A stretch of DNA of 64,000 nucleotides from Betaproteobacteria bacterium (GTDB taxonomy: Bacteria > Pseudomonadota > Gammaproteobacteria > Burkholderiales > SG8-41). The stretch is taken from contig CANHZX010000001.1 of NCBI GenBank assembly GCA_947465215.1, forward strand, positions 1,718 to 65,717. The letters are read 5' to 3'. A model generated the notes under the pieces. The model was given only the letters and a program-made list of their open reading frames with translations, did not search any database and had not been told where the DNA came from. How positions within the stretch are numbered: the stretch's first letter is position 1; the number at the start of each line of letters is the position of its first letter. Of the stretch, positions 1-64,000 are shown piece by piece. The position numbers and the translations under genes are program-made.

Positions 1-50
1 GCATCGAGGTGGTCATGCAGGTCCGCGTAACCGCGATCACTTTTTTTCAT
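1..50 (-). CDS. 5' end of a CDS continuing beyond the window start (MKKSDRGYADLHDHLDA...); product not assignable
   Basis: ATG at 50..48 on the minus strand, open to position 1. Only 16 codons are visible. Confidence 0.3.
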   Translation of the reverse strand, partial: MKKSDRGYADLHDHLD

Positions 51-77
51 GCTGTGACTGAACTCCTGTGACCCCGG

Positions 78-911
78 TTATTTGGCGGCGCGAGTGGCGA
101 TCCACGGCGCGGTATTGCCGCCGGTGGTGACGGTGCCTTCGATACGGTTGCCGTTGACCTTGCCGGCGTAGCGGGCGTCACCCGCGGTAAAGCTGATATC
201 GTCACCGCGCAGGCGGCCCAACTGCACATTGGACAGCTTGCCGCCGCTGCTCACCGAGCCCTGCACCATCTGGTATTCCTGGGCGAGCTTGATTTCTTCA
301 TTGCCGGATTTCCAAATGCCTTCGACCTTGGCGGGCACGATCCACATATAGGCCGTGCAGTAGCTGCTGCACTCGCCCTTGGCGCCCTGGGTTTCATCCG
401 ACTTCCAGTCACCCATGGTGAAGGAGTTGGAGATCACGCGGGTGCCCGGCTTCATGTTGAGAATGGTCGGACGCAGTTTGACGTTGAGGTCGGGCAGCAG
501 GAACAGCGTGATCACCGTCGCCTTCGTAAAATCGGTCTCGAAAATGTCGCCATGGATGAACGTCGCCTTGCCGGTCACACCGGCCGCCGCCGCATTGCGG
601 CGCGACAGTTCGACCATGTCCGGGTTGTATTCCACGCCGTAGGCGGTTGCTCCGCGTTTGGCGGCGGTGATCACCGTACGGCCGTCGCCCGAGCCGAGGT
701 CGTAATGAATGTCTTTGGGCGTCAGCTTGGCCATGTCGAGCATGCGGTCGACAAGGCCCTGCGCCGTCGGCACCCAGACCACGTCCTTGCCGGCCTGGCC
801 GACTTCGGGCTGGAACTCGGGCTTGGCTGCGGACTGCGCCATTGCATTGAAGGCAAAAATGGACAGTGCGAGCGCCAGCACGGTGCGGCGCGTTTTAATC
901 ATGGATTGCAT
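78..911 (-). CDS. class I SAM-dependent methyltransferase with N-terminal signal peptide
   Basis: SAM motif I DLGSGDGRTVITAAKRG. Start trimmed from the 368-aa ORF to MQSMIKTRRTVLALALSIFAFNAMAQS (ATG at 911), which reads as a cleavable signal peptide (AMA-QS). Confidence 0.8.
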   Translation of the reverse strand: MQSMIKTRRTVLALALSIFAFNAMAQSAAKPEFQPEVGQAGKDVVWVPTAQGLVDRMLDMAKLTPKDIHYDLGSGDGRTVITAAKRGATAYGVEYNPDMVELSRRNAAAAGVTGKATFIHGDIFETDFTKATVITLFLLPDLNVKLRPTILNMKPGTRVISNSFTMGDWKSDETQGAKGECSSYCTAYMWIVPAKVEGIWKSGNEEIKLAQEYQMVQGSVSSGGKLSNVQLGRLRGDDISFTAGDARYAGKVNGNRIEGTVTTGGNTAPWIATRAAK

Positions 912-1029
912 GGTCAATCTCCAGGTGGGAATTGATGAATGGCTGCCGGGCGATGATACCGGATTCAGGCCGCAAAATACGTGACAGCCCTTCGGGATTA
1001 TCATGGTGTTTTGGAGATTCGCCATCGTC

Positions 1030-3090
1030 ATGCATAGACCAACGCCGCAACGCCGCATCGTCAAGGCCGCCTGCCCCCACGACTGCCCCGACACCTGCTC
1101 GATGGAGATTGCCGTCGAAGACGGCAAGGCAGTATCGGTGCGCGGCGGCGATATGCCCTTCACCGCCGGCACGCTGTGCACCAAGGTTGCACGTTACCTC
1201 GACCGCACTTACTCGCCGTCACGCATTCTTTACCCGATGAAACGCGTCGGACGTAAAGGCGAAGGCCGCTTCGCGCGCATTTCTTGGGATGAAGCACTGT
1301 ACACGATCGCCGCGCGTTTCAAGGCCTTCGCCGCTGAAGACCCGCAGCAGATCCTGCCGGTCAGTTATGCCGGCACCATGGGCATGGTCAATTACGCGTC
1401 GATGGACCGGCGCTTTTTCCATCGTCTCGGCGCCAGCCTGCTTGAGCGCACGCTGTGCTCGTCCGCCGGCAAGGCCGGTTCAAAAATCACGCTGGGTGGC
1501 TCCGTCGGCAGCGATCCGGAACAGGCGGAACACGCTCGACTGATCATCATCTGGGGCTCCAATCCGGTGATTTCCAATCTGCATTTCTGGTCACGCTGCC
1601 AGCAGGCCAAACGCCGCGGCGCAAAACTGGTGATCATTGATCCCCGACGCAACGAAACCGCAGATAAATGCGACCAGCACATCGCCCTGTATCCGGGCAC
1701 CGATGCCGCGCTTGCTCTGGCAATGATGCACGTCATCATCGCGGATGGACTGACCGACGCTGACTACATCGATAAACACACGCTGGGTTATGCCGAACTC
1801 GCCGCGCGAGTGCGCGAATGGACGCCGCAGCGCGCGGCGGCGATCTGCGGCATCACCGCTGGCGAAATCATCAACCTCGCCCGCGACTACGCAGGCGCCC
1901 GGCCGGCGATGATACGCATCAACTTCGGCCTGCAGCGCCATGCCGGCGGCGGCATGGCAGTGCGCACCATCACTTGCCTGCCCGCGCTTACCGGCAGTTG
2001 GCGCGATGCCGCCGGCGGCGTGCTGCTGATGACCAGCGATTTCTACGGCTTCAATCACCAGGCTCTGGAGCGCCCCGACCTGATCCGCGGCAAACCGCGC
2101 AGCATCAACATCGCGGCGCTGGGTGATGCACTCACCGCGGCACAGCCGCCGGTCAAGGCCGCTTATGTCTACAACAACAATCCTGTCGCCGTCTGCCCGG
2201 ACTCGCGCAAGGTCATCGCCGGTTTTATGCGCGAAGACCTGTTCACCGTGGTCCATGAGATTTTCCAGACCGACACCGCCGATTACGCCGACATCCTGCT
2301 GCCGGCAACGACGCAGCTGGAACACACCGACCTGCACAAGTCCTACGGCCATCTCTATGTTCAGGCCAGCCAACCGGCGATTGACCCGGTCGGTGAAGCC
2401 AAACCGAATGCCGAGGTATTCCGCCTGCTGGCGGCGCGCATGGGTTTCGACGAGCCCTGCCTGCGTGACTCTGATGAGGATCTCTGCCGGCAGGCGCTGG
2501 ATTCGAAAGGGCCGGCACTGAACGGTATCAACTGGGAATCCCTGAAGACACGCGGCTGGCAGCGGCTGAATGTGCCAACAGCACCTTTCGCACACGGCGG
2601 CTTCCCGACGCCTTCTGGAAAATGCGAGTTCTACAGCGAGACCGCCAAGGGGATGGGGCTGGACCCGCTGCCGGCATTTACGCCGCCGCGGGAAAGTCCG
2701 GTGAATCCGTCAGTGCTGTCACAACGCTATCCACTGGCCTTCATCTCGCCACCGCACCGGCACTTCCTCAACTCATCCTTCGCCAATCTCGATTTCGCGC
2801 TGAAGGACGCCGGCGTGCCGACGCTGGAAATCCATCCGGATGACGCGGCTGCAAGGGGCATCGCCGAAAACACCGAAGTTCGCGTTTTCAACGACCGCGG
2901 TGAATACACCGTGCGCGCAAGAATTACCGACCGCGTTCGACGCGGCGTGGTGTCGGCCCCCTCGGTATGGTGGAAAAAACTGTCGCCGGACAAACGCAAC
3001 GCCAATGAACTGACGTCTCAGGCCTTGGCGGACATGGGCGGCGCGGCGACTTATTACGACTGTCTGGTGGAGGTCGCTCCAGCCATATAA
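1030..3090 (+). CDS. molybdopterin (bis-MGD) oxidoreductase family protein, cytoplasmic type
   Basis: N-terminal 4Fe-4S motif CPHDCPDTC...C. Length (~686 aa) and overall sequence fit the molybdopterin oxidoreductase / dinucleotide-binding domain family. No Tat signal. Start at ATG 1030 (MHRPTPQRRIVKAACPHDC). Confidence 0.85.
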   Translation: MHRPTPQRRIVKAACPHDCPDTCSMEIAVEDGKAVSVRGGDMPFTAGTLCTKVARYLDRTYSPSRILYPMKRVGRKGEGRFARISWDEALYTIAARFKAFAAEDPQQILPVSYAGTMGMVNYASMDRRFFHRLGASLLERTLCSSAGKAGSKITLGGSVGSDPEQAEHARLIIIWGSNPVISNLHFWSRCQQAKRRGAKLVIIDPRRNETADKCDQHIALYPGTDAALALAMMHVIIADGLTDADYIDKHTLGYAELAARVREWTPQRAAAICGITAGEIINLARDYAGARPAMIRINFGLQRHAGGGMAVRTITCLPALTGSWRDAAGGVLLMTSDFYGFNHQALERPDLIRGKPRSINIAALGDALTAAQPPVKAAYVYNNNPVAVCPDSRKVIAGFMREDLFTVVHEIFQTDTADYADILLPATTQLEHTDLHKSYGHLYVQASQPAIDPVGEAKPNAEVFRLLAARMGFDEPCLRDSDEDLCRQALDSKGPALNGINWESLKTRGWQRLNVPTAPFAHGGFPTPSGKCEFYSETAKGMGLDPLPAFTPPRESPVNPSVLSQRYPLAFISPPHRHFLNSSFANLDFALKDAGVPTLEIHPDDAAARGIAENTEVRVFNDRGEYTVRARITDRVRRGVVSAPSVWWKKLSPDKRNANELTSQALADMGGAATYYDCLVEVAPAI

Positions 3091-3104
3091 CCCTGCCTAA
3101 AACA

Positions 3105-3131
3105 AAAAGCCCGCGACTGCGGGCTTTTTAT
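3105..3131. terminator. bidirectional rho-independent terminator
   Basis: aaaaaGCCCGCgactGCGGGCttttta lying between convergent genes. Confidence 0.7.
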
Positions 3132-3156
3132 TGTGCATTTGTAAAAATTTACCGTT

Positions 3157-3993
3157 TCACTGTGGCTTCCAGCGATACGCCCGGGCACAGGCCTCGCCCA
3201 TCAGCATCGCCCGTTCGCTGGCGCTGATGCGATCGGTGAGGCGGAACGGCTCGACTGCCTGCTCGTAGTTGACGACTGCAAAAGCGCGGGTCCAGTCTGT
3301 ACCCCACAGGCAACGCTCAAAACCCCAGGCATCAAACACACGGGCCAGCGGATCCCAGATATCCGGGAAGGGATAAGGCTTCTGCGACAGCGTGCAAGCG
3401 CCGCTGACCTTGATCACCAGGTTCGGACGCTTGGCCAGTTCAAGCACCTTGGGCAGATCGGCCCAGGGCTGTGCCGCCAGCGCGGAAGGATCATGCGGCT
3501 GCAGGATACCGAGATGGTCGATGATGAAACGCACATCCGGGTGTTTGTCGATCAGCGCAGTGCCGGCATCGAGATTGCCCCAGCAGAGGATGTTCACCGG
3601 CAAGTCATGGCGCACCGCGGCGCGCAGAATGCGCTGCAGGCCGGGATCGTCGGGACTGCGACCGGAATCCTTTTTGAGGATGACCCGGATGCCCACGGTG
3701 CCCGGCGATTTCTTCCATTCGGCAACGACCTCTTCCGCGGCGGGATCATCGGGGTTGATCGGTTTGACCAGCCCGAATTTGCCGGGGTGGGCTTTCTGTA
3801 CTTCGACGGCATAACTTGCGTCGTAGCCGTACATCGAAAACGACGAAATGAAAATGGCGCCGTCGATACCGAGTTTGGTCATCGCCGCGACCATCTCGTC
3901 ACCGCTGGCGGACGGCGGCCAGTTCGGCGTGCTCTGCCAGGGACGTTTCGGGGTGTTGGCCTCGTAGGCGTGAATCTGCGAATCAATGATCAT
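3157..3993 (-). CDS. amidohydrolase family protein (Amidohydro_2 / ACMSD-like TIM-barrel metal hydrolase)
   Basis: MIIDSQIHAYE N-terminus (metal-ligand His), an internal DHLG motif and a WGTDW motif, typical of this family. Confidence 0.75.
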   Translation of the reverse strand: MIIDSQIHAYEANTPKRPWQSTPNWPPSASGDEMVAAMTKLGIDGAIFISSFSMYGYDASYAVEVQKAHPGKFGLVKPINPDDPAAEEVVAEWKKSPGTVGIRVILKKDSGRSPDDPGLQRILRAAVRHDLPVNILCWGNLDAGTALIDKHPDVRFIIDHLGILQPHDPSALAAQPWADLPKVLELAKRPNLVIKVSGACTLSQKPYPFPDIWDPLARVFDAWGFERCLWGTDWTRAFAVVNYEQAVEPFRLTDRISASERAMLMGEACARAYRWKPQ

Positions 3994-4017
3994 GGTTGAT
4001 ACTCCGGAAAAGCGGAA

Positions 4018-4473
4018 TTAACGGACGCCGAGCAGCGACACTTCAAACACCAGCGTTGCGTTCGGCGGGATCACACCGCCAGCGCCGCGCGCACCATAGG
4101 CAATCGACGACGGACAGGTCAGCCGGGCCGCGCCGCCGACTTTCATCAGCGCCACGCCTTCGGTCCAGCACTTGATCACGCCGGTCAGCGGAAACTCGAT
4201 GGGCTCACCGCGACTGTAGGAACTGTCGAACTCGCGGCCGTCGGGAAACATGCCGCGGTAATGCACGCGCACTGTTGACGATGCGGTCGGTTGCGCGCCA
4301 TTGCCTTCCTTGACCATCAGGATAACCAGACCGCTGGGCGTGACCTTGGCACCCGGCTCCTTGGCCGCAGCAGCAAGCGCCTTGTCCGGAGCCTGCGCGA
4401 GGACCGGCGCTGCAGTTTGAAACAAGCCGGCAAGAGTGCAGGCAAAAACGAATTTCAGAATATTGGTTTTCAT
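4018..4473 (-). CDS. FKBP-type peptidyl-prolyl cis-trans isomerase, exported
   Basis: VHYRGMFPDGREFDSSYSRGEPIEFPL...VIKCWTEG...IPPNATLVFEVSLLGV is a canonical FKBP domain. Signal peptide MKTNILKFVFACTLAGLFQTAAPVLAQA. ATG at 4473. Confidence 0.85.
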   Translation of the reverse strand: MKTNILKFVFACTLAGLFQTAAPVLAQAPDKALAAAAKEPGAKVTPSGLVILMVKEGNGAQPTASSTVRVHYRGMFPDGREFDSSYSRGEPIEFPLTGVIKCWTEGVALMKVGGAARLTCPSSIAYGARGAGGVIPPNATLVFEVSLLGVR

Positions 4474-4489
4474 GAGGATTTCTCGTGGT

Positions 4490-5005
4490 TCAGGTTTTTT
4501 TGGGAATGACGATCTGGGTCTGGGTGACGATGGCGACCTTGGTCCCGTCCATATTGCTAACAGTGGTTTGCCACACCATGGTGGTGCGGCCGATATGCAG
4601 CGGCACGGTGTGCGCCTGGAGTTTTTCACCCTCGCCCGCGGCGAAAAAATTGGTTTTTGATTCCAGCGTCGTCGTGCGGTAACCCTCGGGCAGATTGGCC
4701 AGCGTGCCGATCGCCCCCAGCACGTCGGCAAACGACATCAGGATGCCGCCGTTGATGCGGCCGCTGCGGTTGATATGGTCTTCACTGACCGTCATTTCCG
4801 CGTTGATGCCCTTTCGCGTCAGCCGCTTCAGATGAAGATGCAGCGACCGGCCCATACCCACCGACAGCGACTGTTCGATCATCGCGCGGTTGGCCGGCGG
4901 CAGAGCCACCTTCGCCGGCATGCGCTCAGTGGCGCTTTTGGGTTTCGTGACTTTGGATTTTGCTGCTTTGGATTTTACTACCTTGGATTTTTTTGCGGCG
5001 CTCAC
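4490..5005 (-). CDS. PaaI/hotdog-fold thioesterase with lysine-rich N-terminal repeat extension
   Basis: The C-terminal ~140 aa resemble PaaI-family thioesterases (GGILMSFADVLG...TLESKTNFF). GTG start at 5005 overlaps the upstream TGA (GTGA). An alternative ATG at 4921 would remove the KSK tail. Confidence 0.7.
   Translation of the reverse strand: MSAAKKSKVVKSKAAKSKVTKPKSATERMPAKVALPPANRAMIEQSLSVGMGRSLHLHLKRLTRKGINAEMTVSEDHINRSGRINGGILMSFADVLGAIGTLANLPEGYRTTTLESKTNFFAAGEGEKLQAHTVPLHIGRTTMVWQTTVSNMDGTKVAIVTQTQIVIPKKT
4935..4995 (-). repeat. in-frame 15-bp tandem repeat (about 4 units) encoding KSKVV/KSKAA/KSKVT/KPKSA
   Basis: Plus strand reads ctttggattttgctg / ctttggattttacta / ccttggatttttttg, plus one degenerate unit. 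The period is 5 codons. Confidence 0.8.
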
Positions 5006-5724
5006 AACAATTGTCCCTGTAATGGCATCAGCTCGAGTATAGCCGAGGCAGCCGCCTCCTCGATCAGCGTGGCGTCTTCATTGCGAACGCTGTTGACGCG
5101 AGGACTGACAGGGTGCATATGCATCGCTGTCGGATCATAAGGCTGCAGCAGCGCCTCCAGTCCAGGAGCACCTGTGTTGTGCGGATCCAGCCATTGGTCA
5201 TAGGCGCTTTCCGGCACGATCACCGGCATGCGGTCATGAATAGGGGCCATCAGCGCATTCGCTGCCGTCGTCAGCATGGTGAAGGTTGTCATCGCCGGCG
5301 ATGCCGCATCGCCCGGCCTGTATTCATAGAGTCCGGCGACAGCAAACAGCTCATCGTCCTGCATGCGGAAGAAATAAGGGGTTTTCGTGGCGCCGCTGCG
5401 TTGCCATTCGTAAAAACCGTTCATCGGTACCAGACAACGCCGTCGACGATAAGCCTCGCGGAAGGTGGGTTTCTCCGAGACCGTTTCGGCCCGCGCATTG
5501 TTGAGAGGCGCACCTTTGCCCGGCGTCTTCGACCAGGCCGGCACGAAGCCCCAGCGCATCATTATCAGCTGCGGGCCGCGTTCGGCATCGATGCAATACA
5601 CAGGCAGATCCTGCATCGGCGGAATGTTGAAACGCGGCGCATAGTCGATGACCTCACCGCGAAACGCCAGCTTGTCACCCTGCTTTCTTGTTTTAGGCCC
5701 GCGCAGGGCATACCGTCCGCACAT
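5002..5724 (-). CDS. SOS response-associated peptidase (SRAP/YedK family, abasic-site DNA-protein crosslink)
   Basis: Begins MCGRY (the invariant Cys2 nucleophile). Length is typical for SRAP, and the conserved NARAET and FYEW blocks are present. Confidence 0.9.
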   Translation of the reverse strand: MCGRYALRGPKTRKQGDKLAFRGEVIDYAPRFNIPPMQDLPVYCIDAERGPQLIMMRWGFVPAWSKTPGKGAPLNNARAETVSEKPTFREAYRRRRCLVPMNGFYEWQRSGATKTPYFFRMQDDELFAVAGLYEYRPGDAASPAMTTFTMLTTAANALMAPIHDRMPVIVPESAYDQWLDPHNTGAPGLEALLQPYDPTAMHMHPVSPRVNSVRNEDATLIEEAAASAILELMPLQGQLL

Positions 5725-5836
5725 GGCTGCATTTTAAGTCACGGGCTGCGCCCGAACGAATTTCATAAATAATTGTTTAAATTAAATAGTTTTTTACTTG
5801 CTGGCGCCGGCGATTCTTGGCGTAATAGCTGCCACC

Positions 5837-6673
5837 ATGAGAACCCCAATCAACGGCGCAAGCCTCCAATACGAAATCATCGGCAGCAGCGGCCCCTGGG
5901 TCGCGCTGTCTCCCGGCGGCCGCCGTCCGATGGCCGCCGTCAAAGCGCTGGCGCAACACATCGCCGCTGGTGGTTATCGCGTGCTGATTCATGACCGCCG
6001 CAGTTGCGGTGCGTCGGAAGTGCTGCTGGGCGGCGATGCGGCCGAACATGAAGTCTGGGCCGACGATCTGTATGCGCTGCTGAAACAGCTTGATGCGCTG
6101 CCGGCATTCGTGGGCGGGAGCTCTTCCGGCTGCCGCATGTCGCTGGCGTTTGCCCTACGTTATCCGCAAGCGGTGCGCGGCCTGCTGCTGTGGCGCGTCA
6201 CCGGCGGCCACTTCGCCGCACAACGCCTGTCGCGCGAGTACTACGCGCAATACCTCAGCGCCATGCAAAACGGCGGCATGACCGCGATGTGCGAGACGCC
6301 GCATTTCCGCGATCTGATCGCCGCTTACCCGCCGAACCGCGACAAGTTGATGGCTGCCGATCCGCAGGCCGTGATTGCGGCGATGAAACGCTGGAGCAAG
6401 GGTTTCATTGATGAAGCCGGTTATCCGGTGATCGGCGCGACCGAGGCGCAGCTGCGCTCAATCAAGATTCCCGCCTGCGTCATTCCCGGTAACGACAACA
6501 CGCATCCCAAAGCCGTTGGTGAAACGCTGGCACGCATGCTGCCTGATGCCACGCTGAACATCCTGTTTGCCGAGCATCTGGATGTCGATGTGGTGCCACC
6601 CGAAGCCTGGGCGGTCAAGGAAAAGGCAATGGCGGCGATGCTGCTCACCTTCCTGAACAACCGGAGCCGCTGA
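5837..6673 (+). CDS. alpha/beta hydrolase
   Basis: Nucleophile elbow GGSSSG. Typical abhydrolase length. ATG at 5837 chosen (MRTPINGASLQYEIIGSSGPWVALSPGG). Confidence 0.75.
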   Translation: MRTPINGASLQYEIIGSSGPWVALSPGGRRPMAAVKALAQHIAAGGYRVLIHDRRSCGASEVLLGGDAAEHEVWADDLYALLKQLDALPAFVGGSSSGCRMSLAFALRYPQAVRGLLLWRVTGGHFAAQRLSREYYAQYLSAMQNGGMTAMCETPHFRDLIAAYPPNRDKLMAADPQAVIAAMKRWSKGFIDEAGYPVIGATEAQLRSIKIPACVIPGNDNTHPKAVGETLARMLPDATLNILFAEHLDVDVVPPEAWAVKEKAMAAMLLTFLNNRSR

Positions 6674-6678
6674 ACCGC

Positions 6679-7479
6679 TTACGTTTTGTAGTCCGGGTAA
6701 CGCATCTCGACCAGCGCGAGACTCGCCACCCAGTCGCGGCTTTCTGCGTCATAGACACCCATGCGGCCGAATTTCGCCGCACGCGCCACGCACACCTCGT
6801 GGTCCGGCAGGATCAGCTTGCCGCCGCCGGCGAGTGCACCGATCTGCGCGCGGCAGGCCAGTTCAAAGAAGTGGTGATAGATATAGGCCTCGGGCAAGGT
6901 CTTGCCGCAGACCAGCGCACCGTGATTCTCCAGCAGCATGGTCCAGTGATCGCCCAGCGCCGCCGCCAGTTGATCCGCGCCTTCGCGCGTCGTGTCATCG
7001 GTGAGGTTGGGATAACGCGCAATGCGGTTGTAAAAACGCATCGCCTGCTGGGTCAGCGGCAGCAGGCCGTGCTGTTGCGCCGACACCGCAAGATTGGCAG
7101 GCGAATGGGTATGCACTGCGGCATTGATGTCCGGCCGCGTTCTCAATACCGCGGCATGCAGGTTGTAAGCCGCCGGGCTGGCCTTGAACGGTGACACGCC
7201 GACCTGGCGGCCTTCGAGGTCATACTTCACCAGATTCGACGCCGTCACCTGCTCCATCAACACGTTGTCGGCCTTGACCAGAAAATGCCCCGGCTCGCCG
7301 GGCACACGCACCGAAATATGGTTGTAGGTCAGATCAACAAACACGAAATGCGCAACCAGCCGGTGCGCTGCCGCCAGTTCACAGCGTGCCTGCCATTCCG
7401 CCGCGGAAATCCCTGTCCGTGACACGCGCGGGCGCGCGGTACGCGTCGCGGCATGTTTCTTCTTCGACCGGGTGGCCAT
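6679..7479 (-). CDS. class II aldolase/adducin family protein
   Basis: Aldolase_II-like core with a His cluster (AVHTHSP..., ENHG). Basic N-terminal extension MATRSKKKHAATRTARPR. Confidence 0.8.
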   Translation of the reverse strand: MATRSKKKHAATRTARPRVSRTGISAAEWQARCELAAAHRLVAHFVFVDLTYNHISVRVPGEPGHFLVKADNVLMEQVTASNLVKYDLEGRQVGVSPFKASPAAYNLHAAVLRTRPDINAAVHTHSPANLAVSAQQHGLLPLTQQAMRFYNRIARYPNLTDDTTREGADQLAAALGDHWTMLLENHGALVCGKTLPEAYIYHHFFELACRAQIGALAGGGKLILPDHEVCVARAAKFGRMGVYDAESRDWVASLALVEMRYPDYKT

Positions 7480-7485
7480 GACGGT

Positions 7486-8454
7486 TCAGTCGACCTTCGC
7501 GCCGGAAATACGCACAACTTTTTCGTATTTTTCCATGTCGCGTTTCACAAAGGCCGTGAACTCCTCGACGCTGCTGCCCACCGGATCGGCGCCGAGCGCG
7601 ATGAACTGCGCCTGCATCTCCGGCGTCTTCACGGTTTTTACCAAAGCGCCATTGACGCGGCTGACGATAGTGCGCGGGGTTTTGGCCGGCGCGAACATGC
7701 CGAACCAGTTGACCGCCTCGAAACCGGGCACGCCGGATTCATGGATGGTCGGTACATCCGGCAGCTGCGGCGAACGCTGCAGACTGGCAATACCCAGCAC
7801 GCGGATCTTGCCTGTCTTGATGTAGCCGACAATCGGCGCGACCGAATTGAACATCATGTTCATGTGGCCGGCCAGTACATCGGTCACCGCCTGCGGCGCT
7901 CCCTTGTACGGCACGTGAACAATGTCGACACCCGCCATCTGCTTGAACAGCTCGCCGGCAAGGTGGTTGGCGACGCCGTTGCCGGCGGAGGCGTAATTCA
8001 GTTTACCCGGCTGCGACTTGGCCAGCGCGATCAGTTCCCGGACGGTCTTCGCCGGCACTGAGGGGTGAGTCATCAGCACAAAGGGTCCGATCGAAATCAG
8101 GCTGACCGGCGCGAAATCGCGAATGGTGTCGTAGGGAATACCTTTGCGCATATGAGGCAGGATGGTCAGCGCGCCGGGGCTGCTGATGAACAGCGTGTAG
8201 CCGTCAGGGGCTGATTTCGCAGCAATCTCGGCGCCAATGACCCCGCCGCCACCCGCGCGGTTGTCAGCCACCAATGACACGCCGAGCTGTTGCGACAACC
8301 CCGGGAACACCAAGCGCGCGGTGACATCAGGTGTTGCACCCGCGGGGACCGACAGAATCACGCGGATCGGCTTGTCCGGCCATTCGGCAGCCTGTGCAGC
8401 AAATGCCACCAGCGCCACGACCACGGACAATCCTGCTTTGGACATTGTTTTCAT
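7486..8454 (-). CDS. Bug family tripartite tricarboxylate transporter substrate-binding protein (TctC-like)
   Basis: Signal peptide. Family blocks PIRVI..P.G...D, DNR.G.GG, PDGYT, HVPYKG, LP(D)VPT. RBS AGGAGGAG. Confidence 0.9.
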   Translation of the reverse strand: MKTMSKAGLSVVVALVAFAAQAAEWPDKPIRVILSVPAGATPDVTARLVFPGLSQQLGVSLVADNRAGGGGVIGAEIAAKSAPDGYTLFISSPGALTILPHMRKGIPYDTIRDFAPVSLISIGPFVLMTHPSVPAKTVRELIALAKSQPGKLNYASAGNGVANHLAGELFKQMAGVDIVHVPYKGAPQAVTDVLAGHMNMMFNSVAPIVGYIKTGKIRVLGIASLQRSPQLPDVPTIHESGVPGFEAVNWFGMFAPAKTPRTIVSRVNGALVKTVKTPEMQAQFIALGADPVGSSVEEFTAFVKRDMEKYEKVVRISGAKVD

Positions 8455-8563
8455 TGAAACTCCTCCTGACTGGGCGATGCATGGTAACGGTTCGCTGCCT
8501 GCCGGTAAAATCGGGCCTCGGCCGCATTCAAACCATCACCAGACACCCACCGGAGGAATTCTC

Positions 8564-9313
8564 ATGGCAGCAGGCAAGGAACTCGCAGGCAAGGTCGCAC
8601 TCGTCACCGGCGCGTCACGCAACATCGGCCGCGCCATCGCGATCGCACTGGCCGAAGCCGGTGCCACCGTCGCCGTCAACGCGCGCAGCGCCAAAGCGGA
8701 TGCCGATGCCGTGGTCGCTGAAATCCGCGCTGCCGGCGGTGTGGCGGAAACCTATATCGCCGATATCGCCGACAGCAAGGCCGTCAACGCCATGGTAGCC
8801 GACATCACCACAAAACACGGCAAGGTGGACATGCTCATTCTCAACGCATCGATCCGCAAGGAAACCGCGTTCATCGACATGAGTTATGAAGAATGGCGTA
8901 GCCTGCTGTCGATCACCCTCGATGGTTCCTTCTTCTGCACCAAAGCCTGCCTGCCATCGATGATCACGGCCGGCGGCGGCAGCATCGTCACGCTGGGCGG
9001 CATGACCGCGCTGTCGGGTGCCAAGAAACGCGTACACGGTTCAGTCGGCAAACATGGCTTGTGGGGCATGACCCGCGCACTGGCCAAGGAACTCGGCGAA
9101 CACCGGATCAACGTCAACTGTGTGGCGCCTGGACAGATGGATACCGCACGCGCGGCAGACCGTTCGGAACGCGCCCCGGTCACCAATGTGCCGATGGGCC
9201 GGCGCTCGACACCCGAAGAAGTCGCAGGGATTGTGCGTTATCTGTGCACGCCGGCCGGTCGCATGATCAGTGGACAGCTGATCTATGTGGACGGTGGTCA
9301 ACAAATGTTCTGA
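8564..9313 (+). CDS. SDR-fold protein, atypical (no YxxxK, no catalytic Ser)
   Basis: Rossmann motif GKVALVTGASRNIGRAIA. No Y-x3-K anywhere in the protein. The active-site region reads TLGGMTALSG...VHGSVGKHG. ATG at 8564. Confidence 0.85.
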   Translation: MAAGKELAGKVALVTGASRNIGRAIAIALAEAGATVAVNARSAKADADAVVAEIRAAGGVAETYIADIADSKAVNAMVADITTKHGKVDMLILNASIRKETAFIDMSYEEWRSLLSITLDGSFFCTKACLPSMITAGGGSIVTLGGMTALSGAKKRVHGSVGKHGLWGMTRALAKELGEHRINVNCVAPGQMDTARAADRSERAPVTNVPMGRRSTPEEVAGIVRYLCTPAGRMISGQLIYVDGGQQMF

Positions 9314-9327
9314 TGAATCTAAAGCAC

Positions 9328-11112
9328 CTACTGCGCGACAACTCCTTCATGCATGAACTGCAGCCGCGCCAGATGGGCATACAGTCCGTCGGCGCGCAGC
9401 AGTTCATCATGGGTGCCGGTGGAATGCAGATGACCGCGCTCCAGCACCAGAATACGGTCGGCAGTGCGCACCGTCGCCAGGCGATGCGCAATCACCAGCG
9501 TGGTGCGGCCGCGCGACAGGCTCTCCAGTGCCGCAGCGACCTGACGTTCACTTTCGGCGTCGAGTGAACTGGTCGCTTCATCCAGCAGCAGGATCGGACG
9601 ATCGGCCAGCAGGGCCCGCGCGATCGACAGCCGCTGGCGCTGACCGCCTGACAGGCGCACGCCGCGCTCACCCAGCTCGGTATCCAGACCCTGCGGCAGC
9701 CGTTCGATGAATTCCGTGGCATGCGCCGCCGCACAGGCCGCGCGCACTTCCTCGAGACTCGCGTCGGGACGGCCGAAACGAACGTTCTCGGCGACGGTCG
9801 CCGCGAAAATCACCGGGTCCTGAGACACCAGCGCGACCGCCCGGCGCAGTTGCAACGGTTCGCAATGGCGCAGGTCGGCGCCGTCGATCAGCACACGCCC
9901 GGCCTGCGGATCGTAAAAGCGCAGCAGCAGCGCGAAAATTGTTGTCTTGCCCGCACCCGAAGGACCGACCAGCGCGACGCGCTCCCCCGGATGCACGGAA
10001 AAATCCAGTGTCGACAGCGCCGGCGCGTCGAGCCGCGTCGGATAGGCAAAGCTGACGTTGTCAAAACGAATTTCGCCGCGCGGCTGCGCCGGCAGCTGGA
10101 TACGCGGCTCAACCACCAACAGGGCGGATTTTGCATCGAGCAGTTCCATCAGTCGTTCAGTGGCGCCCGCGGCACGCTGGATCTCGCCCCAGACTTCGGA
10201 CACCGTACCCGCGCCGCTGGCGACAATGCCGGCATAAAACACAAAGGCCGAAAGCTGCCCGGCGGTCAGACGGCCTTCGAGCACATCGTGGCCACCAATC
10301 CACAGGATCACCCCGACGGCGCAGAAGGCGATCAGCATCACCGATGAAATCAGCCAGGCCTTGACGCGCACGCGCTCAACACCCGAGGTGCAGGCTGCCG
10401 CGATCGCGGCATCAAATGTCTCCGCGGTCCGCGGCTCATGACCATAGGCCTGCACGGTGCGGATTTCATGCATCGCCTCATCAACCTGCGCCGACACCTC
10501 AGCGACGCGATCCTGGTTACTCCGCGACAGCCGGCGCACATAACGGCCGAGCAGCAGGATCGGAATCAGCGTCGCCGGCACGCCGAGCACGATCAGGAAA
10601 GCCAGCCGCGGACTGGTGGTGAACAGCAGCACCAGTGCGCCGACCATCATCAGGCCGTTGCGCAGCAGCATCGACAGGCCGAAACCGATGACCTGGCGCA
10701 GCTGCTCGCTGTCGTTGGTGACCCGCGACACGATATCGCCGGTGCGCGTGGCGTCGAAAAACGCCGGCGACAGCGTCAGCACATGCGCAAACACCGCGCG
10801 GCGCAGATCAGCGATCACCCGTTCGCCGGTGCTCATCATCAGGTAAAACCGCGCATAGGTGGATACCGCCAGCACCACGGCAACCGCGATCACGCCGGCC
10901 AGCGCGGCATTAAGCATCTCAGGATTGCCGCTGCCGAAACCGGAATCAATGACAAAACGCAGCCCCTGCCCTAGCGCCAGCACCGATCCGGAAGCAACCA
11001 GCAGCGCAACCAGCGCAATCGCCACGCGGCCGCGGTAAGGCTGCAGGAAACGCATCAGCCGGCGCAGTTGTGTGACATCGCCTTTGACGGCAGCAGTATC
11101 AGCAGGGTTCAA
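9328..11112 (-). CDS. ABC exporter, fused transmembrane and ATP-binding domains (ABCB/MsbA-like half transporter)
   Basis: Six-TM N-terminal half. Walker A GPSGAGKTT, signature LSGGQRQR, Walker B ILLLDEATS. Confidence 0.85.
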   Translation of the reverse strand: MNPADTAAVKGDVTQLRRLMRFLQPYRGRVAIALVALLVASGSVLALGQGLRFVIDSGFGSGNPEMLNAALAGVIAVAVVLAVSTYARFYLMMSTGERVIADLRRAVFAHVLTLSPAFFDATRTGDIVSRVTNDSEQLRQVIGFGLSMLLRNGLMMVGALVLLFTTSPRLAFLIVLGVPATLIPILLLGRYVRRLSRSNQDRVAEVSAQVDEAMHEIRTVQAYGHEPRTAETFDAAIAAACTSGVERVRVKAWLISSVMLIAFCAVGVILWIGGHDVLEGRLTAGQLSAFVFYAGIVASGAGTVSEVWGEIQRAAGATERLMELLDAKSALLVVEPRIQLPAQPRGEIRFDNVSFAYPTRLDAPALSTLDFSVHPGERVALVGPSGAGKTTIFALLLRFYDPQAGRVLIDGADLRHCEPLQLRRAVALVSQDPVIFAATVAENVRFGRPDASLEEVRAACAAAHATEFIERLPQGLDTELGERGVRLSGGQRQRLSIARALLADRPILLLDEATSSLDAESERQVAAALESLSRGRTTLVIAHRLATVRTADRILVLERGHLHSTGTHDELLRADGLYAHLARLQFMHEGVVAQ

Positions 11113-11135
11113 AGGATGTCCATCTCATGACCATC

Positions 11136-11621
11136 TCAAAATCGCGGCTGGCGTGATACATGCATGCGTACGCCGAGCTGCGCAGCTTCCAGCGTGACTT
11201 CCGCCGGCTTCACTGCCACCACTTCGACTTCATATTCCCCGTCGGCTGGAATGTCGATCTGCAGCATCGGCTGCACCAGCGAGGACGGCGGGCCAGATGA
11301 TTCGACCGGCGGCAACTCGGGGCTGTTGACGTGGAATTCGCCGGTCCCGGTCGTGCCGTTGCTGCCGCGCAGGGTCACGCGGTAGGTATTCCAGCGTCGG
11401 TGTTCATCACGCTTGCCCCAGACAAAGTCGGCATGCAGCGTGAAAGCCACGGGACTCATGTCCGACTTCAGCAGGATGCGCACCGGCGCATAACTGCCGT
11501 CGGCACTGCGCTGCAGCGGGATGCGGGCAACCTCCTCGCCGCCCAGCAACGCATCGCATCCCGTAAGTGTGATTGCGGATACCAGCGCGAACGCCGCAAG
11601 TGCGAGCGTCCGCGCCTGCAT
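11136..11621 (-). CDS. lipoprotein, function unknown
   Basis: Lipobox LTGC after a hydrophobic signal. The start overlaps the upstream stop by 1 nt (TGATG). Confidence 0.6.
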   Translation of the reverse strand: MQARTLALAAFALVSAITLTGCDALLGGEEVARIPLQRSADGSYAPVRILLKSDMSPVAFTLHADFVWGKRDEHRRWNTYRVTLRGSNGTTGTGEFHVNSPELPPVESSGPPSSLVQPMLQIDIPADGEYEVEVVAVKPAEVTLEAAQLGVRMHVSRQPRF

Positions 11622-12412
11622 CAGTTTTTCACCTTGCCGAGGAAATCCAGCATCGCCTTGTTGAAGGCTGCCGGCTGCTCAACGTTGGACAGATGCGCTG
11701 CCGACGGGATGATCAGCAGTTCCGATCCGCGCAGATTGGCCTGGATCTGGCGCGCCATTTCCGGCGGCGTGCCGTGGTCCTGGTCGCCGACGATGACCAG
11801 CGCCGGACAGTTGATGTCCTTCAGCTGGTCGAGTACATCGATCTTGGCAATGGCTTCACAGCTGCCGGCAAAACCTGCCACCGGCGTGTTGCGGATATCT
11901 TTGCCGATCTTCTCCATGATCGCGGGCTGGGCCTTGCGGAAGGGTTCGGTGAACCAGCGTCCCAGCGTGCTGTCGACCAGCACATCCATGCCCTGTGCTC
12001 GCGCCATTTTCACCCGCTCACCCCACATTTGCTCGGCGTTGGGCGGCCGGCGGCTGGTGGTGTCGGCGAGGATCATGCTGCTGAACACGCCGGGATATTT
12101 CAGCGCATAGGTTTCACCGATCATGCCGCCCATCGACAGGCCGATCCAGTGTGAATGCTTGATGCCCAGTGAGGCGAAAAGACCGTGCAGGTCATCCGCC
12201 ATCTGCTCCAGCGTATAGGTCACATCCGGAGCATCACTGGCGCCATGGCCGCGGGTATCGAAACGCAGCACCTTGTACCCCTTGGACACCAGTAGTTTCG
12301 CCTGGTCATCCCACATCGACAGATTGCAGGCCAGCGAATGCGACATCGTCACCCACGGGCCTTCGCCCTCGATGACACAGTTGATTTCAATACCGTTGGT
12401 TTTGATTTTCAT
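11621..12412 (-). CDS. alpha/beta hydrolase, 3-oxoadipate enol-lactonase-like (PcaD-like)
   Basis: HSLACNLSMWD, nucleophile elbow GLSMGG and a C-terminal AAH motif resemble PcaD-type enol-lactonases. ATG at 12412 is preceded by AGGAGG. Confidence 0.75.
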   Translation of the reverse strand: MKIKTNGIEINCVIEGEGPWVTMSHSLACNLSMWDDQAKLLVSKGYKVLRFDTRGHGASDAPDVTYTLEQMADDLHGLFASLGIKHSHWIGLSMGGMIGETYALKYPGVFSSMILADTTSRRPPNAEQMWGERVKMARAQGMDVLVDSTLGRWFTEPFRKAQPAIMEKIGKDIRNTPVAGFAGSCEAIAKIDVLDQLKDINCPALVIVGDQDHGTPPEMARQIQANLRGSELLIIPSAAHLSNVEQPAAFNKAMLDFLGKVKN

Positions 12413-12441
12413 GTCCGCTCCTCCTTTAGTTGCGCTTTGAC

Positions 12442-13425
12442 TCATTGCGCCTTGATATTTCCGGCCTTCGCCAGCCTGGTGAATGTCGCGATATCCGATG
12501 CGATCAGCTTGTCGAAACCTTCCGGCGTGGTCGGCGACGGCTCAAGGCCGATCGGCGCCCAGCGCCGTTTCACGTCGTCTTCGCTGAGAATGCGTTTGAC
12601 CTCGCGATTGAGTTCAGCAATCACCGGCGCCGGCGTCTTCGCGGTGGTGACCAGACCGAACCACAGGATTGCGTCATAGCCCGGAACGCCGGAATCGGCG
12701 ATGGTCGGCACGTCCGGCAGCAGCGCATCGCGCTTCAGCGAGGACACACCCAGCGCCAGCAGCTTGCCGTCACGCACCTGCGGCACGGCATTGGCGATCG
12801 GTGCCATGAAAAACTGCACACGGCCAGTCATCGCTTCGGCCAGCGCCTCGGGGATGCCTTTGAAAGGAATGTGTACGACGTCGAGTTTCGCCATGCTCTT
12901 CAAAAGCTCACCGGCGAAATGCGTGCCGCTGCCGACACCCGCTGAGGAAAAATTCATCGAACCCGGTTTGGCGCGGGCCGCCGCAAACAGATCTTTCAGG
13001 GAACGGAAGCCGGAGGGCGAAGTCACCAGCACATACTTCGACACTGCCGACAGCGAGATTCCCATCAGGTCGCGGCGGGCGTCATACGGCAGCTTGTCGT
13101 AAATCGCCGGCGCCACGGCATGCGCCGAGGACACCGACAGCAGCGTATAGCCGTCGGGGTTGGCCGTCGCTGTCAGATTCGCGGCGATGGTGCCGCCGGC
13201 GCCCGGCCGGTTGTCGACGATGACCTGCTGCTTGAATTCTTCAGTGAGTTTCTGTGCGAGATAACGCGCCGTGATGTCCGGACCGCCGCCGGGCGTGAAG
13301 CCGACGAGAATGCGAACCGGCTTGGTCGGATATTCACCGGCCGGTGTCGGGCCGCCCTTCTGCGCGGCTTGCGCGACCGCGCCTGTCGCCAGCGCAATAA
13401 CCGCAATGAATTGCAAGAACTTCAT
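12442..13425 (-). CDS. Bug family substrate-binding protein (TctC-like)
   Basis: Only the C-terminal 327 aa of the 630-aa ORF are Bug-like. ATG at 13425 with GGAGG. Signal peptide MKFLQFIAVIALATGAVAQA. Confidence 0.9.
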   Translation of the reverse strand: MKFLQFIAVIALATGAVAQAAQKGGPTPAGEYPTKPVRILVGFTPGGGPDITARYLAQKLTEEFKQQVIVDNRPGAGGTIAANLTATANPDGYTLLSVSSAHAVAPAIYDKLPYDARRDLMGISLSAVSKYVLVTSPSGFRSLKDLFAAARAKPGSMNFSSAGVGSGTHFAGELLKSMAKLDVVHIPFKGIPEALAEAMTGRVQFFMAPIANAVPQVRDGKLLALGVSSLKRDALLPDVPTIADSGVPGYDAILWFGLVTTAKTPAPVIAELNREVKRILSEDDVKRRWAPIGLEPSPTTPEGFDKLIASDIATFTRLAKAGNIKAQ

Positions 13426-13608
13426 GATGCCTCCGGACACTTTATGGAATTTTTCGGCGGGGGTTTGTTGAAAACCCCGGGCCGTGACTATACCAGTCGT
13501 CGCAGGGCAATACAGCATGTGGACGAGCCTGCGGGCATGGTCGCAACGACGCGCATTCCCCGTTATGCTTGCGGCTCCTTTTTCGGGGTGCGAAATCCGT
13601 AGATCATT

Positions 13609-14361
13609 ATGAGCGCAACAAAAGAACTCACTGGCAAGGTCGCGCTGGTCACCGGTGCGGCGAAAAACCTCGGCCGCGCCATCGCGCTGGAACTGGCAGT
13701 CGCCGGCGCCAAAGTCGCGATCAACACCCGCGCTTCCCGCGCCGAAGCCGACGCCGTCGCTCAGGAAATCCGTGCTGCCGGCGGTACAGCTTCTGTATTC
13801 CTCGCCGATATCGCTGATGCCGACGCCGTGCAGGGCATGCACGCGGCAGTCGCTGCCGAACTCGGTGCGGTCGACATTCTGGTACTCAATGCCTCCGTGC
13901 GTCGCGAGATTCCGTTCATGGAAATGAGCTTCGACGAATGGCGGCAGGTGATGGGCATCTCTCTCGACGGCTCCTTTCATTGCATCCAGGCAGTCTTGCC
14001 GGGCATGCTGAAAGCGGGACACGGCAACGTGATCTCGCTCGGTGGGGATACTGCGCTCAACGGGGCTGTCGGCAAGGTACACAGTTCTGCAGGGAAAAGC
14101 GGCCTCGCCGGCATGACGCGCGCACTGGCGCGGGAATTTGGCCCGCAAGGCATACGCTTCAACTGCGTCTCGCCGGGACACTTCAACACTGTGCGGGTCG
14201 GCAAGCGCGCCGAGCGCCCTGCCGCGACCGGACATATTCCGCTGAGCCGTTATGGCGAACCGAACGAGATCGCCGCCACAGTACGTTTCCTGTGCAGCCC
14301 CGGTGCCGGCTTCATCACCGGCCAGACGATCCACGTCAACGGCGGCCAGTGGATGTTTTGA
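13609..14361 (+). CDS. SDR-fold protein, atypical paralog of 8564..9313 (no YxxxK, no catalytic Ser)
   Basis: GKVALVTGAAKNLGRAIA. Active-site region SLGGDTALNG...VHSSAGKSG. Collinear with 8564..9313 from N- to C-terminus (GQTIHVNGGQWMF). Confidence 0.85.
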   Translation: MSATKELTGKVALVTGAAKNLGRAIALELAVAGAKVAINTRASRAEADAVAQEIRAAGGTASVFLADIADADAVQGMHAAVAAELGAVDILVLNASVRREIPFMEMSFDEWRQVMGISLDGSFHCIQAVLPGMLKAGHGNVISLGGDTALNGAVGKVHSSAGKSGLAGMTRALAREFGPQGIRFNCVSPGHFNTVRVGKRAERPAATGHIPLSRYGEPNEIAATVRFLCSPGAGFITGQTIHVNGGQWMF

Positions 14362-14410
14362 TCCGTAAAATATTATTTAATAAAAACATATACTTAAAGA
14401 GGATATTGCC

Positions 14411-14986
14411 ATGACCACCCGACACCCCGAACGTTTCCCCGCAATCCCGCCCGAGCAATGGAACGAGGAGCAGAAAAAAGTCGCTGCCGCCATCGCCTCC
14501 GGTCCCCGCGGTGAAGTCCGCGGTCCTTTCCTTGCACTGCTGCGCAGCCCCGGCCTCGCGCACACCGTGCAGCAGGTCGGCGAATACCTGCGCTTCAAAT
14601 GCCCGCTGGACCGGCGCATTGCCGAGATGTCGACGCTGATGGCGGCGCGTCACTGGACGCAGCAATATGAGTGGCAGTCGCATTACAAACACGCCATGAA
14701 AGCCGGACTCAACCCGGCGATCGCGCAGGCCATCGCCGAAGGCCGCCGCCCGACCGGCATGGCGATTGACGAAGAAGCGCTGTACGACATGCTCACCGAA
14801 GTGCTGCACAACCAGAGCGTCTGTGATGCGACCTATTCCCGCGCGCTCGGCGTGTTCGGCGAACAGGGCGTGATCGAACTGGTCGCCATCGCCGGTTATT
14901 ACGCGATGCTGGCGATGGTTCTCAACGTCGGCCGCAAGGCGCTGCCGGCCGGACAGGAACCGCAGCTGCCCTGGTTCCCGAACTGA
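14411..14986 (+). CDS. carboxymuconolactone decarboxylase family protein (AhpD-like fold)
   Basis: Length and helical repeat pattern fit CMD-family proteins. An AT-rich leader with an AAGAGGA RBS precedes it. Confidence 0.7.
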   Translation: MTTRHPERFPAIPPEQWNEEQKKVAAAIASGPRGEVRGPFLALLRSPGLAHTVQQVGEYLRFKCPLDRRIAEMSTLMAARHWTQQYEWQSHYKHAMKAGLNPAIAQAIAEGRRPTGMAIDEEALYDMLTEVLHNQSVCDATYSRALGVFGEQGVIELVAIAGYYAMLAMVLNVGRKALPAGQEPQLPWFPN

Positions 14987-14999
14987 ACTGAAGCAGCAG

Positions 15000-16190
15000 A
15001 TGCTGCAGTTCCTGTTGCTGCCGGCCCTGCTGGCGGGACATTCCTTTGCATCGATGGCGGTGCTGGTGTTGCCGGCGGTGGCACCCGCCGTCGCACGCGA
15101 CTACGGCTTCGACCCTTCGCTGATCGGTTACCAGATCAGTCTGGTCAGTCTCGGCATGGTGGTGACGCTGACACTGCTCGGCAGCACTACACGCCGTTAC
15201 GGTGCGGCGCGAACCAACCAACTGGGCCATGCACTGACTGCCACCGGCATGCTGGTGCTGCTGATTCCCTATAGCGCTTTCCTGATCATCGGTTCGCTGG
15301 TCATCGGACTCGGCTACGGCATGATCACGCCTTCAGCTTCGCACCTGCTGATGCGTTACACCCCGCCGCAGCGGCGCAGCACGGTATTCTCAATTCACCA
15401 GACCGGCATTCCCGCCGGCGGCATGCTCGCCGCATTGATTGCACCAGCAGTAACGATCTACGCCGGCTGGCGCTGGGCCGTAGTACTGAGCGCGCTGCTG
15501 CTGTTCGGCGTAGTGCTGCTGATGCAGAGCGGTCGCCGCAGTTGGGATGACGACCGCGACCGAAATGCACCGGTGGTGACCCCCAACCCGCTCGCCGGTG
15601 CCATTGCAATCTGGCAGCAGCGCGAGCTGCGGCTGATCACCATCGCCGGCAGCTGTTTTTCGTGGGCGCAGTTCTGCGCTGCGACTTTTGCCGTGGTCGC
15701 CTGCGTCGAGACCCTGGGCATGAATCTGGTGGTAGCGGGTACGGTGCTGACAGTGGTGCAGATTGCCAGCGCCTCCGGCCGCGTGCTGATCGGCTGGATC
15801 ACCGACCGTGTCGGCGATACCGCGCGCGTGCTGTCATGGAATGCCGGAATACTGACCTTGTTCACGCTGGGCGGCTTCGCCATCCATGACGGAACGCCGC
15901 TGTTGCTGGTCTATCTGCTGTTTGCCGTGCTCGGCGCCACTTCAGGATGCTGGCCCGGCGCCATCCTTGCCGAAGTCGGACGGCTGGCACCGCAGGGTCA
16001 GGTGAGTCTGGCGATCAGCGGCTCTCTGGTGATCACCAATGTCGGCAAATTCATCGGCCCGATCATTTTTGCCAACGTGTATGCGCTGACGCGCAGCTAC
16101 GGCATCGCTTTTGTATCGCTGGTGGTGCCGGCTGCAGTCGCGTTCTATTGCCTCGTTGCCGCAAGACGCGGCAAAACTGGCAGCGCCTAA
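15000..16190 (+). CDS. MFS transporter
   Basis: About 12 hydrophobic segments and 396 aa. Confidence 0.8.
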   Translation: MLQFLLLPALLAGHSFASMAVLVLPAVAPAVARDYGFDPSLIGYQISLVSLGMVVTLTLLGSTTRRYGAARTNQLGHALTATGMLVLLIPYSAFLIIGSLVIGLGYGMITPSASHLLMRYTPPQRRSTVFSIHQTGIPAGGMLAALIAPAVTIYAGWRWAVVLSALLLFGVVLLMQSGRRSWDDDRDRNAPVVTPNPLAGAIAIWQQRELRLITIAGSCFSWAQFCAATFAVVACVETLGMNLVVAGTVLTVVQIASASGRVLIGWITDRVGDTARVLSWNAGILTLFTLGGFAIHDGTPLLLVYLLFAVLGATSGCWPGAILAEVGRLAPQGQVSLAISGSLVITNVGKFIGPIIFANVYALTRSYGIAFVSLVVPAAVAFYCLVAARRGKTGSA

Positions 16191-16621
16191 CCGAGGATCT
16201 GGCTGACCTGTTCCTGGCGCAGCAACTCGTAGACAAAAGCCTCGAGTTCCGGTCCCAGCGCATCGCGCACCGACAGCATACCGATGGGCCAGCCGTCCTT
16301 GACCACCGGAAGGTGACGGAAACGGCCGTCATGCATGATCGCCAGCGCATGCGCAAACGACTGGTCCGGTGAAATGCATTTGGGATTGGCAGTCATCACC
16401 ACACTGAGCGGCGTGGTTTTGCTGTCGAGGCCGGCGGCAACCACGCGGAACAGCGCATCGCGTTCGGTGAACACGCCGACCAGGCGGCCGTTGTCGACCA
16501 CCATCATCGCACCGACGTTGCGCTGCTTCATCTGCCGCGCGGCTTCCGCCACCGTCATGCTGCCCGGTGCGGTGAGCAGCTTCTGTCCGGCAATGATGTC
16601 ATTGATCGTGCGTTCGGCCAT
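16187..16621 (-). CDS. CBS domain-containing protein
   Basis: Tandem CBS pair pattern (MTVAEAARQM...VGAMMVV..GRLVGVFTERD; ...HLPVV.DG.PIGMLSVRD). ATG at 16621 with GGAGG. Confidence 0.8.
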   Translation of the reverse strand: MAERTINDIIAGQKLLTAPGSMTVAEAARQMKQRNVGAMMVVDNGRLVGVFTERDALFRVVAAGLDSKTTPLSVVMTANPKCISPDQSFAHALAIMHDGRFRHLPVVKDGWPIGMLSVRDALGPELEAFVYELLRQEQVSQILG

Positions 16622-16741
16622 ATGAACCTCCGTGCGCTGCAGTCGGGAAAACTTCGGAAACTTCTGAATATTCCGGGACTTCACCGAAACGCCGCGGGCG
16701 GCGTCGCTCCGAAACCATGCTACGCCGCGACCGCGACAGGG

Positions 16742-17251
16742 TCAAACAGTGGAGCGGCCTTCGCGCATGTAAACCGGCAAATCCATCTGCGGCGGCCTGC
16801 AGCCCGGAATGTCATACATCATCTGCGCGACATAACCGCGGTGATAATTGGTATGCATCACCATGTGCAGCAGGATTTCACCGCGCGTCATCGCACCGGG
16901 ATTACCGCCAATCAACATGTAATTAACGGTTTCTCCCAGACTGGCGGTCGTCTGCCGGTCTGCCCAGTCGACATACCAGGCGTCGACCTGCTGCTGCAAC
17001 GTCCACAGCTCGGGCAGCGGCGGATGGTCCTTGGTGTTACGCGCCTCGTAACCGTGATCGCGCCCTTCAAGGTGAGCCTGCCAGATGCGATCGATGACGT
17101 AGATATGGTTCAGCGTGTGCACCATATTCTTGAACAGCGACGGCCGCGGCTTTGCGATTTCCTCGGCGGGTAAGGCGGCGACTGCGTCGAACATCACCTT
17201 GTTTGACCACTGCGCGTAACGGGCCATCATGCTCGCTTCTTTGGCATCCAT
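16742..17251 (-). CDS. DinB family protein
   Basis: Four-helix DinB-like pattern with conserved His residues (HTLNH..., HMVMHTNYHRG). The start is uncertain (17251 or 17230). Confidence 0.7.
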   Translation of the reverse strand: MDAKEASMMARYAQWSNKVMFDAVAALPAEEIAKPRPSLFKNMVHTLNHIYVIDRIWQAHLEGRDHGYEARNTKDHPPLPELWTLQQQVDAWYVDWADRQTTASLGETVNYMLIGGNPGAMTRGEILLHMVMHTNYHRGYVAQMMYDIPGCRPPQMDLPVYMREGRSTV

Positions 17252-17295
17252 ACTCTGGCACTCCGGAATTAATGTTTGATTGGCGCGGCCGGAAA

Positions 17296-17883
17296 TTATG
17301 CGGTGATACCGATCTTGCGCTGCAGGTCGCCGATCACCTGCGTCCACGGGCGCTTGCGCCAGCGCACCCGCTCACCGATCGGTTTGTTCTCGACGTCCGC
17401 ATGCACCTTCATCGCCACAAACACCGGCCCGGGTTTGCCGAGGATTTCCGGCAGCGCCGCTACTGCTGCTTCCAGTTCGGTAAACGAATAGGTGCGCGGA
17501 TACCCGGCGCCCTTCGCCAGCATTTCATAGTTGACGTTCTTGGCGTTCGGCACCGGCTGGCCACCGGTGGTGGCGTAACACTCGTTGTCGAGCATGAAAT
17601 GGTAAAAGTTCGCGGGATTCTGCTCGGCAATGGTCAGCAGGATGCCCAGCCCCATCTGCACATCACCTTCGGAATCAAACAGCACCACCCGTCGCTTGGG
17701 TTGAGCCATCGCCAGACCGAATGCAAATGCCGCGTGTCCGCCCATCGCCGGATCGCCCATCGGCAGATCAAGGTCAGGCTGATCGCTGATCTTCACCCAG
17801 TGTTTGCCGCCGCGTCCGGGCACCACTATGGCGTCGCCGCGATGGGGTTTGAATGCTTTGAGAAAATCTTCAGTACTGAACAT
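17296..17883 (-). CDS. thiamine-diphosphate enzyme beta subunit (ComE / sulfopyruvate-decarboxylase-beta-like, PP-binding half)
   Basis: ThDP motif EGDVQMGLGILLTIAEQNPANFYHFMLDNE (GD-x(~26)-N). 195 aa. Confidence 0.75.
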   Translation of the reverse strand: MFSTEDFLKAFKPHRGDAIVVPGRGGKHWVKISDQPDLDLPMGDPAMGGHAAFAFGLAMAQPKRRVVLFDSEGDVQMGLGILLTIAEQNPANFYHFMLDNECYATTGGQPVPNAKNVNYEMLAKGAGYPRTYSFTELEAAVAALPEILGKPGPVFVAMKVHADVENKPIGERVRWRKRPWTQVIGDLQRKIGITA

Positions 17884-17891
17884 TTGCGCTC

Positions 17892-18410
17892 CTAGCCGTT
17901 GAACTGGTATTCGTCGCCGACGAGCACCGCCACCGGACGTTTTGTTTTTTTCGATTCATTGAAGGCCAGACTGATGCGATCGGCATCAGCGTCGCTTTCG
18001 ACAAGGTAATAGTTGATGCGGAAAGCGTTGAGGAAAGGCTCGGTGTAGACCGACGCGGTATCCGCAGTAGGGGCACCGTGTCGCGTCCAGCCGCGCATGC
18101 CAACGACAAACACCACCGGAATTTCGAGTCCAAAGAGCCAGCCGCGGATGGAATCGCCAGACTCCATCAGACCGGTGTTCTGAATCAGCACAACCGGTAT
18201 AGCACCGCCGACCGCCAGACCCGCCGCCACCGAACAGGCCAGGCCCTCCCGCGGCACTGCCACCAGCGTCAGCGACGGCTCTGCTTTCATCAGCAGGTAA
18301 AGCCAGTTGGTTTCGCTGTCGGGCAGCCATACGACATGGGTGACGCCGTGTTTCTTCAGCTGATTCAGAACAATTTCGGGGCTCAGGTGAGCCTTGGATG
18401 CGTCATTCAT
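17892..18410 (-). CDS. thiamine-diphosphate enzyme alpha subunit (ComD / sulfopyruvate-decarboxylase-alpha-like, pyrimidine-binding half)
   Basis: 172 aa. The REG (catalytic Glu) and IQNTGLMESG blocks are typical of the TPP_enzyme_N half. An 8-nt gap separates it from the beta subunit. Confidence 0.75.
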   Translation of the reverse strand: MNDASKAHLSPEIVLNQLKKHGVTHVVWLPDSETNWLYLLMKAEPSLTLVAVPREGLACSVAAGLAVGGAIPVVLIQNTGLMESGDSIRGWLFGLEIPVVFVVGMRGWTRHGAPTADTASVYTEPFLNAFRINYYLVESDADADRISLAFNESKKTKRPVAVLVGDEYQFNG

Positions 18411-18455
18411 TTCAGTTTCTTTCCATTGATGACATTTTGGATTCGGCCAGCCGGA

Positions 18456-19427
18456 TCAATCGCCCTCCAGCTTGGCTTCAGCGACCACCTTGGTCCACTT
18501 GGCGATTTCGGCTTTGACATGGGAGGCAAACTGATCCGGAGTCTTGGCGGTGATCATCACCCCCTGATCTTCAAACCGCTTGCGCAACACCCCCGCCAGC
18601 ACCTTGTTACCGTCGGCATGCAGCTTGTCGAGGATCGGTTGCGGAACCTTGGACTGTGTACACAAGCCGTACCACCCCGTGACATCGTAGCCCGGCACGC
18701 CGGATTCGGCGAAAGTCGGAACATCCGGCAATTGCGCACTGCGTTCTGCGGAGGTCACCGCGAGCCCGCGCAAGCGACCCGACTTCACTGCGGCGAGCGG
18801 TGCACCGGCGAGATTACCCACCGAGGACTCCATGTGGCCGCTGATCACATCGGCCAGGGCCTGCGACGCGCCCTTATACGGCACGTGGATGATGTTGATC
18901 TTGGTCATCGACTTGAGCAGTTCGATCGACAGGTGCGGCGAGGCGCCGACACCCGACGAGCCGTAGTTCAACTTGCCGGGATTCTTGCGGGCGTAATCGA
19001 TGTACTGCTGTAGATTCCTGATCGGCATCGAAGGATGCACCATGAACAGGTTAGGCACACCGCCGATCCACACCGGAAAGGCAAAATCACCGATCGGATC
19101 GTAAGTCAGGCGTTTGGCAAACCGGGCCGGTGTGACTGAATGCGAGCCGATGTTGCACAACACCATGGTGTAGCCGTCAGGCGGCGCCTTGGCCGTTGCT
19201 TCAGTGGCGATATTGCCTGCGGCGCCGGGCCGGTTCTCCACCAGCACGTTGCCGCCCCACAATTCGCCAAGCGCCTGCGCCATCATCCGCGCCGCGGTAT
19301 CAACACCGCCGCCCGGCGTATATCCGACCAGGATGCGCACCGGTCGCGTACCCGGGTAGTTCTGCGCCTGGACGACGCCGGCCGCGAACAATACAGAAAT
19401 CAGGATGATACGTATGGCGTTTTTCAT
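18456..19427 (-). CDS. Bug family substrate-binding protein (TctC-like)
   Basis: Signal peptide plus the Bug family blocks. RBS GAGGAG. Confidence 0.9.
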   Translation of the reverse strand: MKNAIRIILISVLFAAGVVQAQNYPGTRPVRILVGYTPGGGVDTAARMMAQALGELWGGNVLVENRPGAAGNIATEATAKAPPDGYTMVLCNIGSHSVTPARFAKRLTYDPIGDFAFPVWIGGVPNLFMVHPSMPIRNLQQYIDYARKNPGKLNYGSSGVGASPHLSIELLKSMTKINIIHVPYKGASQALADVISGHMESSVGNLAGAPLAAVKSGRLRGLAVTSAERSAQLPDVPTFAESGVPGYDVTGWYGLCTQSKVPQPILDKLHADGNKVLAGVLRKRFEDQGVMITAKTPDQFASHVKAEIAKWTKVVAEAKLEGD

Positions 19428-19525
19428 CGGCTTCTCCTCATCTGATGGCCCTTGTAATCAGGGCTTGTTGATTTCTCGTTAATTTTGTTGCCGCTGCGTT
19501 ACCGCAAACGGCTTTAACGGGTAAC

Positions 19526-20506
19526 TCAGTCAATCTTGGCACCGGCCTTGCGGATCACTTCCGCCCATTTCGCAGAGTCCGTTCGCACCAGCGACCAGAA
19601 CTCTTCCGGCGTTCCGGTCAGCGGTTCAGAACCCAAAGCCAGAATGCGTTCAGTGGCCGCCGGCGAGTTCACCGCCTTGTTGAGTTTGGTATTGAGCGCA
19701 GCAACGATCGCCTTCGGAGTGCCCGCTGGAACCACCATACCGTGCCAGGTTGTGGCTTCATAACCGGCAACGCCGGATTCAATCAACGTAGGCACTTCGG
19801 GAAATACCGCGGAACGTTTTGCACCGGTTACCGCCAGTCCGCGCACGCGGCCGGCCTTGACGTGACCGCTGGCTGAATTAAGTCCCTCCATCATCAGTTG
19901 CACCTGCCCGGACATCAGATCGGCGATGGCTGCAGGACCACCCTTGTAAGGTACATGCACGATCTGCGTGCCGGTCATGTTCTTCAGCAGTTCGAAACCG
20001 ATGTGACCGGGCGAGCCGTTGCTCGACGACGCATTGAACAGCTTGCCGGGATTCTGCTTCGCGTAGTCGATGACTTCACGCATATTGCGGAACGGTGACT
20101 TCGGACTCGCCAGCACCATCATGTAGCCGGTAATGGTCTGCCCAACGGGCGCGAGTTCGCGCAACGCATCAATCGGCGGTTTGCTCACCAGATGCGGGCC
20201 GATGGCCAGCGAACCGATGGGGGCGTAGCCGATCGTGTAGCCGTCGCGCGAGGCCCGCGCTGTGAGTTCCATACCGAGCTGAAGTGCGCCGCCCGGCCGG
20301 TTATCGACGACCACCTGCTGGCCGAGTTCGCGCGCGAGTTCCGTGGCAACGATGCGCGCAACGTTGTCGGTCGAGGCCCCGACCGCCTGCGGCACGATCA
20401 TGCGCACCGGGCGATCTGGATAGGCGGACCATGCGGGGGCCGCCAGTATCAGCGACAACAGCAACCAGACTTTGCAACCGTTCGGCAATACCGTGGTGCC
20501 CTGCAT
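19526..20506 (-). CDS. Bug family substrate-binding protein (TctC-like)
   Basis: Signal peptide plus the Bug family blocks. RBS GGGGAGG. Confidence 0.9.
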   Translation of the reverse strand: MQGTTVLPNGCKVWLLLSLILAAPAWSAYPDRPVRMIVPQAVGASTDNVARIVATELARELGQQVVVDNRPGGALQLGMELTARASRDGYTIGYAPIGSLAIGPHLVSKPPIDALRELAPVGQTITGYMMVLASPKSPFRNMREVIDYAKQNPGKLFNASSSNGSPGHIGFELLKNMTGTQIVHVPYKGGPAAIADLMSGQVQLMMEGLNSASGHVKAGRVRGLAVTGAKRSAVFPEVPTLIESGVAGYEATTWHGMVVPAGTPKAIVAALNTKLNKAVNSPAATERILALGSEPLTGTPEEFWSLVRTDSAKWAEVIRKAGAKID

Positions 20507-20523
20507 GATCGCCTCCCCGCTGT

Positions 20524-21522
20524 TTAATTACCGCTGGTGATCCCCGCGGCCTTAACCGTCTTGGTCCATTTTGCCAGTTCGGCATGAATGAACTTGCGCG
20601 CTTCTGCGGCGCTGTTGCCCACGGGCACCGCGCCAAGACGGGCAACGCGCTCTTTCACATCCGGCAACGCCAGCAGGCGCACGGATTCGGCATTCAGTTT
20701 TTCGACCACGGGAGCGGGAATTTTCGCCGGCCCCATCATCACCACCCAGGACGTAGATTCATATCCTGGTACAGTCTCGGCAATCGGTATCGCATCCGGC
20801 AGTTCTGCGGAACGCGTCTTCGACGTGATACCCAGCACTTTCAGGCGACCGCCCTTAATGTGCGGCAAGGTTGCGATCAGCGTATCGAACATGACATTGA
20901 CCCGTCCGGCGAACAGGTCGGGGTGCGCCGCAGTACTGCCCTTGTACGGCACATGCAGCATCTTGACGCCGGTCATAAGCTTGAACAGCTCCGCGCTCAT
21001 GTGCGGGGAAGTGCCGGTGCCGCTGGACGCAAATGTCACGCCGTCGGGCTTGGATTTGGCGAGATCGATCAACTCCTTCACCGATTTCACCTGGAACTGG
21101 GGATTGCTCACCAGTACCAGCGGATTGGAAGCGGCGATAGTCACGAAAGTGAAATCGCGATCCGAGTCGTAGGGCAGTTTGTGGATCGCCGGGTTGATGG
21201 CAAAACTCAACGCAACCATGCCCAGCGTATAACCATCGGGCGCGGACTTGGCGACAAGATCGGTACCGATGATGCCGGAGGCGCCGGTGCGGTTGTCGAC
21301 CACCGCGGTCACACCCCAGGTCTGTGCGAATTTGTCGGCAAACAGGCGCGCGATGACGTCCGATGCACCACCCGGCGGGAAGGGCACGATGATGCGGATC
21401 GGCCGCTCGGGATAAGCGGCAGCAGCCGGCAGTGCAAAAACAGATGCGGCCAACAAAACAGCACAGGACATTGCAACGCGCAGGCAAAAGGCCGGCGCGG
21501 TCATGCATGAAACTTGAGACAT
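20524..21522 (-). CDS. Bug family substrate-binding protein (TctC-like)
   Basis: ATG at 21522 with GGAGGGG. Signal ...AVLLAASVFALPAAAA, then the Bug blocks. Confidence 0.9.
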   Translation of the reverse strand: MSQVSCMTAPAFCLRVAMSCAVLLAASVFALPAAAAYPERPIRIIVPFPPGGASDVIARLFADKFAQTWGVTAVVDNRTGASGIIGTDLVAKSAPDGYTLGMVALSFAINPAIHKLPYDSDRDFTFVTIAASNPLVLVSNPQFQVKSVKELIDLAKSKPDGVTFASSGTGTSPHMSAELFKLMTGVKMLHVPYKGSTAAHPDLFAGRVNVMFDTLIATLPHIKGGRLKVLGITSKTRSAELPDAIPIAETVPGYESTSWVVMMGPAKIPAPVVEKLNAESVRLLALPDVKERVARLGAVPVGNSAAEARKFIHAELAKWTKTVKAAGITSGN

Positions 21523-21790
21523 GTCATCCCCTCCGATGAAGGCGGCATTGTGGCGCATGTGGCACGACCGTGGAAGCCTTGCGCACCACCGTCCGTATGG
21601 TGTTACGCCGGACAATCGGCTTTTAAAAAATACTTTTTTATCAACATCTTATAAACGTAACTCAAAAACGCCGACTCACCGCCGGAAGATCTTCGCAATG
21701 CCATAGCGCCCAAATTGGCTATGCGCCAGAATATCGCCCTCGCGCCACGCGCGAAAAAAACCGAAATCACGCTATCAATTGGGGGAGTAC

Positions 21791-23149
21791 ATGAGAGCAG
21801 TCCAGCAGGGCAGCAAAGACCGCGCCGCCATCCTCGCATCGCTGCCGATGCGGGCGGACGAAGATCCGTTTGTCGTCGCTATCGGCGGTTTCTACCGCCG
21901 CTGGTTCAACCTGATCGACGACCTGCAGTTGCTGATCGACACCGTCGCGAAAATCAAAAGCACAGAGGACGAAGACTGGGTCCCGGTGTGGAGCGCGGTC
22001 GGCGCTGAGTACGAAAAGAAAGGCGACGCCCTGCTCGCACGCAAGGACAAGACCGGCGCACGTCAGGCCTATGTGCAGGCCAAAACCTATTACAGCCTCG
22101 CACGTTTCCCGTCACCGTATTGGTCGGGATCGCCGATCTGCCCGCCGACGATGAGCCCGATGAAGGCCCAGTCGTATGAAGACTATCTGCGCTGCTATGA
22201 GAAGTCTGCTGCTCTGCTTCCCGATCCACCGGAAACCATTGTCGTCACCAAAAACGGCATGAAGGCGACGGGTTTTCTGCGCCTGCCGAAAGGCGCATCG
22301 AAATCGAACAAGGTCCCGGCCGTGCTGGTGATGTGCGGCGCCGACATGTACAAGGAAGACCGCGAAAAATACGCTGAAGGCGCGCTGTCCCAGGGCATGG
22401 CTGCGCTGGTCGTTGATGCACCGGGGACAGGGCAAACCACATTCCCGCATGCGCCGGAATCCGTCGTAGCCTGGCAGGCCGCGCTGGATGTTCTGCAGAA
22501 ACGTCCCGAGATCGACGGCAACCGCATCGGCGCCTTCGGCGTCAGCCGCGGCGGCCTGTGGGTGATCCGCCTCGCCGCTAATGACCCGCGCATCAAGGGT
22601 CTGATCGCCTGTGCCCCGGGAGGCGCCGGTTACTGGGGTTCACCGGAAGAACGTGCCGAATGGCGCGCTGCGGCCTACGAACGCGCCAAGACCAACTGGT
22701 TCGGTCCGCGGGGCACGCGCCCGCCGTTAAAAGAAGTGACTGAAGAAGACCAACGCAAGGATTTCCTGCGCTGGTCGCTGAAAGACCAGGATCTGCTGAA
22801 GAACCTGACCATGCCGATGTACCTGGTCAACGGCAAGATTGACCACCTGACCCCCATCGGCAATCTCTACATGCTGCTGGAGTCCGGCCCGGCCGACGGC
22901 CGCGTCGCCCGTGTTTATCCGGATGACGGCCATATCGCCGCGAAGAACGAACGAGAGTGGGGCCCGGCATCGTGGGCCTGGCTGCGCGGCGTGCTGACCA
23001 AGGGCATGAAACCGGCAAAACCAGCTGTGAAACGAGTGGTCAGCTTCACCATCAGCAAACCGGCCAAAGCCAAGGTCAAGGCCAAGACCAAGACCAAGCC
23101 TGTTGCCACGAAAAAAACCGTCAAGAAAAAGGTGGTGGCAAAGAAGTAA
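21791..23149 (+). CDS. alpha/beta hydrolase (FrsA/DUF1100-like esterase) with lysine/alanine/proline-rich C-terminal tail
   Basis: Nucleophile elbow GVSRGG and a late DDGH. The C-terminus is KPAKPAVK...SKPAKAKVKAKTKTKPVATKKTVKKKVVAKK. ATG at 21791 follows GGGGGAG (an in-frame TTG at 21779 is the alternative). Confidence 0.75.
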   Translation: MRAVQQGSKDRAAILASLPMRADEDPFVVAIGGFYRRWFNLIDDLQLLIDTVAKIKSTEDEDWVPVWSAVGAEYEKKGDALLARKDKTGARQAYVQAKTYYSLARFPSPYWSGSPICPPTMSPMKAQSYEDYLRCYEKSAALLPDPPETIVVTKNGMKATGFLRLPKGASKSNKVPAVLVMCGADMYKEDREKYAEGALSQGMAALVVDAPGTGQTTFPHAPESVVAWQAALDVLQKRPEIDGNRIGAFGVSRGGLWVIRLAANDPRIKGLIACAPGGAGYWGSPEERAEWRAAAYERAKTNWFGPRGTRPPLKEVTEEDQRKDFLRWSLKDQDLLKNLTMPMYLVNGKIDHLTPIGNLYMLLESGPADGRVARVYPDDGHIAAKNEREWGPASWAWLRGVLTKGMKPAKPAVKRVVSFTISKPAKAKVKAKTKTKPVATKKTVKKKVVAKK

Positions 23150-23167
23150 CCCTTTAACCATCACTGC

Positions 23168-23203
23168 AAAACGGCGCACTGCCTTCAGTGCGCCGTTTTT
23201 ATT
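23168..23203. terminator. bidirectional rho-independent terminator
   Basis: aaaACGGCGCACTGccttCAGTGCGCCGTttttt, a perfect 11-bp stem. Confidence 0.8.
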
Positions 23204-23223
23204 TCGCAATCCGCAACACTTGC

Positions 23224-23499
23224 TTATTGCTTGGTAACAAGGTCCCCGATCGCACGCCAGGAATCGCATTCACTGGCGCCACGTGAGCGATTGTCGCTGA
23301 CAATTTTCTCTGCACGCCCGATCACTTCATTGGCACCCTGCCGGTCCCGCTCCGTACGCATTGGTGCCGATTTCATTGACAGCAGCATACCATTCACCAT
23401 GTCGCGGCATTGCGTTTCGGTGGGCATTTTGTGTTGAGACTGGGCTGGTAGTGTCAAAACCAGCATCAGGCACCCGGTCAGTAATCTGATGGCATTCAC
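23224..23499 (-). CDS. small exported protein, function unknown (91 aa)
   Basis: Signal peptide MNAIRLLTGCLMLVLTLPAQSQ. It starts 9 nt downstream of the Sir2 gene stop on the same strand and is followed by a strong terminator. Confidence 0.55.
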   Translation of the reverse strand: MNAIRLLTGCLMLVLTLPAQSQHKMPTETQCRDMVNGMLLSMKSAPMRTERDRQGANEVIGRAEKIVSDNRSRGASECDSWRAIGDLVTKQ

Positions 23500-23508
23500 C
23501 TTGTCACC

Positions 23509-24282
23509 TCATTGATCTAAAACATCAGCCGAGCATATTCTCGGCAACACTTCTCCGATCGGCAACCGTACCACCGCATCCGCAACCTCATCAAACCGAG
23601 TCGCTTCGGCATTGATGATCACCACCCTCGCTCCGGCATCGAGCGCGCGCGGCACCGCGGCCGCCACCGGGTAAACCTGCAACGTGCTGCCGATGGCAAT
23701 AAACAAATCGGCTTCGGCAGCAACAGTCATCGCACGCTCGATCACCTCCGGAATCAATTGCTGACCGAAGGAGATGGTGTCGCTTTTGAGCAGGCCGCTG
23801 CATTCGAGGCATTGCGGGTCTTCATCGCCTGCGCGCACGCGATCCAGCGTTTCCTGCATCGGGCCGCGCCAGCCGCAGGACAGGCACACCACCCGGTGCA
23901 AGGTGCCGTGTACCTCAATCACTTTCTCGGATGAAACTCCGGCGCGCTGATGCAGACCGTCGATGTTCTGGGTGATCAGCGCGTGAAGCTTGCTGCGCAT
24001 TTCCAGTTCAGCCAGCGCGCGATGCCCGCCATTGGGATCCGCGGTCCATGCCGGATGCGCAAGCCGCGATTGCCAGGACAGGCGACGCACTTCGGGATCG
24101 CTCGTGTAATAACGGATGTCCGACATGCGCTCGGCTTTGGGGTTGAGCGTCCACACACCCTGGGGACCGCGAAAGTCGGGAATCCCGGAGTCGGTGGAAA
24201 TGCCCGCACCGGTGAGCACAACGATACGCTGTGCCGCTTCAATCCAGCCGCGGATGGTATCGAGTTCGGGATAAGCGTTCAT
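23509..24282 (-). CDS. NAD-dependent protein deacylase, Sir2 family (sirtuin)
   Basis: GAGISTDSGIPDFRG, QNIDGLH, and a Zn ribbon CLSC...CLEC. ATG at 24282. Confidence 0.9.
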   Translation of the reverse strand: MNAYPELDTIRGWIEAAQRIVVLTGAGISTDSGIPDFRGPQGVWTLNPKAERMSDIRYYTSDPEVRRLSWQSRLAHPAWTADPNGGHRALAELEMRSKLHALITQNIDGLHQRAGVSSEKVIEVHGTLHRVVCLSCGWRGPMQETLDRVRAGDEDPQCLECSGLLKSDTISFGQQLIPEVIERAMTVAAEADLFIAIGSTLQVYPVAAAVPRALDAGARVVIINAEATRFDEVADAVVRLPIGEVLPRICSADVLDQ

Positions 24283-24556
24283 TTGCGGATGATGCCGCAG
24301 TGCCGGAGGCCGCACCACATCGGCGCATGACCGCGCTGCCATCCGGTTTAAGCCACACCCTGAGCACCGATTTCCGGCCTAAAGCGCCGGATTTGCGCGA
24401 AAAACGCTATTTTCCTGATGCATGGGTTAAAAAATTAACAGCTATTGCGTCGCAACATTGTAATAAATTGATGCTCCAATCAGTACGCATCACATTGATT
24501 TATAAATCTTATAAGTCGCGATGTTTTTACTGCATAGCAATATCAAGGAGTCTGCC

Positions 24557-24769
24557 ATGAGAACCGTTTCGACCAAAGCCACTACCAGTTCCGAACTGCT
24601 TGCCCGCGTCCGCCTGACCGCTGCAGACCGCTGTCGCGCCGAAGCCGCGCTGCAGCGCGGTGAAGCGCTGGCCAACCTGCTGCTGGGTGCTCCACGTATC
24701 GTGAAAGGTTGGATTGAGCATCATCCGCAGCACGCGACTGATCCGCGACAACTGAAATCCGCCGGCTGA
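24557..24769 (+). CDS. small hypothetical protein (70 aa)
   Basis: ATG at 24557 lies 6 nt after AAGGAG and is preceded by a ~200-bp AT-rich region. Third-position GC looks coding. No recognisable domain. Confidence 0.5.
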   Translation: MRTVSTKATTSSELLARVRLTAADRCRAEAALQRGEALANLLLGAPRIVKGWIEHHPQHATDPRQLKSAG

Positions 24770-24873
24770 TTCCAGCAAGCGGACGCGCTGCGTAAATACG
24801 CGGCGTTGCTGTAACGCCGGCGACCGGCCGGAGGGTGAGGTCGCGGCTGTGGCCGTTATAATCTGGCGGAAAC

Positions 24874-26037
24874 ATGCCGCTCGCCCTGCTACTCATTCTC
24901 ATCAGCATCACCTTCATTACCATGAAGGGCAGTCGCATCCTGATGACGCTATATGCGGTTGATCTCGGCGCAGGCCCTTTCGAAACCGGCATCCTGTTTG
25001 CACTGTACGGCCTGTTTCCGCTGCTGCTGGCCATCGCCGCCGGACGCCTCGCCGACCGCTTCGACAACCGCCTGCTGATGTACTGGGGGCTGGGCACTTA
25101 CACCGTCAGTCTGGTGCTGCCGTATTTTTTCCCGTCGCTGGCAACGCTTTATTTCGTTGCGCCGCTATGGGGATTCACCAGCATGCTGTGGGTGGTAGCT
25201 ACACAAAACCTGGTCGGCGTGCTGTCGACCACCGAAACCCGCACGCGCAACTTCAGTTATTACAGCCTCGGCGAATCTACCGGCTCGGTGATCGGCCCGA
25301 TCGCCGTCGGCCTGTCCATCGACACGTTCTCCCACGTGCCGACCTTCCTGCTGGTCGCCGTGATTCCGGCGGTTTGCGGACTGACTGTCGCGTTCAAGCG
25401 CGATCTGTATCCGTCGACGGCCACTGTCGGCAGCGGCACGCAGGCGCCGCGCAATATGAAAGATCTGCTCGCGCTGCCGGCGATGCGCAATGCATTGCTG
25501 TCGAACGCGGCGGTGATGACCGGCCTCGACCTGTTCAACCTGTACATGCCGATCTACGGCCACAGCCTGAAATTCTCGGCAACGACCATCGGCCTGATCA
25601 TGGGCGCCTTTGGCGTCGCCGCCTTCGTTACCCGCCTGTTCATTCCGCCGATCACCAAGCGCTACGGCGAACGCGCGATGCTCGCCGGCGCTTTCATTAT
25701 TTCGGGTGTGGCGTTCATGGCTTTTCCGCTGACCACCAGCGCGCCTTTGCTCGCAGCCAGTGCATTTTTACTCGGCCTCGGACTCGGTTGCGGCCAACCG
25801 CTGTCAATGATCCTGTCCTTCAATGCCGGACCACCCGGCCGCTCGGCGGAAGCGATTTCGATGCGCCTTGCAGTCAGTTACGGCGCTCATGTGTTCGTAC
25901 CACCGGCCTTCGGCGTCATCGGCGCTGCGGTCGGCGGCGTAGCCACCATTTTCTGGACCTGCGCCGCCATCATGGGCTGCGGATCATGGATCAACCGCAG
26001 CGCAGCCGTCGCTGCAGAACACAAGGAGAAGTCGTGA
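24874..26037 (+). CDS. MFS transporter
   Basis: About 12 hydrophobic segments. The stop overlaps the next start by 1 nt (gTGATGg). Confidence 0.8.
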   Translation: MPLALLLILISITFITMKGSRILMTLYAVDLGAGPFETGILFALYGLFPLLLAIAAGRLADRFDNRLLMYWGLGTYTVSLVLPYFFPSLATLYFVAPLWGFTSMLWVVATQNLVGVLSTTETRTRNFSYYSLGESTGSVIGPIAVGLSIDTFSHVPTFLLVAVIPAVCGLTVAFKRDLYPSTATVGSGTQAPRNMKDLLALPAMRNALLSNAAVMTGLDLFNLYMPIYGHSLKFSATTIGLIMGAFGVAAFVTRLFIPPITKRYGERAMLAGAFIISGVAFMAFPLTTSAPLLAASAFLLGLGLGCGQPLSMILSFNAGPPGRSAEAISMRLAVSYGAHVFVPPAFGVIGAAVGGVATIFWTCAAIMGCGSWINRSAAVAAEHKEKS

Positions 26038-26801
26038 TGGCAAGCTATCCCGAACTCAAGAACCGCGTTTCACTGATCACCGGCGCTGCGCAAGGCATCG
26101 GCGCGGAAACCGCGCGCCTATTTGCCGCGCAGGGCTGCAAGGTCGCCATCGTCGACATCGACGCCGACAACGGCAACAAGGTCGCTGATGCGATCGGCAA
26201 ATCCGGCGGAAATGCACGGTTCTTCAAAACAGACATTACGGACGCCGCATCGGTCGAGCAATGCATCGCCGGTATCATCGCAGGCTTCGGCGGTATCGAC
26301 ATCGTCATCAACTGCGCCGGCGGCTACGGCCGACTGGCGAGCGTGGAGGACATGACCATCGACGAGTGGGACCGCACCGTGACGCTGAACCTGCGCAGCG
26401 TGTTCCTGATCTGCAAGATGGCGATCCCGCACCTGAAAAAATCCAAAGCGGGACGCATCATCAATGTGTCATCGATTTCCGGGCGTACCGTACACGCCGC
26501 CTCATCGCCGGCATACGGCGCCGCCAAGGCCGGTGTAACCCAACTGACGCGTTTTCTCGCCTTCCAACTCGGTCCCGACAACATCACCGCCAACGCGGTG
26601 GCGCCGATCACCACACTGACGCCGCGTGTCGCCGCACTGCGCAGCGAAGCCGACATCGAACGCATCGCCTCGCAGGTACCGCTGCGCCGGCTGGCTGTTC
26701 CCGAAGATCACGCACAGGCGATGCTGTTCCTCGCCTCGGATGCCGCCGCTTACATCAACGGCGTGGTGCTGGACGTCAATGGCGGCCGGGTGATGATGTA
26801 A
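26037..26801 (+). CDS. classical SDR family oxidoreductase (FabG-like)
   Basis: TGAAQGIG, NVSSISG, YGAAK (canonical Ser/Tyr/Lys). Only the last 254 aa of the 544-aa ORF are real. Confidence 0.85.
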   Translation: MASYPELKNRVSLITGAAQGIGAETARLFAAQGCKVAIVDIDADNGNKVADAIGKSGGNARFFKTDITDAASVEQCIAGIIAGFGGIDIVINCAGGYGRLASVEDMTIDEWDRTVTLNLRSVFLICKMAIPHLKKSKAGRIINVSSISGRTVHAASSPAYGAAKAGVTQLTRFLAFQLGPDNITANAVAPITTLTPRVAALRSEADIERIASQVPLRRLAVPEDHAQAMLFLASDAAAYINGVVLDVNGGRVMM

Positions 26802-26845
26802 TGTAGCGACCTGCAGTCACAACAACGCTTTTCCGGAGGAGAAAA

Positions 26846-27805
26846 ATGTCGTTGAAACTGAATAATCTGGCTTGGTTGATTGGACTCAGCGCCCTGCTGC
26901 TGCCGTTAGCAGCATGGTCGGCGAACGCAACGTATCCAACGCGCCCGATACGCATCGTCACATCCGAGCCGGGCGGCGGTAACGACATCATCGCGCGCAT
27001 CATCGCCGAAGGCATAAACAGCAGCCTGCCGCAGCGTGCCGTGGTCGACAACCGCGGCATCGTCGCCGCGGAGATTGCCGCCAGGGCAGCACCCGACGGC
27101 CACACGCTGCTGGTTTACGGATCGAATATCTGGCTGACGCCCTTCCTGCGCAACAAGGTGGCCTGGGACCCGATCCGGGATTTCACGCCGGTAATCCTCG
27201 CCGTGCAGTTGCCCAACATCCTGGTCGCTCACCCGACGCTGGCAGCGAAATCGGTAAAAGACATCATCGCACTCGCCAAAGCCAAACCGGGCGAACTCAA
27301 TTACGCTGCCGGCACCATCGGCGTATCACCGCATCTGGCGGCCGAACTGTTCAAGGCGCTGGCCGGCGTCAACATCACCATGGTCCCGTACAAAGGCGGC
27401 GGTCCCGCGCTCAATGGCCTGATCGGCGGCGAAACGCACATCATGTTTCCCAATGCCGGCGCCGTAATGCCGCATATCCGCTCCGGCCGCGTCCGGGGGA
27501 TCGCTGTTTCCACTGCCAAACCTTCGGCACTAGTGCCTGACCTGCCGACCATCGCGGCAGCGGTGCCGGGCTATGAAACCATGGCAGTCATCCACATGTT
27601 CGCGCCGGCAAAAACACCGACTGCGATCATCGACGTGCTCAACGGCGAAGCCGCGCGCACGCTAAACAAACCCGAGACCAGAGAACGTCTATTTAACATC
27701 GGTGCCGAAGTAGTCGCCGGCACGCCGACGCAACTCGGCGCCTATATGCGAGCGGACATGGAAAAGATGGGTAAGGTCATCAAGGACGCCGGGATACACG
27801 AGTAA
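26846..27805 (+). CDS. Bug family substrate-binding protein (TctC-like)
   Basis: Signal peptide plus the Bug blocks. RBS GGAGGAG. Confidence 0.9.
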   Translation: MSLKLNNLAWLIGLSALLLPLAAWSANATYPTRPIRIVTSEPGGGNDIIARIIAEGINSSLPQRAVVDNRGIVAAEIAARAAPDGHTLLVYGSNIWLTPFLRNKVAWDPIRDFTPVILAVQLPNILVAHPTLAAKSVKDIIALAKAKPGELNYAAGTIGVSPHLAAELFKALAGVNITMVPYKGGGPALNGLIGGETHIMFPNAGAVMPHIRSGRVRGIAVSTAKPSALVPDLPTIAAAVPGYETMAVIHMFAPAKTPTAIIDVLNGEAARTLNKPETRERLFNIGAEVVAGTPTQLGAYMRADMEKMGKVIKDAGIHE

Positions 27806-27846
27806 AAAGACCGGCAAGGTTGGATGTATCGACCAACCTTGCCGTT
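27805..27846. terminator. hairpin terminator between convergent genes (T-run on the minus strand)
   Basis: aaaagaCGGCAAGGTTGGatgtatcgaCCAACCTTGCCG, a 12-bp stem. On the minus strand the stem is followed by gtcttttt. Confidence 0.65.
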
Positions 27847-27859
27847 CACTGGCGCAGTA

Positions 27860-28435
27860 TTAAAACCCCAGCGATTCGCCCGCACCCAGCAGGGTTGCGA
27901 TGCCGAGAATCAGGAAAATGGCCGCAGCAACCCGATGCACGATGGTGACCGGCATCCGGTCGGCAATGCGGTCACCGAGGATCACCGCCGGCACATTGGC
28001 AATCATCATGCCCAGCGTGGTGCCAAGAACCACCGGCACCACTGTCTGATACTGTGCCGCCAGCGCAACCGTCGCGATCTGTGTCTTGTCGCCCATCTCG
28101 GCCAGGAAGAAGGCGATCAGCGTAGTGACGAACACGCCGGCTTTCGGAAATTTGGCGTCATTCTCATCAAATTTGTCGGGGATGAGCATCCACCCCGCCA
28201 TCGCAATAAACGAAATGCCGAGAATCCAGCGCAGGGTCTCGGGACCGAGAATGGATGTGATCCACGCACCCACCACACCCGCAAGGGCATGATTGAACAG
28301 GGTGGCGACCAGAATGCCGAAACAGATCGGCCATGGCTTGCGGAATTTTGCGGCGAGGATGAAAGACAGCAGTTGTGTCTTATCGCCGATTTCAGCGAGT
28401 GCAACGATTCCGGTGGAAATGAGAAAGGCTTCCAA
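27860..28435 (-). CDS. UPF0016 / GDT1 (TMEM165) family cation exporter, probable Mn2+ exporter
   Basis: Two copies of the E-x-GDK-(T/S) motif (EIGDKTQ and EMGDKTQ). TTG start at 28435, 6 nt after AAGGAG. Confidence 0.85.
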   Translation of the reverse strand: MEAFLISTGIVALAEIGDKTQLLSFILAAKFRKPWPICFGILVATLFNHALAGVVGAWITSILGPETLRWILGISFIAMAGWMLIPDKFDENDAKFPKAGVFVTTLIAFFLAEMGDKTQIATVALAAQYQTVVPVVLGTTLGMMIANVPAVILGDRIADRMPVTIVHRVAAAIFLILGIATLLGAGESLGF

Positions 28436-28500
28436 CTTGAACTCCTTGGCCGGTTAAAGACAGATGACCACACCGCTTCTCCGGCCAGTCCGAAGGCGAT

Positions 28501-28606
28501 ATGGTCAAAGGTCTTGCCAAGTCAGGAAACCGCTTGCGCCATGGCCCGCAGACCAAGTGTGTTGACGCAAGCACCTCTCTAGGAGGGCGGCTACTCCCCA
28601 ATGACC
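28501..28606 (-). promoter_or_regulatory. yybP-ykoY (Mn2+) riboswitch aptamer
   Basis: Minus strand reads GGTCAttGGGGAGTAGCCGCC...GCTTGCGTCAACACAC...CGCAAGCGG...TTGGCAAGACCTTTGACC. From memory, the GGGGAGUAG and GCAAGACC blocks and the closing helix (GGTCA/TGACC) match the family consensus. It sits directly 5' of a UPF0016 gene. Confidence 0.75.
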
Positions 28607-28649
28607 GGACGATTGTAATGGGCAGCCAACCCCCTGTCTATTCAACCGC

Positions 28650-29888
28650 CTAAAACCCGAACAGCCCTTTCAGCGCCTTCACGCCTTCCTGCACCGCATC
28701 GGCCGGATTGGGCGTCGCCGAACTGCCACCCGATGCAGCGCCGCCGCTGCGCGACCGCGATCCGCTGCCGCCTATGCCATCTTCACCGAGCATTGCTGCA
28801 GCGGTGGATTTGAATCGAACCTTGGCCGCCCACTCCTGGTTCCAAACGGCATTGGGATCCTTGGGTCGCGGCGGATGCACGAAGTTGGCCTCATCACCAT
28901 AAGCGATGAAACGCAGGAAGGCAGCAGGCGCTGCCGCGACAAACTGGGCCGGTACCACGCACTCCGTCGTCGAGGCCGGCATCACCACGCGCTCCTTGAT
29001 CAGCCGCGCGACTTCAGCCGGCGGCAGCCAGTTCATCAACTGGTCCCCGAATTCACGGCTGTTGCTGGAACTCCAGAATACGACGTCTTCGGTGCCTTCC
29101 TTTCCGCCCATCGCCGTTGCGAAATAACCGTTGGCATTGGCAACGCCGTTCCATGACAGGCGGATGCCGCCGCCGGATTTCGCCTGCGCCAGATTCACCG
29201 GCTGCATGAAATCGAATTTTTCGGCGAGTGAAAACCGGATATCCGGCGAATAGTTGCCCTTGACCTGATGCTCACCGCGCAAGGAAGCATCGCCCGGCAC
29301 ACGCTGGCCGTCTCGCTGATTGGGCCAGTCACCATAGGTCTTGCTGCGCGAAGCCGAAGGCCCGCGCGGCACGTTGACGCGGCGGCTGATCAGGCCCTGC
29401 GGCACATCGCCTTGAGCGAGTTTCGAAAAATCAATCACATAGGGCTGACCGGCGCCGGCCTGCTCACCGCAACCCCAGAAAATCAGCATGCGGCCTCGCG
29501 GTTTCTCGAAATTCTCCGGCATACCGTCTTCACGCGGTTCCGCACGCTGGCGCTGCGGCGTTTCCAGCGGCAGGCTGGCACCCATCTTCATACCGGCAGG
29601 AATCTCGTGCGCCGCAGCCGGCGTACCGGACGCACTGCGCTGTGATCCGAGTTCCAGCCACATCGTGCGGTTCGGTCCGCCCTCCATGCCGCCACCCAGT
29701 ATCATGCGGCCGATGTCCATTGCCGACGGACCACCGCCGCCACCCATACTGCCCATCGGCAGGCCACTGGTGGTATCGACGCTCATCCAGTAGACGGCAA
29801 TCGGCGGCGTGATTTTCTGCTGCTGGGTCAGCGCAGTCGCCGGACAGACCGCCAGCGCAGCGAGGGCATAACGCAGTGAATTCTTCAT
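28650..29888 (-). CDS. exported hypothetical protein, Met/Gly-rich N-terminal region (412 aa)
   Basis: ATG at 29888 with GGAG. Signal peptide MKNSLRYALAALAVCPATA. No domain I recognise. Confidence 0.6.
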   Translation of the reverse strand: MKNSLRYALAALAVCPATALTQQQKITPPIAVYWMSVDTTSGLPMGSMGGGGGPSAMDIGRMILGGGMEGGPNRTMWLELGSQRSASGTPAAAHEIPAGMKMGASLPLETPQRQRAEPREDGMPENFEKPRGRMLIFWGCGEQAGAGQPYVIDFSKLAQGDVPQGLISRRVNVPRGPSASRSKTYGDWPNQRDGQRVPGDASLRGEHQVKGNYSPDIRFSLAEKFDFMQPVNLAQAKSGGGIRLSWNGVANANGYFATAMGGKEGTEDVVFWSSSNSREFGDQLMNWLPPAEVARLIKERVVMPASTTECVVPAQFVAAAPAAFLRFIAYGDEANFVHPPRPKDPNAVWNQEWAAKVRFKSTAAAMLGEDGIGGSGSRSRSGGAASGGSSATPNPADAVQEGVKALKGLFGF

Positions 29889-30038
29889 AACAGTCTCCAT
29901 GGGTGCAGGATTCCGGAATTGTTGCCGCATTCGGTCGCCAGGTATTTGATCCTGATCATAGTTTATCGCGCGGCGCAGCGTGCAAACATCATTCGACGCA
30001 TGCTAGGCTGCACCTCAAACAGTTCCGGAGGAGAAACG

Positions 30039-31022
30039 ATGAAACGTATACGCATGAACAAGTTGCGTACAATAGTTCTGCTTGTCGCTGGACTCTGCAG
30101 CGTGAATTTCACGCAGGCGCAGAATTTTCCCAACCGCGCGGTGCGCATGCTGATTCCGTTCACGGTTGGCAGCGCGGCCGACGTGATCGCCCGCGCGATG
30201 GAACCGGCGCTGCGCGAACGTCTGGGCCAGCCGCTGGTGATCGACAACCGCGCTGGCGCCGGCGGCAACATCGCTGCCGAACTGACATCGAAAAGTGCGC
30301 CCGACGGCTACACGCTGTTCATGGGCACCATCGGTACACAGGCGATCAATTACAGCCTGTATTCCAAGCTCAACTACCACCCGCTGAACAGCTTCACGAC
30401 GATTGCACGTGTCGGCGACAGTCCCAATGTGCTGGTGCTCAATCCGTCGGTACCGGCGAAGTCAGTGAAGGAACTGATCGCGCTCGCCAAAGCCAAACCC
30501 GGCGTGCTGAACTACGGCACTTCCGGTGCAGGCACATCAGTACATCTGTCGGCGGAACTGTTCAACAGCATGGCCGGCGTGAAAACCGTACACGTCGCCT
30601 ACAAGGGCGCATCGGAAGCACTGACCGCACTGATCTCGGGACAGACGGACATCCAGTTCGCCAGCGTGTCGTCGGCGATTCCAATGATCAAGGCCGGACG
30701 TCTACGCGGATTGGGCGTGACTTCGCCGACGCGCGTTGCCGCCATTCCCGATGTGCCGACGATTGCCGAAGCTGGACTGCCGGGTTACGCCGCGGTGGCC
30801 TGGTACGGCATTGTCGGTCCGGCGGGCATCCCGACCCCGATCGTGGCGATTCTCAGCAAGGCCGCGCTCGACTCGCTGGCCCAGCCTGATGTGAAAACGC
30901 GCCTCGCCGCCTCCGGCGTTGAAGTGAATCCCGGCAACCCTGAGGAATTCCGCAAATTGATTGAAACTGAAATCCCGAAGTGGGCCGCCGTGGTCAAGGC
31001 CTCTGGCGCCAAAGCCGACTGA
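30039..31022 (+). CDS. Bug family substrate-binding protein (TctC-like)
   Basis: ATG at 30039 after GGAGGAG. Signal peptide plus the Bug blocks. Confidence 0.9.
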   Translation: MKRIRMNKLRTIVLLVAGLCSVNFTQAQNFPNRAVRMLIPFTVGSAADVIARAMEPALRERLGQPLVIDNRAGAGGNIAAELTSKSAPDGYTLFMGTIGTQAINYSLYSKLNYHPLNSFTTIARVGDSPNVLVLNPSVPAKSVKELIALAKAKPGVLNYGTSGAGTSVHLSAELFNSMAGVKTVHVAYKGASEALTALISGQTDIQFASVSSAIPMIKAGRLRGLGVTSPTRVAAIPDVPTIAEAGLPGYAAVAWYGIVGPAGIPTPIVAILSKAALDSLAQPDVKTRLAASGVEVNPGNPEEFRKLIETEIPKWAAVVKASGAKAD

Positions 31023-31037
31023 GTTTTGGGGCTCCAA

Positions 31038-31071
31038 TAAAAAAGCCGTTCATCAAGAACGGCTTTTTTTC
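31038..31071. terminator. bidirectional rho-independent terminator
   Basis: aaaaaaGCCGTTCatcaaGAACGGCttttttt between convergent genes. Confidence 0.8.
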
Positions 31072-31083
31072 CGATAGGCGGAG

Positions 31084-32055
31084 TCAGGCGATTTTCACAG
31101 CAATCTTTCCAACCATCGCACTGCTGTCCATGCGCGCTTTCGCCGCTGGCAATTCGTCAAAACTGAAAATACTGTCGATCAGCGGCTTGATCCGTCCATC
31201 CATGATCGCCGGCAGCACATCCCGCTTGAAACCGGTCGCCGCCTCAGCCTTGCCGGATGCCGGCAGATGCGCATTGGACACGCCGAACACTTCCAGCCGC
31301 CAGGCATGCACGGCATTGAGATCAATCTCGGCCTTGAACACGTTGTCGACATAACCGACAGTGGCCAGACGCCCGCGGAAACCCAGCGTGCGCATGCATT
31401 CGGCGAACACCGAGCCGCCGACGCCGTTGATCACCAGATCGATACCCTTGCCGCCGTTCAACTCCTTGACCTTGTCGGCAAAATCCGGCTTGCGTGTGGC
31501 GATGCCAAAATCGAGACCGATGGTTTTCAGCTTATCGATTTTTTCCTGCGAACCCGAAGTGCCGATCGACTTGGCACCGATCAGTTTCGCCAACTGGATG
31601 CTCGCCATACCCGCGCCTGAGGACACGCCCATGATCAGCACGGTTTCGCCTTTCTGCAGTTTGCCGAACTGGTAAATCATTTCCCATGCGGTGATAAAAC
31701 TGATCGGAATCGCCGCAGCTTCTTCCCAGGACAGATGCCCAGGCTTGGGCATCATCTGCGCGATGTCCATCACCGCGTATTCGGCAAAACCGCCGCGTAC
31801 ACGGCCGAACACCGCATCGCCGACCTTGACGCCGGTCACGCCTTCACCGATCGCGTGCACGACGCCGGAGGCTTCACCACCGCCGAGTTTTTCAGGGCCG
31901 CCATGCACCACGCCGCCGACAAACAGTTCGCCGCGGTTCAGCGCGGAAGCATGCACCTTGATGACCAGCTCGCCGGCTTTGGGCTGCGGTAACGGTACAT
32001 CGCGGAATTCGAGAACGTTTTTGTGATCTTTGGTGACGATCCAGCAGGATTTCAT
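31084..32055 (-). CDS. zinc-type alcohol dehydrogenase / NADPH:quinone oxidoreductase family (MDR superfamily)
   Basis: GroES-like N-terminus and a Rossmann GVSSGAG. 323 aa. Confidence 0.8.
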   Translation of the reverse strand: MKSCWIVTKDHKNVLEFRDVPLPQPKAGELVIKVHASALNRGELFVGGVVHGGPEKLGGGEASGVVHAIGEGVTGVKVGDAVFGRVRGGFAEYAVMDIAQMMPKPGHLSWEEAAAIPISFITAWEMIYQFGKLQKGETVLIMGVSSGAGMASIQLAKLIGAKSIGTSGSQEKIDKLKTIGLDFGIATRKPDFADKVKELNGGKGIDLVINGVGGSVFAECMRTLGFRGRLATVGYVDNVFKAEIDLNAVHAWRLEVFGVSNAHLPASGKAEAATGFKRDVLPAIMDGRIKPLIDSIFSFDELPAAKARMDSSAMVGKIAVKIA

Positions 32056-32101
32056 AATTTTTCCATAAAAACAATAGGTTGTGGATTCTCAACAAGCCGG
32101 T

Positions 32102-33094
32102 TTATTCGATGCCTGTCTCACGCACGATTGGCGCCCAGCGCTTCAGTTCCTTCTGCAGGAACTGCGTCGCGCGCTCCGGCGATGAGGTCGTCACCGCTTC
32201 GGCCCCGGCTTTGCGCAGGAACTCCTGCATGTCCGCCGACGCCAGCACTTTCTGGTTGGCTTGTACGAGCGTATCGACAATCGGCTTCGGCGTGTTCGGC
32301 GGCAGGAAAATCGCGTTGAAGGCCTGCACCACCAGTTCCGGCATGCCGGCCTGGATCGCGGTGGGTACATCCGGCACTGCCTTCAACCGTTCTTCTGAAC
32401 AGATCGCGAGCATGCGGATGCGGCCCTGCTTGTGATACTCCAGCGGCGCCGAGCTGATCGTCGGCGTGTACATCGGAATGTGACCGGCGACGAGATCGGT
32501 CAACCCCGGACCCGCACCTTTATACGGCACGTGCACGATATTGAGGTCGCCATTCAGTTTCTTGAACAGTTCGCCGGTCAGATGGGTAATGCTGCCGGTA
32601 CCCGCCGAACCGAAAGAAAGCTTGCCGGGATTCTTTTTCGCGAAGGCCGCGAGTTCCTTCAGCGTCTTCGGTGGCAGCGACGGATGCACCGCGACGCCCG
32701 TCGGCACCAGCGTGATGATGCCCAGCGGCGTGAAATCCTTCAGCGGATCATAACCAAGCTTCGGATTGCCCAGCGGGCTCAACACGTGAGTTGTGGTATT
32801 TGCGATCAGCATCGTATAACCGTCGGGTTTAGCGCGCGCCACTTCCTGCGAGCCGATGCCGCCGGAAGCACCGGCGCGGTTTTCGACGATGATGCTCTGG
32901 CCGATGAGGCGCGACAGATCCTGTGCCCATCGCCGGCCGATGATGTCATTGACGCCGCCGGGCGCGAAGGGCACCACCAGTCGCAGTGTGCGTTCGGGAT
33001 ATTTGCCCTGGGCCATCGCCTGCCCGGAGTTCCATTGCATCGCGACAGCTGCAAGCACGGCAATACCGCCGGACAGGATTGAACGATTGATCAT
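32102..33094 (-). CDS. Bug family substrate-binding protein (TctC-like)
   Basis: Signal peptide plus the Bug blocks. RBS GAGGAA. Confidence 0.9.
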   Translation of the reverse strand: MINRSILSGGIAVLAAVAMQWNSGQAMAQGKYPERTLRLVVPFAPGGVNDIIGRRWAQDLSRLIGQSIIVENRAGASGGIGSQEVARAKPDGYTMLIANTTTHVLSPLGNPKLGYDPLKDFTPLGIITLVPTGVAVHPSLPPKTLKELAAFAKKNPGKLSFGSAGTGSITHLTGELFKKLNGDLNIVHVPYKGAGPGLTDLVAGHIPMYTPTISSAPLEYHKQGRIRMLAICSEERLKAVPDVPTAIQAGMPELVVQAFNAIFLPPNTPKPIVDTLVQANQKVLASADMQEFLRKAGAEAVTTSSPERATQFLQKELKRWAPIVRETGIE

Positions 33095-33210
33095 GGTGTA
33101 TTCCTCGGATTACATTGGTTTGTAAGTGCTTTTTTGACTGCCGGACTGCGAGGGGGTTTGATGCTAATGGGTATCGCCTGCTGCCGCAACCGCGATACCG
33201 CTCAGCGCGT

Positions 33211-36200
33211 TTAACAAGGCCATTCGCGCCAGCCGCCGAGCAAGGGGAAATAAAGACCCAGCCGGATGGACTGCTCGCTGCGCAGCAAGTCCCCTTTGGA
33301 TGCGCCGCCAGCCTGCAGCAGCCTTGCATAACGCTCGAGCTGACTGCGATAACGCAGTTGCTCGTTGTCGAGAAAGGCGTCGACGTCGCCGCCTTCGTGG
33401 GTGCTGGTCTTGTAATCAATGATCCAGCGCACGCCCTGCTCATCCACAAACGTGCGGTCGATCACGATATTGATGCGCTGGCCGTCAACGAGACCGGTAA
33501 GCCGCAGCTCCGAGCGTCCCTGCGCCTGCGCACCCAGCAGCCAGCGGCCGCGCTCATCGCTGACACAACGGATCAGCGCCTGCTGCGCACGCGCAGCCGC
33601 CTCGGGAATTTCCGGCTCACCGACACCCTGCGCCGCCAACGCCAAGCGGATCGCCGGGCCCAGCGCATGGATGCGCGCAGCATCCCAACCGGCACCGCCC
33701 TCGTCAGCAATGCGCTGCAGCCAGCGGTGCACGACGCTGCCGACAAGGCGCGCCGTTTCACCGACCCAGGAGAACTCGAGATCATCCTGCGCACGCGCGG
33801 GTTCCGGCGGCGGCGTCCACGAGGCTGCCGGCGGCGGCTCGGGCAATTGCCAGCCGGACTGCAACCGGCGCAGTTGTTGATCAATCACCAATGGCTGCGC
33901 ACCGACATCCTGCATCGGCGGGTCGATAGCCGGCAACGAGGCCTCGTACTGCGACGACACCACCGGCCACAGCTTGCCAAGCAGCGACCGCGCCGATGGC
34001 GCCTTGATGCGCAGCCCATCTTCGTCAGGTGATAAGCCGACGCTGCCCAGCAAGTGCAGTTGCCTTTTGGCGCGAGTGGCGGCCACATACAGCAGCCGCC
34101 CGTCTTCGAGCGCCTGCTTCTCGGCATGGAAACGTGCGATCCACTGGTAAATCGCGTCACCTTCGTCACCCGCGGCATTGATCGGCGCGAGCAGCAGTTC
34201 CGTTTCACCGTGCAAATCCGGCTGCTCTGTCCACAGGAAAAGTTTTTTCTCATCGCTGCGCGGAGTCCGCGCCAGGCCGGGCACAATCACAACATCGAAT
34301 TCCAGACCTTTGGCCTTGTGGATGGTCATAATCTGCAGCGTATCGTCGGCCTCAACATCGGCCAGCGCATAAAGTTCACCGAGACCGTCTTCAAATGCGG
34401 CGCGGTCCGGCAGTTCGCCGGCTTCTTCATGGCGGTCGAGATAACGGAAAAACACTTCCGCATCTTCGAGATCGGTTTCGTACTCGACACAGGCCGGTCC
34501 TCCGAGAGCGAACCACGCGCCAGCCACCTGCTCGCGCAGCGGTGCGCGCCGGCGCTGTTGCAGGCTGGGCGCCAGAGCAGCCGACAGGCGTTCGGCACGC
34601 ACGCGACCGTCGGCAGAGAGTTGCGCAAGACGCTGCGTATCATGCAGTGCATCCCACAACGTGATGGCTGAATGATCTGCAGCCAGCGCATGCAAATCGG
34701 CCAGAGTCAGACCGCACCACGGTGCGCGCAGCACCGCGAGCCAGGCCAGCCGGTCGCCCGGATGCGCCAGTGCACGGGTCAGCGCCAGCAGATCCTGCAC
34801 CACCGGACGCTGACCCAGCGGCTCGATGTCGATGGCGCGGAAGCGCAGTTTCGCCGCCTTCAGCGCCGGAACAATCGCGCGCAGATGTCCGCGGGTGCGC
34901 GTCAGTATCGCCACCTTCGCGGCCGGATCCGCGGCGCGTGCAGCCAGCACAATTTCTGCAACCTGCTTCGCTTCCGCAGAGCCGTCGTCATCGAACAGGG
35001 GATGCACATGAACGGCGGTGCCGGGCAATGCTGCCCGGGTCGGTACAGACGCGGTGTACGGCACAGCACCGGAAGCCATGTTTTCTGTCGCCGGCAGAAC
35101 GCGTGCAAACGCGGTATTGACCCAGTCAACGATTCCCGACTGCGATCTGAAATTCGATGACAGCGCAATCGGATACAGTTCGACGCCTGCAATGCCTTCA
35201 GCTCGCGCACGGAGGAACAAACCAACCTCCGCTTCACGGAAACGGTAGATCGACTGCATGGGATCACCGACAGCAAATACGGTGCGTCCGTCATCCGGAA
35301 GCCAGCCCGCGGTCAATCGTGCAACCAGCTCGTACTGACTGATGGAGGTGTCCTGGAATTCGTCAATCAACAGATGATGGATGCGGTAATCCAGCGCAAG
35401 CGTCAGATCGGTCGGTGCGTCTTCAGCGCCCAGCGCCAGCAGCGCACTCTGCGCAACTTCGGTGAAGTCGACTTGCCGGCGTGACTGGAACACCAGTTTC
35501 AGCTGCGCGGCCGCCTGCGGCAACAGGCGCAGGATGGCGCCGAGCACCTGCCACTGACTGTCACTGTATTGCGCTGGCGGCAGCTGACGCATGTCCGCCA
35601 GCGCCATGCGCAGATCCGATGCACCCTCCAGCGTCGCGAACAAGGCCAGTGCACGCTCCTTCCAGGGTTGTGCCTCCTTGCCCGCGGGAAAACCTTCGTT
35701 TTTGGTCAAGCGCTTGCGCCACGATCCGTCCGCAGTCAGGAATACGCCGGCCAGCGTCGTCCAGCCTTCAACCTCATCGGAAAAGTGCCCCAACCCCAGA
35801 TTGCCGAAGGCATAATCCGCCAGCGCGGACCATTCAGCTTCGATCTGACGCGGAACCGCAATGCGCAAATGCTCCAAAGCCAGATCGCGGGCATGCTGCA
35901 ACGCCGCCTCGAGTTCATCCCGCTCGCGGCCATGAACATGACGCAGCCACTGGTCCCGCCGCGCCAGCATGTCGACCAGCAGGTCCTCAGTCCGCGCAAC
36001 ATCGTTGTCGAGATGCGCCAGTACCGTTTCAACGTCGGTCGCAACGGCAGCATTTTCATTGACCAGCGCAATCGTCGCCTGCGCGGCCTGACGATAAAGC
36101 ACCTCGGCGTCTTCAACGCTGTCAGGCTGCGCGCCGAAACGCGACAGCACCGGCATCTGCCGCGTCAGGCCGGCGCACAGAGAATCAATGGTCTGGATAC

Positions 36201-36546
36201 GCAACTGCGCGGGATTGTCGACGAGCTGCCAGCCGGCCTCGCGATCACGCTTCAGCGCGGCTGCGGCAAGTTGCAGTGTCAACTTTTCATGCTCGGATCC
36301 CGGTGCTTTTTCAGACTGTGCATCGGCAAGCGCCTGCAACACGCGCTCGCGCATTTCGCCTGCGGCTTTTTTGGTAAAAGTCACAGCGATTATTTCTTCC
36401 GCGTTGTTTACGCGCGCAAGCAGCAGCAGATAACGCTGAATCAGCAACTCTGTTTTACCCGAACCGGCCGGCGCCTGAACAATGAAGGAGCGGCGCGGGT
36501 CCAGCGCTTCGCGACGTTGTGCGAGATCGGGAATGGCTACCGTCAT
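33211..36546 (-). CDS. UvrD/REP-type helicase with C-terminal PD-(D/E)XK nuclease (AddA-like)
   Basis: Walker A APAGSGKTE, DEFQDTS, a C-terminal IDR...IIDYKT nuclease motif and QLxxY. ATG at 36546 overlaps the upstream TGA (ATGA). Confidence 0.85.
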   Translation of the reverse strand: MTVAIPDLAQRREALDPRRSFIVQAPAGSGKTELLIQRYLLLLARVNNAEEIIAVTFTKKAAGEMRERVLQALADAQSEKAPGSEHEKLTLQLAAAALKRDREAGWQLVDNPAQLRIQTIDSLCAGLTRQMPVLSRFGAQPDSVEDAEVLYRQAAQATIALVNENAAVATDVETVLAHLDNDVARTEDLLVDMLARRDQWLRHVHGRERDELEAALQHARDLALEHLRIAVPRQIEAEWSALADYAFGNLGLGHFSDEVEGWTTLAGVFLTADGSWRKRLTKNEGFPAGKEAQPWKERALALFATLEGASDLRMALADMRQLPPAQYSDSQWQVLGAILRLLPQAAAQLKLVFQSRRQVDFTEVAQSALLALGAEDAPTDLTLALDYRIHHLLIDEFQDTSISQYELVARLTAGWLPDDGRTVFAVGDPMQSIYRFREAEVGLFLRARAEGIAGVELYPIALSSNFRSQSGIVDWVNTAFARVLPATENMASGAVPYTASVPTRAALPGTAVHVHPLFDDDGSAEAKQVAEIVLAARAADPAAKVAILTRTRGHLRAIVPALKAAKLRFRAIDIEPLGQRPVVQDLLALTRALAHPGDRLAWLAVLRAPWCGLTLADLHALAADHSAITLWDALHDTQRLAQLSADGRVRAERLSAALAPSLQQRRRAPLREQVAGAWFALGGPACVEYETDLEDAEVFFRYLDRHEEAGELPDRAAFEDGLGELYALADVEADDTLQIMTIHKAKGLEFDVVIVPGLARTPRSDEKKLFLWTEQPDLHGETELLLAPINAAGDEGDAIYQWIARFHAEKQALEDGRLLYVAATRAKRQLHLLGSVGLSPDEDGLRIKAPSARSLLGKLWPVVSSQYEASLPAIDPPMQDVGAQPLVIDQQLRRLQSGWQLPEPPPAASWTPPPEPARAQDDLEFSWVGETARLVGSVVHRWLQRIADEGGAGWDAARIHALGPAIRLALAAQGVGEPEIPEAAARAQQALIRCVSDERGRWLLGAQAQGRSELRLTGLVDGQRINIVIDRTFVDEQGVRWIIDYKTSTHEGGDVDAFLDNEQLRYRSQLERYARLLQAGGASKGDLLRSEQSIRLGLYFPLLGGWREWPC

Positions 36547-39260
36547 TCGACGCCCTCCCCTTCGGTCACCGGTTCTCCCAAGCGTTCGCGGATGCGGCAA
36601 AACGGCTGCTGGTCACAGAACTGGCAACTCTGCGGATACCGTTTGGGATCCACTGCGGAAATACCATCGGCAAACTGCGAGGCGATGCGCTGCAGATTCT
36701 CGCCCCAGACCGCGACCAGATCAGTCCACGCCGGATACTGTTCATTATGTTTGGAGTCGGCATGCGCTTTGATGCCGGGCAACAGGTCGCCGTCGCGCGC
36801 CAGTCCGACATAGACCATCTTGCCGGTGCGCACCTGCGCAAAAGCCACGGCGGCAGCATCCGGTTCTGCAGTCAGCAGATACAGCGGCAACTGCGGCTCC
36901 TCGGGACGTTCGCCGAGCATGTCTCCGGCATTGGCCTTGCCGGTTTTGTAATCGATGATGATGCGGCGTCCATCTGCGGTTTCATCAACACGGTCAAGCC
37001 GCGCATTGAGCTGTAGCCCACCGATGGCCATGCCGCGTTTATCCTCGACCGCCAGCACGGTGAATGCGCTGCGCTTGCGGTCTTCATCCAGCCAGGCACG
37101 CGCCAGATTCATCAGGCGCCGCTTTTCGATATCGGCAAAACGACCCGACAATGCGGTCGGTCGCTCTCGCCGGATGCGCTCCATTGCCGCATCAACTGCG
37201 GCATCAAGCAGAACATTCAGCGCATCGGCACTCAATGCATGCAGCGCATCGCTGCTGCGCAACTGCTCCCACACTTTCGCCAGCACGTTGTGCACCAGCG
37301 TGCCGCGCTCCAACGCATCAAGCCCGGCATGCGGCACTTCCGGCGTTTCAGCCTGCAGACGATGCCGGGCCAGCGCACGGAAAGGACATGCCGCCTGATC
37401 CTTGAGCAGCCCGGTACCGCCGCCGGCGACATGTCCATCGGCAAGCGGCGGCGCCTTTTCATCCTTCAAACGCTCAATATTGCGCAGTGCATGAATGCCT
37501 GCGCGAAAATCGGCATACGCCGGAACTTCAAGCCGTCCAGTGTCCATTTCAGCAATCAAGGCACTGGGCCGCAGCTCACGATCATCCTCCTGCAGCGAAT
37601 GACTCAGCACGACCTCATCCGCGGATACACACCAGCGCCCGGTGATGGCGCGCGCTGTCGCCAGCGCTTCAGCCGGTGAAGATTGGGGCAGGCCCGCAGC
37701 GCGCTGCACCGCCAGCGGCAGGAAAGGATTGGGACGCTGCGGAGGCGGCCAGTGCTCGTCATCAAGCCCCATCACCCACAGACTGTCAAAAGTCAGTCCT
37801 GAAGTTTCAAGCACGCCGAGAATCTGGATCGGCACATCGGGAGATTCGGGCTGAAATGGCGAGTCCGACGCCATCCTCCGCAGTCGCGACAGCGCTTCCG
37901 CATAGGCCATCCGCGGAACCACACGGTCCAGTGCGGCGAATCCGGCGATCACGTCATGCCAGCGTTTCAAGGTCTGGTATTCCGCCGAATCCAGCGCACG
38001 TTCACCGGGAAATCCGGCCGCGGCCAGCGCCTCCGAAATGGCACGCGCCCACATCGATGGGGCCTGCGTGCCGAACATACGGTTTTTGCGGAACTCGGCC
38101 AGCGCCGTCAGATGACGCGCCAGTTGCGGACAATCCGCACCATGCCTAACTACCAGATGCTGCAGGCGTTCCAGCGATATCTCCGGCTCAACACGGCCGC
38201 GCAGTTCGACATCGAGCCGTGCGCGTGCAGTGCGCTCTGCTTCAGCACCGGCAATAAACGGCGAGCGCAGCACGCGGCTGGCACGCTCGTACTCGGTCTC
38301 GCGTCCGGCAAGTTCCAGCAGCAGCATGGCGGTATTGACCAGCGGGTAGTCCGTCAAAGACACGCCCAGCGAAAGATTGAAAGGCAATACGTGCGGCGGT
38401 ACGCCGGGCAATGCGTAATCCGGAGCCATGGTCGCGCTGAACAGACGAACGACAGCGGCGCGACGCGCAGCAAGATCCGGCACCACGACGCCGATACGCT
38501 GATGTCCAGCCTCCAGCCGGCTGCGCGCCCAGGCCGCTGCAAGACGGATTTCCTGCTCTGTATCCATACAGGGTTGGCGAACCACACGGCCGTCATGCGC
38601 CGCCGGGCCGGCGAGAATTACTTCGCTCCCGGTCTGCTGCAAGCGGCTGAGAAATTCAGATTGCTGCGGGGTAAAACTGTCGAAGCCGTAGGCCACCAGC
38701 GTCTGCGGTCTGCGGATACAGCCATCAGTCATCAGCGGGAGCACGCGATCCGCCAGCTCCACTGCATCCATCAGCCCGTTGCGTTGCAGGACTCGTTCAT
38801 ATCGCGGGGCCCAGTCTTGAAAAGCCTTGCTGTCTTCGTTCTGGGCAGCCCCGCGCAGCTGCGGCTCCAGCCGCCAGGCGCGGGTCAGTTGCCAGGCTTC
38901 ATGCGCCAGACGCGCTGCATCGGCAACCGCAAGCAGCGCTTCGCCAGAAGGTGAAGCTCGCAGCAGGTGTTCCCAAAGGGCGTGTGACTGCGCCTTCGAC
39001 AGCAGCAGCGGCAACGGGGCAATGTCGGCATACCGCGCATCCTCGCCGGCACGTTCGAGAAATCCGGACCAGGACAGAATGTCCGCGGACTCCCAGAGAA
39101 CGCGGCCCTCCGCCATCTGGCGTTCGCCGAATTCTCTCTGCAACACCAACGACAGCCGCTGGTTGGGCGTCACGACGCAAGGAGTCCCTGCCGGCGACTG
39201 TGTCAGCCGGTCAAATACCTCGTCGCGGGAAATCGTGTGAAATAAAGCGCCGGCAGCCAT
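36543..39260 (-). CDS. PD-(D/E)XK nuclease family protein (AddB-like) with Fe-S cysteine set
   Basis: C-terminal LDRVD...IIDYKTGK nuclease motif. Cys pattern C...CxxCxxxxxC (ACPFRAL ... SCQFCDQQPFC). No Walker A seen. Confidence 0.8.
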   Translation of the reverse strand: MAAGALFHTISRDEVFDRLTQSPAGTPCVVTPNQRLSLVLQREFGERQMAEGRVLWESADILSWSGFLERAGEDARYADIAPLPLLLSKAQSHALWEHLLRASPSGEALLAVADAARLAHEAWQLTRAWRLEPQLRGAAQNEDSKAFQDWAPRYERVLQRNGLMDAVELADRVLPLMTDGCIRRPQTLVAYGFDSFTPQQSEFLSRLQQTGSEVILAGPAAHDGRVVRQPCMDTEQEIRLAAAWARSRLEAGHQRIGVVVPDLAARRAAVVRLFSATMAPDYALPGVPPHVLPFNLSLGVSLTDYPLVNTAMLLLELAGRETEYERASRVLRSPFIAGAEAERTARARLDVELRGRVEPEISLERLQHLVVRHGADCPQLARHLTALAEFRKNRMFGTQAPSMWARAISEALAAAGFPGERALDSAEYQTLKRWHDVIAGFAALDRVVPRMAYAEALSRLRRMASDSPFQPESPDVPIQILGVLETSGLTFDSLWVMGLDDEHWPPPQRPNPFLPLAVQRAAGLPQSSPAEALATARAITGRWCVSADEVVLSHSLQEDDRELRPSALIAEMDTGRLEVPAYADFRAGIHALRNIERLKDEKAPPLADGHVAGGGTGLLKDQAACPFRALARHRLQAETPEVPHAGLDALERGTLVHNVLAKVWEQLRSSDALHALSADALNVLLDAAVDAAMERIRRERPTALSGRFADIEKRRLMNLARAWLDEDRKRSAFTVLAVEDKRGMAIGGLQLNARLDRVDETADGRRIIIDYKTGKANAGDMLGERPEEPQLPLYLLTAEPDAAAVAFAQVRTGKMVYVGLARDGDLLPGIKAHADSKHNEQYPAWTDLVAVWGENLQRIASQFADGISAVDPKRYPQSCQFCDQQPFCRIRERLGEPVTEGEGVE

Positions 39261-39306
39261 GGGCAGGAATGATAAACCTGCCGCCGCAACGGCGCTTTGA
39301 AGGCAG

Positions 39307-39630
39307 TTACTTCTCGATCAAATGCTTTTTCGCTTTGACCTTCGCCCACTCGTCGGCATCGGCGGGTGCATCTTTTTTCTCGATGATCGGCTTCCAGACC
39401 TTGGCCAGTTCGGCATTCAGCGCTGTGAATTCGCGCTGATCGTCCGGCACGTCATCCTCCGCAAAAATAGCCTCAACCGGGCATTCCGCCACACAAAGCG
39501 TGCAGTCGATGCATTCGTCAGGATCGATCACCAGCATGTTCGGCCCTTCGCGGAAACAATCCACGGGGCAAACATCGACGCAATCGGAATATTTGCACTT
39601 GATGCAGGACTCGGTAACAACGTAAGTCAT
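39307..39630 (-). CDS. fdxA: 7Fe ferredoxin (Azotobacter FdI type)
   Basis: [51 protein letters not shown]. Confidence 0.95.
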
Positions 39631-39827
39631 GGAAATTCCTGAAAAACCAGGGTTGAAATGGCTGCGGGAACCCTCATTTTAGCAGATGCCGGATTTCAGG
39701 AAACGCCACGCCCCAAAGCGGTGCCCGGCTTCCCAAATGCGGGGTTTTTGGATAGCATGGCCTTTCCATTCCTCGCTGCGGCCCCGCGGCAAAATTTTTT
39801 TCCATACCCGACAAGGCAGAACTCAAC

Positions 39828-40154
39828 ATGAGTGAGCATATTCATCACGTAACCGATGATTCTTTTGACCCCGAGGTGCTGCAATCGGCAACCCCGGTCC
39901 TGGTGGACTACTGGGCAGAGTGGTGCGGCCCCTGCAAGATGATCGCGCCGATCCTTGACGAAGTCGCCCGCGAATACTCCGGCCGCCTGAAAGTGGCCAA
40001 ACTGAATATCGACGACAACCAGGCGACACCGCCCAAGTATGGTATTCGCGGCATTCCGACGCTGATGCTGTTCAAGAACGGTTCGGTCGAGGCGACCAAG
40101 GTCGGCGCCCTCTCAAAATCCCAGCTGACCGCGTTTATTGACAGTCATATCTGA
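39828..40154 (+). CDS. trxA: thioredoxin
   Basis: WAEWCGPCK active site. 108 aa. Confidence 0.95.
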
Positions 40155-40168
40155 ACGCTATAACCTTC

Positions 40169-40246
40169 GCCAACGCCTGACTAAAAGGCCGCCGCAATCC
40201 GGCAGGCTCAATACCAAAAGCAGTAAAAGATAATTCAGGCGTTGGC
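40169..40246 (+). repeat. 12-bp perfect inverted repeat in the trxA-rho intergenic region
   Basis: GCCAACGCCTGA (40169..40180) and TCAGGCGTTGGC (40235..40246), separated by 54 nt. Confidence 0.6.
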
Positions 40247-40327
40247 ACCGTTTCACGCAGCACCGCCTTCCCCCCCTTAAATTTCCCTGTTTCTTTCTCC
40301 GTTTCTCGCGATCAGCGCTCGAAGTCC

Positions 40328-41587
40328 ATGCATTTATCCGACCTAAAAAATCTCCACGTCGGCGAACTCGTCGATATGGCCGTCAAGAATGAGATCGACG
40401 GCGCCAACCGCCTGCGCAAGCAGGAACTCATCTTCGCGTTGCTCAAGAATCAGGCGAAGAAAGGGGAATCCATTTTCGGCGGGGGCACGCTCGAAGTGCT
40501 GCCCGACGGTTTCGGCTTCCTCCGTTCCCCGGATACCTCGTATCTGGCCGGCACCGATGACATTTATGTCTCGCCCTCGCAGATCCGCCGCTTCAATCTG
40601 CACACCGGCGACACCATTGAAGGCGAAATCCGCACGCCGAAGGAAGGCGAACGTTATTTCGCGCTGGTGAAAGTCGACAAAGTCAATGACGACTCGCCCG
40701 AAAATTCCAAGCACAAGATCCTCTTTGAGAATCTGACGCCGTACCACCCGACCGAACACCTCAAGCTCGAACGCGACATCAAGGCCGAGGAAAACTTCAC
40801 CGGCCGCATCATCGACATCATCGCCCCGATCGGCAAAGGCCAGCGCGGCCTGATCGTGTCACCGCCGAAAGCCGGCAAAACCGTGCTGATGCAGCACATT
40901 GCCCACGCCATTACCGCCAACCATCCCGAAGTCGTGCTGATCGTTCTGCTGATCGACGAACGGCCGGAAGAGGTGACGGAAATGCAGCGTTCGGTGAAAG
41001 GCGAAGTTCTTTCTTCGACCTTCGACGAACCCGCCAGCCGCCATGTGCAGGTCGCCGAAATGGTGATCGAAAAAGCCAAGCGCTTGGTTGAACATAAAAA
41101 AGACGTAGTGATTCTGCTCGACTCGATCACCCGCCTCGCCCGCGCCTACAACACTGTGGTACCGGCCTCCGGCAAGGTGCTGACCGGCGGTGTCGATGCC
41201 AACGCTCTGCAACGTCCGAAACGCTTCTTCGGTGCCGCACGTAACGTCGAAGAAGGCGGCAGCCTGACCATCCTCGCCACCGCGCTGATCGATACCGGTT
41301 CGCGCATGGACGATGTAATTTACGAGGAATTTAAAGGCACCGGCAATATGGAAATCCATCTTGACCGGCGCATGTATGAGAAGCGCATCTTCCCGGCCAT
41401 CAACGTCAACCGTTCCGGCACTCGTCGTGAAGAACTGCTGGTGCCGAAGGATGTGCTGCAAAAAATCTGGGTGCTGCGCAAGCTGCTGTATCCGATGGAC
41501 GAACTGGAAGCGACCGAGTTCCTGCTCGACAAGGTCCGCGCAACCAAAAACAACGCGGACTTCTTCGATTCGATGCGCCGCGGTTAA
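40328..41587 (+). CDS. rho: transcription termination factor Rho
   Basis: 419 aa. N-terminal [21 protein letters not shown]-binding domain, Walker A PPKAGKT. Confidence 0.97.
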
Positions 41588-41623
41588 CCAGGCCTCAGGC
41601 AACAAAACAGCATCTGATCCACG

Positions 41624-41652
41624 ACACCCGGCCCTGCGCCGGGTGTTTTGCT
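41624..41652 (+). terminator. rho-independent terminator after rho
   Basis: ACACCCGGCcctgcGCCGGGTGTtttg. Confidence 0.7.
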
Positions 41653-41828
41653 TCTACGGCAGCCTTTCCGGCACCCACCTGTTTTTATCGGCATCGCCCC
41701 GACCAGGGGAATGACTACCCCCCGGCGCCTGTTTACCTGATACTGCATCGTTGCAGTCCGCTCCTCCGGGCACGGGATTAAAATCATCCGTTCCAGGGAG
41801 GTCACTTTTTATTGTGAAGGAGCCAAAT

Positions 41829-42254
41829 ATGAACCGATTCCTACTGATTCCGCTGATCCTGCTGGCCGGTTGCGCTCAACTCCCGCCGCCTGCCGGAGAC
41901 GCTGCTGCCAAGCGCTTTGAAACCGTCCCCGATCGCGCCGTCATTTACGTGGTACGGCACATCCATGACAGAAATTTTCCCGCCCCGATCCGTATCGACG
42001 AGCAGCCCATCGGCACCACCTACCGCGCGACCTTCATGCGTCTGGTCGTGCCTTCAGGCCGCCATCAGATTGCCGGCATGGCGGGCGACAGCGGAAGTAT
42101 TGAGCTTCAGGCCGACGCGGGGAAAATTTATTACGTCAATCAGACCACCTGGGGATACGACTCGCTCTCCAGCTCGAAGTTTGATCTTGTCGACGAGAAA
42201 TACGGACGGTCCACCGCGCTCCTCGGTACTCTGAATACCGAATACATCCGCTAA
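41829..42254 (+). CDS. lipoprotein, DUF2846-like
   Basis: Lipobox LLAGC. AAGGAG RBS. A VIYVVR-type strand as in DUF2846 (assigned from memory). Confidence 0.6.
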   Translation: MNRFLLIPLILLAGCAQLPPPAGDAAAKRFETVPDRAVIYVVRHIHDRNFPAPIRIDEQPIGTTYRATFMRLVVPSGRHQIAGMAGDSGSIELQADAGKIYYVNQTTWGYDSLSSSKFDLVDEKYGRSTALLGTLNTEYIR

Positions 42255-42682
42255 TGAATTGCAGACTGCGAACCGTGGCGGCCATCGTGCCGTTAATGCT
42301 CGCAGCCTGCGCCTCCACTCCCGAAGCGTCACCCGAACGGGATCGGGAAGCCAAACAATTCGTCAGCCAGCCCGGCAGCAGCACGCTTTATGTCTACCGG
42401 ACGGATGGAAACCATCGCAGTGACGACTCCTTGCTCTGGATCAACGGCAGACTGATTGGCGCCACCCTGCCACTGACCTTTTTCAAAGTTGACCTGGACC
42501 CGGACAGGCAAAATCTATCCAGTTTTGGGGTCGACAACGGGGTGCTGGCGCTCGAAACCCGCCCCGGAGAGGCCTATTTCATTCACCTTCAGGTAATAGC
42601 GGGCCATTCCCGCTTCGAGACGGTTGCTCCCGAGCAGGCCAGGCTGGAACTGCCCGATTGCTGTGGTTTGCTCGAAAACTGA
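42254..42682 (+). CDS. lipoprotein, DUF2846-like paralog
   Basis: Lipobox LAAC. STLYVYR. The start overlaps the previous stop (TAATG). Confidence 0.6.
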   Translation: MNCRLRTVAAIVPLMLAACASTPEASPERDREAKQFVSQPGSSTLYVYRTDGNHRSDDSLLWINGRLIGATLPLTFFKVDLDPDRQNLSSFGVDNGVLALETRPGEAYFIHLQVIAGHSRFETVAPEQARLELPDCCGLLEN

Positions 42683-42700
42683 CGGCCGGGGCAACACCTC

Positions 42701-42729
42701 TTGCTTCGATAGCCGAATTCCGTGATAAT
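42701..42729 (+). promoter_or_regulatory. sigma-70 promoter candidate for rpmE
   Basis: TTGCTT-N17-GATAAT, 47 nt upstream of the rpmE ATG. Confidence 0.5.
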
Positions 42730-42775
42730 TACCGGTTTCCCGCCTTATTGCGGGCACCACGCTCAGGATACCGCC

Positions 42776-43009
42776 ATGAAAGCCGACGTACACCCGGAAT
42801 ACATTGAAATTTCAGTAGCTTGCAGCTGCGGAAACAAATGGCAGACGCGCTCGACCATGGCCAAAGACCTCCATGTCGAGGTTTGCTCGGCCTGCCATCC
42901 TTTCTACACTGGCAAGCAGAAGATCCTCGACACCGCCGGTCGCGTCGAGAAATTCAACCAGAAATACGGCAAACGCACGCCGGCCAAGGCCAAAGAAGCC
43001 GCAGCCTGA
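42776..43009 (+). CDS. rpmE: 50S ribosomal protein L31 (Zn-ribbon type A)
   Basis: MKADVHPEY...CSCGNKW...[13 protein letters not shown]. Confidence 0.95.
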
Positions 43010-43033
43010 TGCTTTTTGCGTAGCAAATAAATT

Positions 43034-43065
43034 AGGGCAGCCTGTCGGGCTGCCCTTTGTTTTTG
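43034..43065 (+). terminator. rho-independent terminator after rpmE
   Basis: AGGGCAGCCtgtcgGGCTGCCCTttgtttttg. Confidence 0.8.
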
Positions 43066-43116
43066 TGGCGACCGGAGCGAACCCCGGCGCCTTATCCACC
43101 TCGAGGAAGCCATCCC

Positions 43117-44175
43117 ATGAAAACATTCCGTATCGCCGCAATTCCCGGTGACGGCATCGGCAAGGAAGTGATGCCCGAAGGCCTGCGCGTGCTGGAAGCC
43201 GTCGGCCGCAAGTTCGACATCCGTTTCCAGTTTGATGAATTCGACTGGAGCTGCGATTACTACGTCAAGCACGGCAAGATGATGCCGGATGACAGCCTGA
43301 AGATGCTCGAAAAACACGATGCCGTGTATTTCGGAGCTGCCGGCTGGCCGGAAACTGTGCCTGACCACATCTCGCTGTGGGGGCTGCTGATTCCGTTCCG
43401 CCGCGGCTACGATCAGTACGTAAATCTGCGCCCGGTGCGGCTGATGCCGGGCATGAAATGCCCGCTCGCCAACCGTAAAGTCGGCGACATCGATTTCTGG
43501 GTGGTACGCGAAAACAGCGAGGGGGAATATTCATCGGTGGGCGGCCGCATGTTCGGCGGCACCGATCGCGAATTTGTCACCCAGCAGGCGATCTTCTCTC
43601 GCCAAGGCGTCGACCGTATTCTCAAATTCGCCTATGAACTGGCAAAAAAACGCCCGAAAAAACACCTGACTTCGGCAACCAAATCCAACGGCATTTCGAT
43701 CTCGATGCCGTACTGGGATGAACGCGTCAAGGAAATGGCGGCGAAATATCCCGACGTCAAAACCGACCAGTACCACATCGACATCCTGTCCGCGCATTTC
43801 GTCATGCACCCGGACTGGTTCGACGTCGTTGTCGCCTCCAATCTGTTCGGCGACATTCTTTCGGATCTCGGCCCTGCAGCGACCGGCACCATCGGCATTG
43901 CGCCGTCGGCAAACATGAATCCGGAGAAAAAATTTCCGTCGTTGTTTGAACCGGTGCACGGTTCCGCGCCGGACATCTACGGCAAAAAAATCGCCAACCC
44001 GGTCGGCATGATCTGGGCCGGCGCGATGATGCTGGATCACCTGGGCTGCGAAGAGGCCGGTGCTGCCGTTGTCAAAGCCATTGAATCCGTGTTGCTGGAA
44101 GGTCCGAAAACGCCCGACCTTGGCGGCAAGGCCAACACCGCGGATCTCGGCAAAGCAATCGCCGAAGCGATCTAG
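43117..44175 (+). CDS. tartrate dehydrogenase/decarboxylase / D-malate dehydrogenase (isocitrate/isopropylmalate dehydrogenase family)
   Basis: IAAIPGDGIGKEV, VRENSEGEYS, NLFGDILSDL, EPVHGSAPDI. Collinear with my recollection of Pseudomonas TDH. Confidence 0.85.
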   Translation: MKTFRIAAIPGDGIGKEVMPEGLRVLEAVGRKFDIRFQFDEFDWSCDYYVKHGKMMPDDSLKMLEKHDAVYFGAAGWPETVPDHISLWGLLIPFRRGYDQYVNLRPVRLMPGMKCPLANRKVGDIDFWVVRENSEGEYSSVGGRMFGGTDREFVTQQAIFSRQGVDRILKFAYELAKKRPKKHLTSATKSNGISISMPYWDERVKEMAAKYPDVKTDQYHIDILSAHFVMHPDWFDVVVASNLFGDILSDLGPAATGTIGIAPSANMNPEKKFPSLFEPVHGSAPDIYGKKIANPVGMIWAGAMMLDHLGCEEAGAAVVKAIESVLLEGPKTPDLGGKANTADLGKAIAEAI

Positions 44176-44184
44176 TCCAGGCGC

Positions 44185-45786
44185 TCAGTAAGCAGCAACA
44201 GCACCGTCGCTGCGAGGATCCGCTCCACCCTCAAGCACACCGTCGGCATGCCGGATGATCATCCCGGCATGACCGACGGTTTCGTCGTACGCACCGATGA
44301 TTTCAACATCGTGGCCTCGTTCGCTCAGTTCGCGCACGACGCTGGTGTCGAATCGTGATTCCAGTTTCAGTGACTCGCTGGGCTTGCCCCAGGTACGGCC
44401 GAGCAGCCATCGCGGCGCGCTCACTGCAGCCTGCGGCGACATGCCGTGCGCGATGGCACGGGTGAATATCGCGCACTGGGTTTGCGGCTGACCATCTCCG
44501 CCCATCGTGCCGTAAACCACCGTGCGCCCGTCGGATAACCGGGCCATGGCGGGATTAAGCGTGTGAAAAGGTTTGCGACCCGGCTCCAGCGCATTAAGCG
44601 CCGCGGCATCCAATGAAAAACTGCAACCCCGGTTCTGCCAGTTGACACCAGTGCCCTGCAACACGATGCCGGAGCCGAACTCGTGATAGATGCTCTGGAT
44701 GAACGACACCGCACGTCCCGCTCCATCGATCACCCCCATCCAGATGGTGTCACCGGCCTGCGTCTTCCCGCCCCAGGGTTCGGCACGACGACGGTCAATG
44801 CACCGCGCCAGTGCATGCACATGTTCCGGCTTGAGCAGGTCCTGCGCTGCGACTTTCATATAGCGCGGATCCGTGACATATCGATCACGTACGCGGAAAG
44901 CCTGCTTGGTCGCCTCGACGCAAAGATGCACATGGTCAGCGCTGCCCTGCGGCACCGCTGCAATATCCAGCGCATCAAGAATGCCGACGATCAACAGTGA
45001 AATCACCCCCTGTGTCGGCGGCGTCATGTTGTGCACGCTACCTGCTGAGTGCTGCAATGTCAGCGGATCCACCAGCTGCGCCTGGTGCGCCGCCAGATCG
45101 CGTGCGCTTACCGGGCTGCCGATACGTGCCAGATCTTCGGCCAGCGATTGTGCCAATTCACCGCGATAAAAATCCGACGTACCGGCCCGCGCAATCCGCT
45201 CCAGTGTGTCTGCGAGCCGGCGCTGGTAAAAACGGCTGCCAGCCGCAGGGGCTGCGCCATCAATCAGGAAAGTTTCGGCAAATCCCGGTTGGATCCGCAG
45301 CTCGTCGAGCTTGGCCGCCGTCAGGGAGGACTGGCTCAAGGTGACCGGAATCCCGTTCCTGGCGTAATGAATCGCATCCTCCAGCAGACGGCTCAGCGGC
45401 AAGCGCCCGCCAAGAGCCTTGCGCGACAGCGTATGCGCAGCGCCCCACCCTGAAATCGTACCGGCCACGGTATTGGCGGCCACACCACCGCGATGCGGAA
45501 TACTGCTGCGGTGCCCCCTCTCGGCATACCAGTCGCGGGAAGCCATCCCTGCAGCCGCCCCGCAGGCATCAATAGCGCCAGGCGCCTCCCCCGGCACGTG
45601 CATGAGCCAAAAGCTGTCGCCGCCGATGGAATTCATATGCGGGTAAACGACCGCAATCGTCGCCGCTGCCGCAATCATCGCCTCAATGGCATTACCGCCT
45701 TCGCGCAGCACCGCCAGTGCAGACTGTGAGGCCAGCGCATGCGGAGCCACGGCCATACCCCGCAATCCACGGGTTGAATTGATCAT
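44185..45786 (-). CDS. gamma-glutamyltransferase family protein (no signal peptide)
   Basis: GGT-family blocks including the autoprocessing region (TMGGDGQP). 533 aa. Confidence 0.8.
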   Translation of the reverse strand: MINSTRGLRGMAVAPHALASQSALAVLREGGNAIEAMIAAAATIAVVYPHMNSIGGDSFWLMHVPGEAPGAIDACGAAAGMASRDWYAERGHRSSIPHRGGVAANTVAGTISGWGAAHTLSRKALGGRLPLSRLLEDAIHYARNGIPVTLSQSSLTAAKLDELRIQPGFAETFLIDGAAPAAGSRFYQRRLADTLERIARAGTSDFYRGELAQSLAEDLARIGSPVSARDLAAHQAQLVDPLTLQHSAGSVHNMTPPTQGVISLLIVGILDALDIAAVPQGSADHVHLCVEATKQAFRVRDRYVTDPRYMKVAAQDLLKPEHVHALARCIDRRRAEPWGGKTQAGDTIWMGVIDGAGRAVSFIQSIYHEFGSGIVLQGTGVNWQNRGCSFSLDAAALNALEPGRKPFHTLNPAMARLSDGRTVVYGTMGGDGQPQTQCAIFTRAIAHGMSPQAAVSAPRWLLGRTWGKPSESLKLESRFDTSVVRELSERGHDVEIIGAYDETVGHAGMIIRHADGVLEGGADPRSDGAVAAY

Positions 45787-45939
45787 CGTTTATCTCCGGA
45801 TTTCGCGAGGGGAAAATGCTTTTGCAAAGGGGCGCGCTATATTTTTTATTTTATCCCAAGCCATAAACATGGGCATGAATATTGCTATAGGATGACGTTA
45901 ATTTCACGACTGAATTTACCCTTTTTTCCGGATACCCCA

Positions 45940-46475
45940 ATGGATGCACTAATCCGTTTTTCCATTCTGATCGACAAGATCAACGAGAAGTTCGGACTCA
46001 TCGCTAGCTGGCTAGTGCTGATTGCCTGCCTCATCAGCGCCGGCAATGCCATGATGCGCTACGGCTTCAACCTGAGCTCGAATGCGTGGCTGGAAATCCA
46101 GTGGTATTTATTCGGCGGCATGGTCATGCTGGGATCCGCCTACACGCTGAAGGTCAACGAGCATGTGCGGGTGGATGTCCTGTACAGCCACTACAGCGAC
46201 CGTACCCGACTATGGATTGACCTGCTCGGTGGCATTTTCTTCCTCTTACCGATGGCCATCATCATCGGGTGGCTGTCCTGGCCGATGTTCATCAATTCAT
46301 TCCACATCGGCGAAACCTCAGGCAATTCAGGCGGCCTGCTGCGCTGGCCGGTAAAACTGCTGTTGCCGCTGGGATTTCTGCTGATCACCCTGCAGGGCAT
46401 TTCTGAAATCATCAAACGGGCGGCCGCCCTGACTGGTCATCTTGCTCTTGATGCCCACTACGAAAGGCCCCTGCA

Positions 46476-46479
<4 letters not shown>
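45940..46479 (+). CDS. TRAP transporter small permease (DctQ-like)
   Basis: Four hydrophobic segments. ATGA overlap with the large permease gene. Confidence 0.8.
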
Positions 46480-47951
<1,472 letters not shown>

Positions 47952-47967
47952 GTCCGGCCACAGGTAA

Positions 47968-48000
47968 TAAAAAAGCCCCGCAAGTGCGGGGCTTTTTTTG
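47968..48000. terminator. bidirectional rho-independent terminator
   Basis: aaaaaAGCCCCGCaagtGCGGGGCTttttttt between convergent TRAP genes. Confidence 0.85.
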
Positions 48001-48013
48001 ACCACGACCTTCG

Positions 48014-49105
48014 CTACTTGCCGGGCTCGGTAAACAGAAACTCGCTGAGCGAACGCTCCGCCACACGGTGCCAGAGCAATTGGTCCTGGCGGAATTTCTT
48101 CCATGAGTCGTAGATCTTCTTCCACGCAGGATTCTTGCCGGCTTCTTCTTCATAAAGATCAAAAGCCACCTTGTGCGCCGCCTTCAGGATTTCCGGGCTG
48201 TAGGCGTGCAGCTTGACGCCGTTTTTGACCAAACGCTGCAGTGCCGGCGGATTCTTGAAATCGTACTCGGCCATCATGTCGAGGTTCGCCTCGTAACACG
48301 CCGCTTCCAGCGCCGCCTGGTATTCCTTCGGCAGCTTCTCCCATTCTTTCATGTTCACATACATCGAATACATCGAACACGCTTCCCACCAGCCGGGGTA
48401 GTAATAGTTCGGTGCGATTTTGTAGAAGCCGAGTTTTTCATCGTCATACGGCCCGACCCACTCCGCCGCATCGATGGTGCCACGCTCCAGAGCCGGATAG
48501 ATATCGCCGCCGGCAATCTGCTGTGGCACTGCGCCTAGCCGCGACATCACTTCACCACCAAGACCGGCAATACGCATCTTCAGGCCCTTCAGATCGGCAA
48601 CCGTACGTACTGGCTTACGAAACCAGCCGCCCATCTGCGTCCCGGTGTTGCCGGCAGGAAAGGAAATCATGTTGAAGTCCTTCAGAAATTCACGGACCAG
48701 CTGCAGGCCGCCACCCCAGTACATCCAGGCGTTTTGCTGTCGCTGGTTCATGCCGAACGGTACCGTCGTATCGAAAGCAAACGTCTTGTTTTTACCGACA
48801 AAGTAATAACCCGCGGTATGCGTACACTCCACGGTGCCCTGTTGCACGGCATCCACCGTGCCGAATGCAGGAACGATCTCGCCTGCGCCGAATACACGAA
48901 TCTGGAACTTGCCGCCGGTGATGGCCGCCACACGCTTGGCAATGACTTCACCGCCGCCGTAAATCGTATCCAGGCTCTTTGGAAAGCTAGAAGCGCAACG
49001 CCAGCGAACTTCCGGCAAACCCTGCGTCTGTGCAATAGATGGTGCAGCGACGGCAGCCGCTGCTGCGCCCGCACCGGCACGCGTCAAAAATTTTCTTCGA
49101 TCCAT
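48014..49105 (-). CDS. TRAP transporter substrate-binding protein (DctP family) with twin-arginine signal
   Basis: MDRRKFLTRAGAGAAAAAVAAPSIAQ Tat-type signal. 363 aa of DctP-like sequence. Confidence 0.8.
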   Translation of the reverse strand: MDRRKFLTRAGAGAAAAAVAAPSIAQTQGLPEVRWRCASSFPKSLDTIYGGGEVIAKRVAAITGGKFQIRVFGAGEIVPAFGTVDAVQQGTVECTHTAGYYFVGKNKTFAFDTTVPFGMNQRQQNAWMYWGGGLQLVREFLKDFNMISFPAGNTGTQMGGWFRKPVRTVADLKGLKMRIAGLGGEVMSRLGAVPQQIAGGDIYPALERGTIDAAEWVGPYDDEKLGFYKIAPNYYYPGWWEACSMYSMYVNMKEWEKLPKEYQAALEAACYEANLDMMAEYDFKNPPALQRLVKNGVKLHAYSPEILKAAHKVAFDLYEEEAGKNPAWKKIYDSWKKFRQDQLLWHRVAERSLSEFLFTEPGK

Positions 49106-49127
49106 GACGAACTCCCCTTGTTGACAT

Positions 49128-49183
49128 CAAAAAAAAACTGCGAATCCCGGCGGCAATTGATAGCCACTGCCGGGATCTGCACT
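49128..49183 (-). terminator. terminator after cynS
   Basis: Minus strand reads TGCAgATCCCGGC...GCCGGGATtCGCA followed by gttttttttt. Confidence 0.55.
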
Positions 49184-49214
49184 GCTTGAATGGGACAGAA
49201 AACTGCTCCTGAGA

Positions 49215-49715
49215 TCAGTATGTTTTATAAGAAAGGTACTTGCCGCTCATCACGATCTTCACGCGGTCACCATTGGGATCGGGTTCACGCTTCATGTCCA
49301 TCTTGAAGTCGATCGCACTCATGATGCCGTCGCCGAACTCTTCATGGATCAGCTCCTTGAAAGTCGTGCCGTAAACGCTGACCAGCTCATAAAAGCGGTA
49401 GATCAGCGGATCGGTCGGCACTGCTGTCGGCAGCGAACCCTTGTACGGCACCTGCTGCAGCAACAGGACGGCATACGGCGGTAGCCCCAGCAACTTGCCG
49501 GCGGCCTCGGCCTGCGCCTTGGTCATCTGCATCTGGCCGAGCAATGCGGCGGTCGTCCATTCCTTGCTGGCCCCGACAGCTTTGGCGATCTTCGCCCACG
49601 ACAGCCCCTTCTTCAGCCGTGATTCGACGACCATTTCAGTGACATCGGTGCGCTTCATCGGTTTGGAAAAACTGGCGGCAGCCAGCGACGCCCCGGTTGT
49701 CTTGCTTTTTTTCAC
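49215..49715 (-). CDS. cynS: cyanase (cyanate hydratase)
   Basis: LSWAKIAKAVG..EWTTAALLGQ and the C-terminal ...GDGIMSAIDF...KIVMSGKYL.YK. GTG start at 49715, 6 nt after AGGAG. Confidence 0.9.
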   Translation of the reverse strand: MKKSKTTGASLAAASFSKPMKRTDVTEMVVESRLKKGLSWAKIAKAVGASKEWTTAALLGQMQMTKAQAEAAGKLLGLPPYAVLLLQQVPYKGSLPTAVPTDPLIYRFYELVSVYGTTFKELIHEEFGDGIMSAIDFKMDMKREPDPNGDRVKIVMSGKYLSYKTY

Positions 49716-49757
49716 TGGATTCTCCTTTGTGTTGAATGTGTTGAATAAATAATTTGT

Positions 49758-50678
49758 TCAGCGCACAACCGTCAGCGGCGCACCGCTAACCACCTGCGGC
49801 TTGACCGAATCGACCGCAGGCGCCTCATTGGGATCAAGCCCCGGCGTCACCAGCGGCGGGTTGCGCGGGTCATAATCGCCTGCCGAACTTGAAAACATCT
49901 TGGAGCGGTCGACCAGAAAATCGATCAGGTGGTTGCGAATACGGTAGTAATGCGGATGCTTGTGTAAATCATGACGGGTGCGGCTGCGCGGCATGGTGTT
50001 GACCACAATCTCTGCGATCTTGGCCCGCGGGCCGTTGGTCATCAGAATGATCTTGTCGGCGAGCAGGATCGCCTCATCGACGTCATGCGTGATCATGAAC
50101 ACCGTCTGTTTGGTTTCTGCGCAGATGCGCAGCACCTCTTCCTGCAGCACGCCGCGCGTCAGCGCATCCAGCGCGGAGAACGGCTCGTCCATCAGCAGCA
50201 TCTTGGGCTGAATTGAAAGAGCACGGGCGATGCCAACGCGCTGCTTCATGCCGCCGGACAGTTCCGCAGGGCGTTTTTTTTCGGCGCCGGTCAGGTTCAC
50301 CAGGTCGATGTATTTCTGGCAGTGCTCGCGCACCTTTTCGTCATTCCATTCCGGCCAGCGCGACGACACGGCGAAGGCAATATTGCCCATCACCGTCAGC
50401 CACGGCATCAGTGCATGGCTCTGGAAAATCACTGCGCGGTCCAGACTGGGTCCGCTGACTTCGCGGCCGCCGACAAACACATAACCTTCAGACGATTGCT
50501 CAAGGCCTGACAACACATTGAGGATGGTGGTTTTGCCGCAACCGGAATGCCCGATCAGGCAGACAAACTCACCGGGCTCGATGCCGAAGTGCAGGTTCTC
50601 GAAAACCGTGGTGATGACGCCATCACGGCCGGTGAACTTCTTGGCAATGCCTTCGATACGGATCAGGGGATCGCTCAT
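49758..50678 (-). CDS. ABC transporter ATP-binding protein (nitrate/cyanate/bicarbonate NrtD/CynD type)
   Basis: Walker A GHSGCGKTT, LSGGMKQR, LLMDEPFSALD. Confidence 0.85.
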   Translation of the reverse strand: MSDPLIRIEGIAKKFTGRDGVITTVFENLHFGIEPGEFVCLIGHSGCGKTTILNVLSGLEQSSEGYVFVGGREVSGPSLDRAVIFQSHALMPWLTVMGNIAFAVSSRWPEWNDEKVREHCQKYIDLVNLTGAEKKRPAELSGGMKQRVGIARALSIQPKMLLMDEPFSALDALTRGVLQEEVLRICAETKQTVFMITHDVDEAILLADKIILMTNGPRAKIAEIVVNTMPRSRTRHDLHKHPHYYRIRNHLIDFLVDRSKMFSSSAGDYDPRNPPLVTPGLDPNEAPAVDSVKPQVVSGAPLTVVR

Positions 50679-50693
50679 TATTTTCTCCTGCCG

Positions 50694-51536
50694 TTATTCG
50701 GGAAAGGTGACCAGTTTGGTCAGCTTCGCCATCATCAGATCCAGCAACATGCCCACCATCCCGATCGCCAGAATGGCAGTGATGATGTTGGTGATCGACA
50801 GGTTGTTCCATTCATTCCAGACGAAATAGCCGATACCGGTGCCGCCGACCAGCATCTCTGCCGCCACAATCACCAGCCAGGCGATGCTGATGGAAATACG
50901 CATGCCGGTCATGATGGTGGGCGCTGCAGCCGGCAGAATTACGCGAAACGCCGTGCGCAGATTGCCGACCTCCAGGGTTCGGGCCACGTTCAGCCATTCC
51001 TTGCGCACGCTGGACACGCCGAAGGCGGTGTTTATCAGCATCGGCCACAACGAACAGATGAAAATCACGAAAATCGCCGAGATCGAACTGTCCTTCAGCG
51101 TAAACAGCGCCAGCGGCATCCATGCCAGCGGCGAGATCGGCTTCAGCACCTGGATATAGGGATCCAGCGCCCGGTACACAGTCGGTGACATGCCGATCAG
51201 GAATCCCACCGGGATCGCCACCAGCGCGGCCAGAAGATAGCCGAGCATGACGCGGCCAATCGAAAAGGCCAGCTGAATACCGATGCCCTTGTCGTTCGGT
51301 CCGCGGTCATAAAATGGCTCGCGCAGGTGCTCCATGATTTTCCTGCCGACATCGGACGGCGACGGAAACGCCGACTTTTGCCCGGTAGCCGCTGCGGTGC
51401 CGACCAGCGCCGCGTATTCGGATTCCGCGGTAACTGGCATGACCTTGGGCAGGGTCAAGGCATGCCAGATACCGATCATCAGCAGAAACACCAACAGTGA
51501 CAGCGCAGGCGCGCGCCAGCTCAACAGTGTCTTCAT
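50694..51536 (-). CDS. ABC transporter permease (NrtB/CynB type)
   Basis: Polytopic BPD_transp_1-type permease lying between the binding-protein and ATPase genes. Confidence 0.85.
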   Translation of the reverse strand: MKTLLSWRAPALSLLVFLLMIGIWHALTLPKVMPVTAESEYAALVGTAAATGQKSAFPSPSDVGRKIMEHLREPFYDRGPNDKGIGIQLAFSIGRVMLGYLLAALVAIPVGFLIGMSPTVYRALDPYIQVLKPISPLAWMPLALFTLKDSSISAIFVIFICSLWPMLINTAFGVSSVRKEWLNVARTLEVGNLRTAFRVILPAAAPTIMTGMRISISIAWLVIVAAEMLVGGTGIGYFVWNEWNNLSITNIITAILAIGMVGMLLDLMMAKLTKLVTFPE

Positions 51537-51568
51537 CAGTTCCCCCTCAACGTCCGGCGTTCAGCCTG

Positions 51569-52936
51569 TTACGTTCTCTTGATCGCAAAGCTGTCGATAT
51601 AGGCGTCGGGTTTTGCCGGATCGAATTCCTTGCCCATCACCGAGAATTTCTTGCTGGCGGTGGCCGGCGGTTTCATGCCGACTTCCTTCATCAGCTTCGC
51701 GGCGTCGGTGGCGAGGAATACTTCGCGGGCAACCTTGGCATAGTCGACATCACCCTTGATCTGACCCCAGCGTTTCATCTGGCTCATGATCCAGATCGCA
51801 AACGAATGCCACGGGAAGGGATCGAAGTCGATCCGGTTGGCGTCTTTCTTGACGTTGCCCAAACCGTCGGCATATGTGCCCGTCAGCACCTGCTCGATCA
51901 CCGTCACCGGCTGGTTCAGGTAATTGGCTGGTGCAATCGCTTCGGCGATCTGCTTGCGGTTTTCGGGTTTTGCAGCGAACGCTGTCGCCTCCATGATCGC
52001 CTTCAGCAGCGCGCGGTAGGTATTCGGCATCTTGGTGACGAATTCCTTGCTCGCCGCGAATGCGCAGCAGGGGTGTCCCGGCCACAGGTCCTTGGTCAGC
52101 GTGTGAATGAAACCGACACCGTCGTACACCGCGCGCTGGTTCACCGGATCCGGCGCGAGGAAGCCGTCGATATTGTCGGCGCGCAGGTTGGCTACCATCT
52201 CGGGTGGGGGTACCGAACGGATTTGCACATCCTTGTCTGGATCCAGACCGTGCTCTGCCAGGTAATAACGCAGCAGGTAGTTGTGCATTGAATAATCAAA
52301 GGGCACGGCAAACTTGAAGCCTTTCCACGACTTCGGATCGCGCTTGTCCTTGTGTTTGATCGAAAGCGTGATCGCCTGACCGTTGATGTTTTCGATCGCA
52401 GGAACCGTATAGGGGATCGGGCTCGAACCCACGCCCAGCGAAATCGCGATCGGCATCGGCGACAGCATGTGCGCAGCGTCGTATTCCTTGTTCAGCGTCT
52501 TGTCGCGAATCACCGCCCAGCCTGCGGTTTTGACGACATCGACGTTCAGGCCCTGGCGACCATAGAAACCCATCGGCTGCGACATGATGATCGGGGTGGC
52601 GCAGGTGATGGGAATGAAGCCGACCTTGATCGACGATTTTTCCAGCGGGCCGGACTGTGCGAAAACCTCTTTCGCCATACCCAGCGGAAACAGCGAAGAA
52701 ATCGCAGCCATCGCAGTGCTCGCACCGACCGCATTCAGGAAACGGCGACGCTCGGCATCGTGCGGGAACATCGCGCGCATCACGGCAGCCTCAACCACGC
52801 GGTTGCCCAGTGCTTCGCTATCGCTGGTTTGCAAGGCCAGATCGGCCTGATGTTCGACTTCGCTGTGATGGTGACCGCAGGAACAACCGCGGGTCAGTGA
52901 CGTTCCCGCGTCGAAGGGATCCTTGAATGCTGACAT
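51569..52936 (-). CDS. CmpA/NrtA-family ABC substrate-binding protein (cyanate/nitrate/bicarbonate type) with long N-terminal region before a Tat motif
   Basis: 455 aa. ERRRFLNAVGASTAMAAI twin-arginine motif at about residue 62. First gene of the transporter-cynS string. Confidence 0.8.
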   Translation of the reverse strand: MSAFKDPFDAGTSLTRGCSCGHHHSEVEHQADLALQTSDSEALGNRVVEAAVMRAMFPHDAERRRFLNAVGASTAMAAISSLFPLGMAKEVFAQSGPLEKSSIKVGFIPITCATPIIMSQPMGFYGRQGLNVDVVKTAGWAVIRDKTLNKEYDAAHMLSPMPIAISLGVGSSPIPYTVPAIENINGQAITLSIKHKDKRDPKSWKGFKFAVPFDYSMHNYLLRYYLAEHGLDPDKDVQIRSVPPPEMVANLRADNIDGFLAPDPVNQRAVYDGVGFIHTLTKDLWPGHPCCAFAASKEFVTKMPNTYRALLKAIMEATAFAAKPENRKQIAEAIAPANYLNQPVTVIEQVLTGTYADGLGNVKKDANRIDFDPFPWHSFAIWIMSQMKRWGQIKGDVDYAKVAREVFLATDAAKLMKEVGMKPPATASKKFSVMGKEFDPAKPDAYIDSFAIKRT

Positions 52937-52976
52937 GCTGTGCTCCTTGAAGAGTTTGTTTTGCTGTCAGCCTTAT

Positions 52977-52992
52977 TGCAGCAAGCGTGCCA
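52977..52992 (-). promoter_or_regulatory. sigma-54 (RpoN) promoter candidate
   Basis: Minus strand reads TGGCACGCTTGCTGCA, against the consensus TGGCAC-N5-TTGCA. The GG and GC are correctly spaced. It lies about 40 nt upstream of the ATG at 52936, which has an AAGGAG RBS. Confidence 0.5.
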
Positions 52993-53099
52993 GCTAATTG
53001 ACGCTACCGAAGCACTGATGCAAGCCGTTGTTTGGAAATGATTAATTTGAGCGTCTAAGGAAAAAAATGACTGCACGGGCAACCCTGACGCGACAGGAT

Positions 53100-53115
53100 G
53101 GTGCGCACGCGCACC
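53100..53115. promoter_or_regulatory. palindrome GGTGCGC-AC-GCGCACC, candidate enhancer-binding-protein site
   Basis: Perfect 7-bp inverted repeat about 110 bp upstream of the sigma-54 element. Further GCAC/GTGC half-site-like motifs lie in 53070..53160. Confidence 0.3.
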
Positions 53116-53186
53116 GAATTCGGGCGTAATGCACCGCGTTGACGCGCCAGCACTGTGCCGGCGCAGACACACGCTAAAATCGACCC

Positions 53187-54638
53187 ATGTCCGTCACCCT
53201 GCCCCTCCGCATCAGCGCCCTGTTATGCACGCTCTCGCTGGCCAATTGCGCGCTCAACCCCGTCTCGGGCAATCCGAATTTCGTGACCATGTCGGAGTCG
53301 CAGGAAGTCAGTGTCGGCCGCAGCGAAGACAAGAAGGTGCGGGAGCAATATGGCATCTATAACGACCCCGCTCTTCAGGAATATGTAAGCGGCATCGGCC
53401 AGCGCCTGGCCAAGTCTGGCCACCGACCCGGACTGCAATATCAGTTCACCGTTGTCGATTCGCCTGAGATCAATGCTTTTGCACTGCCCGGCGGCTATAT
53501 CTATGTCACCCGCGGCATCCTCGCCTATCTGAACTCCGAAGCTGAGCTGGCCGCTGTACTGGGTCATGAGATCGGCCATGTCACGGCCCGACACTCGGTG
53601 CAGCAAATGTCTGCCGCGACTGCAGCCAATGTAGGCGCCTCGGTGCTGCAGATCATGGTGCCGCAGGTACGCAACTCGGCCGGCGACCTGCTGATCAACA
53701 CCCTCGGCGGCGCACTGCTATCGGGTTACGGCCGTGAACATGAACTGGAGGCCGACCGCCTAGGCGCCGAATATCTCGCACGTACCGACTATGATCCGCA
53801 GGCGATGATCAAGGTCGTCGGCGTGCTGAAAAATCAGGAACTGTTCGACAACGAAGTGGCCAAGGCCGAAGGTCGCGAGCCGCGCCGCTACCACGGCCTG
53901 TTCGCCACCCATCCTGATAACGACACGCGATTGCAGGAAGTCGTGCGCGAAGCTGCCAAATTCCACAGCCCCGAAAACCGCATCAACCGCGAAGAATTTC
54001 TGAAGCGCATGGAGCGCGTAATATTCGCCGACAGTCCCGAGCAGGGCATCGTGCGCAACAATGCCTTCTATCACGCCGGCCTCGGCCTGGCCCTTCAGTT
54101 TCCTGCCGGATGGAAAGTCAGCAACAGTCCGCAAAACGTCACTGCCTTCAACAACGAACGCACCGCGCTGGTCGATATGCGCAGCGCCGGCGCCGCTGAA
54201 GGCTCACCTGGCGAAGTGCTACGCAGAATTCTCAAGCTGGGCAACGGCAGCAGTGTGACGCCAACCACCATCGGCGGATTCAAGGCCGCCTTCACCGAAC
54301 AGGCGATCTCCGGAAAACCGACCCGGGTCGCAGTGATCTTTCACGGCAAAAGTGCATACGCCATCGCCCTGCAAGCCAATACCGATGCTGTCTACCGGCA
54401 GAACCTGCCCGCGATGGAAGCCGCGATGCAGAGCTTCCATGCCATCACCGACAAGGAGCGCGAACTGGCAAAGCCGCTGCGCATCCGCGTCATCACTGCA
54501 CGCGCGGGACTGACTTTTGCCGAACTGGCGAAAACCTCTCCGCTGGGCCGCTTTGCCGAAGGTCACCTGCGGGTCATCAACGGCCTGTATCCGGCAGGGG
54601 AACCGGCTGCAGGGCAGACACTGAAAATCATCGAGTAA
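53187..54638 (+). CDS. M48 family metallopeptidase, lipoprotein
   Basis: HEIGHV zinc motif. Lipobox SLANC. Confidence 0.85.
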   Translation: MSVTLPLRISALLCTLSLANCALNPVSGNPNFVTMSESQEVSVGRSEDKKVREQYGIYNDPALQEYVSGIGQRLAKSGHRPGLQYQFTVVDSPEINAFALPGGYIYVTRGILAYLNSEAELAAVLGHEIGHVTARHSVQQMSAATAANVGASVLQIMVPQVRNSAGDLLINTLGGALLSGYGREHELEADRLGAEYLARTDYDPQAMIKVVGVLKNQELFDNEVAKAEGREPRRYHGLFATHPDNDTRLQEVVREAAKFHSPENRINREEFLKRMERVIFADSPEQGIVRNNAFYHAGLGLALQFPAGWKVSNSPQNVTAFNNERTALVDMRSAGAAEGSPGEVLRRILKLGNGSSVTPTTIGGFKAAFTEQAISGKPTRVAVIFHGKSAYAIALQANTDAVYRQNLPAMEAAMQSFHAITDKERELAKPLRIRVITARAGLTFAELAKTSPLGRFAEGHLRVINGLYPAGEPAAGQTLKIIE

Positions 54639-54704
54639 AGCGCTGCGCCGGATACGCCGCGAGTGCGATAATCGGCCGCCATCACAAGAACAAGGGTTTC
54701 CAAC

Positions 54705-56324
54705 TTGCCCCTCGGACTGCGCCCACTGCTGATCCTCATCCTTTGCCTGGCCTGGCTGCTGCCCGGCCTGGTCGGCCACGACCCGTGGAAACCCGACGAG
54801 GCCTACACTTTCGGCGTGGTCTATGAAATTCTTCAGGGCGGCAGCTGGATCATCCCGCAGATCGCCGGCGAAGCCTTCGTCGACAAGCCGCCGCTGTTCC
54901 ACCTGACTGCCGCTTTCAGCGCGATGTTTTTTTCGCCTTTCCTGCCCCTGCACGACGGCGCCCGGCTGGCTGCCGGCCTGTGGATCAGTTTGACGCTGCT
55001 GTTTACCGCACTGGCGGCCCGTGAACTGCACGGCCCGCGCCACGGACTGATCGGCGCGCTGCTGCTGCTCGGCTCTCTGGGTCTGGTGGTGCGCAGCCAC
55101 CAGTTGATCACAGACGTCGCCGCGCTCGCCGGTTTTGCCATGGCCTACTATGGTGCCGCGCTGGCGCTGCGCAAGTCGGGTCCCGGCGGATTGTGGATCG
55201 GCACCGCCTGCGGCATTGTCTTCATGACCCAGGGCATACCCGAGGCAGCCATGGTCGCGGCCATCGCCCTACTGCTGCCGCTGGCCGGTAAACACTGGCG
55301 CACGCCGCGTTATGCCGCTGCGCTGATCGTTGCAGCGGTTGCCGCACTGCCCTGGCTGGTGATCTGGCCGGCGCTGTTTTACCAGCGCGATCCGGCGCTG
55401 TTTGATGCATGGCTCACCGCAGAAAATCTGGCGCGCTTTTTCGGCGCACGCAATCCGGCGGCGGGACTCGCTTATTACCTGCGCATCCTGCCGTGGTACG
55501 CCTTTCCGGTATGGCCGCTGGCGCTGTGGGCGCTATGGCGCGCGCGACGTCAGCAGGTGTTGTCCGCACCACCGGTAACACTGTCAGCACTTGGCCTCGG
55601 CGTGACACTGCTGATGCTGGGCTTTGCTGCCGAATCGCGGGAACTGTATGCGCTGCCGATGCTGCTGCCGCTGACGCTGATGGCTGTCCCCGGTGTTGAT
55701 GCCCTGCGCCGCGGCGCCGCCAACGGCTGGTACTGGTTCAGCATGATGGCTTTCACTTTTTTTATCCTCATCGGCTGGTTCTACTGGGGCGCGCTCGAAC
55801 TCGGCGTGCCGGCGAAACTGCACGGCCACCTGCACACCATACGACCCGGCTACGATTTCGGTTTCCGCTGGCTACCTTTTGTGCTCGGCCTGGCCTATAG
55901 CGCCGGTTGGTTTGCGCTGCTGGCCAGACTTAAACGCGGGCCGGAGCGCCCGCTCATCGTCTGGGTCGGCGGCCTCACCGCGGTGTGGGCGCTGATGGCA
56001 ACACTGTTCATTGGGTGGGTTGATACACAGAAAAGCTACCGCTCGATGATTGCCGACATGAACCGCGCCATGCCGGAGCAGCACCGCTGCATGGCCAGTC
56101 GCGATGTCGGCGAAGCGCAGCGCGCAATGCTGCATTATTTCGCCGGCATCCGTACCCTGCGCGTTGAAACCAAACCCAAGGCTTTTGCCTGTGACCTGCT
56201 GCTGGTGCAGGGCCGCCCTCTCGACGAGCAGATGATGACGGCCGACTGGAAAAAAATCTGGGAAGGTCACCGCCCCGGAGACAAGGAGGAACGTTTCCGG
56301 CTCTATCAGCGCAGCAGCCGCTGA
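54705..56324 (+). CDS. glycosyltransferase family 39 (ArnT/PMT-like) membrane protein
   Basis: Polytopic. First periplasmic loop reads HDPWKPDEAYTFG (DE motif). TTG start at 54705. Confidence 0.75.
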   Translation: MPLGLRPLLILILCLAWLLPGLVGHDPWKPDEAYTFGVVYEILQGGSWIIPQIAGEAFVDKPPLFHLTAAFSAMFFSPFLPLHDGARLAAGLWISLTLLFTALAARELHGPRHGLIGALLLLGSLGLVVRSHQLITDVAALAGFAMAYYGAALALRKSGPGGLWIGTACGIVFMTQGIPEAAMVAAIALLLPLAGKHWRTPRYAAALIVAAVAALPWLVIWPALFYQRDPALFDAWLTAENLARFFGARNPAAGLAYYLRILPWYAFPVWPLALWALWRARRQQVLSAPPVTLSALGLGVTLLMLGFAAESRELYALPMLLPLTLMAVPGVDALRRGAANGWYWFSMMAFTFFILIGWFYWGALELGVPAKLHGHLHTIRPGYDFGFRWLPFVLGLAYSAGWFALLARLKRGPERPLIVWVGGLTAVWALMATLFIGWVDTQKSYRSMIADMNRAMPEQHRCMASRDVGEAQRAMLHYFAGIRTLRVETKPKAFACDLLLVQGRPLDEQMMTADWKKIWEGHRPGDKEERFRLYQRSSR

Positions 56325-56369
56325 ACCCGCGCCGCATCTGCGGCGGCGACAAATCTATAATGGCAACCC

Positions 56370-57239
56370 ATGTCTGATTCCCTGCAGCGCTTCATCTTTG
56401 AGCACGCTCCCATCCGCGGCGAACTGGTACAGCTCGCTGCAACCTGGCAGGCCGTCACCGAACGCCACGACTACCCCGCGCCGCTGCGTCAGGTCCTTGG
56501 CGAACTGATGGCCGCAGGTGCGCTACTGGCGGCTACGCTGAAATTCGAAGGCACGATGATCCTGCAACTGCATGGCAGTGGTCCGGTCAAACTGATCGTG
56601 GTCGAATGCAGCTCAGGGCATGCGATGCGCGCGACCGCAAAATGGGAAGGCGATATCCCGGAAGGCAATCTGCGCACGCTGCTCGGCAGCGGACGCTTCG
56701 CGATCAGCCTGGTGCCGGAGTCGGGACAGCAAAGTTACCAGGGCGTTGTCGACCTCAATGCCGACAGTATCGCTGCCGCACTGGAACATTACATGGCGAC
56801 ATCCGAACAGATTGACACACGGATCTGGCTCGCCTGCGACGAGCAGCGCAGCGCAGGTCTGTTGCTGCAGAAACTGCCCGAGCGTGAATCCGCGGATGCA
56901 GATGCATGGCCGCGCGCCGAACATTTGGCCTCAACCGTAAAATCCGAAGAGCTGCTCGGCCTTGAACCGCGACAACTGCTGCATCGCCTGTTTCACGAAG
57001 AAGACCTGCGCGTGTTCGAGCCGCGCCCGGTTTTTTTCCGCTGCTCCTGCTCACGCGACCGCGTCGTCGGCATGCTGCGCATGCTCGGACGTGATGAGGT
57101 GCGCAGCGTGATCGCCGAACTAGGCGAAGTCGAAGTGCACTGCGAATTCTGCAACCGCCGTTATGCGTTTGACGCTGTCGACAGCGAAGTCATTTTCGCC
57201 GCAGACATTGCCGCAGCGGCCGCAAGCACGCGACATTAA
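56370..57239 (+). CDS. hslO: Hsp33 redox-regulated chaperone
   Basis: FRCSCSRDR...CEFCNRRY C-terminal zinc centre. 289 aa. Confidence 0.9.
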   Translation: MSDSLQRFIFEHAPIRGELVQLAATWQAVTERHDYPAPLRQVLGELMAAGALLAATLKFEGTMILQLHGSGPVKLIVVECSSGHAMRATAKWEGDIPEGNLRTLLGSGRFAISLVPESGQQSYQGVVDLNADSIAAALEHYMATSEQIDTRIWLACDEQRSAGLLLQKLPERESADADAWPRAEHLASTVKSEELLGLEPRQLLHRLFHEEDLRVFEPRPVFFRCSCSRDRVVGMLRMLGRDEVRSVIAELGEVEVHCEFCNRRYAFDAVDSEVIFAADIAAAAASTRH

Positions 57240-57345
57240 CCGCGTTTGCTGCGCGGCAGCAGCCGGCGTAAACTCTGAATTGTTCTGCAGCCCCGCCCGG
57301 GGCTCCAATAATATTGTTTAAAATCAATTAATTACGGAGATCTCC

Positions 57346-58536
57346 ATGAATAACGGACGCGAAGTTGTCGTTCTGAGTGGCGTGCGCACTGCAATCGGCG
57401 ATTACGGCGGTGCACTCAAGGACATCGCCCCGACGGAACTCGCAGGTCAGGTGGTCAAGGAAGCGGTCAGCCGCGCCAAGATCGATCCCAAACTGATTGG
57501 CCAGCTCGTCTTCGGCAACGTGATCCACGGCGAAGCCAAAGACATGTATTTCTCGCGCGTCGCCTGCATCAAGGGTGGCCTGCCGCAGGACACCACGGCA
57601 ATGACCGTCAACCGCCTGTGCGGTAGCGGCATGCAGGCGATCGTCTCCGCATCACAAAGCATTTTGCTCGGCGACTGCGATGCGGCCGTCGGCGGCGGCG
57701 CCGAATCAATGAGCCGTGGTGGTTACCTGATGCCCACCCTGCGCTGGGGTCAGCGCATGGGCGACGGCGGCTTCATCGACATGATGGTCGGCGCACTGAC
57801 CGATCCCTTCGACACCGTGCACATGGGCATCACCGCGGAAAATATCGCCGCGCAATGGAAAATCTCGCGCGAACAGCAGGATGAATTCGCGGTGGAAAGC
57901 CATCGCCGCGCGATCAGTGCCATCGAAAAAGGTTATTTCAAGGACCAGATCCTGCCGATCGAACTGAAAACCCGCAAAGGCACCACGCTGTTCGACAAGG
58001 ATGAACATCCGCGCGCCGACGTCACACTCGAAGGTCTGGCCAAGCTGCGCGCCGCATTCAAGAAAGAGGGCGGCTCAGTCACCGCAGGCAACGCGTCGGG
58101 CATCAACGACGGCGCTGCTGCCGTGGTGCTGATGGAAAAGGAAGCCGCATTAAAAGCCGGCCTCAAACCGATGGCACGCCTGGTGTCGTACGGCCTAGCC
58201 GGTGTTGATCCGAAAATCATGGGCATCGGCCCCGTGCCGGCGGTGCAGAACGCGCTGAAACGCGCAGGGCTTAAAGTCGAAGACATGGACGTCATCGAAT
58301 CGAACGAAGCATTTGCCGTCCAGGCACTCGCCGTCTCCTGCGACCTCAAATTCGATCCGAAGAAAACCAACCCCAACGGCGGCGCAGTAGGCCTCGGCCA
58401 TCCGATCGGCGCAACCGGCGCCCTGCTCACCGTCAAGGCACTGTACGAACTGCAGCGCACCGGCGGCCGTTACGCACTGGTAACGATGTGCATCGGTGGC
58501 GGTCAGGGTATTGCAGCAGTGTTTGAGCGCATGTAA
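57346..58536 (+). CDS. acetyl-CoA C-acetyltransferase (thiolase II)
   Basis: NRLCGSGMQA (active-site Cys), NEAFA, GHPIGATG, CIGGGQG. Confidence 0.92.
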   Translation: MNNGREVVVLSGVRTAIGDYGGALKDIAPTELAGQVVKEAVSRAKIDPKLIGQLVFGNVIHGEAKDMYFSRVACIKGGLPQDTTAMTVNRLCGSGMQAIVSASQSILLGDCDAAVGGGAESMSRGGYLMPTLRWGQRMGDGGFIDMMVGALTDPFDTVHMGITAENIAAQWKISREQQDEFAVESHRRAISAIEKGYFKDQILPIELKTRKGTTLFDKDEHPRADVTLEGLAKLRAAFKKEGGSVTAGNASGINDGAAAVVLMEKEAALKAGLKPMARLVSYGLAGVDPKIMGIGPVPAVQNALKRAGLKVEDMDVIESNEAFAVQALAVSCDLKFDPKKTNPNGGAVGLGHPIGATGALLTVKALYELQRTGGRYALVTMCIGGGQGIAAVFERM

Positions 58537-58557
58537 CAAGCCCCACATCCTGACTTG

Positions 58558-58589
58558 AAATGCCGCGCCCTGCGCGGCATTTTTTTTGA
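58558..58589 (+). terminator. rho-independent terminator
   Basis: aaATGCCGCGCcctGCGCGGCATttttttt. Confidence 0.85.
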
Positions 58590-58845
58590 CTTTTCACTAA
58601 TCCAACACACTGCGATGGCAGAAGCGCACTTCCGGAAACCGCTAACCATTTGATTTACCGGCCAATTCATTCACCCGCCAATGACCGTATCGATAAAGCG
58701 AGTCCCCTCAGTGGTTCGGTATCCAGTTTTTAGAGGACAACACACGAAGCCAGACCTGCCGCCAAAGGTTGCCCCGCGCGGCGAATTTCACCATTATTCG
58801 ATTTTGGCAATAGACAATATATATAAACCCGAGGAGAAGTTTTTC

Positions 58846-59823
58846 ATGCGTATCCCGAAGCTGCTGGCAGCACTCGTCTTTCCGGCACTGCTCGCGGCAC
58901 CTGCACATGCCCAAGCCGCCGAAACCAAATACCCGGAAAAACCCATCCGCCTGATCATCGGCAGCGCCACCGGCTCCGGCCCCGACATCATCAGCCGCCA
59001 GCTCTCCGAACGCTTGTACGACACCTGGAAACAACGGGTAGTCGTAGACGCCCGACCGGGCGCCGCCGGCGCGATCAGTGCCGACCTGACCATGGGCTCC
59101 GCTGCTGACGGCTACACCTGGATGATGCTGACCTCCCAACTGTTCGTCGCCTCCCAGGTCCTCGCCGATATCAAGTTCGATCTGCAACGCGACTTCCGCT
59201 CGGCAGCACTGATCGGTGTCACGCCGTTCGTGCTGCTGTCCAACAATCAACTACCGGTGAAATCACTGAAGGAGCTGATTGATCTTGCGAAGAAGCAGCC
59301 GGGCAAACTGCGCTACGGCTCCGCCGGCACCGGTGCCTCAGAGCATCTCTCCGGTGTGCTGCTCAACCACCTGACCGGCACCAACATGCTGCATGTGCCT
59401 TACAAAGGTGTTGCGCAATCGATCACCGATGCACTGGCCAACGAAGTGCAGATGACCTATGCGGTGCTGCCCGCCGCGCTGCCACACATCCAGGGCGGCC
59501 GCCTGCGCGCTCTGGGGGTGACTACCGCCAAACGCGCCATATTGATCCCCGACGTGCCCGCGATTGGCGAGGTGGTTCCGGGTTATGCAATGAATGCCTG
59601 GTACAGCATCGTCGTCAAAAACGGCACTCCGCCCCCGGTACTGGCCGCAATGAGCAGGGAAATCGTCAAGGTGCTGCGTGAACCTGCCTACGGCGAAAAA
59701 ATGAAAGGTCTGGGCATCGAAATGATTGCCGGAGACAGTGCGGTGCTCGACGCCTGGCGCCGCGATGAAAACAAGCGCATCGTCGAAGTGGTCAAGTTAT
59801 CCGGGGCCAAGGAAACAAAGTAA
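58846..59823 (+). CDS. Bug family substrate-binding protein (TctC-like)
   Basis: ATG at 58846 after GAGGAG. Signal peptide MRIPKLLAALVFPALLAAPAHA plus the Bug blocks. Confidence 0.9.
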   Translation: MRIPKLLAALVFPALLAAPAHAQAAETKYPEKPIRLIIGSATGSGPDIISRQLSERLYDTWKQRVVVDARPGAAGAISADLTMGSAADGYTWMMLTSQLFVASQVLADIKFDLQRDFRSAALIGVTPFVLLSNNQLPVKSLKELIDLAKKQPGKLRYGSAGTGASEHLSGVLLNHLTGTNMLHVPYKGVAQSITDALANEVQMTYAVLPAALPHIQGGRLRALGVTTAKRAILIPDVPAIGEVVPGYAMNAWYSIVVKNGTPPPVLAAMSREIVKVLREPAYGEKMKGLGIEMIAGDSAVLDAWRRDENKRIVEVVKLSGAKETK

Positions 59824-59842
59824 GCGTTTCCCGATCAATATG

Positions 59843-59872
59843 AAAATGCCGTGCATTGCACGGCATTTTTTA
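59843..59872 (+). terminator. rho-independent terminator
   Basis: aaaATGCCGTGCattGCACGGCATttttt. Confidence 0.85.
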
Positions 59873-60062
59873 TGAGGTACGGGTTTCAAGCGCCACTGCA
59901 GGATCTTGCTTCTTCCGTAGCCGGTTGCGGAGATTCCGTCTCCGGGGTGACATCCGCCTTCCGCCGGCTGCCATTGCTTGCCGGACATATTCACTTCATG
60001 AACATTCTGTACGCGTAAGTGTTCGAAAGACAGGCGATTGGAATCCGTGCAGAATCCCGTCC

Positions 60063-61277
60063 ATGACAACCGCCCAGACCGCCGCCCGTCCTGACGGGCA
60101 CCCCACCGCCGTCAACCTGCTGCTGAACGTCGGCCACGCCATCGACCACATGTTCCTGCTGATTTTCGCGACGGCGGTATCGACCATCGCCATCGAGTTC
60201 GGTCACGGCGACTGGACCGACCTGATGCCTTACAGCGTCGGCGCCTTTGCGCTGTTCGGCCTGGGTGCGATGCCCGCAGGACGTCTTGGCGATCTGTGGG
60301 GGCGCCGCGTAATGATGATCATCTTTTTCATCGGCATGGGCCTGTCGGCGATGCTGGTGGCGATGACGCACAGTGCCTGGCAGCTTGCCGCCGCACTGAC
60401 GCTGATGGGTGCCTTCGCGGCGATCTATCACCCGGTGGGTATCCCGATGCTGGTGCAGGGCGTGTCGAACCCCGGCGCGGTAATCGGCTTGAACGGACTC
60501 GCCGGCAACCTCGGCATCGCCGTGGCGGCGCTGGTCACCGGTTTCCTTGTCAAATGGCTGGGCTGGCGTGAAGCCTTCATCATCCCCGGGCTGGTTTCGA
60601 TTGCCTGCGGCATCATCTTTGCACTGGTCTGCCCGAAGGAAACGGAAGCGCCGGCCAAACGCAAAGGCGGCAAGGCCAAGGTCACGCTGACGCCGGAGAT
60701 GCTGATGCGCGCATTCGCGGTTATGACCGCTGCCGCTGCAGTCAGCACCGTGCTGTTCAACTTCACCACTAACGGCAACTCCCAGCTGCTCGCGGCAGGA
60801 TTCAAAGGCGTCATCGAAGATCCGGCAGCAATCGGCACGCTGCTGGCCATCATCTATGCAGTAGCATCACTCGCGCAACTGGTCGTCGGCAGGCTGATTG
60901 ATCGCATGCCGTTCAAGCCGCTGCAGCTGTGGATTTCGGTGGCACAGGTGCCGCTGCTGATCTGGGCCGCGCACACCCAGGACTGGGGACTGTTCGTCGC
61001 GATGCTCGCGGTAATGGTGTTTGTCTTCGGCTCAATACCGTTCACCGACGCAATGATCGTGCGTTATGTCGATGACCGACTGCGCTCGCGCGTAGCCGGC
61101 ATGCGCCTGACCGTGGCCTTCGGTTTCAGCTCGCTGGCGGTCTGGCTGATCGGTCCGCTGGTCAAAAACATCGGCTTCGCCAATGCGCTGTGGATCATGG
61201 CCGGCATCGCCGCGATAAAGGCCGGGATCGTATTGTTGCTTCCCGACGAACCCGACGCAGAACCCGTCAAAGTCTGA
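60063..61277 (+). CDS. MFS transporter
   Basis: ATG at 60063 (MTTAQTAARPDGHP...). About 12 hydrophobic segments. Confidence 0.8.
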   Translation: MTTAQTAARPDGHPTAVNLLLNVGHAIDHMFLLIFATAVSTIAIEFGHGDWTDLMPYSVGAFALFGLGAMPAGRLGDLWGRRVMMIIFFIGMGLSAMLVAMTHSAWQLAAALTLMGAFAAIYHPVGIPMLVQGVSNPGAVIGLNGLAGNLGIAVAALVTGFLVKWLGWREAFIIPGLVSIACGIIFALVCPKETEAPAKRKGGKAKVTLTPEMLMRAFAVMTAAAAVSTVLFNFTTNGNSQLLAAGFKGVIEDPAAIGTLLAIIYAVASLAQLVVGRLIDRMPFKPLQLWISVAQVPLLIWAAHTQDWGLFVAMLAVMVFVFGSIPFTDAMIVRYVDDRLRSRVAGMRLTVAFGFSSLAVWLIGPLVKNIGFANALWIMAGIAAIKAGIVLLLPDEPDAEPVKV

Positions 61278-61485
61278 TTCACCGCCTGCCCCCGCCCCGG
61301 GCCGTCAGCAGACCCTTTTGCAATCAAATCAAAGGGTTTTAGGCGCTTTTCACGGGCTTTTAGCCTTCCCGCACAGGGCAAAGTGGCTAAAAAGCAGGCA
61401 TTTGGGGTATCATTGCCGGTTCCCGCCATGCGTACGGCCCCGGCCGGCGCTGCCCGTCAACCCCATCGCAGAGAGAAGGCAAGAC

Positions 61486-61749
61486 ATGCAGGCAATTCTG
61501 GATTATCTGAAAAAAACCGGCGAACAACTGGATTCCGAGATCGCCACCGCCACCGGACTTTCACTGGCCAGCGTGCGCCAGCATGTGACGGTGCTGCAGT
61601 CGCGCGGCGACATCATGATCTGCCGCTCGATCCGCTTCAAGGACGGCAAACCCAGCGAAGGTATGTTGTGCCGCATCTCCGGCTACATCCCGCCCGTCGC
61701 CCCGGGTCGTAAGCCCAAGGGTTCGGTGCCGGCCAAACCGGTCATCTAA
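61486..61749 (+). CDS. small winged-helix DNA-binding-like protein (87 aa)
   Basis: ILDYLKKTGEQLDSEIATATGLSLASVRQHVTVLQSRGDI is a wHTH-like pattern, followed by a basic, proline-rich tail. RBS GAGAGAAGG. Confidence 0.5.
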   Translation: MQAILDYLKKTGEQLDSEIATATGLSLASVRQHVTVLQSRGDIMICRSIRFKDGKPSEGMLCRISGYIPPVAPGRKPKGSVPAKPVI

Positions 61750-61827
61750 GCAGTAGCGGTATTGCGGGCCTGCCTCATCAGGCCCGCCCCCCCCGGATCT
61801 GCTGTTTTTCCCGCCCAAGCCGCGTAA

Positions 61828-62826
61828 TCACGACACTCCCGCTTCAATCGTTTTGTCAGCGCGAGTCTTCCAAAGCGACACCAGCACTCCGCCAGCAATC
61901 AGGCCGAAGGTCACGCTGAGCGAAATCACCGGCGGCACCTTGCCGATTAACCCGACCAAAAATATCTTCGAACCGATGAATACCAGTACGAGCGCTAGCG
62001 CGTACTTCAAATACTTGAAACGGTGAATCATCGCTGCAAGCGCGAAATACAGTGCGCGCAAACCCAAGATCGCAAAAATGTTGCTGGTGTAGACAATAAA
62101 CGGATCGGTGGTGATCGCAAAAATTGCCGGCACCGAATCCACCGCAAACACCAGGTCAACGAACTCCACCAAGCACAGTGCAAGGAACAACGGGGTCACC
62201 CAACGCACTAACCGCCCGGAAGCCGGATCCGGCCTCTGCACAAAGAAGGCATTGCCGGCGAGTTCAGGAGTGACGCGCATATGCCTGCGCAACAGTTTTA
62301 GGAGCGGATTGCCGGCAATGTCCGGCATATGATCGGCCAGTATCCACATCTTGATACCCGTGATGACAAGGAAAAGGCCGAACACATAAAGAATCCAGCT
62401 GAACTGGCTGACCAGCGCTGCGCCCAATCCGATCATGATCGCCCGCAACACGATCACGCCGAGGATGCCCCAGAACAGCACCCGATGCTGATACTGCCGC
62501 GGTATCGCGAAGTAGGTGAAAATCAGCGCAATCACAAAAACGTTGTCCATCGACAACGATTTCTCGATCAGAAAGCCGGTGTAATACTCCGTACCTCTTT
62601 CTGATCCCAGGTGCCACCACACCCAGGCACCGAACAGCAGTGCAACACCGATATAACCTGCGGACAGCAGCAGACTTTCACGAACGCCGATTTCATGGTC
62701 ATCGCGGTGCAGAACGCCCAGATCAAAAGCGAGAAGCGCGGTAACAATGCCTACGAAGGACAGCCACAGCCAGGCTGAATGCCCCAGAAACGGGGTGTGC
62801 AGAAATTCAGTCATCGCTTCCAACAC
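61828..62826 (-). CDS. TerC family integral membrane protein
   Basis: Polytopic, with the TerC-type blocks E.SLS.DN.FV and F.VDS.PA. GTG at 62826 (an alternative ATG lies at 62814). Confidence 0.85.
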   Translation of the reverse strand: MLEAMTEFLHTPFLGHSAWLWLSFVGIVTALLAFDLGVLHRDDHEIGVRESLLLSAGYIGVALLFGAWVWWHLGSERGTEYYTGFLIEKSLSMDNVFVIALIFTYFAIPRQYQHRVLFWGILGVIVLRAIMIGLGAALVSQFSWILYVFGLFLVITGIKMWILADHMPDIAGNPLLKLLRRHMRVTPELAGNAFFVQRPDPASGRLVRWVTPLFLALCLVEFVDLVFAVDSVPAIFAITTDPFIVYTSNIFAILGLRALYFALAAMIHRFKYLKYALALVLVFIGSKIFLVGLIGKVPPVISLSVTFGLIAGGVLVSLWKTRADKTIEAGVS

Positions 62827-62859
62827 GGCATATCCTCTGCTTTTGAATCAGATTCGCCA

Positions 62860-63294
62860 TCAGGCGTTGAGCGGCAACGCGCCTGCTAGCGACTTGCCCA
62901 GCGTGTCGGTCTCGATACCCCAATCCTCAATGGCCGCCCTCAATACCGCCATTTCACCCTCGGTTATATGACTGTCCGCATCAGCCACCGATGCACACAA
63001 CTGCAACACACTGCTCCTCAGCGCGGGCTGACGAATTTCCAATAGCAACTGCCGCATGGTTTCACGGTCCAGCCGGCACGCCTCACCCCAACTCAGACAG
63101 GGCGCACCCAGCAGGTCCTCACAGCAGTTTTGGACGACCTCATACAAATCATCGCGGCTTAAACCGAGGCGAGCCGGCGCATCCATGCGCTCCAGCCTTT
63201 CGAGTTCAACACGCGACAAGCTGCCGTCAGCAAGAAGTGCGAGTGCAACAATGCGTGCAGCAGCGCGGGGACTGTCATTCGGATATGTACGCAA
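62860..63294 (-). CDS. TerB-like (tellurite-resistance TerB family) protein
   Basis: Helical protein with the repeated ADG/ADAD...E...L signature (LLADGSLSRVELERL; ADADSHITEGEMAVL). Confidence 0.6.
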   Translation of the reverse strand: MRTYPNDSPRAAARIVALALLADGSLSRVELERLERMDAPARLGLSRDDLYEVVQNCCEDLLGAPCLSWGEACRLDRETMRQLLLEIRQPALRSSVLQLCASVADADSHITEGEMAVLRAAIEDWGIETDTLGKSLAGALPLNA

Positions 63295-63329
63295 AATCGG
63301 GCTCCTTAAAAAAACGGGGGTGCTGAAAA

Positions 63330-63608
63330 TCAGTCAAAAATTTCTGCAATCCAGGATTTACGTCTCCCGTAGTGCTGCTGCGGCGCTGACCGGTAGCGAT
63401 GATCATCCCGGCTTGCCTCCGACACCGGCTCAGCAGGCCGGCTCGACCGCTCAACCAGCTTGTCGAGTTCTCCGCGATCCAGCCAGACCCCGCGGCATTT
63501 CTGGCAATAATCGATTTCGATACCCTGACGCTCGGTCATGACCAGCGGCGTTTCAGTACAAACGGGGCATTTCACAGGTTTCTCCGGATCAATAAATTGG
63601 ACGGTCAA
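63330..63608 (-). CDS. TFIIB-type zinc-ribbon domain protein
   Basis: CPVC...17 aa...CQKCRGVWLDRGELDKL, with the C-terminus ...RRKSWIAEIFD. The TTG start overlaps the upstream TGA (TTGA). Confidence 0.7.
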   Translation of the reverse strand: MTVQFIDPEKPVKCPVCTETPLVMTERQGIEIDYCQKCRGVWLDRGELDKLVERSSRPAEPVSEASRDDHRYRSAPQQHYGRRKSWIAEIFD

Positions 63609-63964
63609 TTCACAGCAGCCAGCTGCCGGCTGATGCGCAGCTTGTTTCCGCGCATCCGCGACGGGTCGCGATCGCGCCGCCAGGCACGCACCAACAGACG
63701 CGCCGCCCTGGCCAGTGCCGTATCAAGAGCAGCCCGCCAGTCACTGGCTGTAGAAGAAATGACCAGCACGCTCCGCCCATCGGACTTCAACATCACCTGA
63801 CAACGCTTGTCCAATCCGCCGCGCGGACCATTGACGTCAGACAACTGGACCTGCGCGCGGGAAACCATCCAGGCCAGCCGGCGCATCACAAAACGCACCC
63901 GATGCTCGGCAAGATCACGGTATTCGGCGCTGCGGGGATCACGGGTTTCAATCTGCACTTGCAT
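63605..63964 (-). CDS. HPF/RaiA (S30AE) family ribosome-associated protein, short form
   Basis: MQVQIETRD...VQLSDVNGPRGGLDKRCQV...A.D.A..R pattern, recalled from short S30AE-family proteins. ATG at 63964 after GGAGG. Confidence 0.55.
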   Translation of the reverse strand: MQVQIETRDPRSAEYRDLAEHRVRFVMRRLAWMVSRAQVQLSDVNGPRGGLDKRCQVMLKSDGRSVLVISSTASDWRAALDTALARAARLLVRAWRRDRDPSRMRGNKLRISRQLAAVN

Positions 63965-64000
63965 GTCACACCTCCTTGGGTTGAACGACGCACACAAGAT

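Follow-up and report, generated by a model that had tools for sequence, protein, structure and literature searches.

Two diverged members of a FabG-derived short-chain dehydrogenase clade with replaced tetrad residues, each divergent from a Bug gene

Genes at the locus

The window, i.e., the whole 64-kb stretch of DNA that was analysed, contains two genes for atypical short-chain dehydrogenases/reductases (SDR1 and SDR2), each lying head-to-head with a gene for a Bug protein (Table 1), an arrangement already given in the preliminary description and borne out by the PF03401 matches of both binding proteins. SDR1 and SDR2 match PF13561/PF00106 strongly and were likewise rightly described as collinear paralogues, being 55% identical over their full length (E 3e-102). 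SDR1 is monocistronic, with GGAGG 7 nt 5' of its ATG, and SDR2 is the first gene of its unit. The AF2 model of SDR1 (pLDDT 95.8) matches FabG 4dmm with a TM of 0.92-0.96 (Foldseek), and the closest sequence and structure matches of both proteins are FabG (4dml/4dmm, up to 40% identity).

Table 1. Positions of the genes and spacers discussed in the text
Feature	Position	Strand	Basis or remark
AldII, class II aldolase/adducin-fold protein; Bug1-AldII operon	6679..7479	-	6 bp downstream of Bug1
Bug1, periplasmic binding protein of the TctC family, has a signal peptide; head-to-head with SDR1	7486..8454	-	PF03401, E 1e-74
Bug1-SDR1 divergent spacer, 109 bp	8455..8563	.	little conserved between orthologous loci
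SDR1, atypical FabG-like SDR, 249 aa	8564..9313	+	ORF call, Pfam, AF2, Foldseek
alpha/beta hydrolase (PcaD-like), coupled in translation to Bug2	11621..12445	-	model score
Bug2, binding protein of the TctC family; head-to-head with SDR2	12442..13425	-	PF03401, E 1e-59
Bug2-SDR2 divergent spacer, 183 bp	13426..13608	.	conserved blocks
SDR2, SDR1 paralogue, 250 aa	13609..14361	+	ORF call, Pfam, synteny L001/L002/L005
CMD-family protein (carboxymuconolactone decarboxylase/AhpD-like); follows SDR2	14411..14986	+	Pfam
MFS transporter, last gene of SDR2-CMD-MFS unit	15000..16190	+	profile matches, synteny
SDR3, third SDR of the window	26037..26801
Bug gene directly following SDR3	26846..27805

The neighbours of SDR1 and SDR2 are transport and carboxylate-processing genes; no fab or acp gene was found near them, and neither has a PrpD partner in the window. 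Solved relatives of the aldolase-II-fold protein beside Bug1 include the decarboxylases NovR and Mlr6791, and a member of the class II aldolase/adducin family is also divergent to an SDR related to SDR1 and SDR2 at another locus (L022). The stop of Bug2 overlaps the start of the PcaD-like hydrolase gene by 4 nt; with the 3-oxoadipate enol-lactonase model this hydrolase reaches 244.9 bits, short of the cut-off of 255.85. The Pfam match of the CMD protein is weak (23.9 bits vs a cut-off of 23), and its position is conserved in L001, L002, and L005.

In the Bug1-SDR1 spacer, a consensus sigma-70 site was looked for and none was found. The Bug2-SDR2 spacer carries four blocks that are conserved in the window, L001, and L005, namely ACTATACCAG (13487-13496), ACAGCATGTGGA (13512-13523), GGTCGCAA (13539-13546), and TTCCCCGTTATGCT (13556-13569). 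They are kept although dS is about 0.9, and are probably promoter or operator elements.

Active-site residues and the clade

Residue equivalences were taken from two alignments, one to FabG structures (HMMER) and one that included E. coli FabG (MAFFT). Both place Gly146 of the two proteins at FabG Ser138, and Gly159 (SDR1) or Ser159 (SDR2) at FabG Tyr151, with His158 one residue ahead of the latter position, in agreement with the earlier by-eye alignment (Gly at the Ser position, Gly or Ser at the Tyr position, His just upstream); direct reading of the sequences also confirmed that Y-x3-K is absent from both. Beyond the Ser and Tyr losses described earlier, the tetrad Asn (FabG Asn110) is replaced by Thr118 in SDR1 and Ser118 in SDR2, and Lys163 (FabG Lys155) is the sole tetrad residue left. 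The signature thus reads N20, S96, R98, T118, G146, R156, H158, G159, K163, and R196 in SDR1, and N20, S96, R98, S118, G146, K156, H158, S159, K163, and R196 in SDR2. SDR3 is canonical (NVSSISG...YGAAK), as previously stated.

The glycine motif of the cofactor site, which had been reported as kept, retains its TG and last Gly, but the middle Gly of TGxxxGxG is Asn20 (TG-x3-N-x-G), and an Asn (or Arg) at this position could alter binding. The NNAG of FabG reads LNAS in SDR1 and SDR2, with NAS or NAA across their relatives. The positions of R129 and R172 of E. coli FabG, its ACP-docking arginines, are Gly137 and His/Gln180 in SDR1 and SDR2, and are likewise not conserved among relatives. What remains common with FabG is the fold, the length, the NADP-type basic residues, the tetrad Lys, the PG motif, and the C-terminal TGQxIxVxGG.

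SDR1 and SDR2, now diverged, both belong to a monophyletic clade of classical SDRs derived from FabG. In a neighbour-joining tree with the diagnostic columns masked, all 78 atypical representatives and two that keep Ser and lack Tyr formed one clade that included no canonical member. We found neither a solved structure nor a family model or publication devoted to this clade, whose proteins are labelled FabG by annotation pipelines. Its signature is Asn20, Arg98, Gly146, Arg156, His158, Lys163, and Arg196, where canonical relatives have G, T, S, Q, N/H, K, and M, respectively. Among the best 119 profile matches, N20, R98, G146, and the invariant K163 are present in 100%, H158 and R196 in 99%, and R156 in 97%. 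R98, R156, H158, and R196, which FabG lacks, are predicted by homology with FabG to lie near or line the active site.

The clade has Gly at the tetrad Ser position. At the Tyr position, V prevails and G, S, N, T, A, and L also occur, and the tetrad Asn position holds N, I, T, V, A, S, or D; such variability would also fit relaxed constraint. His158, conserved at 84-99%, gives way to Gln in a P0215-like sub-branch and to Pro in L021/L022, which also have His for R98, and is therefore not a universal catalytic base. The cofactor residues T15, G16, R19, G22, N39, D67, N94, A95, P189, G190, and T194 are 94-100% conserved and R41 84%, and dN/dS against orthologues is 0.09-0.19, indicating purifying selection. 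The preliminary description had considered a non-canonical, possibly His/Lys, chemistry or a non-catalytic NAD(P)-binding component; the evidence from His158/Lys163, the three clade-specific arginines, the NADP-binding residues, and dN/dS leans towards a working ligand site.

Gene neighbourhoods across the clade

A tripartite tricarboxylate transporter (TTT) gene lies no more than three genes from the clade SDR in 16 of 21 distinct contexts, which include those of cultured Paracoccus, Phyllobacterium, Neorhizobium, and Pacificitalea, and an MmgE/PrpD gene directly adjoins it in 10. The nearest matches of the adjacent PrpD homologue are IDS epimerase and cis-aconitate decarboxylase; according to previous work, the substrates of MmgE/PrpD enzymes are di- and tricarboxylates (PMC12290011). 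Where these partner genes run co-directionally with the clade SDR gene, a 4-bp overlap with it is frequent. Neither a TTT nor a PrpD gene is present in two or three of the clade contexts (L094, L098, L108).

The preliminary description regarded the Bug-SDR pair as a conserved and duplicated unit. Its conservation holds among orthologues: SDR1 orthologues (73-90% identity) are head-to-head with Bug1 orthologues (78-84%) in L001, L004, and L031, where the other neighbours differ, and SDR2 orthologues retain Bug2 in L001 and L005. It does not extend to L103, an SDR2-like relative (71% identity) whose divergent neighbour is a GMC oxidoreductase gene, with TctC two genes off. More distant clade members adjoin TctC genes (L014, L016, L021, and L022), L021 having a two-gene SDR-TctC module immediately after the genes for a ribosomal-protein methyltransferase and a peptidase, but the recurrent partners of the wider clade are rather a full TctCBA transporter and MmgE/PrpD, co-directional with the SDR.

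The duplication part was not borne out. Bug1 and Bug2 share 35% identity, and both have nearer relatives among the other Bugs in the window; in the star-like Bug tree, SDR-partnered Bugs do not form a clade. As the two are not mutual closest relatives, a joint duplication of Bug and SDR finds no support. Nor is a Bug neighbour peculiar to the atypical SDRs, because the canonical SDR3 is directly followed by one (Table 1); with nine Bug genes in the window, a single Bug adjacency in this genome is weak evidence.

Proposed function and alternatives

From these residues and neighbourhoods we infer cofactor, substrate, and catalysis as follows. Our favoured, still tentative, reading is that SDR1 and SDR2 work in the cytoplasm as NADP(H)-dependent enzymes and convert an imported carboxylate via a His/Arg/Lys site. 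Rather than decaying copies, the two proteins probably represent enzymes whose active site was rebuilt, because a conserved His and three Arg were gained and the clade is large and adjoins carboxylate-uptake genes. The tetrad Asn, Ser, and Tyr have been replaced, with Lys and the NADP(H)-binding residues retained, and His158 and arginines 98, 156, and 196 have become fixed at positions predicted to lie nearby. The neighbouring Bug/TctC protein would bind an anionic substrate, probably a di- or tricarboxylate, on the periplasmic side, and a TTT permease whose genes lie elsewhere would bring it into the cell; its carboxylates would be held above the nicotinamide by the arginines, and hydride transfer would follow, with His158/Lys163, the substrate itself, or solvent as proton source. 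Adjacent pathway steps might be provided for SDR1 by the aldolase-II-fold enzyme, and for SDR2 by the PcaD-like hydrolase, the CMD-family protein, and the MFS transporter.

Such chemistry may be akin to the His/Arg logic of L-lactate and malate dehydrogenases, in which a His acid/base and Arg carboxylate clamps position and polarise the substrate for hydride transfer. The likeness concerns this hypothetical working mode only, since those enzymes belong to an unrelated fold family (Rossmann fold plus separate catalytic domain). Alternatively, a Tyr-independent 'ene'-type reduction may be involved. In isopiperitenone reductase of Mentha, a Tyr to Glu exchange turns a C=O-reducing SDR into a C=C-reducing one (PMC4988501), a possible model for the usefulness of a Tyr-less SDR, although this plant enzyme has Glu at the Tyr position, keeps Ser and Lys, acts on a neutral substrate, and has no arginine cluster. 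The angucyclinone ketoreductase SimC7, which lacks the Ser-Tyr-Lys triad, is another SDR-superfamily reductase working without the catalytic Tyr; Ile takes its place, and the proton comes from the substrate (PMC5039031). Unlike SDR1 and SDR2, it retains Ser, has His for Lys, belongs to another SDR branch, and uses a polyketide; no sequence relationship with them was seen beyond the fold.

The loss of three of four tetrad residues and the variable Tyr position would also suit a non-catalytic NADP(H)-binding pseudo-dehydrogenase, serving to sense redox state or a metabolite, or to regulate or scaffold, as a subunit, an enzyme encoded nearby (for most of the clade MmgE/PrpD, for SDR1 and SDR2 others), and the 4-bp PrpD/SDR overlap in several loci suggests stoichiometric co-production. 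A precedent is BbsC, the inactive subunit of BbsCD, an SDR chain with a solved structure among our PDB matches. Another is an inactive alanine-dehydrogenase-like protein of Thermus, an NAD+ sensor that regulates a CoA transferase encoded by the adjacent gene (bioRxiv 10.1101/2025.10.31.685773). Both share with this reading lost catalytic residues, a partner enzyme encoded alongside, and possibly retained cofactor binding. However, BbsC pairs with the adjacent active SDR BbsD, and neither SDR1 and SDR2 nor any other clade member examined has a canonical SDR gene alongside that could provide the second chain of such a heteromer. In addition, the clade shows not mere catalytic loss but a near-fixed gain of three arginines and a histidine, exceeding the needs of a cofactor sensor, SDR1 and SDR2 are without the PrpD partner, and the neighbours of the monocistronic SDR1 vary between orthologous loci, leaving only the periplasmic Bug as an evident constant partner. 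A non-catalytic role, though less likely than the favoured reading, is its main rival.

An ordinary beta-keto/ketoacyl reductase (FabG/3-oxoacyl-ACP reductase), as annotated, would agree with the close FabG matches and with NF009466 'FabG' subfamily scores of 219.7 and 220.4 bits, just under the cut-off of 222, which some clade members clear. The FabG scaffold can also reduce without the triad, as E. coli FabG S138A/Y151F/K155A mutants retain activity (PMC7973133). Nevertheless, this assignment is improbable: SDR1 and SDR2 both fail the TIGR01830 FabG equivalog cut-off (194.9 and 213 bits vs 297.75), the ACP-docking positions are altered, the clade stands apart from canonical FabG-like representatives, and its genes lie among TTT transport and MmgE/PrpD genes instead of genes for fatty-acid synthesis. 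Less probable still is a non-redox enzyme on the SDR scaffold, such as a decarboxylase, epimerase/isomerase, or lyase, in which NADP would be structural or transiently used and His/Arg/Lys would act as acid/base and carboxylate ligands. Haloalcohol dehalogenases re-use the SDR fold for non-redox chemistry, and the site considered here is rich in basic residues. The recurrent neighbours also come from decarboxylation/enolate families, including MmgE/PrpD, aldolase-II-fold decarboxylase relatives, and CMD (PMC12290011). On the other hand, R19, R41, T194, and the PG motif, which bind the 2'-phosphate and nicotinamide, are strongly conserved, making hydride transfer the simplest explanation.

Active site and fold of the SDR pair

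Both SDR genes reported as paralogs in the preliminary description are present in the window (see the table), and their products match PF13561 and PF00106 strongly and share 55% identity and 74% similarity over the full length with one gap (E 3e-102). A GGAGG Shine-Dalgarno sequence is located 7 nt 5' of the SDR1 ATG. Mechanical ORF calling also returned a 630-aa ORF (12442-14334, minus strand) that fuses Bug2 with antisense SDR2, and a 358-aa N-terminally extended SDR1 ORF (8237-9313, plus strand) that overlaps the start of Bug1. Both were rejected as high-GC artefacts; the shorter starts match orthologous gene calls and ribosome-binding sites.

Features of the window surrounding the two atypical SDR genes
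Feature	Position	Strand or orientation	Remarks
SDR1	8564-9313	+	249 aa; ORF list, PF13561 E 1.5e-51, PF00106 E 4.5e-46
SDR2	13609-14361	+	250 aa; ORF list, PF13561 E 2e-52, PF00106 E 3.5e-45
SDR3 (canonical)	26037-26801		start base shared with MFS stop
Bug1	7486-8454	divergent from SDR1	PF03401 TctC, E 1e-74
Bug2	12442-13425	divergent from SDR2	PF03401 TctC, E 1e-59
Bug gene	18456-19427		PF03401/TctC family
Bug gene	19526-20506		PF03401/TctC family
Bug gene	20524-21615		PF03401/TctC family
Bug gene	26846-27805		PF03401/TctC family
Bug gene	29919-31022		PF03401/TctC family
Bug gene	32102-33094		PF03401/TctC family
Bug gene	58681-59823		PF03401/TctC family
Class II aldolase-fold gene	6679-7479		6 bp beyond Bug1
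PcaD-like alpha/beta hydrolase	11621-12445		4-nt overlap with Bug2
CMD-family gene	14411-14986		3' of SDR2
MFS transporter	15000-16190		after CMD gene, SDR2 side
ABC exporter and 161-aa putative lipoprotein	9328-11621	-	beyond the Bug2-hydrolase genes
Split thiamine-diphosphate enzyme	17296-18410		adjoins Bug gene 18456-19427
MFS-SDR3-Bug block	24874-27805	co-directional	
Conserved blocks of Bug2-SDR2 spacer	13487-13569		four blocks of 8-14 nt

The residue register was obtained from HMMER alignments to solved FabGs and a MAFFT alignment including E. coli FabG; it is unambiguous and the methods agree. SDR1 and SDR2 lack the classical Asn-Ser-Tyr-Lys tetrad: Asn110, Ser138 and Tyr151 of E. coli FabG correspond to Thr118 (Ser in SDR2), Gly146 (in both) and Gly159 (Ser in SDR2), while Lys155 corresponds to Lys163 and Asn150, one residue ahead of the Tyr, to His158 in both proteins. 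YxxxK is absent throughout the full sequences of SDR1 and SDR2. The by-eye alignment of the preliminary description (Ser to Gly, Tyr to Gly or Ser, no Y-x3-K) was right according to both alignments, with the tetrad Asn lost too, and SDR3 was confirmed as canonical by sequence and alignment. The same description had the glycine cofactor motif as retained, which holds for TG and the last Gly but not for the middle Gly of TGxxxGxG, replaced by Asn20 (TGASRNIG / TGAAKNLG, that is, TG-x3-Asn-x-Gly). The NNAG motif reads LNAS in SDR1 and SDR2, with Ser in place of Gly (most of the clade described below has Ala there), and the PG motif is present (NCVAPG / NCVSPG).

The proteins otherwise have the classical SDR superfamily fold (~250 residues; PF00106/PF13561). 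The AlphaFold (AF2) model has a pLDDT of 95.8, with lower values of 77-86 in lid residues 190-210, and in Foldseek it superimposed on FabG structures with TM 0.92-0.96 at an identity of ≤40%. The residue pattern is widely conserved: all of the best 120 SDR1 homologues (73-93% identity) read T-G-H-G-K at the tetrad Asn, Ser, pre-Tyr, Tyr and Lys positions, and 104 of the best 120 SDR2 homologues read S-G-H-S-K. In a search of 1.84 billion cluster representatives, Ser and Tyr were also missing from more than half of the best 150 matches (37-53% identity), and these wider relatives usually carry the motif ..NIGG...RAHVxAAK... When a neighbor-joining tree was built with the five diagnostic columns masked, all 78 atypical representatives fell into one clade, together with two that keep Ser without Tyr and with no canonical member inside.

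The 119 best profile matches define a clade signature of Asn20 (100%), Arg98 (100%), Gly146 (100%), Arg156 (97%), His158 (99%), Lys163 (100%) and Arg196 (99%), with Val (80%), Gly (18%) or Ser (3%) at the Tyr position; canonical relatives carry Gly, Thr, Ser, Gln, Asn/His, Lys and Met at positions 20, 98, 146, 156, 158, 163 and 196. Val-type members were found in Neorhizobium, Phyllobacterium, Paracoccus yeei, P. versutus, Pacificitalea, Usitatibacter, Vicinamibacterales and Pseudolabrys, as well as in further Hyphomicrobiales MAGs. A genome scan with a closer alignment (A2) mostly returned canonical FabG from unrelated phyla (~70 of the 80 matches listed), the useful loci being L014-L022 and L031. 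Against orthologues, dN/dS was 0.09-0.19 (dS 0.76-1.43), and on this, together with the monophyly and breadth of the clade, a decaying gene copy was rejected. From the conservation, the clade, the dN/dS values and the confident fold, SDR1 and SDR2 are therefore maintained, folded and functionally constrained proteins, neither artefacts nor decaying copies.

Bug partners and gene neighbourhoods

Bug1 and Bug2, located head-to-head with SDR1 and SDR2, are two of nine Bug/TctC-family genes in the 64-kb window, and each possesses a TctC domain and a hydrophobic, signal-peptide-like N-terminus (MKTMSKAGLSVVVALVAFAAQA and MKFLQFIAVIALATGAVAQA in the ORF translations). A tblastn search with TctA detected no TctA permease gene in the window, where neither Bug belongs to a complete tripartite tricarboxylate transporter (TTT, TctC/B/A), and no MmgE/PrpD gene is present there. 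Bug-rich genomes, with orphan Bugs lacking cognate permease genes, are usual in Burkholderiales. The canonical SDR3 likewise lies between an MFS gene and a Bug gene and, with nine Bugs in the window, a single Bug adjacency in this genome therefore means little. The proposal that the Bug-SDR pair was duplicated as one unit is unsupported and was rejected: Bug1 and Bug2 are only 35% identical, each is nearer to other Bugs of the window, and the SDR-partnered Bugs do not cluster together in a tree of 27 Bugs.

The evidence from other genomes is stronger. SDR1 orthologues at L001 (90%), L004 (74%) and L031 (73%) are head-to-head with Bug1 orthologues (84, 79 and 78% identity, respectively), with an aldolase II gene among the other neighbours at L001, glyoxalase and HbpS-like genes at L004, and a LuxR-hydrolase fusion and a GGDEF-EAL gene at L031. 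The loci of SDR2 orthologues retain Bug2, the hydrolase, CMD and MFS genes. The suggested conserved Bug-SDR unit thus stands for the SDR1 and SDR2 orthologue loci, where it is kept while the neighbours of SDR1 change, but not for L103 (71% identity to SDR2), in which the divergent gene encodes a GMC oxidoreductase and TctC lies two genes off. More distant members of the sub-branch also have TctC genes beside them: TctC-TctC-TauD (L014) or TctC (L016) is divergent to the clade SDR. L021 has a two-gene SDR-TctC module directly 3' of PrmA-like methyltransferase and M24 peptidase genes, and L022 an aldolase II gene divergent to SDR-TctC-HbpS.

In Val-type members, the SDR directly adjoins an MmgE/PrpD-family gene on either side, often with a 4-bp overlap, and the two usually share one block with tctC-tctB-tctA. 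Complete TctCBA sets lie beside clade SDRs in alphaproteobacterial and Usitatibacter loci, and in Pacificitalea five MmgE/PrpD genes surround the SDR. Over 21 distinct contexts, a TTT component occurs within three genes of the clade SDR in 16 and an MmgE/PrpD gene adjoins it in 10; three of the five TTT-less contexts (L009, L019, L096) end at a contig edge or have only short flanks. Neither kind of gene is found in L094, L098 and Shinella L108. IDS epimerase and cis-aconitate decarboxylase are the proteins that the adjacent MmgE/PrpD protein resembles most, and its family acts on di- and tricarboxylates via enolate intermediates (PMC12290011). The recurring theme of these neighbourhoods is carboxylate uptake and conversion, which fits the three clade-specific arginines.

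Relation to FabG and possible function

According to these results, the two proteins belong to an uncharacterised SDR clade whose catalytic constellation has been replaced, whose link to TTT uptake is conserved and whose annotation is probably wrong. Publicly, its members are named "3-oxoacyl-ACP reductase", "SDR family oxidoreductase" or "hypothetical protein", and pipelines have called Ser/Tyr-less members "3-oxoacyl-ACP reductase FabG" (e.g., "fabG" at L105, the homologues P0495 and P0146, and JGI names), since their scores lie close to the threshold of NF009466, a generic model. SDR1 and SDR2 reach 219.7 and 220.4 bits against its cut-off of 222, and other clade members 212-236 bits; since they scatter on both sides, NF009466 was rejected as the clade's own model and regarded as a generic FabG-like subfamily model. 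The TIGR01830 FabG equivalog is missed widely (194.9 and 213.0 bits vs. a cut-off of 297.75). Systematic mis-annotation as FabG is likely, and this probably wrong name propagates. The preliminary description had asked whether a characterised SDR subfamily carries this motif, and none was found among NCBIfam models, solved structures and the literature on TTT, MmgE/PrpD and SDR combinations. Searches of solved structures with a profile, with a 72-residue active-site query and by Foldseek all had canonical Ser/Tyr FabGs as their best matches, and no solved clade member appeared. The atypical L-threonate 3-dehydrogenase has a normal Ser-Tyr-Lys triad and is unrelated.

The reading we prefer, to which we give slightly less than an even chance, is an NADP(H)-dependent cytoplasmic enzyme. 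By homology, Arg98, Arg156 and Arg196 would lie in the pocket and hold an anionic substrate over the nicotinamide, and the proton may come from His158/Lys163, from solvent or from the substrate itself. The residue pattern with its conservation, the selective constraint and the neighbourhoods were observed directly, whereas cofactor binding, the pocket position of the arginines, the substrate class and catalysis are inferred. The clade conserves the NADP(H)-binding residues of classical SDRs at 94-100% (Thr15, Gly16, Arg19, Gly22, Asn39, Asp67, Asn94, Ala95, Pro189, Gly190 and Thr194), with Arg41 at 84%. A non-redox enzyme on the same scaffold appears the most remote of the readings. Precedents for hydride transfer that dispenses with the classical residues are found in the E. 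coli FabG S138A/Y151F/K155A mutants, which are active in vivo and in vitro (PMC7973133), in SimC7, where the triad is absent and catalysis is substrate-assisted (PMC5039031), and in isopiperitenone reductase, where Tyr to Glu makes a C=C reductase (PMC4988501). Weak points of the preferred enzyme are that the Tyr and Asn positions vary across the clade and that His158 becomes Gln in the branch of the homologue P0215 and Pro in L021/L022, where Arg98 is His.

That the protein has no catalytic role and binds NADP(H) as a sensor or subunit seems rather unlikely to us; a precedent is provided by an inactive alanine-dehydrogenase homologue that senses NAD+ and is encoded beside its target (bioRxiv 10.1101/2025.10.31.685773). 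A BbsCD-type heteromer has a competent SDR partner encoded next to it, but in none of the 21 contexts does a canonical SDR gene directly adjoin that of the clade SDR, and the nearest one in the window, at 26037, is ~11.7 kb from SDR2. Fusions of an atypical and a canonical SDR domain were also considered as a hint of a heteromer, and those in the representative search were nearly all of canonical YxxxK domains and irrelevant. An ordinary beta-keto reductase is improbable in our view, and a true FabG function is unlikely. The positions of E. coli FabG R129 and R172, which we take to be the ACP-docking arginines, are Gly137 and His180 (SDR1) or Gln180 (SDR2), and across the clade 137 is mostly Gly and 180 variable, so that the arginines are not conserved. 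The context is also not that of fatty-acid synthesis: no acp or other fab genes were found among the annotated genes ~5-7 kb on each side in the 21 contexts, a FabH-like (ACP_syn_III) and an AMP-binding gene occur only in L098/L099, and the SDR is typically accompanied by genes for TctC, MmgE/PrpD, hydrolases and transporters.

A bolder and more doubtful proposal is that the clade forms a new SDR-fold catalytic type, in which a His/Arg site replaces Asn-Ser-Tyr in an NADP(H) enzyme for free di-/tricarboxylates, the missing redox step of a TTT + MmgE/PrpD + SDR catabolic module; SDR1 and SDR2 would then be offshoots specialised for particular substrates, each newly paired with a Bug of its own. 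Such a module would be widespread and previously undescribed, and our literature search found nothing specific to the combination. If active, the enzymes would represent a second, naturally fixed solution to building an SDR active site that lacks Ser and Tyr, a question sharpened by the active triad-less FabG mutants (PMC7973133). These genes identify a recurrent, uncharacterised module in which orphan Bug/TctC proteins are tied to a specific cytoplasmic enzyme. Knowing what Bug1 or Bug2 binds would point directly to the substrate of the SDR, and vice versa; most of the hundreds of Burkholderiales Bug proteins have, to our knowledge, no known ligand. The clade can be tested directly in cultivable carriers, such as Paracoccus versutus (homologue WP_036753116.1) and Neorhizobium (sp. 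NCHU2750, WP_119943849.1).

Divergent spacers and accessory genes

The 183-bp Bug2-SDR2 spacer contains four blocks identical in three loci whose coding regions show near-saturated synonymous divergence (dS ~0.9), consistent with candidate promoter/operator elements shared by the two divergent units; no gene for a regulator adjoins these blocks. The reverse complement of ACTATACCAG in this spacer contains TGGTATAGT, which may be read as an element resembling an extended -10 and oriented towards Bug2. The Bug1-SDR1 spacer shows little conservation among the loci compared. A consensus scan for sigma-70 promoters and terminators was uninformative, with sites no more frequent than in shuffled sequence and none in either spacer.

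Several further genes were observed around these units. Solved relatives of the aldolase-II-fold neighbour include the decarboxylases NovR and Mlr6791. The ABC exporter, with fused membrane and ATPase domains, ends convergent with SDR1; L005 repeats an exporter with a short ORF of similar size, and L022 has a similar exporter near the clade SDR. The split thiamine-diphosphate enzyme, with separate TPP_enzyme_N and TPP_enzyme_C genes beside a Bug gene, is arranged in the same way in L005. In L104-L107 (Paracoccus yeei, Phyllobacterium zundukense, P. versutus, Pacificitalea) and L008 (Neorhizobium), the surroundings of TctCBA-MmgE/PrpD-SDR repeatedly contain genes annotated "AbrB family transcriptional regulator" (PF05145 in L008) together with several of the isocitrate/tartrate-dehydrogenase family and one of the PdxA family, which suggests a larger organic-acid island. 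Finally, Usitatibacter-type operons carry an HSP70/actin-fold ATPase-like gene between tctC and MmgE/PrpD-SDR (L010-L012, 3324-4640; L100/L102, 2270-3592), an unusual member for a catabolic operon.

Follow-up and report, generated by a model that had tools for sequence, protein, structure and literature searches.

Two adjacent genes in the window (the whole 64,000-nucleotide stretch of DNA that was analysed) encode a ThDP enzyme of the ComDE/RhiEF type whose PYR and PP halves are separate proteins. They belong to a clade of their own, which is widespread and strongly conserved and contains no characterised member. The reading that we favour, with somewhat better than even confidence, is that this alpha/beta pair is a heteromeric ThDP decarboxylase of an anionic 2-oxo acid, carried as a self-contained cassette, and that it falls outside the sulfopyruvate and phosphonopyruvate decarboxylases as the curated models define them.

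The locus (Table 1) is a run of minus-strand genes in which three TctC/Bug genes are followed by alpha, beta, DinB and CBS genes. The open reading frames and coordinates given by the initial annotation for alpha, beta, DinB and the three Bug genes were reproduced here and agree with the Pfam matches, as was its spacing of 8 nt between alpha and beta, where the TAG stop of alpha falls inside the AGGAG Shine-Dalgarno sequence of beta. The host is a freshwater Burkholderiales genome. Contigs from lake metatranscriptomes partially cover alpha, beta, DinB and CBS, and the DinB-CBS junction is bridged by a contig from an RNA library.

Table 1. Genes of the alpha/beta locus and its flanks, in positions of the window
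Feature	Coordinates	Strand	Length	Pfam match	Remark
Alpha subunit, PYR half	17892..18410	-	172 aa	PF02776 TPP_enzyme_N, E 4e-7	
Beta subunit, PP half	17296..17883	-	195 aa	PF02775 TPP_enzyme_C, E 9e-15	
DinB-family four-helix-bundle protein	16742..17251	-	169 aa	PF05163, E 3e-23	
CBS-pair protein	16187..16684	-	165 aa	PF00571, E 7e-24	Two CBS stretches; closes the run of same-strand genes
TctC/Bug periplasmic binding protein 1	18456..19427	-		PF03401, E 2e-60	Closest to alpha
TctC/Bug binding protein 2	19526..20506	-		PF03401, E 8e-67	
TctC/Bug binding protein 3	20524..21522	-		PF03401, E 3e-65	Longest ORF from TTG 21615
FrsA-like alpha/beta hydrolase	21779..23149	+		PF06500, E 4e-16	Divergent syntenic neighbour; pathway membership only putative
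MFS transporter	15000..16190	+		PF07690, E 2e-43	Convergent syntenic neighbour

The proposal that alpha and beta are the two halves of one enzyme is borne out by their domain matches. A stop codon separates them in all 71 measurable pairs, drawn from Burkholderiales, Chloroflexota, Rokubacteria, Acidobacteria and Alphaproteobacteria; the split is therefore ancestral, and a single frameshifted gene, which had been named as a possible refutation, is ruled out. Of 80 related loci, 73 have alpha immediately before beta, and most of the others are truncated at a contig edge; pairing at this rate is far above chance. Fused forms were found only as three to four singletons. Being adjacent but separate genes without a middle TH3 domain, alpha and beta have the architecture of the two-subunit ThDP decarboxylases of the ComDE, RhiEF or AzcBC type.

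The clade is tight, with identities of 55-95% across phyla (65-80% for alpha). It is present in about 45 of the 61 genomes of the host's Burkholderiales family, and also in SAR202/Dehalococcoidia, Rokubacteria, Acidobacteria and Alphaproteobacteria. Source labels for its proteins vary between 'sulfopyruvate decarboxylase', 'phosphonopyruvate decarboxylase' and 'acetolactate synthase-like'. Cross-phylum conservation of this strength is atypical of a niche catabolic enzyme, and we count it against the decarboxylase reading.

The cofactor Glu of alpha and the metal motif of beta do not vary within the clade, which speaks for the preferred reading. Besides its PF02776 match, alpha carries an R54-E55-G56 segment that is invariant in 35 alphas and contains the cofactor-activating Glu, aligned to the 'RED' Glu of RhiE. 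The canonical Mg/diphosphate motif of ThDP PP domains is GDG-x(24-27)-NN. Beta retains the second half of this motif as D99-N100 and presents an invariant D70-S71-E72-G73-D74 where other ThDP enzymes have GDG. In the HMMER alignment to RhiF (PDB 9iz3_B), the canonical GDG Asp corresponds to E72, which is followed by the invariant D74. The GD-x26-N motif described in the initial annotation hence stands as regards N100 as the second predicted ligand, but its register does not, the Asp position being E72 and not D74. The alignment thus places a Glu at the predicted Mg-ligand position of beta; such an Asp-to-Glu swap is unusual, and it too is counted against the preferred reading.

Among Pfam and NCBIfam models, both halves lie nearest those of ComD/ComE and phosphonopyruvate decarboxylase, in all cases below cut-off. 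Alpha scores 71 bits against TIGR03845 (ComD; cut-off 147.95), and beta scores about 87 bits against TIGR03846 (ComE; cut-off 221.5) and 85.3 bits against TIGR03297 (phosphonopyruvate decarboxylase; cut-off 312.5). None of 37 family betas approached the equivalog cut-offs, with best E values of 4e-29 and 3e-30 for the ComE and phosphonopyruvate decarboxylase models. Assignment to the ComDE equivalog was rejected, every tested member scoring under half of the cut-offs, as was assignment to TIGR03297.

The genomic context was surveyed through the top-25 Pfam tallies of the two neighbours on either side of the pair at 63 diverse loci. These tallies contained no sulfonate-specific family (sulfolactate lyase, sulfite exporter, Ldh_2), none of the genes of the ComDE pathways (sulfolactate/cysteate, xsc, coenzyme M) and no PEP mutase family; TauD/TfdA, a broad family, contributed two members. 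Families of carboxylate metabolism (TctC, class-III aminotransferase, HpcH, aconitase, PrpD and PdxA) make up the neighbours instead, which favours the decarboxylase reading. The neighbourhood is heterogeneous, an observation that we set against the decarboxylase reading. This survey of ortholog neighbourhoods, which the initial annotation had called for, and the sub-cut-off scores together justify the doubt expressed there about sulfopyruvate as the substrate.

These data bear directly on a catabolic sulfopyruvate route, in which sulfolactate or cysteate taken up through Bug proteins would be converted to sulfopyruvate, decarboxylated by alpha/beta to sulfoacetaldehyde and cleaved by Xsc to acetyl phosphate and sulfite. 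That ComD and ComE are the best NCBIfam matches speaks for this route, as does a TTT-type sulfolactate transporter beside ComDE in Roseovarius nubinhibens. The initial annotation saw no xsc or other sulfonate gene in the window, and none is linked to the pair; elsewhere, the genome nonetheless encodes a genuine Xsc (893 bits, cut-off 676), so a sulfoacetaldehyde sink exists, which counts against our preferred reading. This xsc is unlinked to the pair, its locus comprising LacI and FAD/FeS oxidase genes without alpha/beta, and it does not co-vary with the pair, being present in about 34 of 45 genomes with it and 11 of 16 without it among 61 relatives. Furthermore, a paralogous pair in the same genome is closer to ComE than the beta studied here (143 against 86.5 bits). 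With the equivalog scores and neighbour tallies given above, we consider the sulfopyruvate route unlikely.

It is likewise improbable, in our estimate, that the substrate of the pair is, as for AzcB/AzcC or LumK/LumL, a cyclic alpha-imino acid or a heteroaromatic 2-carboxylate and not an open-chain 2-oxo acid. AzcBC (9u8q) is the second-best relative by both structure and sequence, and the quinoxaline-carboxylate decarboxylase LumK/LumL provides a two-subunit precedent (PMC12746152). A plasmid-borne ortholog in Bradyrhizobium guangxiense (58% identity), which overlaps an SSADH-type aldehyde dehydrogenase gene by 4 nt, is accompanied by an amidase, FAD oxidoreductases, PxpA and an Ldh-family oxidoreductase, all of which fit imino or cyclic amino acid chemistry, and by aminotransferases and a PrpD-family gene. 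The family profile nevertheless matches RhiF (E 3e-19) better than AzcC (8e-9), and heterocycle-degrading genes are absent from most neighbourhoods.

The genes around alpha and beta proved to be separable from them. All three Bug proteins match PF03401 with 205-226 bits over 272-274 of its 274 profile positions, and the genome holds at least 181 Bug genes. Bug 1 is about equally similar to the solved Bug proteins, which include adipate-, glutamate- and terephthalate-binding ones; Bug 2 and Bug 3 were also compared with the PDB. The DinB protein (83 bits, gathering threshold 23) is the only PF05163 member in the genome, and its H45, H49, H129, H133 and H137, conserved in 25 orthologs, are candidate metal ligands. 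In close relatives, the CBS gene follows DinB in 17 cases, the FrsA-like hydrolase lies beside the Bug run in 13 loci and the MFS transporter is kept in 16, the latter two also in congeners without alpha/beta. Three congeners (G009, G053 and G025) preserve the same Bug-Bug-Bug-DinB-CBS operon with alpha/beta absent from it; thus the Bug and DinB genes are independent of the decarboxylase, and alpha and beta resemble a cassette that stands on its own. Together with the large number of Bug genes in the genome, this weakens the suggestion of the initial annotation that one of the three Bug proteins may deliver the substrate.

This separability weighs on a further alternative, to which we assign a low probability, namely that alpha/beta is a ThDP carboligase or lyase acting at the C-C bond next to a carbonyl. 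Such an enzyme might act on a small reactive aldehyde in concert with detoxification proteins that depend on thiols, such as a DinB-fold transferase and an ADH of the thiol-dependent formaldehyde dehydrogenase type. ThDP enzymes of the same fold may indeed be carboligases or lyases, which counts against the decarboxylase reading, and the structural neighbours include engineered BFDC-fold formolases, a likeness that is generic for the fold. Of the 80 loci, 27 have DinB next to alpha/beta, with two gene orders represented. Six Dehalococcoidia loci contain a DinB_2/MST-like gene no more than about 5 kb away, in two of them directly after beta, and a Zn-ADH that passes TIGR03451 (657 against 513 bits) directly follows beta in Dehalococcoidia. 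However, 9 of the 16 relatives that lack the pair still have a DinB ortholog, most relatives that have the pair carry DinB at another genomic position, and DinB stays in place in congeners without alpha/beta. A phosphonopyruvate decarboxylase of phosphonate biosynthesis is very improbable: TIGR03297 is among the best matches and RhiEF is the closest solved structure, but the score falls far below cut-off, the genome's highest-scoring PEP mutase candidate reaches only 148 of the 319.55 bits required, and the neighbour tallies hold no such family.

Under the preferred decarboxylase reading, alpha and beta would assemble as a heteromeric ThDP/Mg-dependent enzyme without a middle domain, like ComDE, RhiEF and AzcBC, with the active site at the junction of the alpha PYR domain, contributing the cofactor-activating Glu55, and the beta PP domain, in which Glu72/Asp74 and Asn100 would hold Mg-diphosphate. 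The enzyme would remove CO2 non-oxidatively from a 2-oxo acid with an additional anionic group, probably a carboxylate, to yield an aldehyde, a cyclic 2-imino acid being a possible alternative substrate. The aldehyde would then be handled by whichever redox enzyme the host provides, and the pair would sit as a cassette inside an older Bug-DinB-CBS operon. Several contexts speak for an aldehyde product: the Bradyrhizobium guangxiense ortholog with its overlapping SSADH-type aldehyde dehydrogenase gene and its further neighbours, the Zn-ADH behind beta in Dehalococcoidia, the paralogous pair of the host genome, with an ALDH gene after it and a 2-hydroxyacid dehydrogenase gene upstream, and paralog-level pairs in Ruegeria and Deinococcus, which occur with a transaminase or ALDH. 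An ALDH lies within 10 kb of the pair in only 1 of 80 MAG loci, and the aldehyde-forming role therefore rests on few informative contexts. More speculatively, and with considerable doubt, the clade could constitute a novel functional class among the two-subunit ThDP enzymes, with a Glu-for-Asp metal site and an inter-phylum two-gene cassette, acting on a common, unrecognised metabolite (for instance by alpha-decarboxylation of oxaloacetate, 2-oxoglutarate or a cyclic imino acid) and passing the aldehyde or imine to DinB-fold and thiol-dependent dehydrogenase partners.

Two-subunit ThDP decarboxylases were described in 2025 as rare, with examples only from coenzyme M and rhizocticin biosynthesis, in addition to the LumK/LumL reported in that work (PMC12746152), and AzcBC, with a PDB entry released in 2026, adds one more. 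The extent of this single uncharacterised clade, in about three quarters of the genomes of one family and in several other phyla, contradicts that view. If the source labels are wrong, environmental genomes interpreted through them have been credited with too many organosulfonate or phosphonate pathways. Identification of the substrate would give a function to thousands of genes, and would also test Glu in place of the canonical Mg-binding Asp in ThDP enzymes.

Sequence and fold comparisons identify RhiEF and AzcBC as the best solved relatives of the pair, the AF2 model of beta (pLDDT 89.8) having RhiF (9iz4_B) and AzcC (9u8q_G) as top folds. RhiE/RhiF, the phosphonopyruvate decarboxylase of Bacillus subtilis ATCC 6633 (PDB 9IZ3/9IZ4), likewise consists of small PYR and PP subunits without a middle domain. 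It gives both the best sequence match (E 3e-10 for alpha against 9iz3_A RhiE, and 6e-12; family profiles 2e-16 and 3e-19) and the best fold match (TM 0.73-0.78), and shares with the pair the cofactor Glu and a TGGQ stretch after the DN motif. Identity is just 21-24%, however, and RhiF has a canonical GDGS where the clade beta has SEGD. The RhiE 'AVEHD' segment aligns to a non-conserved stretch of alpha, and the clade alpha has its own invariant RG-TRHG and QNTG-MESGDS-RGW motifs; the pair also lacks a PEP mutase context. ComD/ComE agree with the pair in their two-gene layout and in subunit sizes, and their models rank first in NCBIfam, but no coenzyme M or sulfonate context surrounds the pair.

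The paralogous split pair mentioned above (G000:C7, L116:9242-9781 and 9783-10382) shares this architecture, and its beta is 37% identical, but its motif is the canonical GDG. An ALDH gene comes after it; upstream are genes for a CoA-transferase, an acyl-CoA dehydrogenase and, at a distance of about 4 kb, an FMN-dependent 2-hydroxyacid dehydrogenase, a layout resembling that of the mandelate pathway. AzcB/AzcC, a TPP-dependent alpha-imino acid decarboxylase from Streptomyces (PDB 9U8Q-9U8S), has two subunits and the same fold as the pair; AzcC, more distant from beta than RhiF, carries a canonical DTDGS motif, unlike the clade beta. LumK/LumL, likened here by description (PMC12746152), is again a two-subunit ThDP decarboxylase. 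AzcBC and LumK/LumL hence illustrate that this architecture also serves substrates other than 3-sulfo- or 3-phosphono-pyruvate.

The putative split ThDP-dependent decarboxylase is encoded within a run of co-directional genes in which successive gaps, from Bug3 to the CBS-pair gene, measure 17, 98, 45, 8, 44 and 57 nt. The gene coordinates and families proposed in the initial annotation match the ORF list exactly, and the Pfam assignments agree with them. The 8-nt gap between the two halves, alpha and beta, places the alpha stop codon (TAG) inside the AGGAG ribosome-binding site of beta. A scan of the locus for promoters and terminators returned candidate sites no more often than expected by chance. 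The genome itself is a 3.03 Mb metagenome-assembled genome (MAG) in 301 contigs, with related DNA found in lake and freshwater metagenomes. Contigs from four lake metatranscriptome libraries (95-100% identity) partially cover the CBS-pair gene, DinB, the 3' end of beta, alpha, the Bug genes and the FrsA-like gene. One contig spans the DinB-CBS junction and, in one run, the junction between beta and DinB is covered by two contigs that share 16 nt. These data lend weak support to transcription of the locus, since contigs in RNA libraries may derive from DNA carry-over; parts of the locus without cover are uninformative.

Genes of the locus encoding the split ThDP enzyme
Feature	Coordinates	Strand	Pfam family or position
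FrsA-like hydrolase	21779..23149		Divergent from the run
Bug3	20524..21522	-	TctC/Bug; upstream of alpha
Bug2	19526..20506	-	TctC/Bug; upstream of alpha
Bug1	18456..19427	-	TctC/Bug; upstream of alpha
alpha	17892..18410	-	TPP_enzyme_N
beta	17296..17883	-	TPP_enzyme_C
DinB gene	16742..17251	-	DinB
CBS-pair gene	16187..16684	-	Last gene of the co-directional run
MFS gene	15000..16190		Convergent to the run

The possibility, raised in the initial annotation, that the two reading frames represent a single frameshifted gene was addressed using loci anchored by tblastn, with neighbourhoods drawn from related loci, genome searches and a plasmid collection. Searches with beta returned 4,435 proteins at E <= 0.001, and the best 120 of these share 68-95% identity with the query, all but one (175 aa) being 193-204 aa long. 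The alpha gene lies directly 5' of beta in 73 of 80 related loci from species-representative genomes, most of the others ending at a contig edge, and a stop codon terminates the alpha frame ahead of beta in all 71 measurable pairs, with gaps of 1-272 nt (mostly 8-21 nt). Among longer proteins, fused alpha-beta forms are limited to three or four singletons. The adjacency of the two genes, the intervening stops and the scarcity of fusions hence exclude a frameshift artefact. Three single-member fusions (P0124, P0125 and P0126; 372-378 aa, 58-65% identity to beta) may be real or may reflect frameshifts introduced during assembly.

Conservation within the alpha/beta clade is unusually high, with Burkholderiales proteins sharing 65-80% (alpha) and 55-70% (beta) identity with those of Chloroflexota, Rokubacteria, Acidobacteria and Alphaproteobacteria. 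Clustering at 50% identity yielded only 51 representatives at E <= 1e-30, versus 870 at 1e-10. Invariant residues include WLPDSETN, R-E55-G (containing the cofactor Glu), QNTG, GDS and RGW in alpha, and GDPAMGGH, D70-S-E72-G-D74, D99-N100 and TTGGQPVPNA in beta. The predicted metal-binding motif previously described as GD-x26-N is present, in a variant form; that description relied on the wrong residue, because alignment to RhiF places E72 at the position of the GDG aspartate. This Asp is retained in AzcC and in a paralogous split pair encoded on contig C7 of the same genome.

Membership in described families was assessed with NCBIfam HMM cut-offs. Alpha is nearest to the ComD model (71 bits; cut-off 147.95) and beta to those for ComE (about 86.5-86.9 bits; cut-off 221.5) and phosphonopyruvate decarboxylase (85.3 bits; cut-off 312.5). 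The same holds for all 37 diverse beta proteins of the family, with best E-values of 3.9e-29 (ComE) and 2.7e-30 (phosphonopyruvate decarboxylase). The C7 pair scores higher against ComE (143 bits), yet also falls under the cut-off.

The genes surrounding the pair are consistent with a self-contained module. Three congeners (G009, G053 and G025) preserve the order FrsA, Bug-Bug-(Bug)-Bug-DinB-CBS and MFS-CMD in the absence of alpha and beta, with no gene in the 31-76 nt separating Bug1 from DinB; G025 carries a pair of the distant type at another site. Alpha and beta are therefore a two-gene indel in an older operon. Visual inspection of five junction sequences revealed no direct repeats. Adjacency to Bug genes carries little information, because the genome harbours at least 181 TctC/Bug-family genes (~60 per Mb), nine or more of them in the window. 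Comparison of the three Bug proteins with solved Bug structures, all at roughly the same distance, offered no ligand clues. The DinB gene is the sole PF05163 gene in the genome. It lies 3' of beta in 17 close relatives and 5' of alpha at 10 Burkholderiales loci that are less closely related, and these two gene orders suggest some degree of selective link with the pair. This link is not obligate: DinB orthologs, located on other contigs in most genera, are present in 40 of the 45 pair-carrying genomes but also in 9 of the 16 that lack the pair (tallies that include the unpublished G007, a paralog-level match on which no conclusion rests), and congeners keep DinB without alpha/beta. PDB and ESM Atlas searches with DinB gave generic results only.

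Two flanking genes per side were surveyed at 63 non-close loci and proved heterogeneous (TctC, 15; DinB, 10; response regulators, 8; class-III aminotransferase, 5; Zn-ADH, 5; HpcH aldolase, 4; PrpD, 4; aconitase, 3; PdxA, 3). An ortholog with 58% identity (X268_RS35505 and X268_RS35500) resides on plasmid p53363 of the cultured strain Bradyrhizobium guangxiense CCBAU 53363 (L118:11474-14039), a locus tractable for genetics, where the beta stop shares 4 nt with the 5' end of an SSADH-type aldehyde dehydrogenase gene (X268_RS35495). The region also encodes an amidase, FAD oxidoreductases, aminotransferases, an ABC transporter, PxpA and a PrpD-family protein. An aldehyde dehydrogenase lies near the pair in only one of 80 MAG loci. 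In Dehalococcoidia MAGs (L061:10616-11743, L060:10617-11192) the next gene 3' of beta encodes a Zn-ADH scoring above the threshold of TIGR03451, the S-(hydroxymethyl)mycothiol dehydrogenase equivalog (657 bits; cut-off 513), with a DinB_2 protein resembling mycothiol transferase (MST; 96 bits versus 170) adjoining or nearby. To our knowledge, mycothiol synthesis is not known from the phylum of these bacteria. The C7 pair (L116:4362-11825; alpha 9242-9781, beta 9783-10382), which has a canonical GDG motif, is preceded by genes for an FMN-dependent 2-hydroxyacid dehydrogenase, a CoA-transferase III, an acyl-CoA dehydrogenase and an alpha/beta hydrolase and followed by one for an aldehyde dehydrogenase, a layout resembling the mandelate pathway. 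Two further loci (L086 and L038) contain two beta-like genes in opposite orientation within ~4 kb, flanking a full-length three-domain ThDP enzyme.

In the proposed scheme, alpha and beta would assemble into a heteromeric ThDP enzyme, in which alignment predicts that Glu55 of alpha activates the cofactor and that E72, D74 and N100 of beta bind Mg-diphosphate. With moderate confidence, we favour non-oxidative decarboxylation of a 2-oxo acid bearing a second anionic group as its predicted reaction, because the nearest characterised relatives use 3-sulfopyruvate or 3-phosphonopyruvate, neighbouring genes handle carboxylates and several orthologs and paralogs are coupled to aldehyde-oxidising or -reducing enzymes.

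Sulfopyruvate itself, to which the proximity to ComD and ComE would point, is an unlikely substrate. The initial annotation had found no xsc or other sulfonate gene in the window; the genome does encode a genuine Xsc on another contig (C130, L117:2383-4251; 893 bits, cut-off 676), where the adjacent genes specify a regulator of the LacI type and an FAD-oxidase/Fe-S fusion protein, with no pta or sulfite exporter in the 8-kb stretch examined. Among 61 genomes of the family, again counting G007, about 45 carry an alpha/beta ortholog and 43 an Xsc over the cut-off, and the two show no association, Xsc being present in about 34 of the 45 pair-carrying genomes and in 11 of the other 16. The neighbourhood survey, a check proposed in the initial annotation, likewise returned no sulfonate- or phosphonate-specific family in the top-25 Pfam tallies of the 63 loci, the two TauD/TfdA-family members recorded there belonging to a broad family. 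An imino or heterocyclic acid is similarly unlikely as substrate; it would parallel AzcB/AzcC (9U8Q, titled TPP-dependent alpha-imino acid decarboxylase), among the closest solved structures, or LumK/LumL, a two-subunit ThDP quinoxaline-carboxylate decarboxylase (PMC12746152). Literature searches on 9U8Q, on AzcB/AzcC and on sulfopyruvate decarboxylase with DinB returned nothing relevant. A carboligase or lyase role is marginally less likely still. Phosphonopyruvate, the substrate of RhiEF, is highly improbable, no PEP mutase over the cut-off being found in the genome.

The predicted 2-oxo acid decarboxylase belongs to a clade whose breadth runs against the view, expressed in the 2025 paper on LumK/LumL, that two-subunit ThDP decarboxylases are rare, and whose variant metal motif is of further interest. 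Its members in environmental genomes are likely mislabelled as ComDE or Ppd. The AlphaFold model of beta (pLDDT 89.8) first matches AzcB/AzcC and RhiEF, the latter, also among the closest solved structures, being a two-subunit phosphonopyruvate decarboxylase of rhizocticin biosynthesis (PMC12141560), and then benzoylformate decarboxylase. The alpha/beta clade is hence a distinct, uncharacterised and widespread form of a known enzyme type, rather than a new kind of system.
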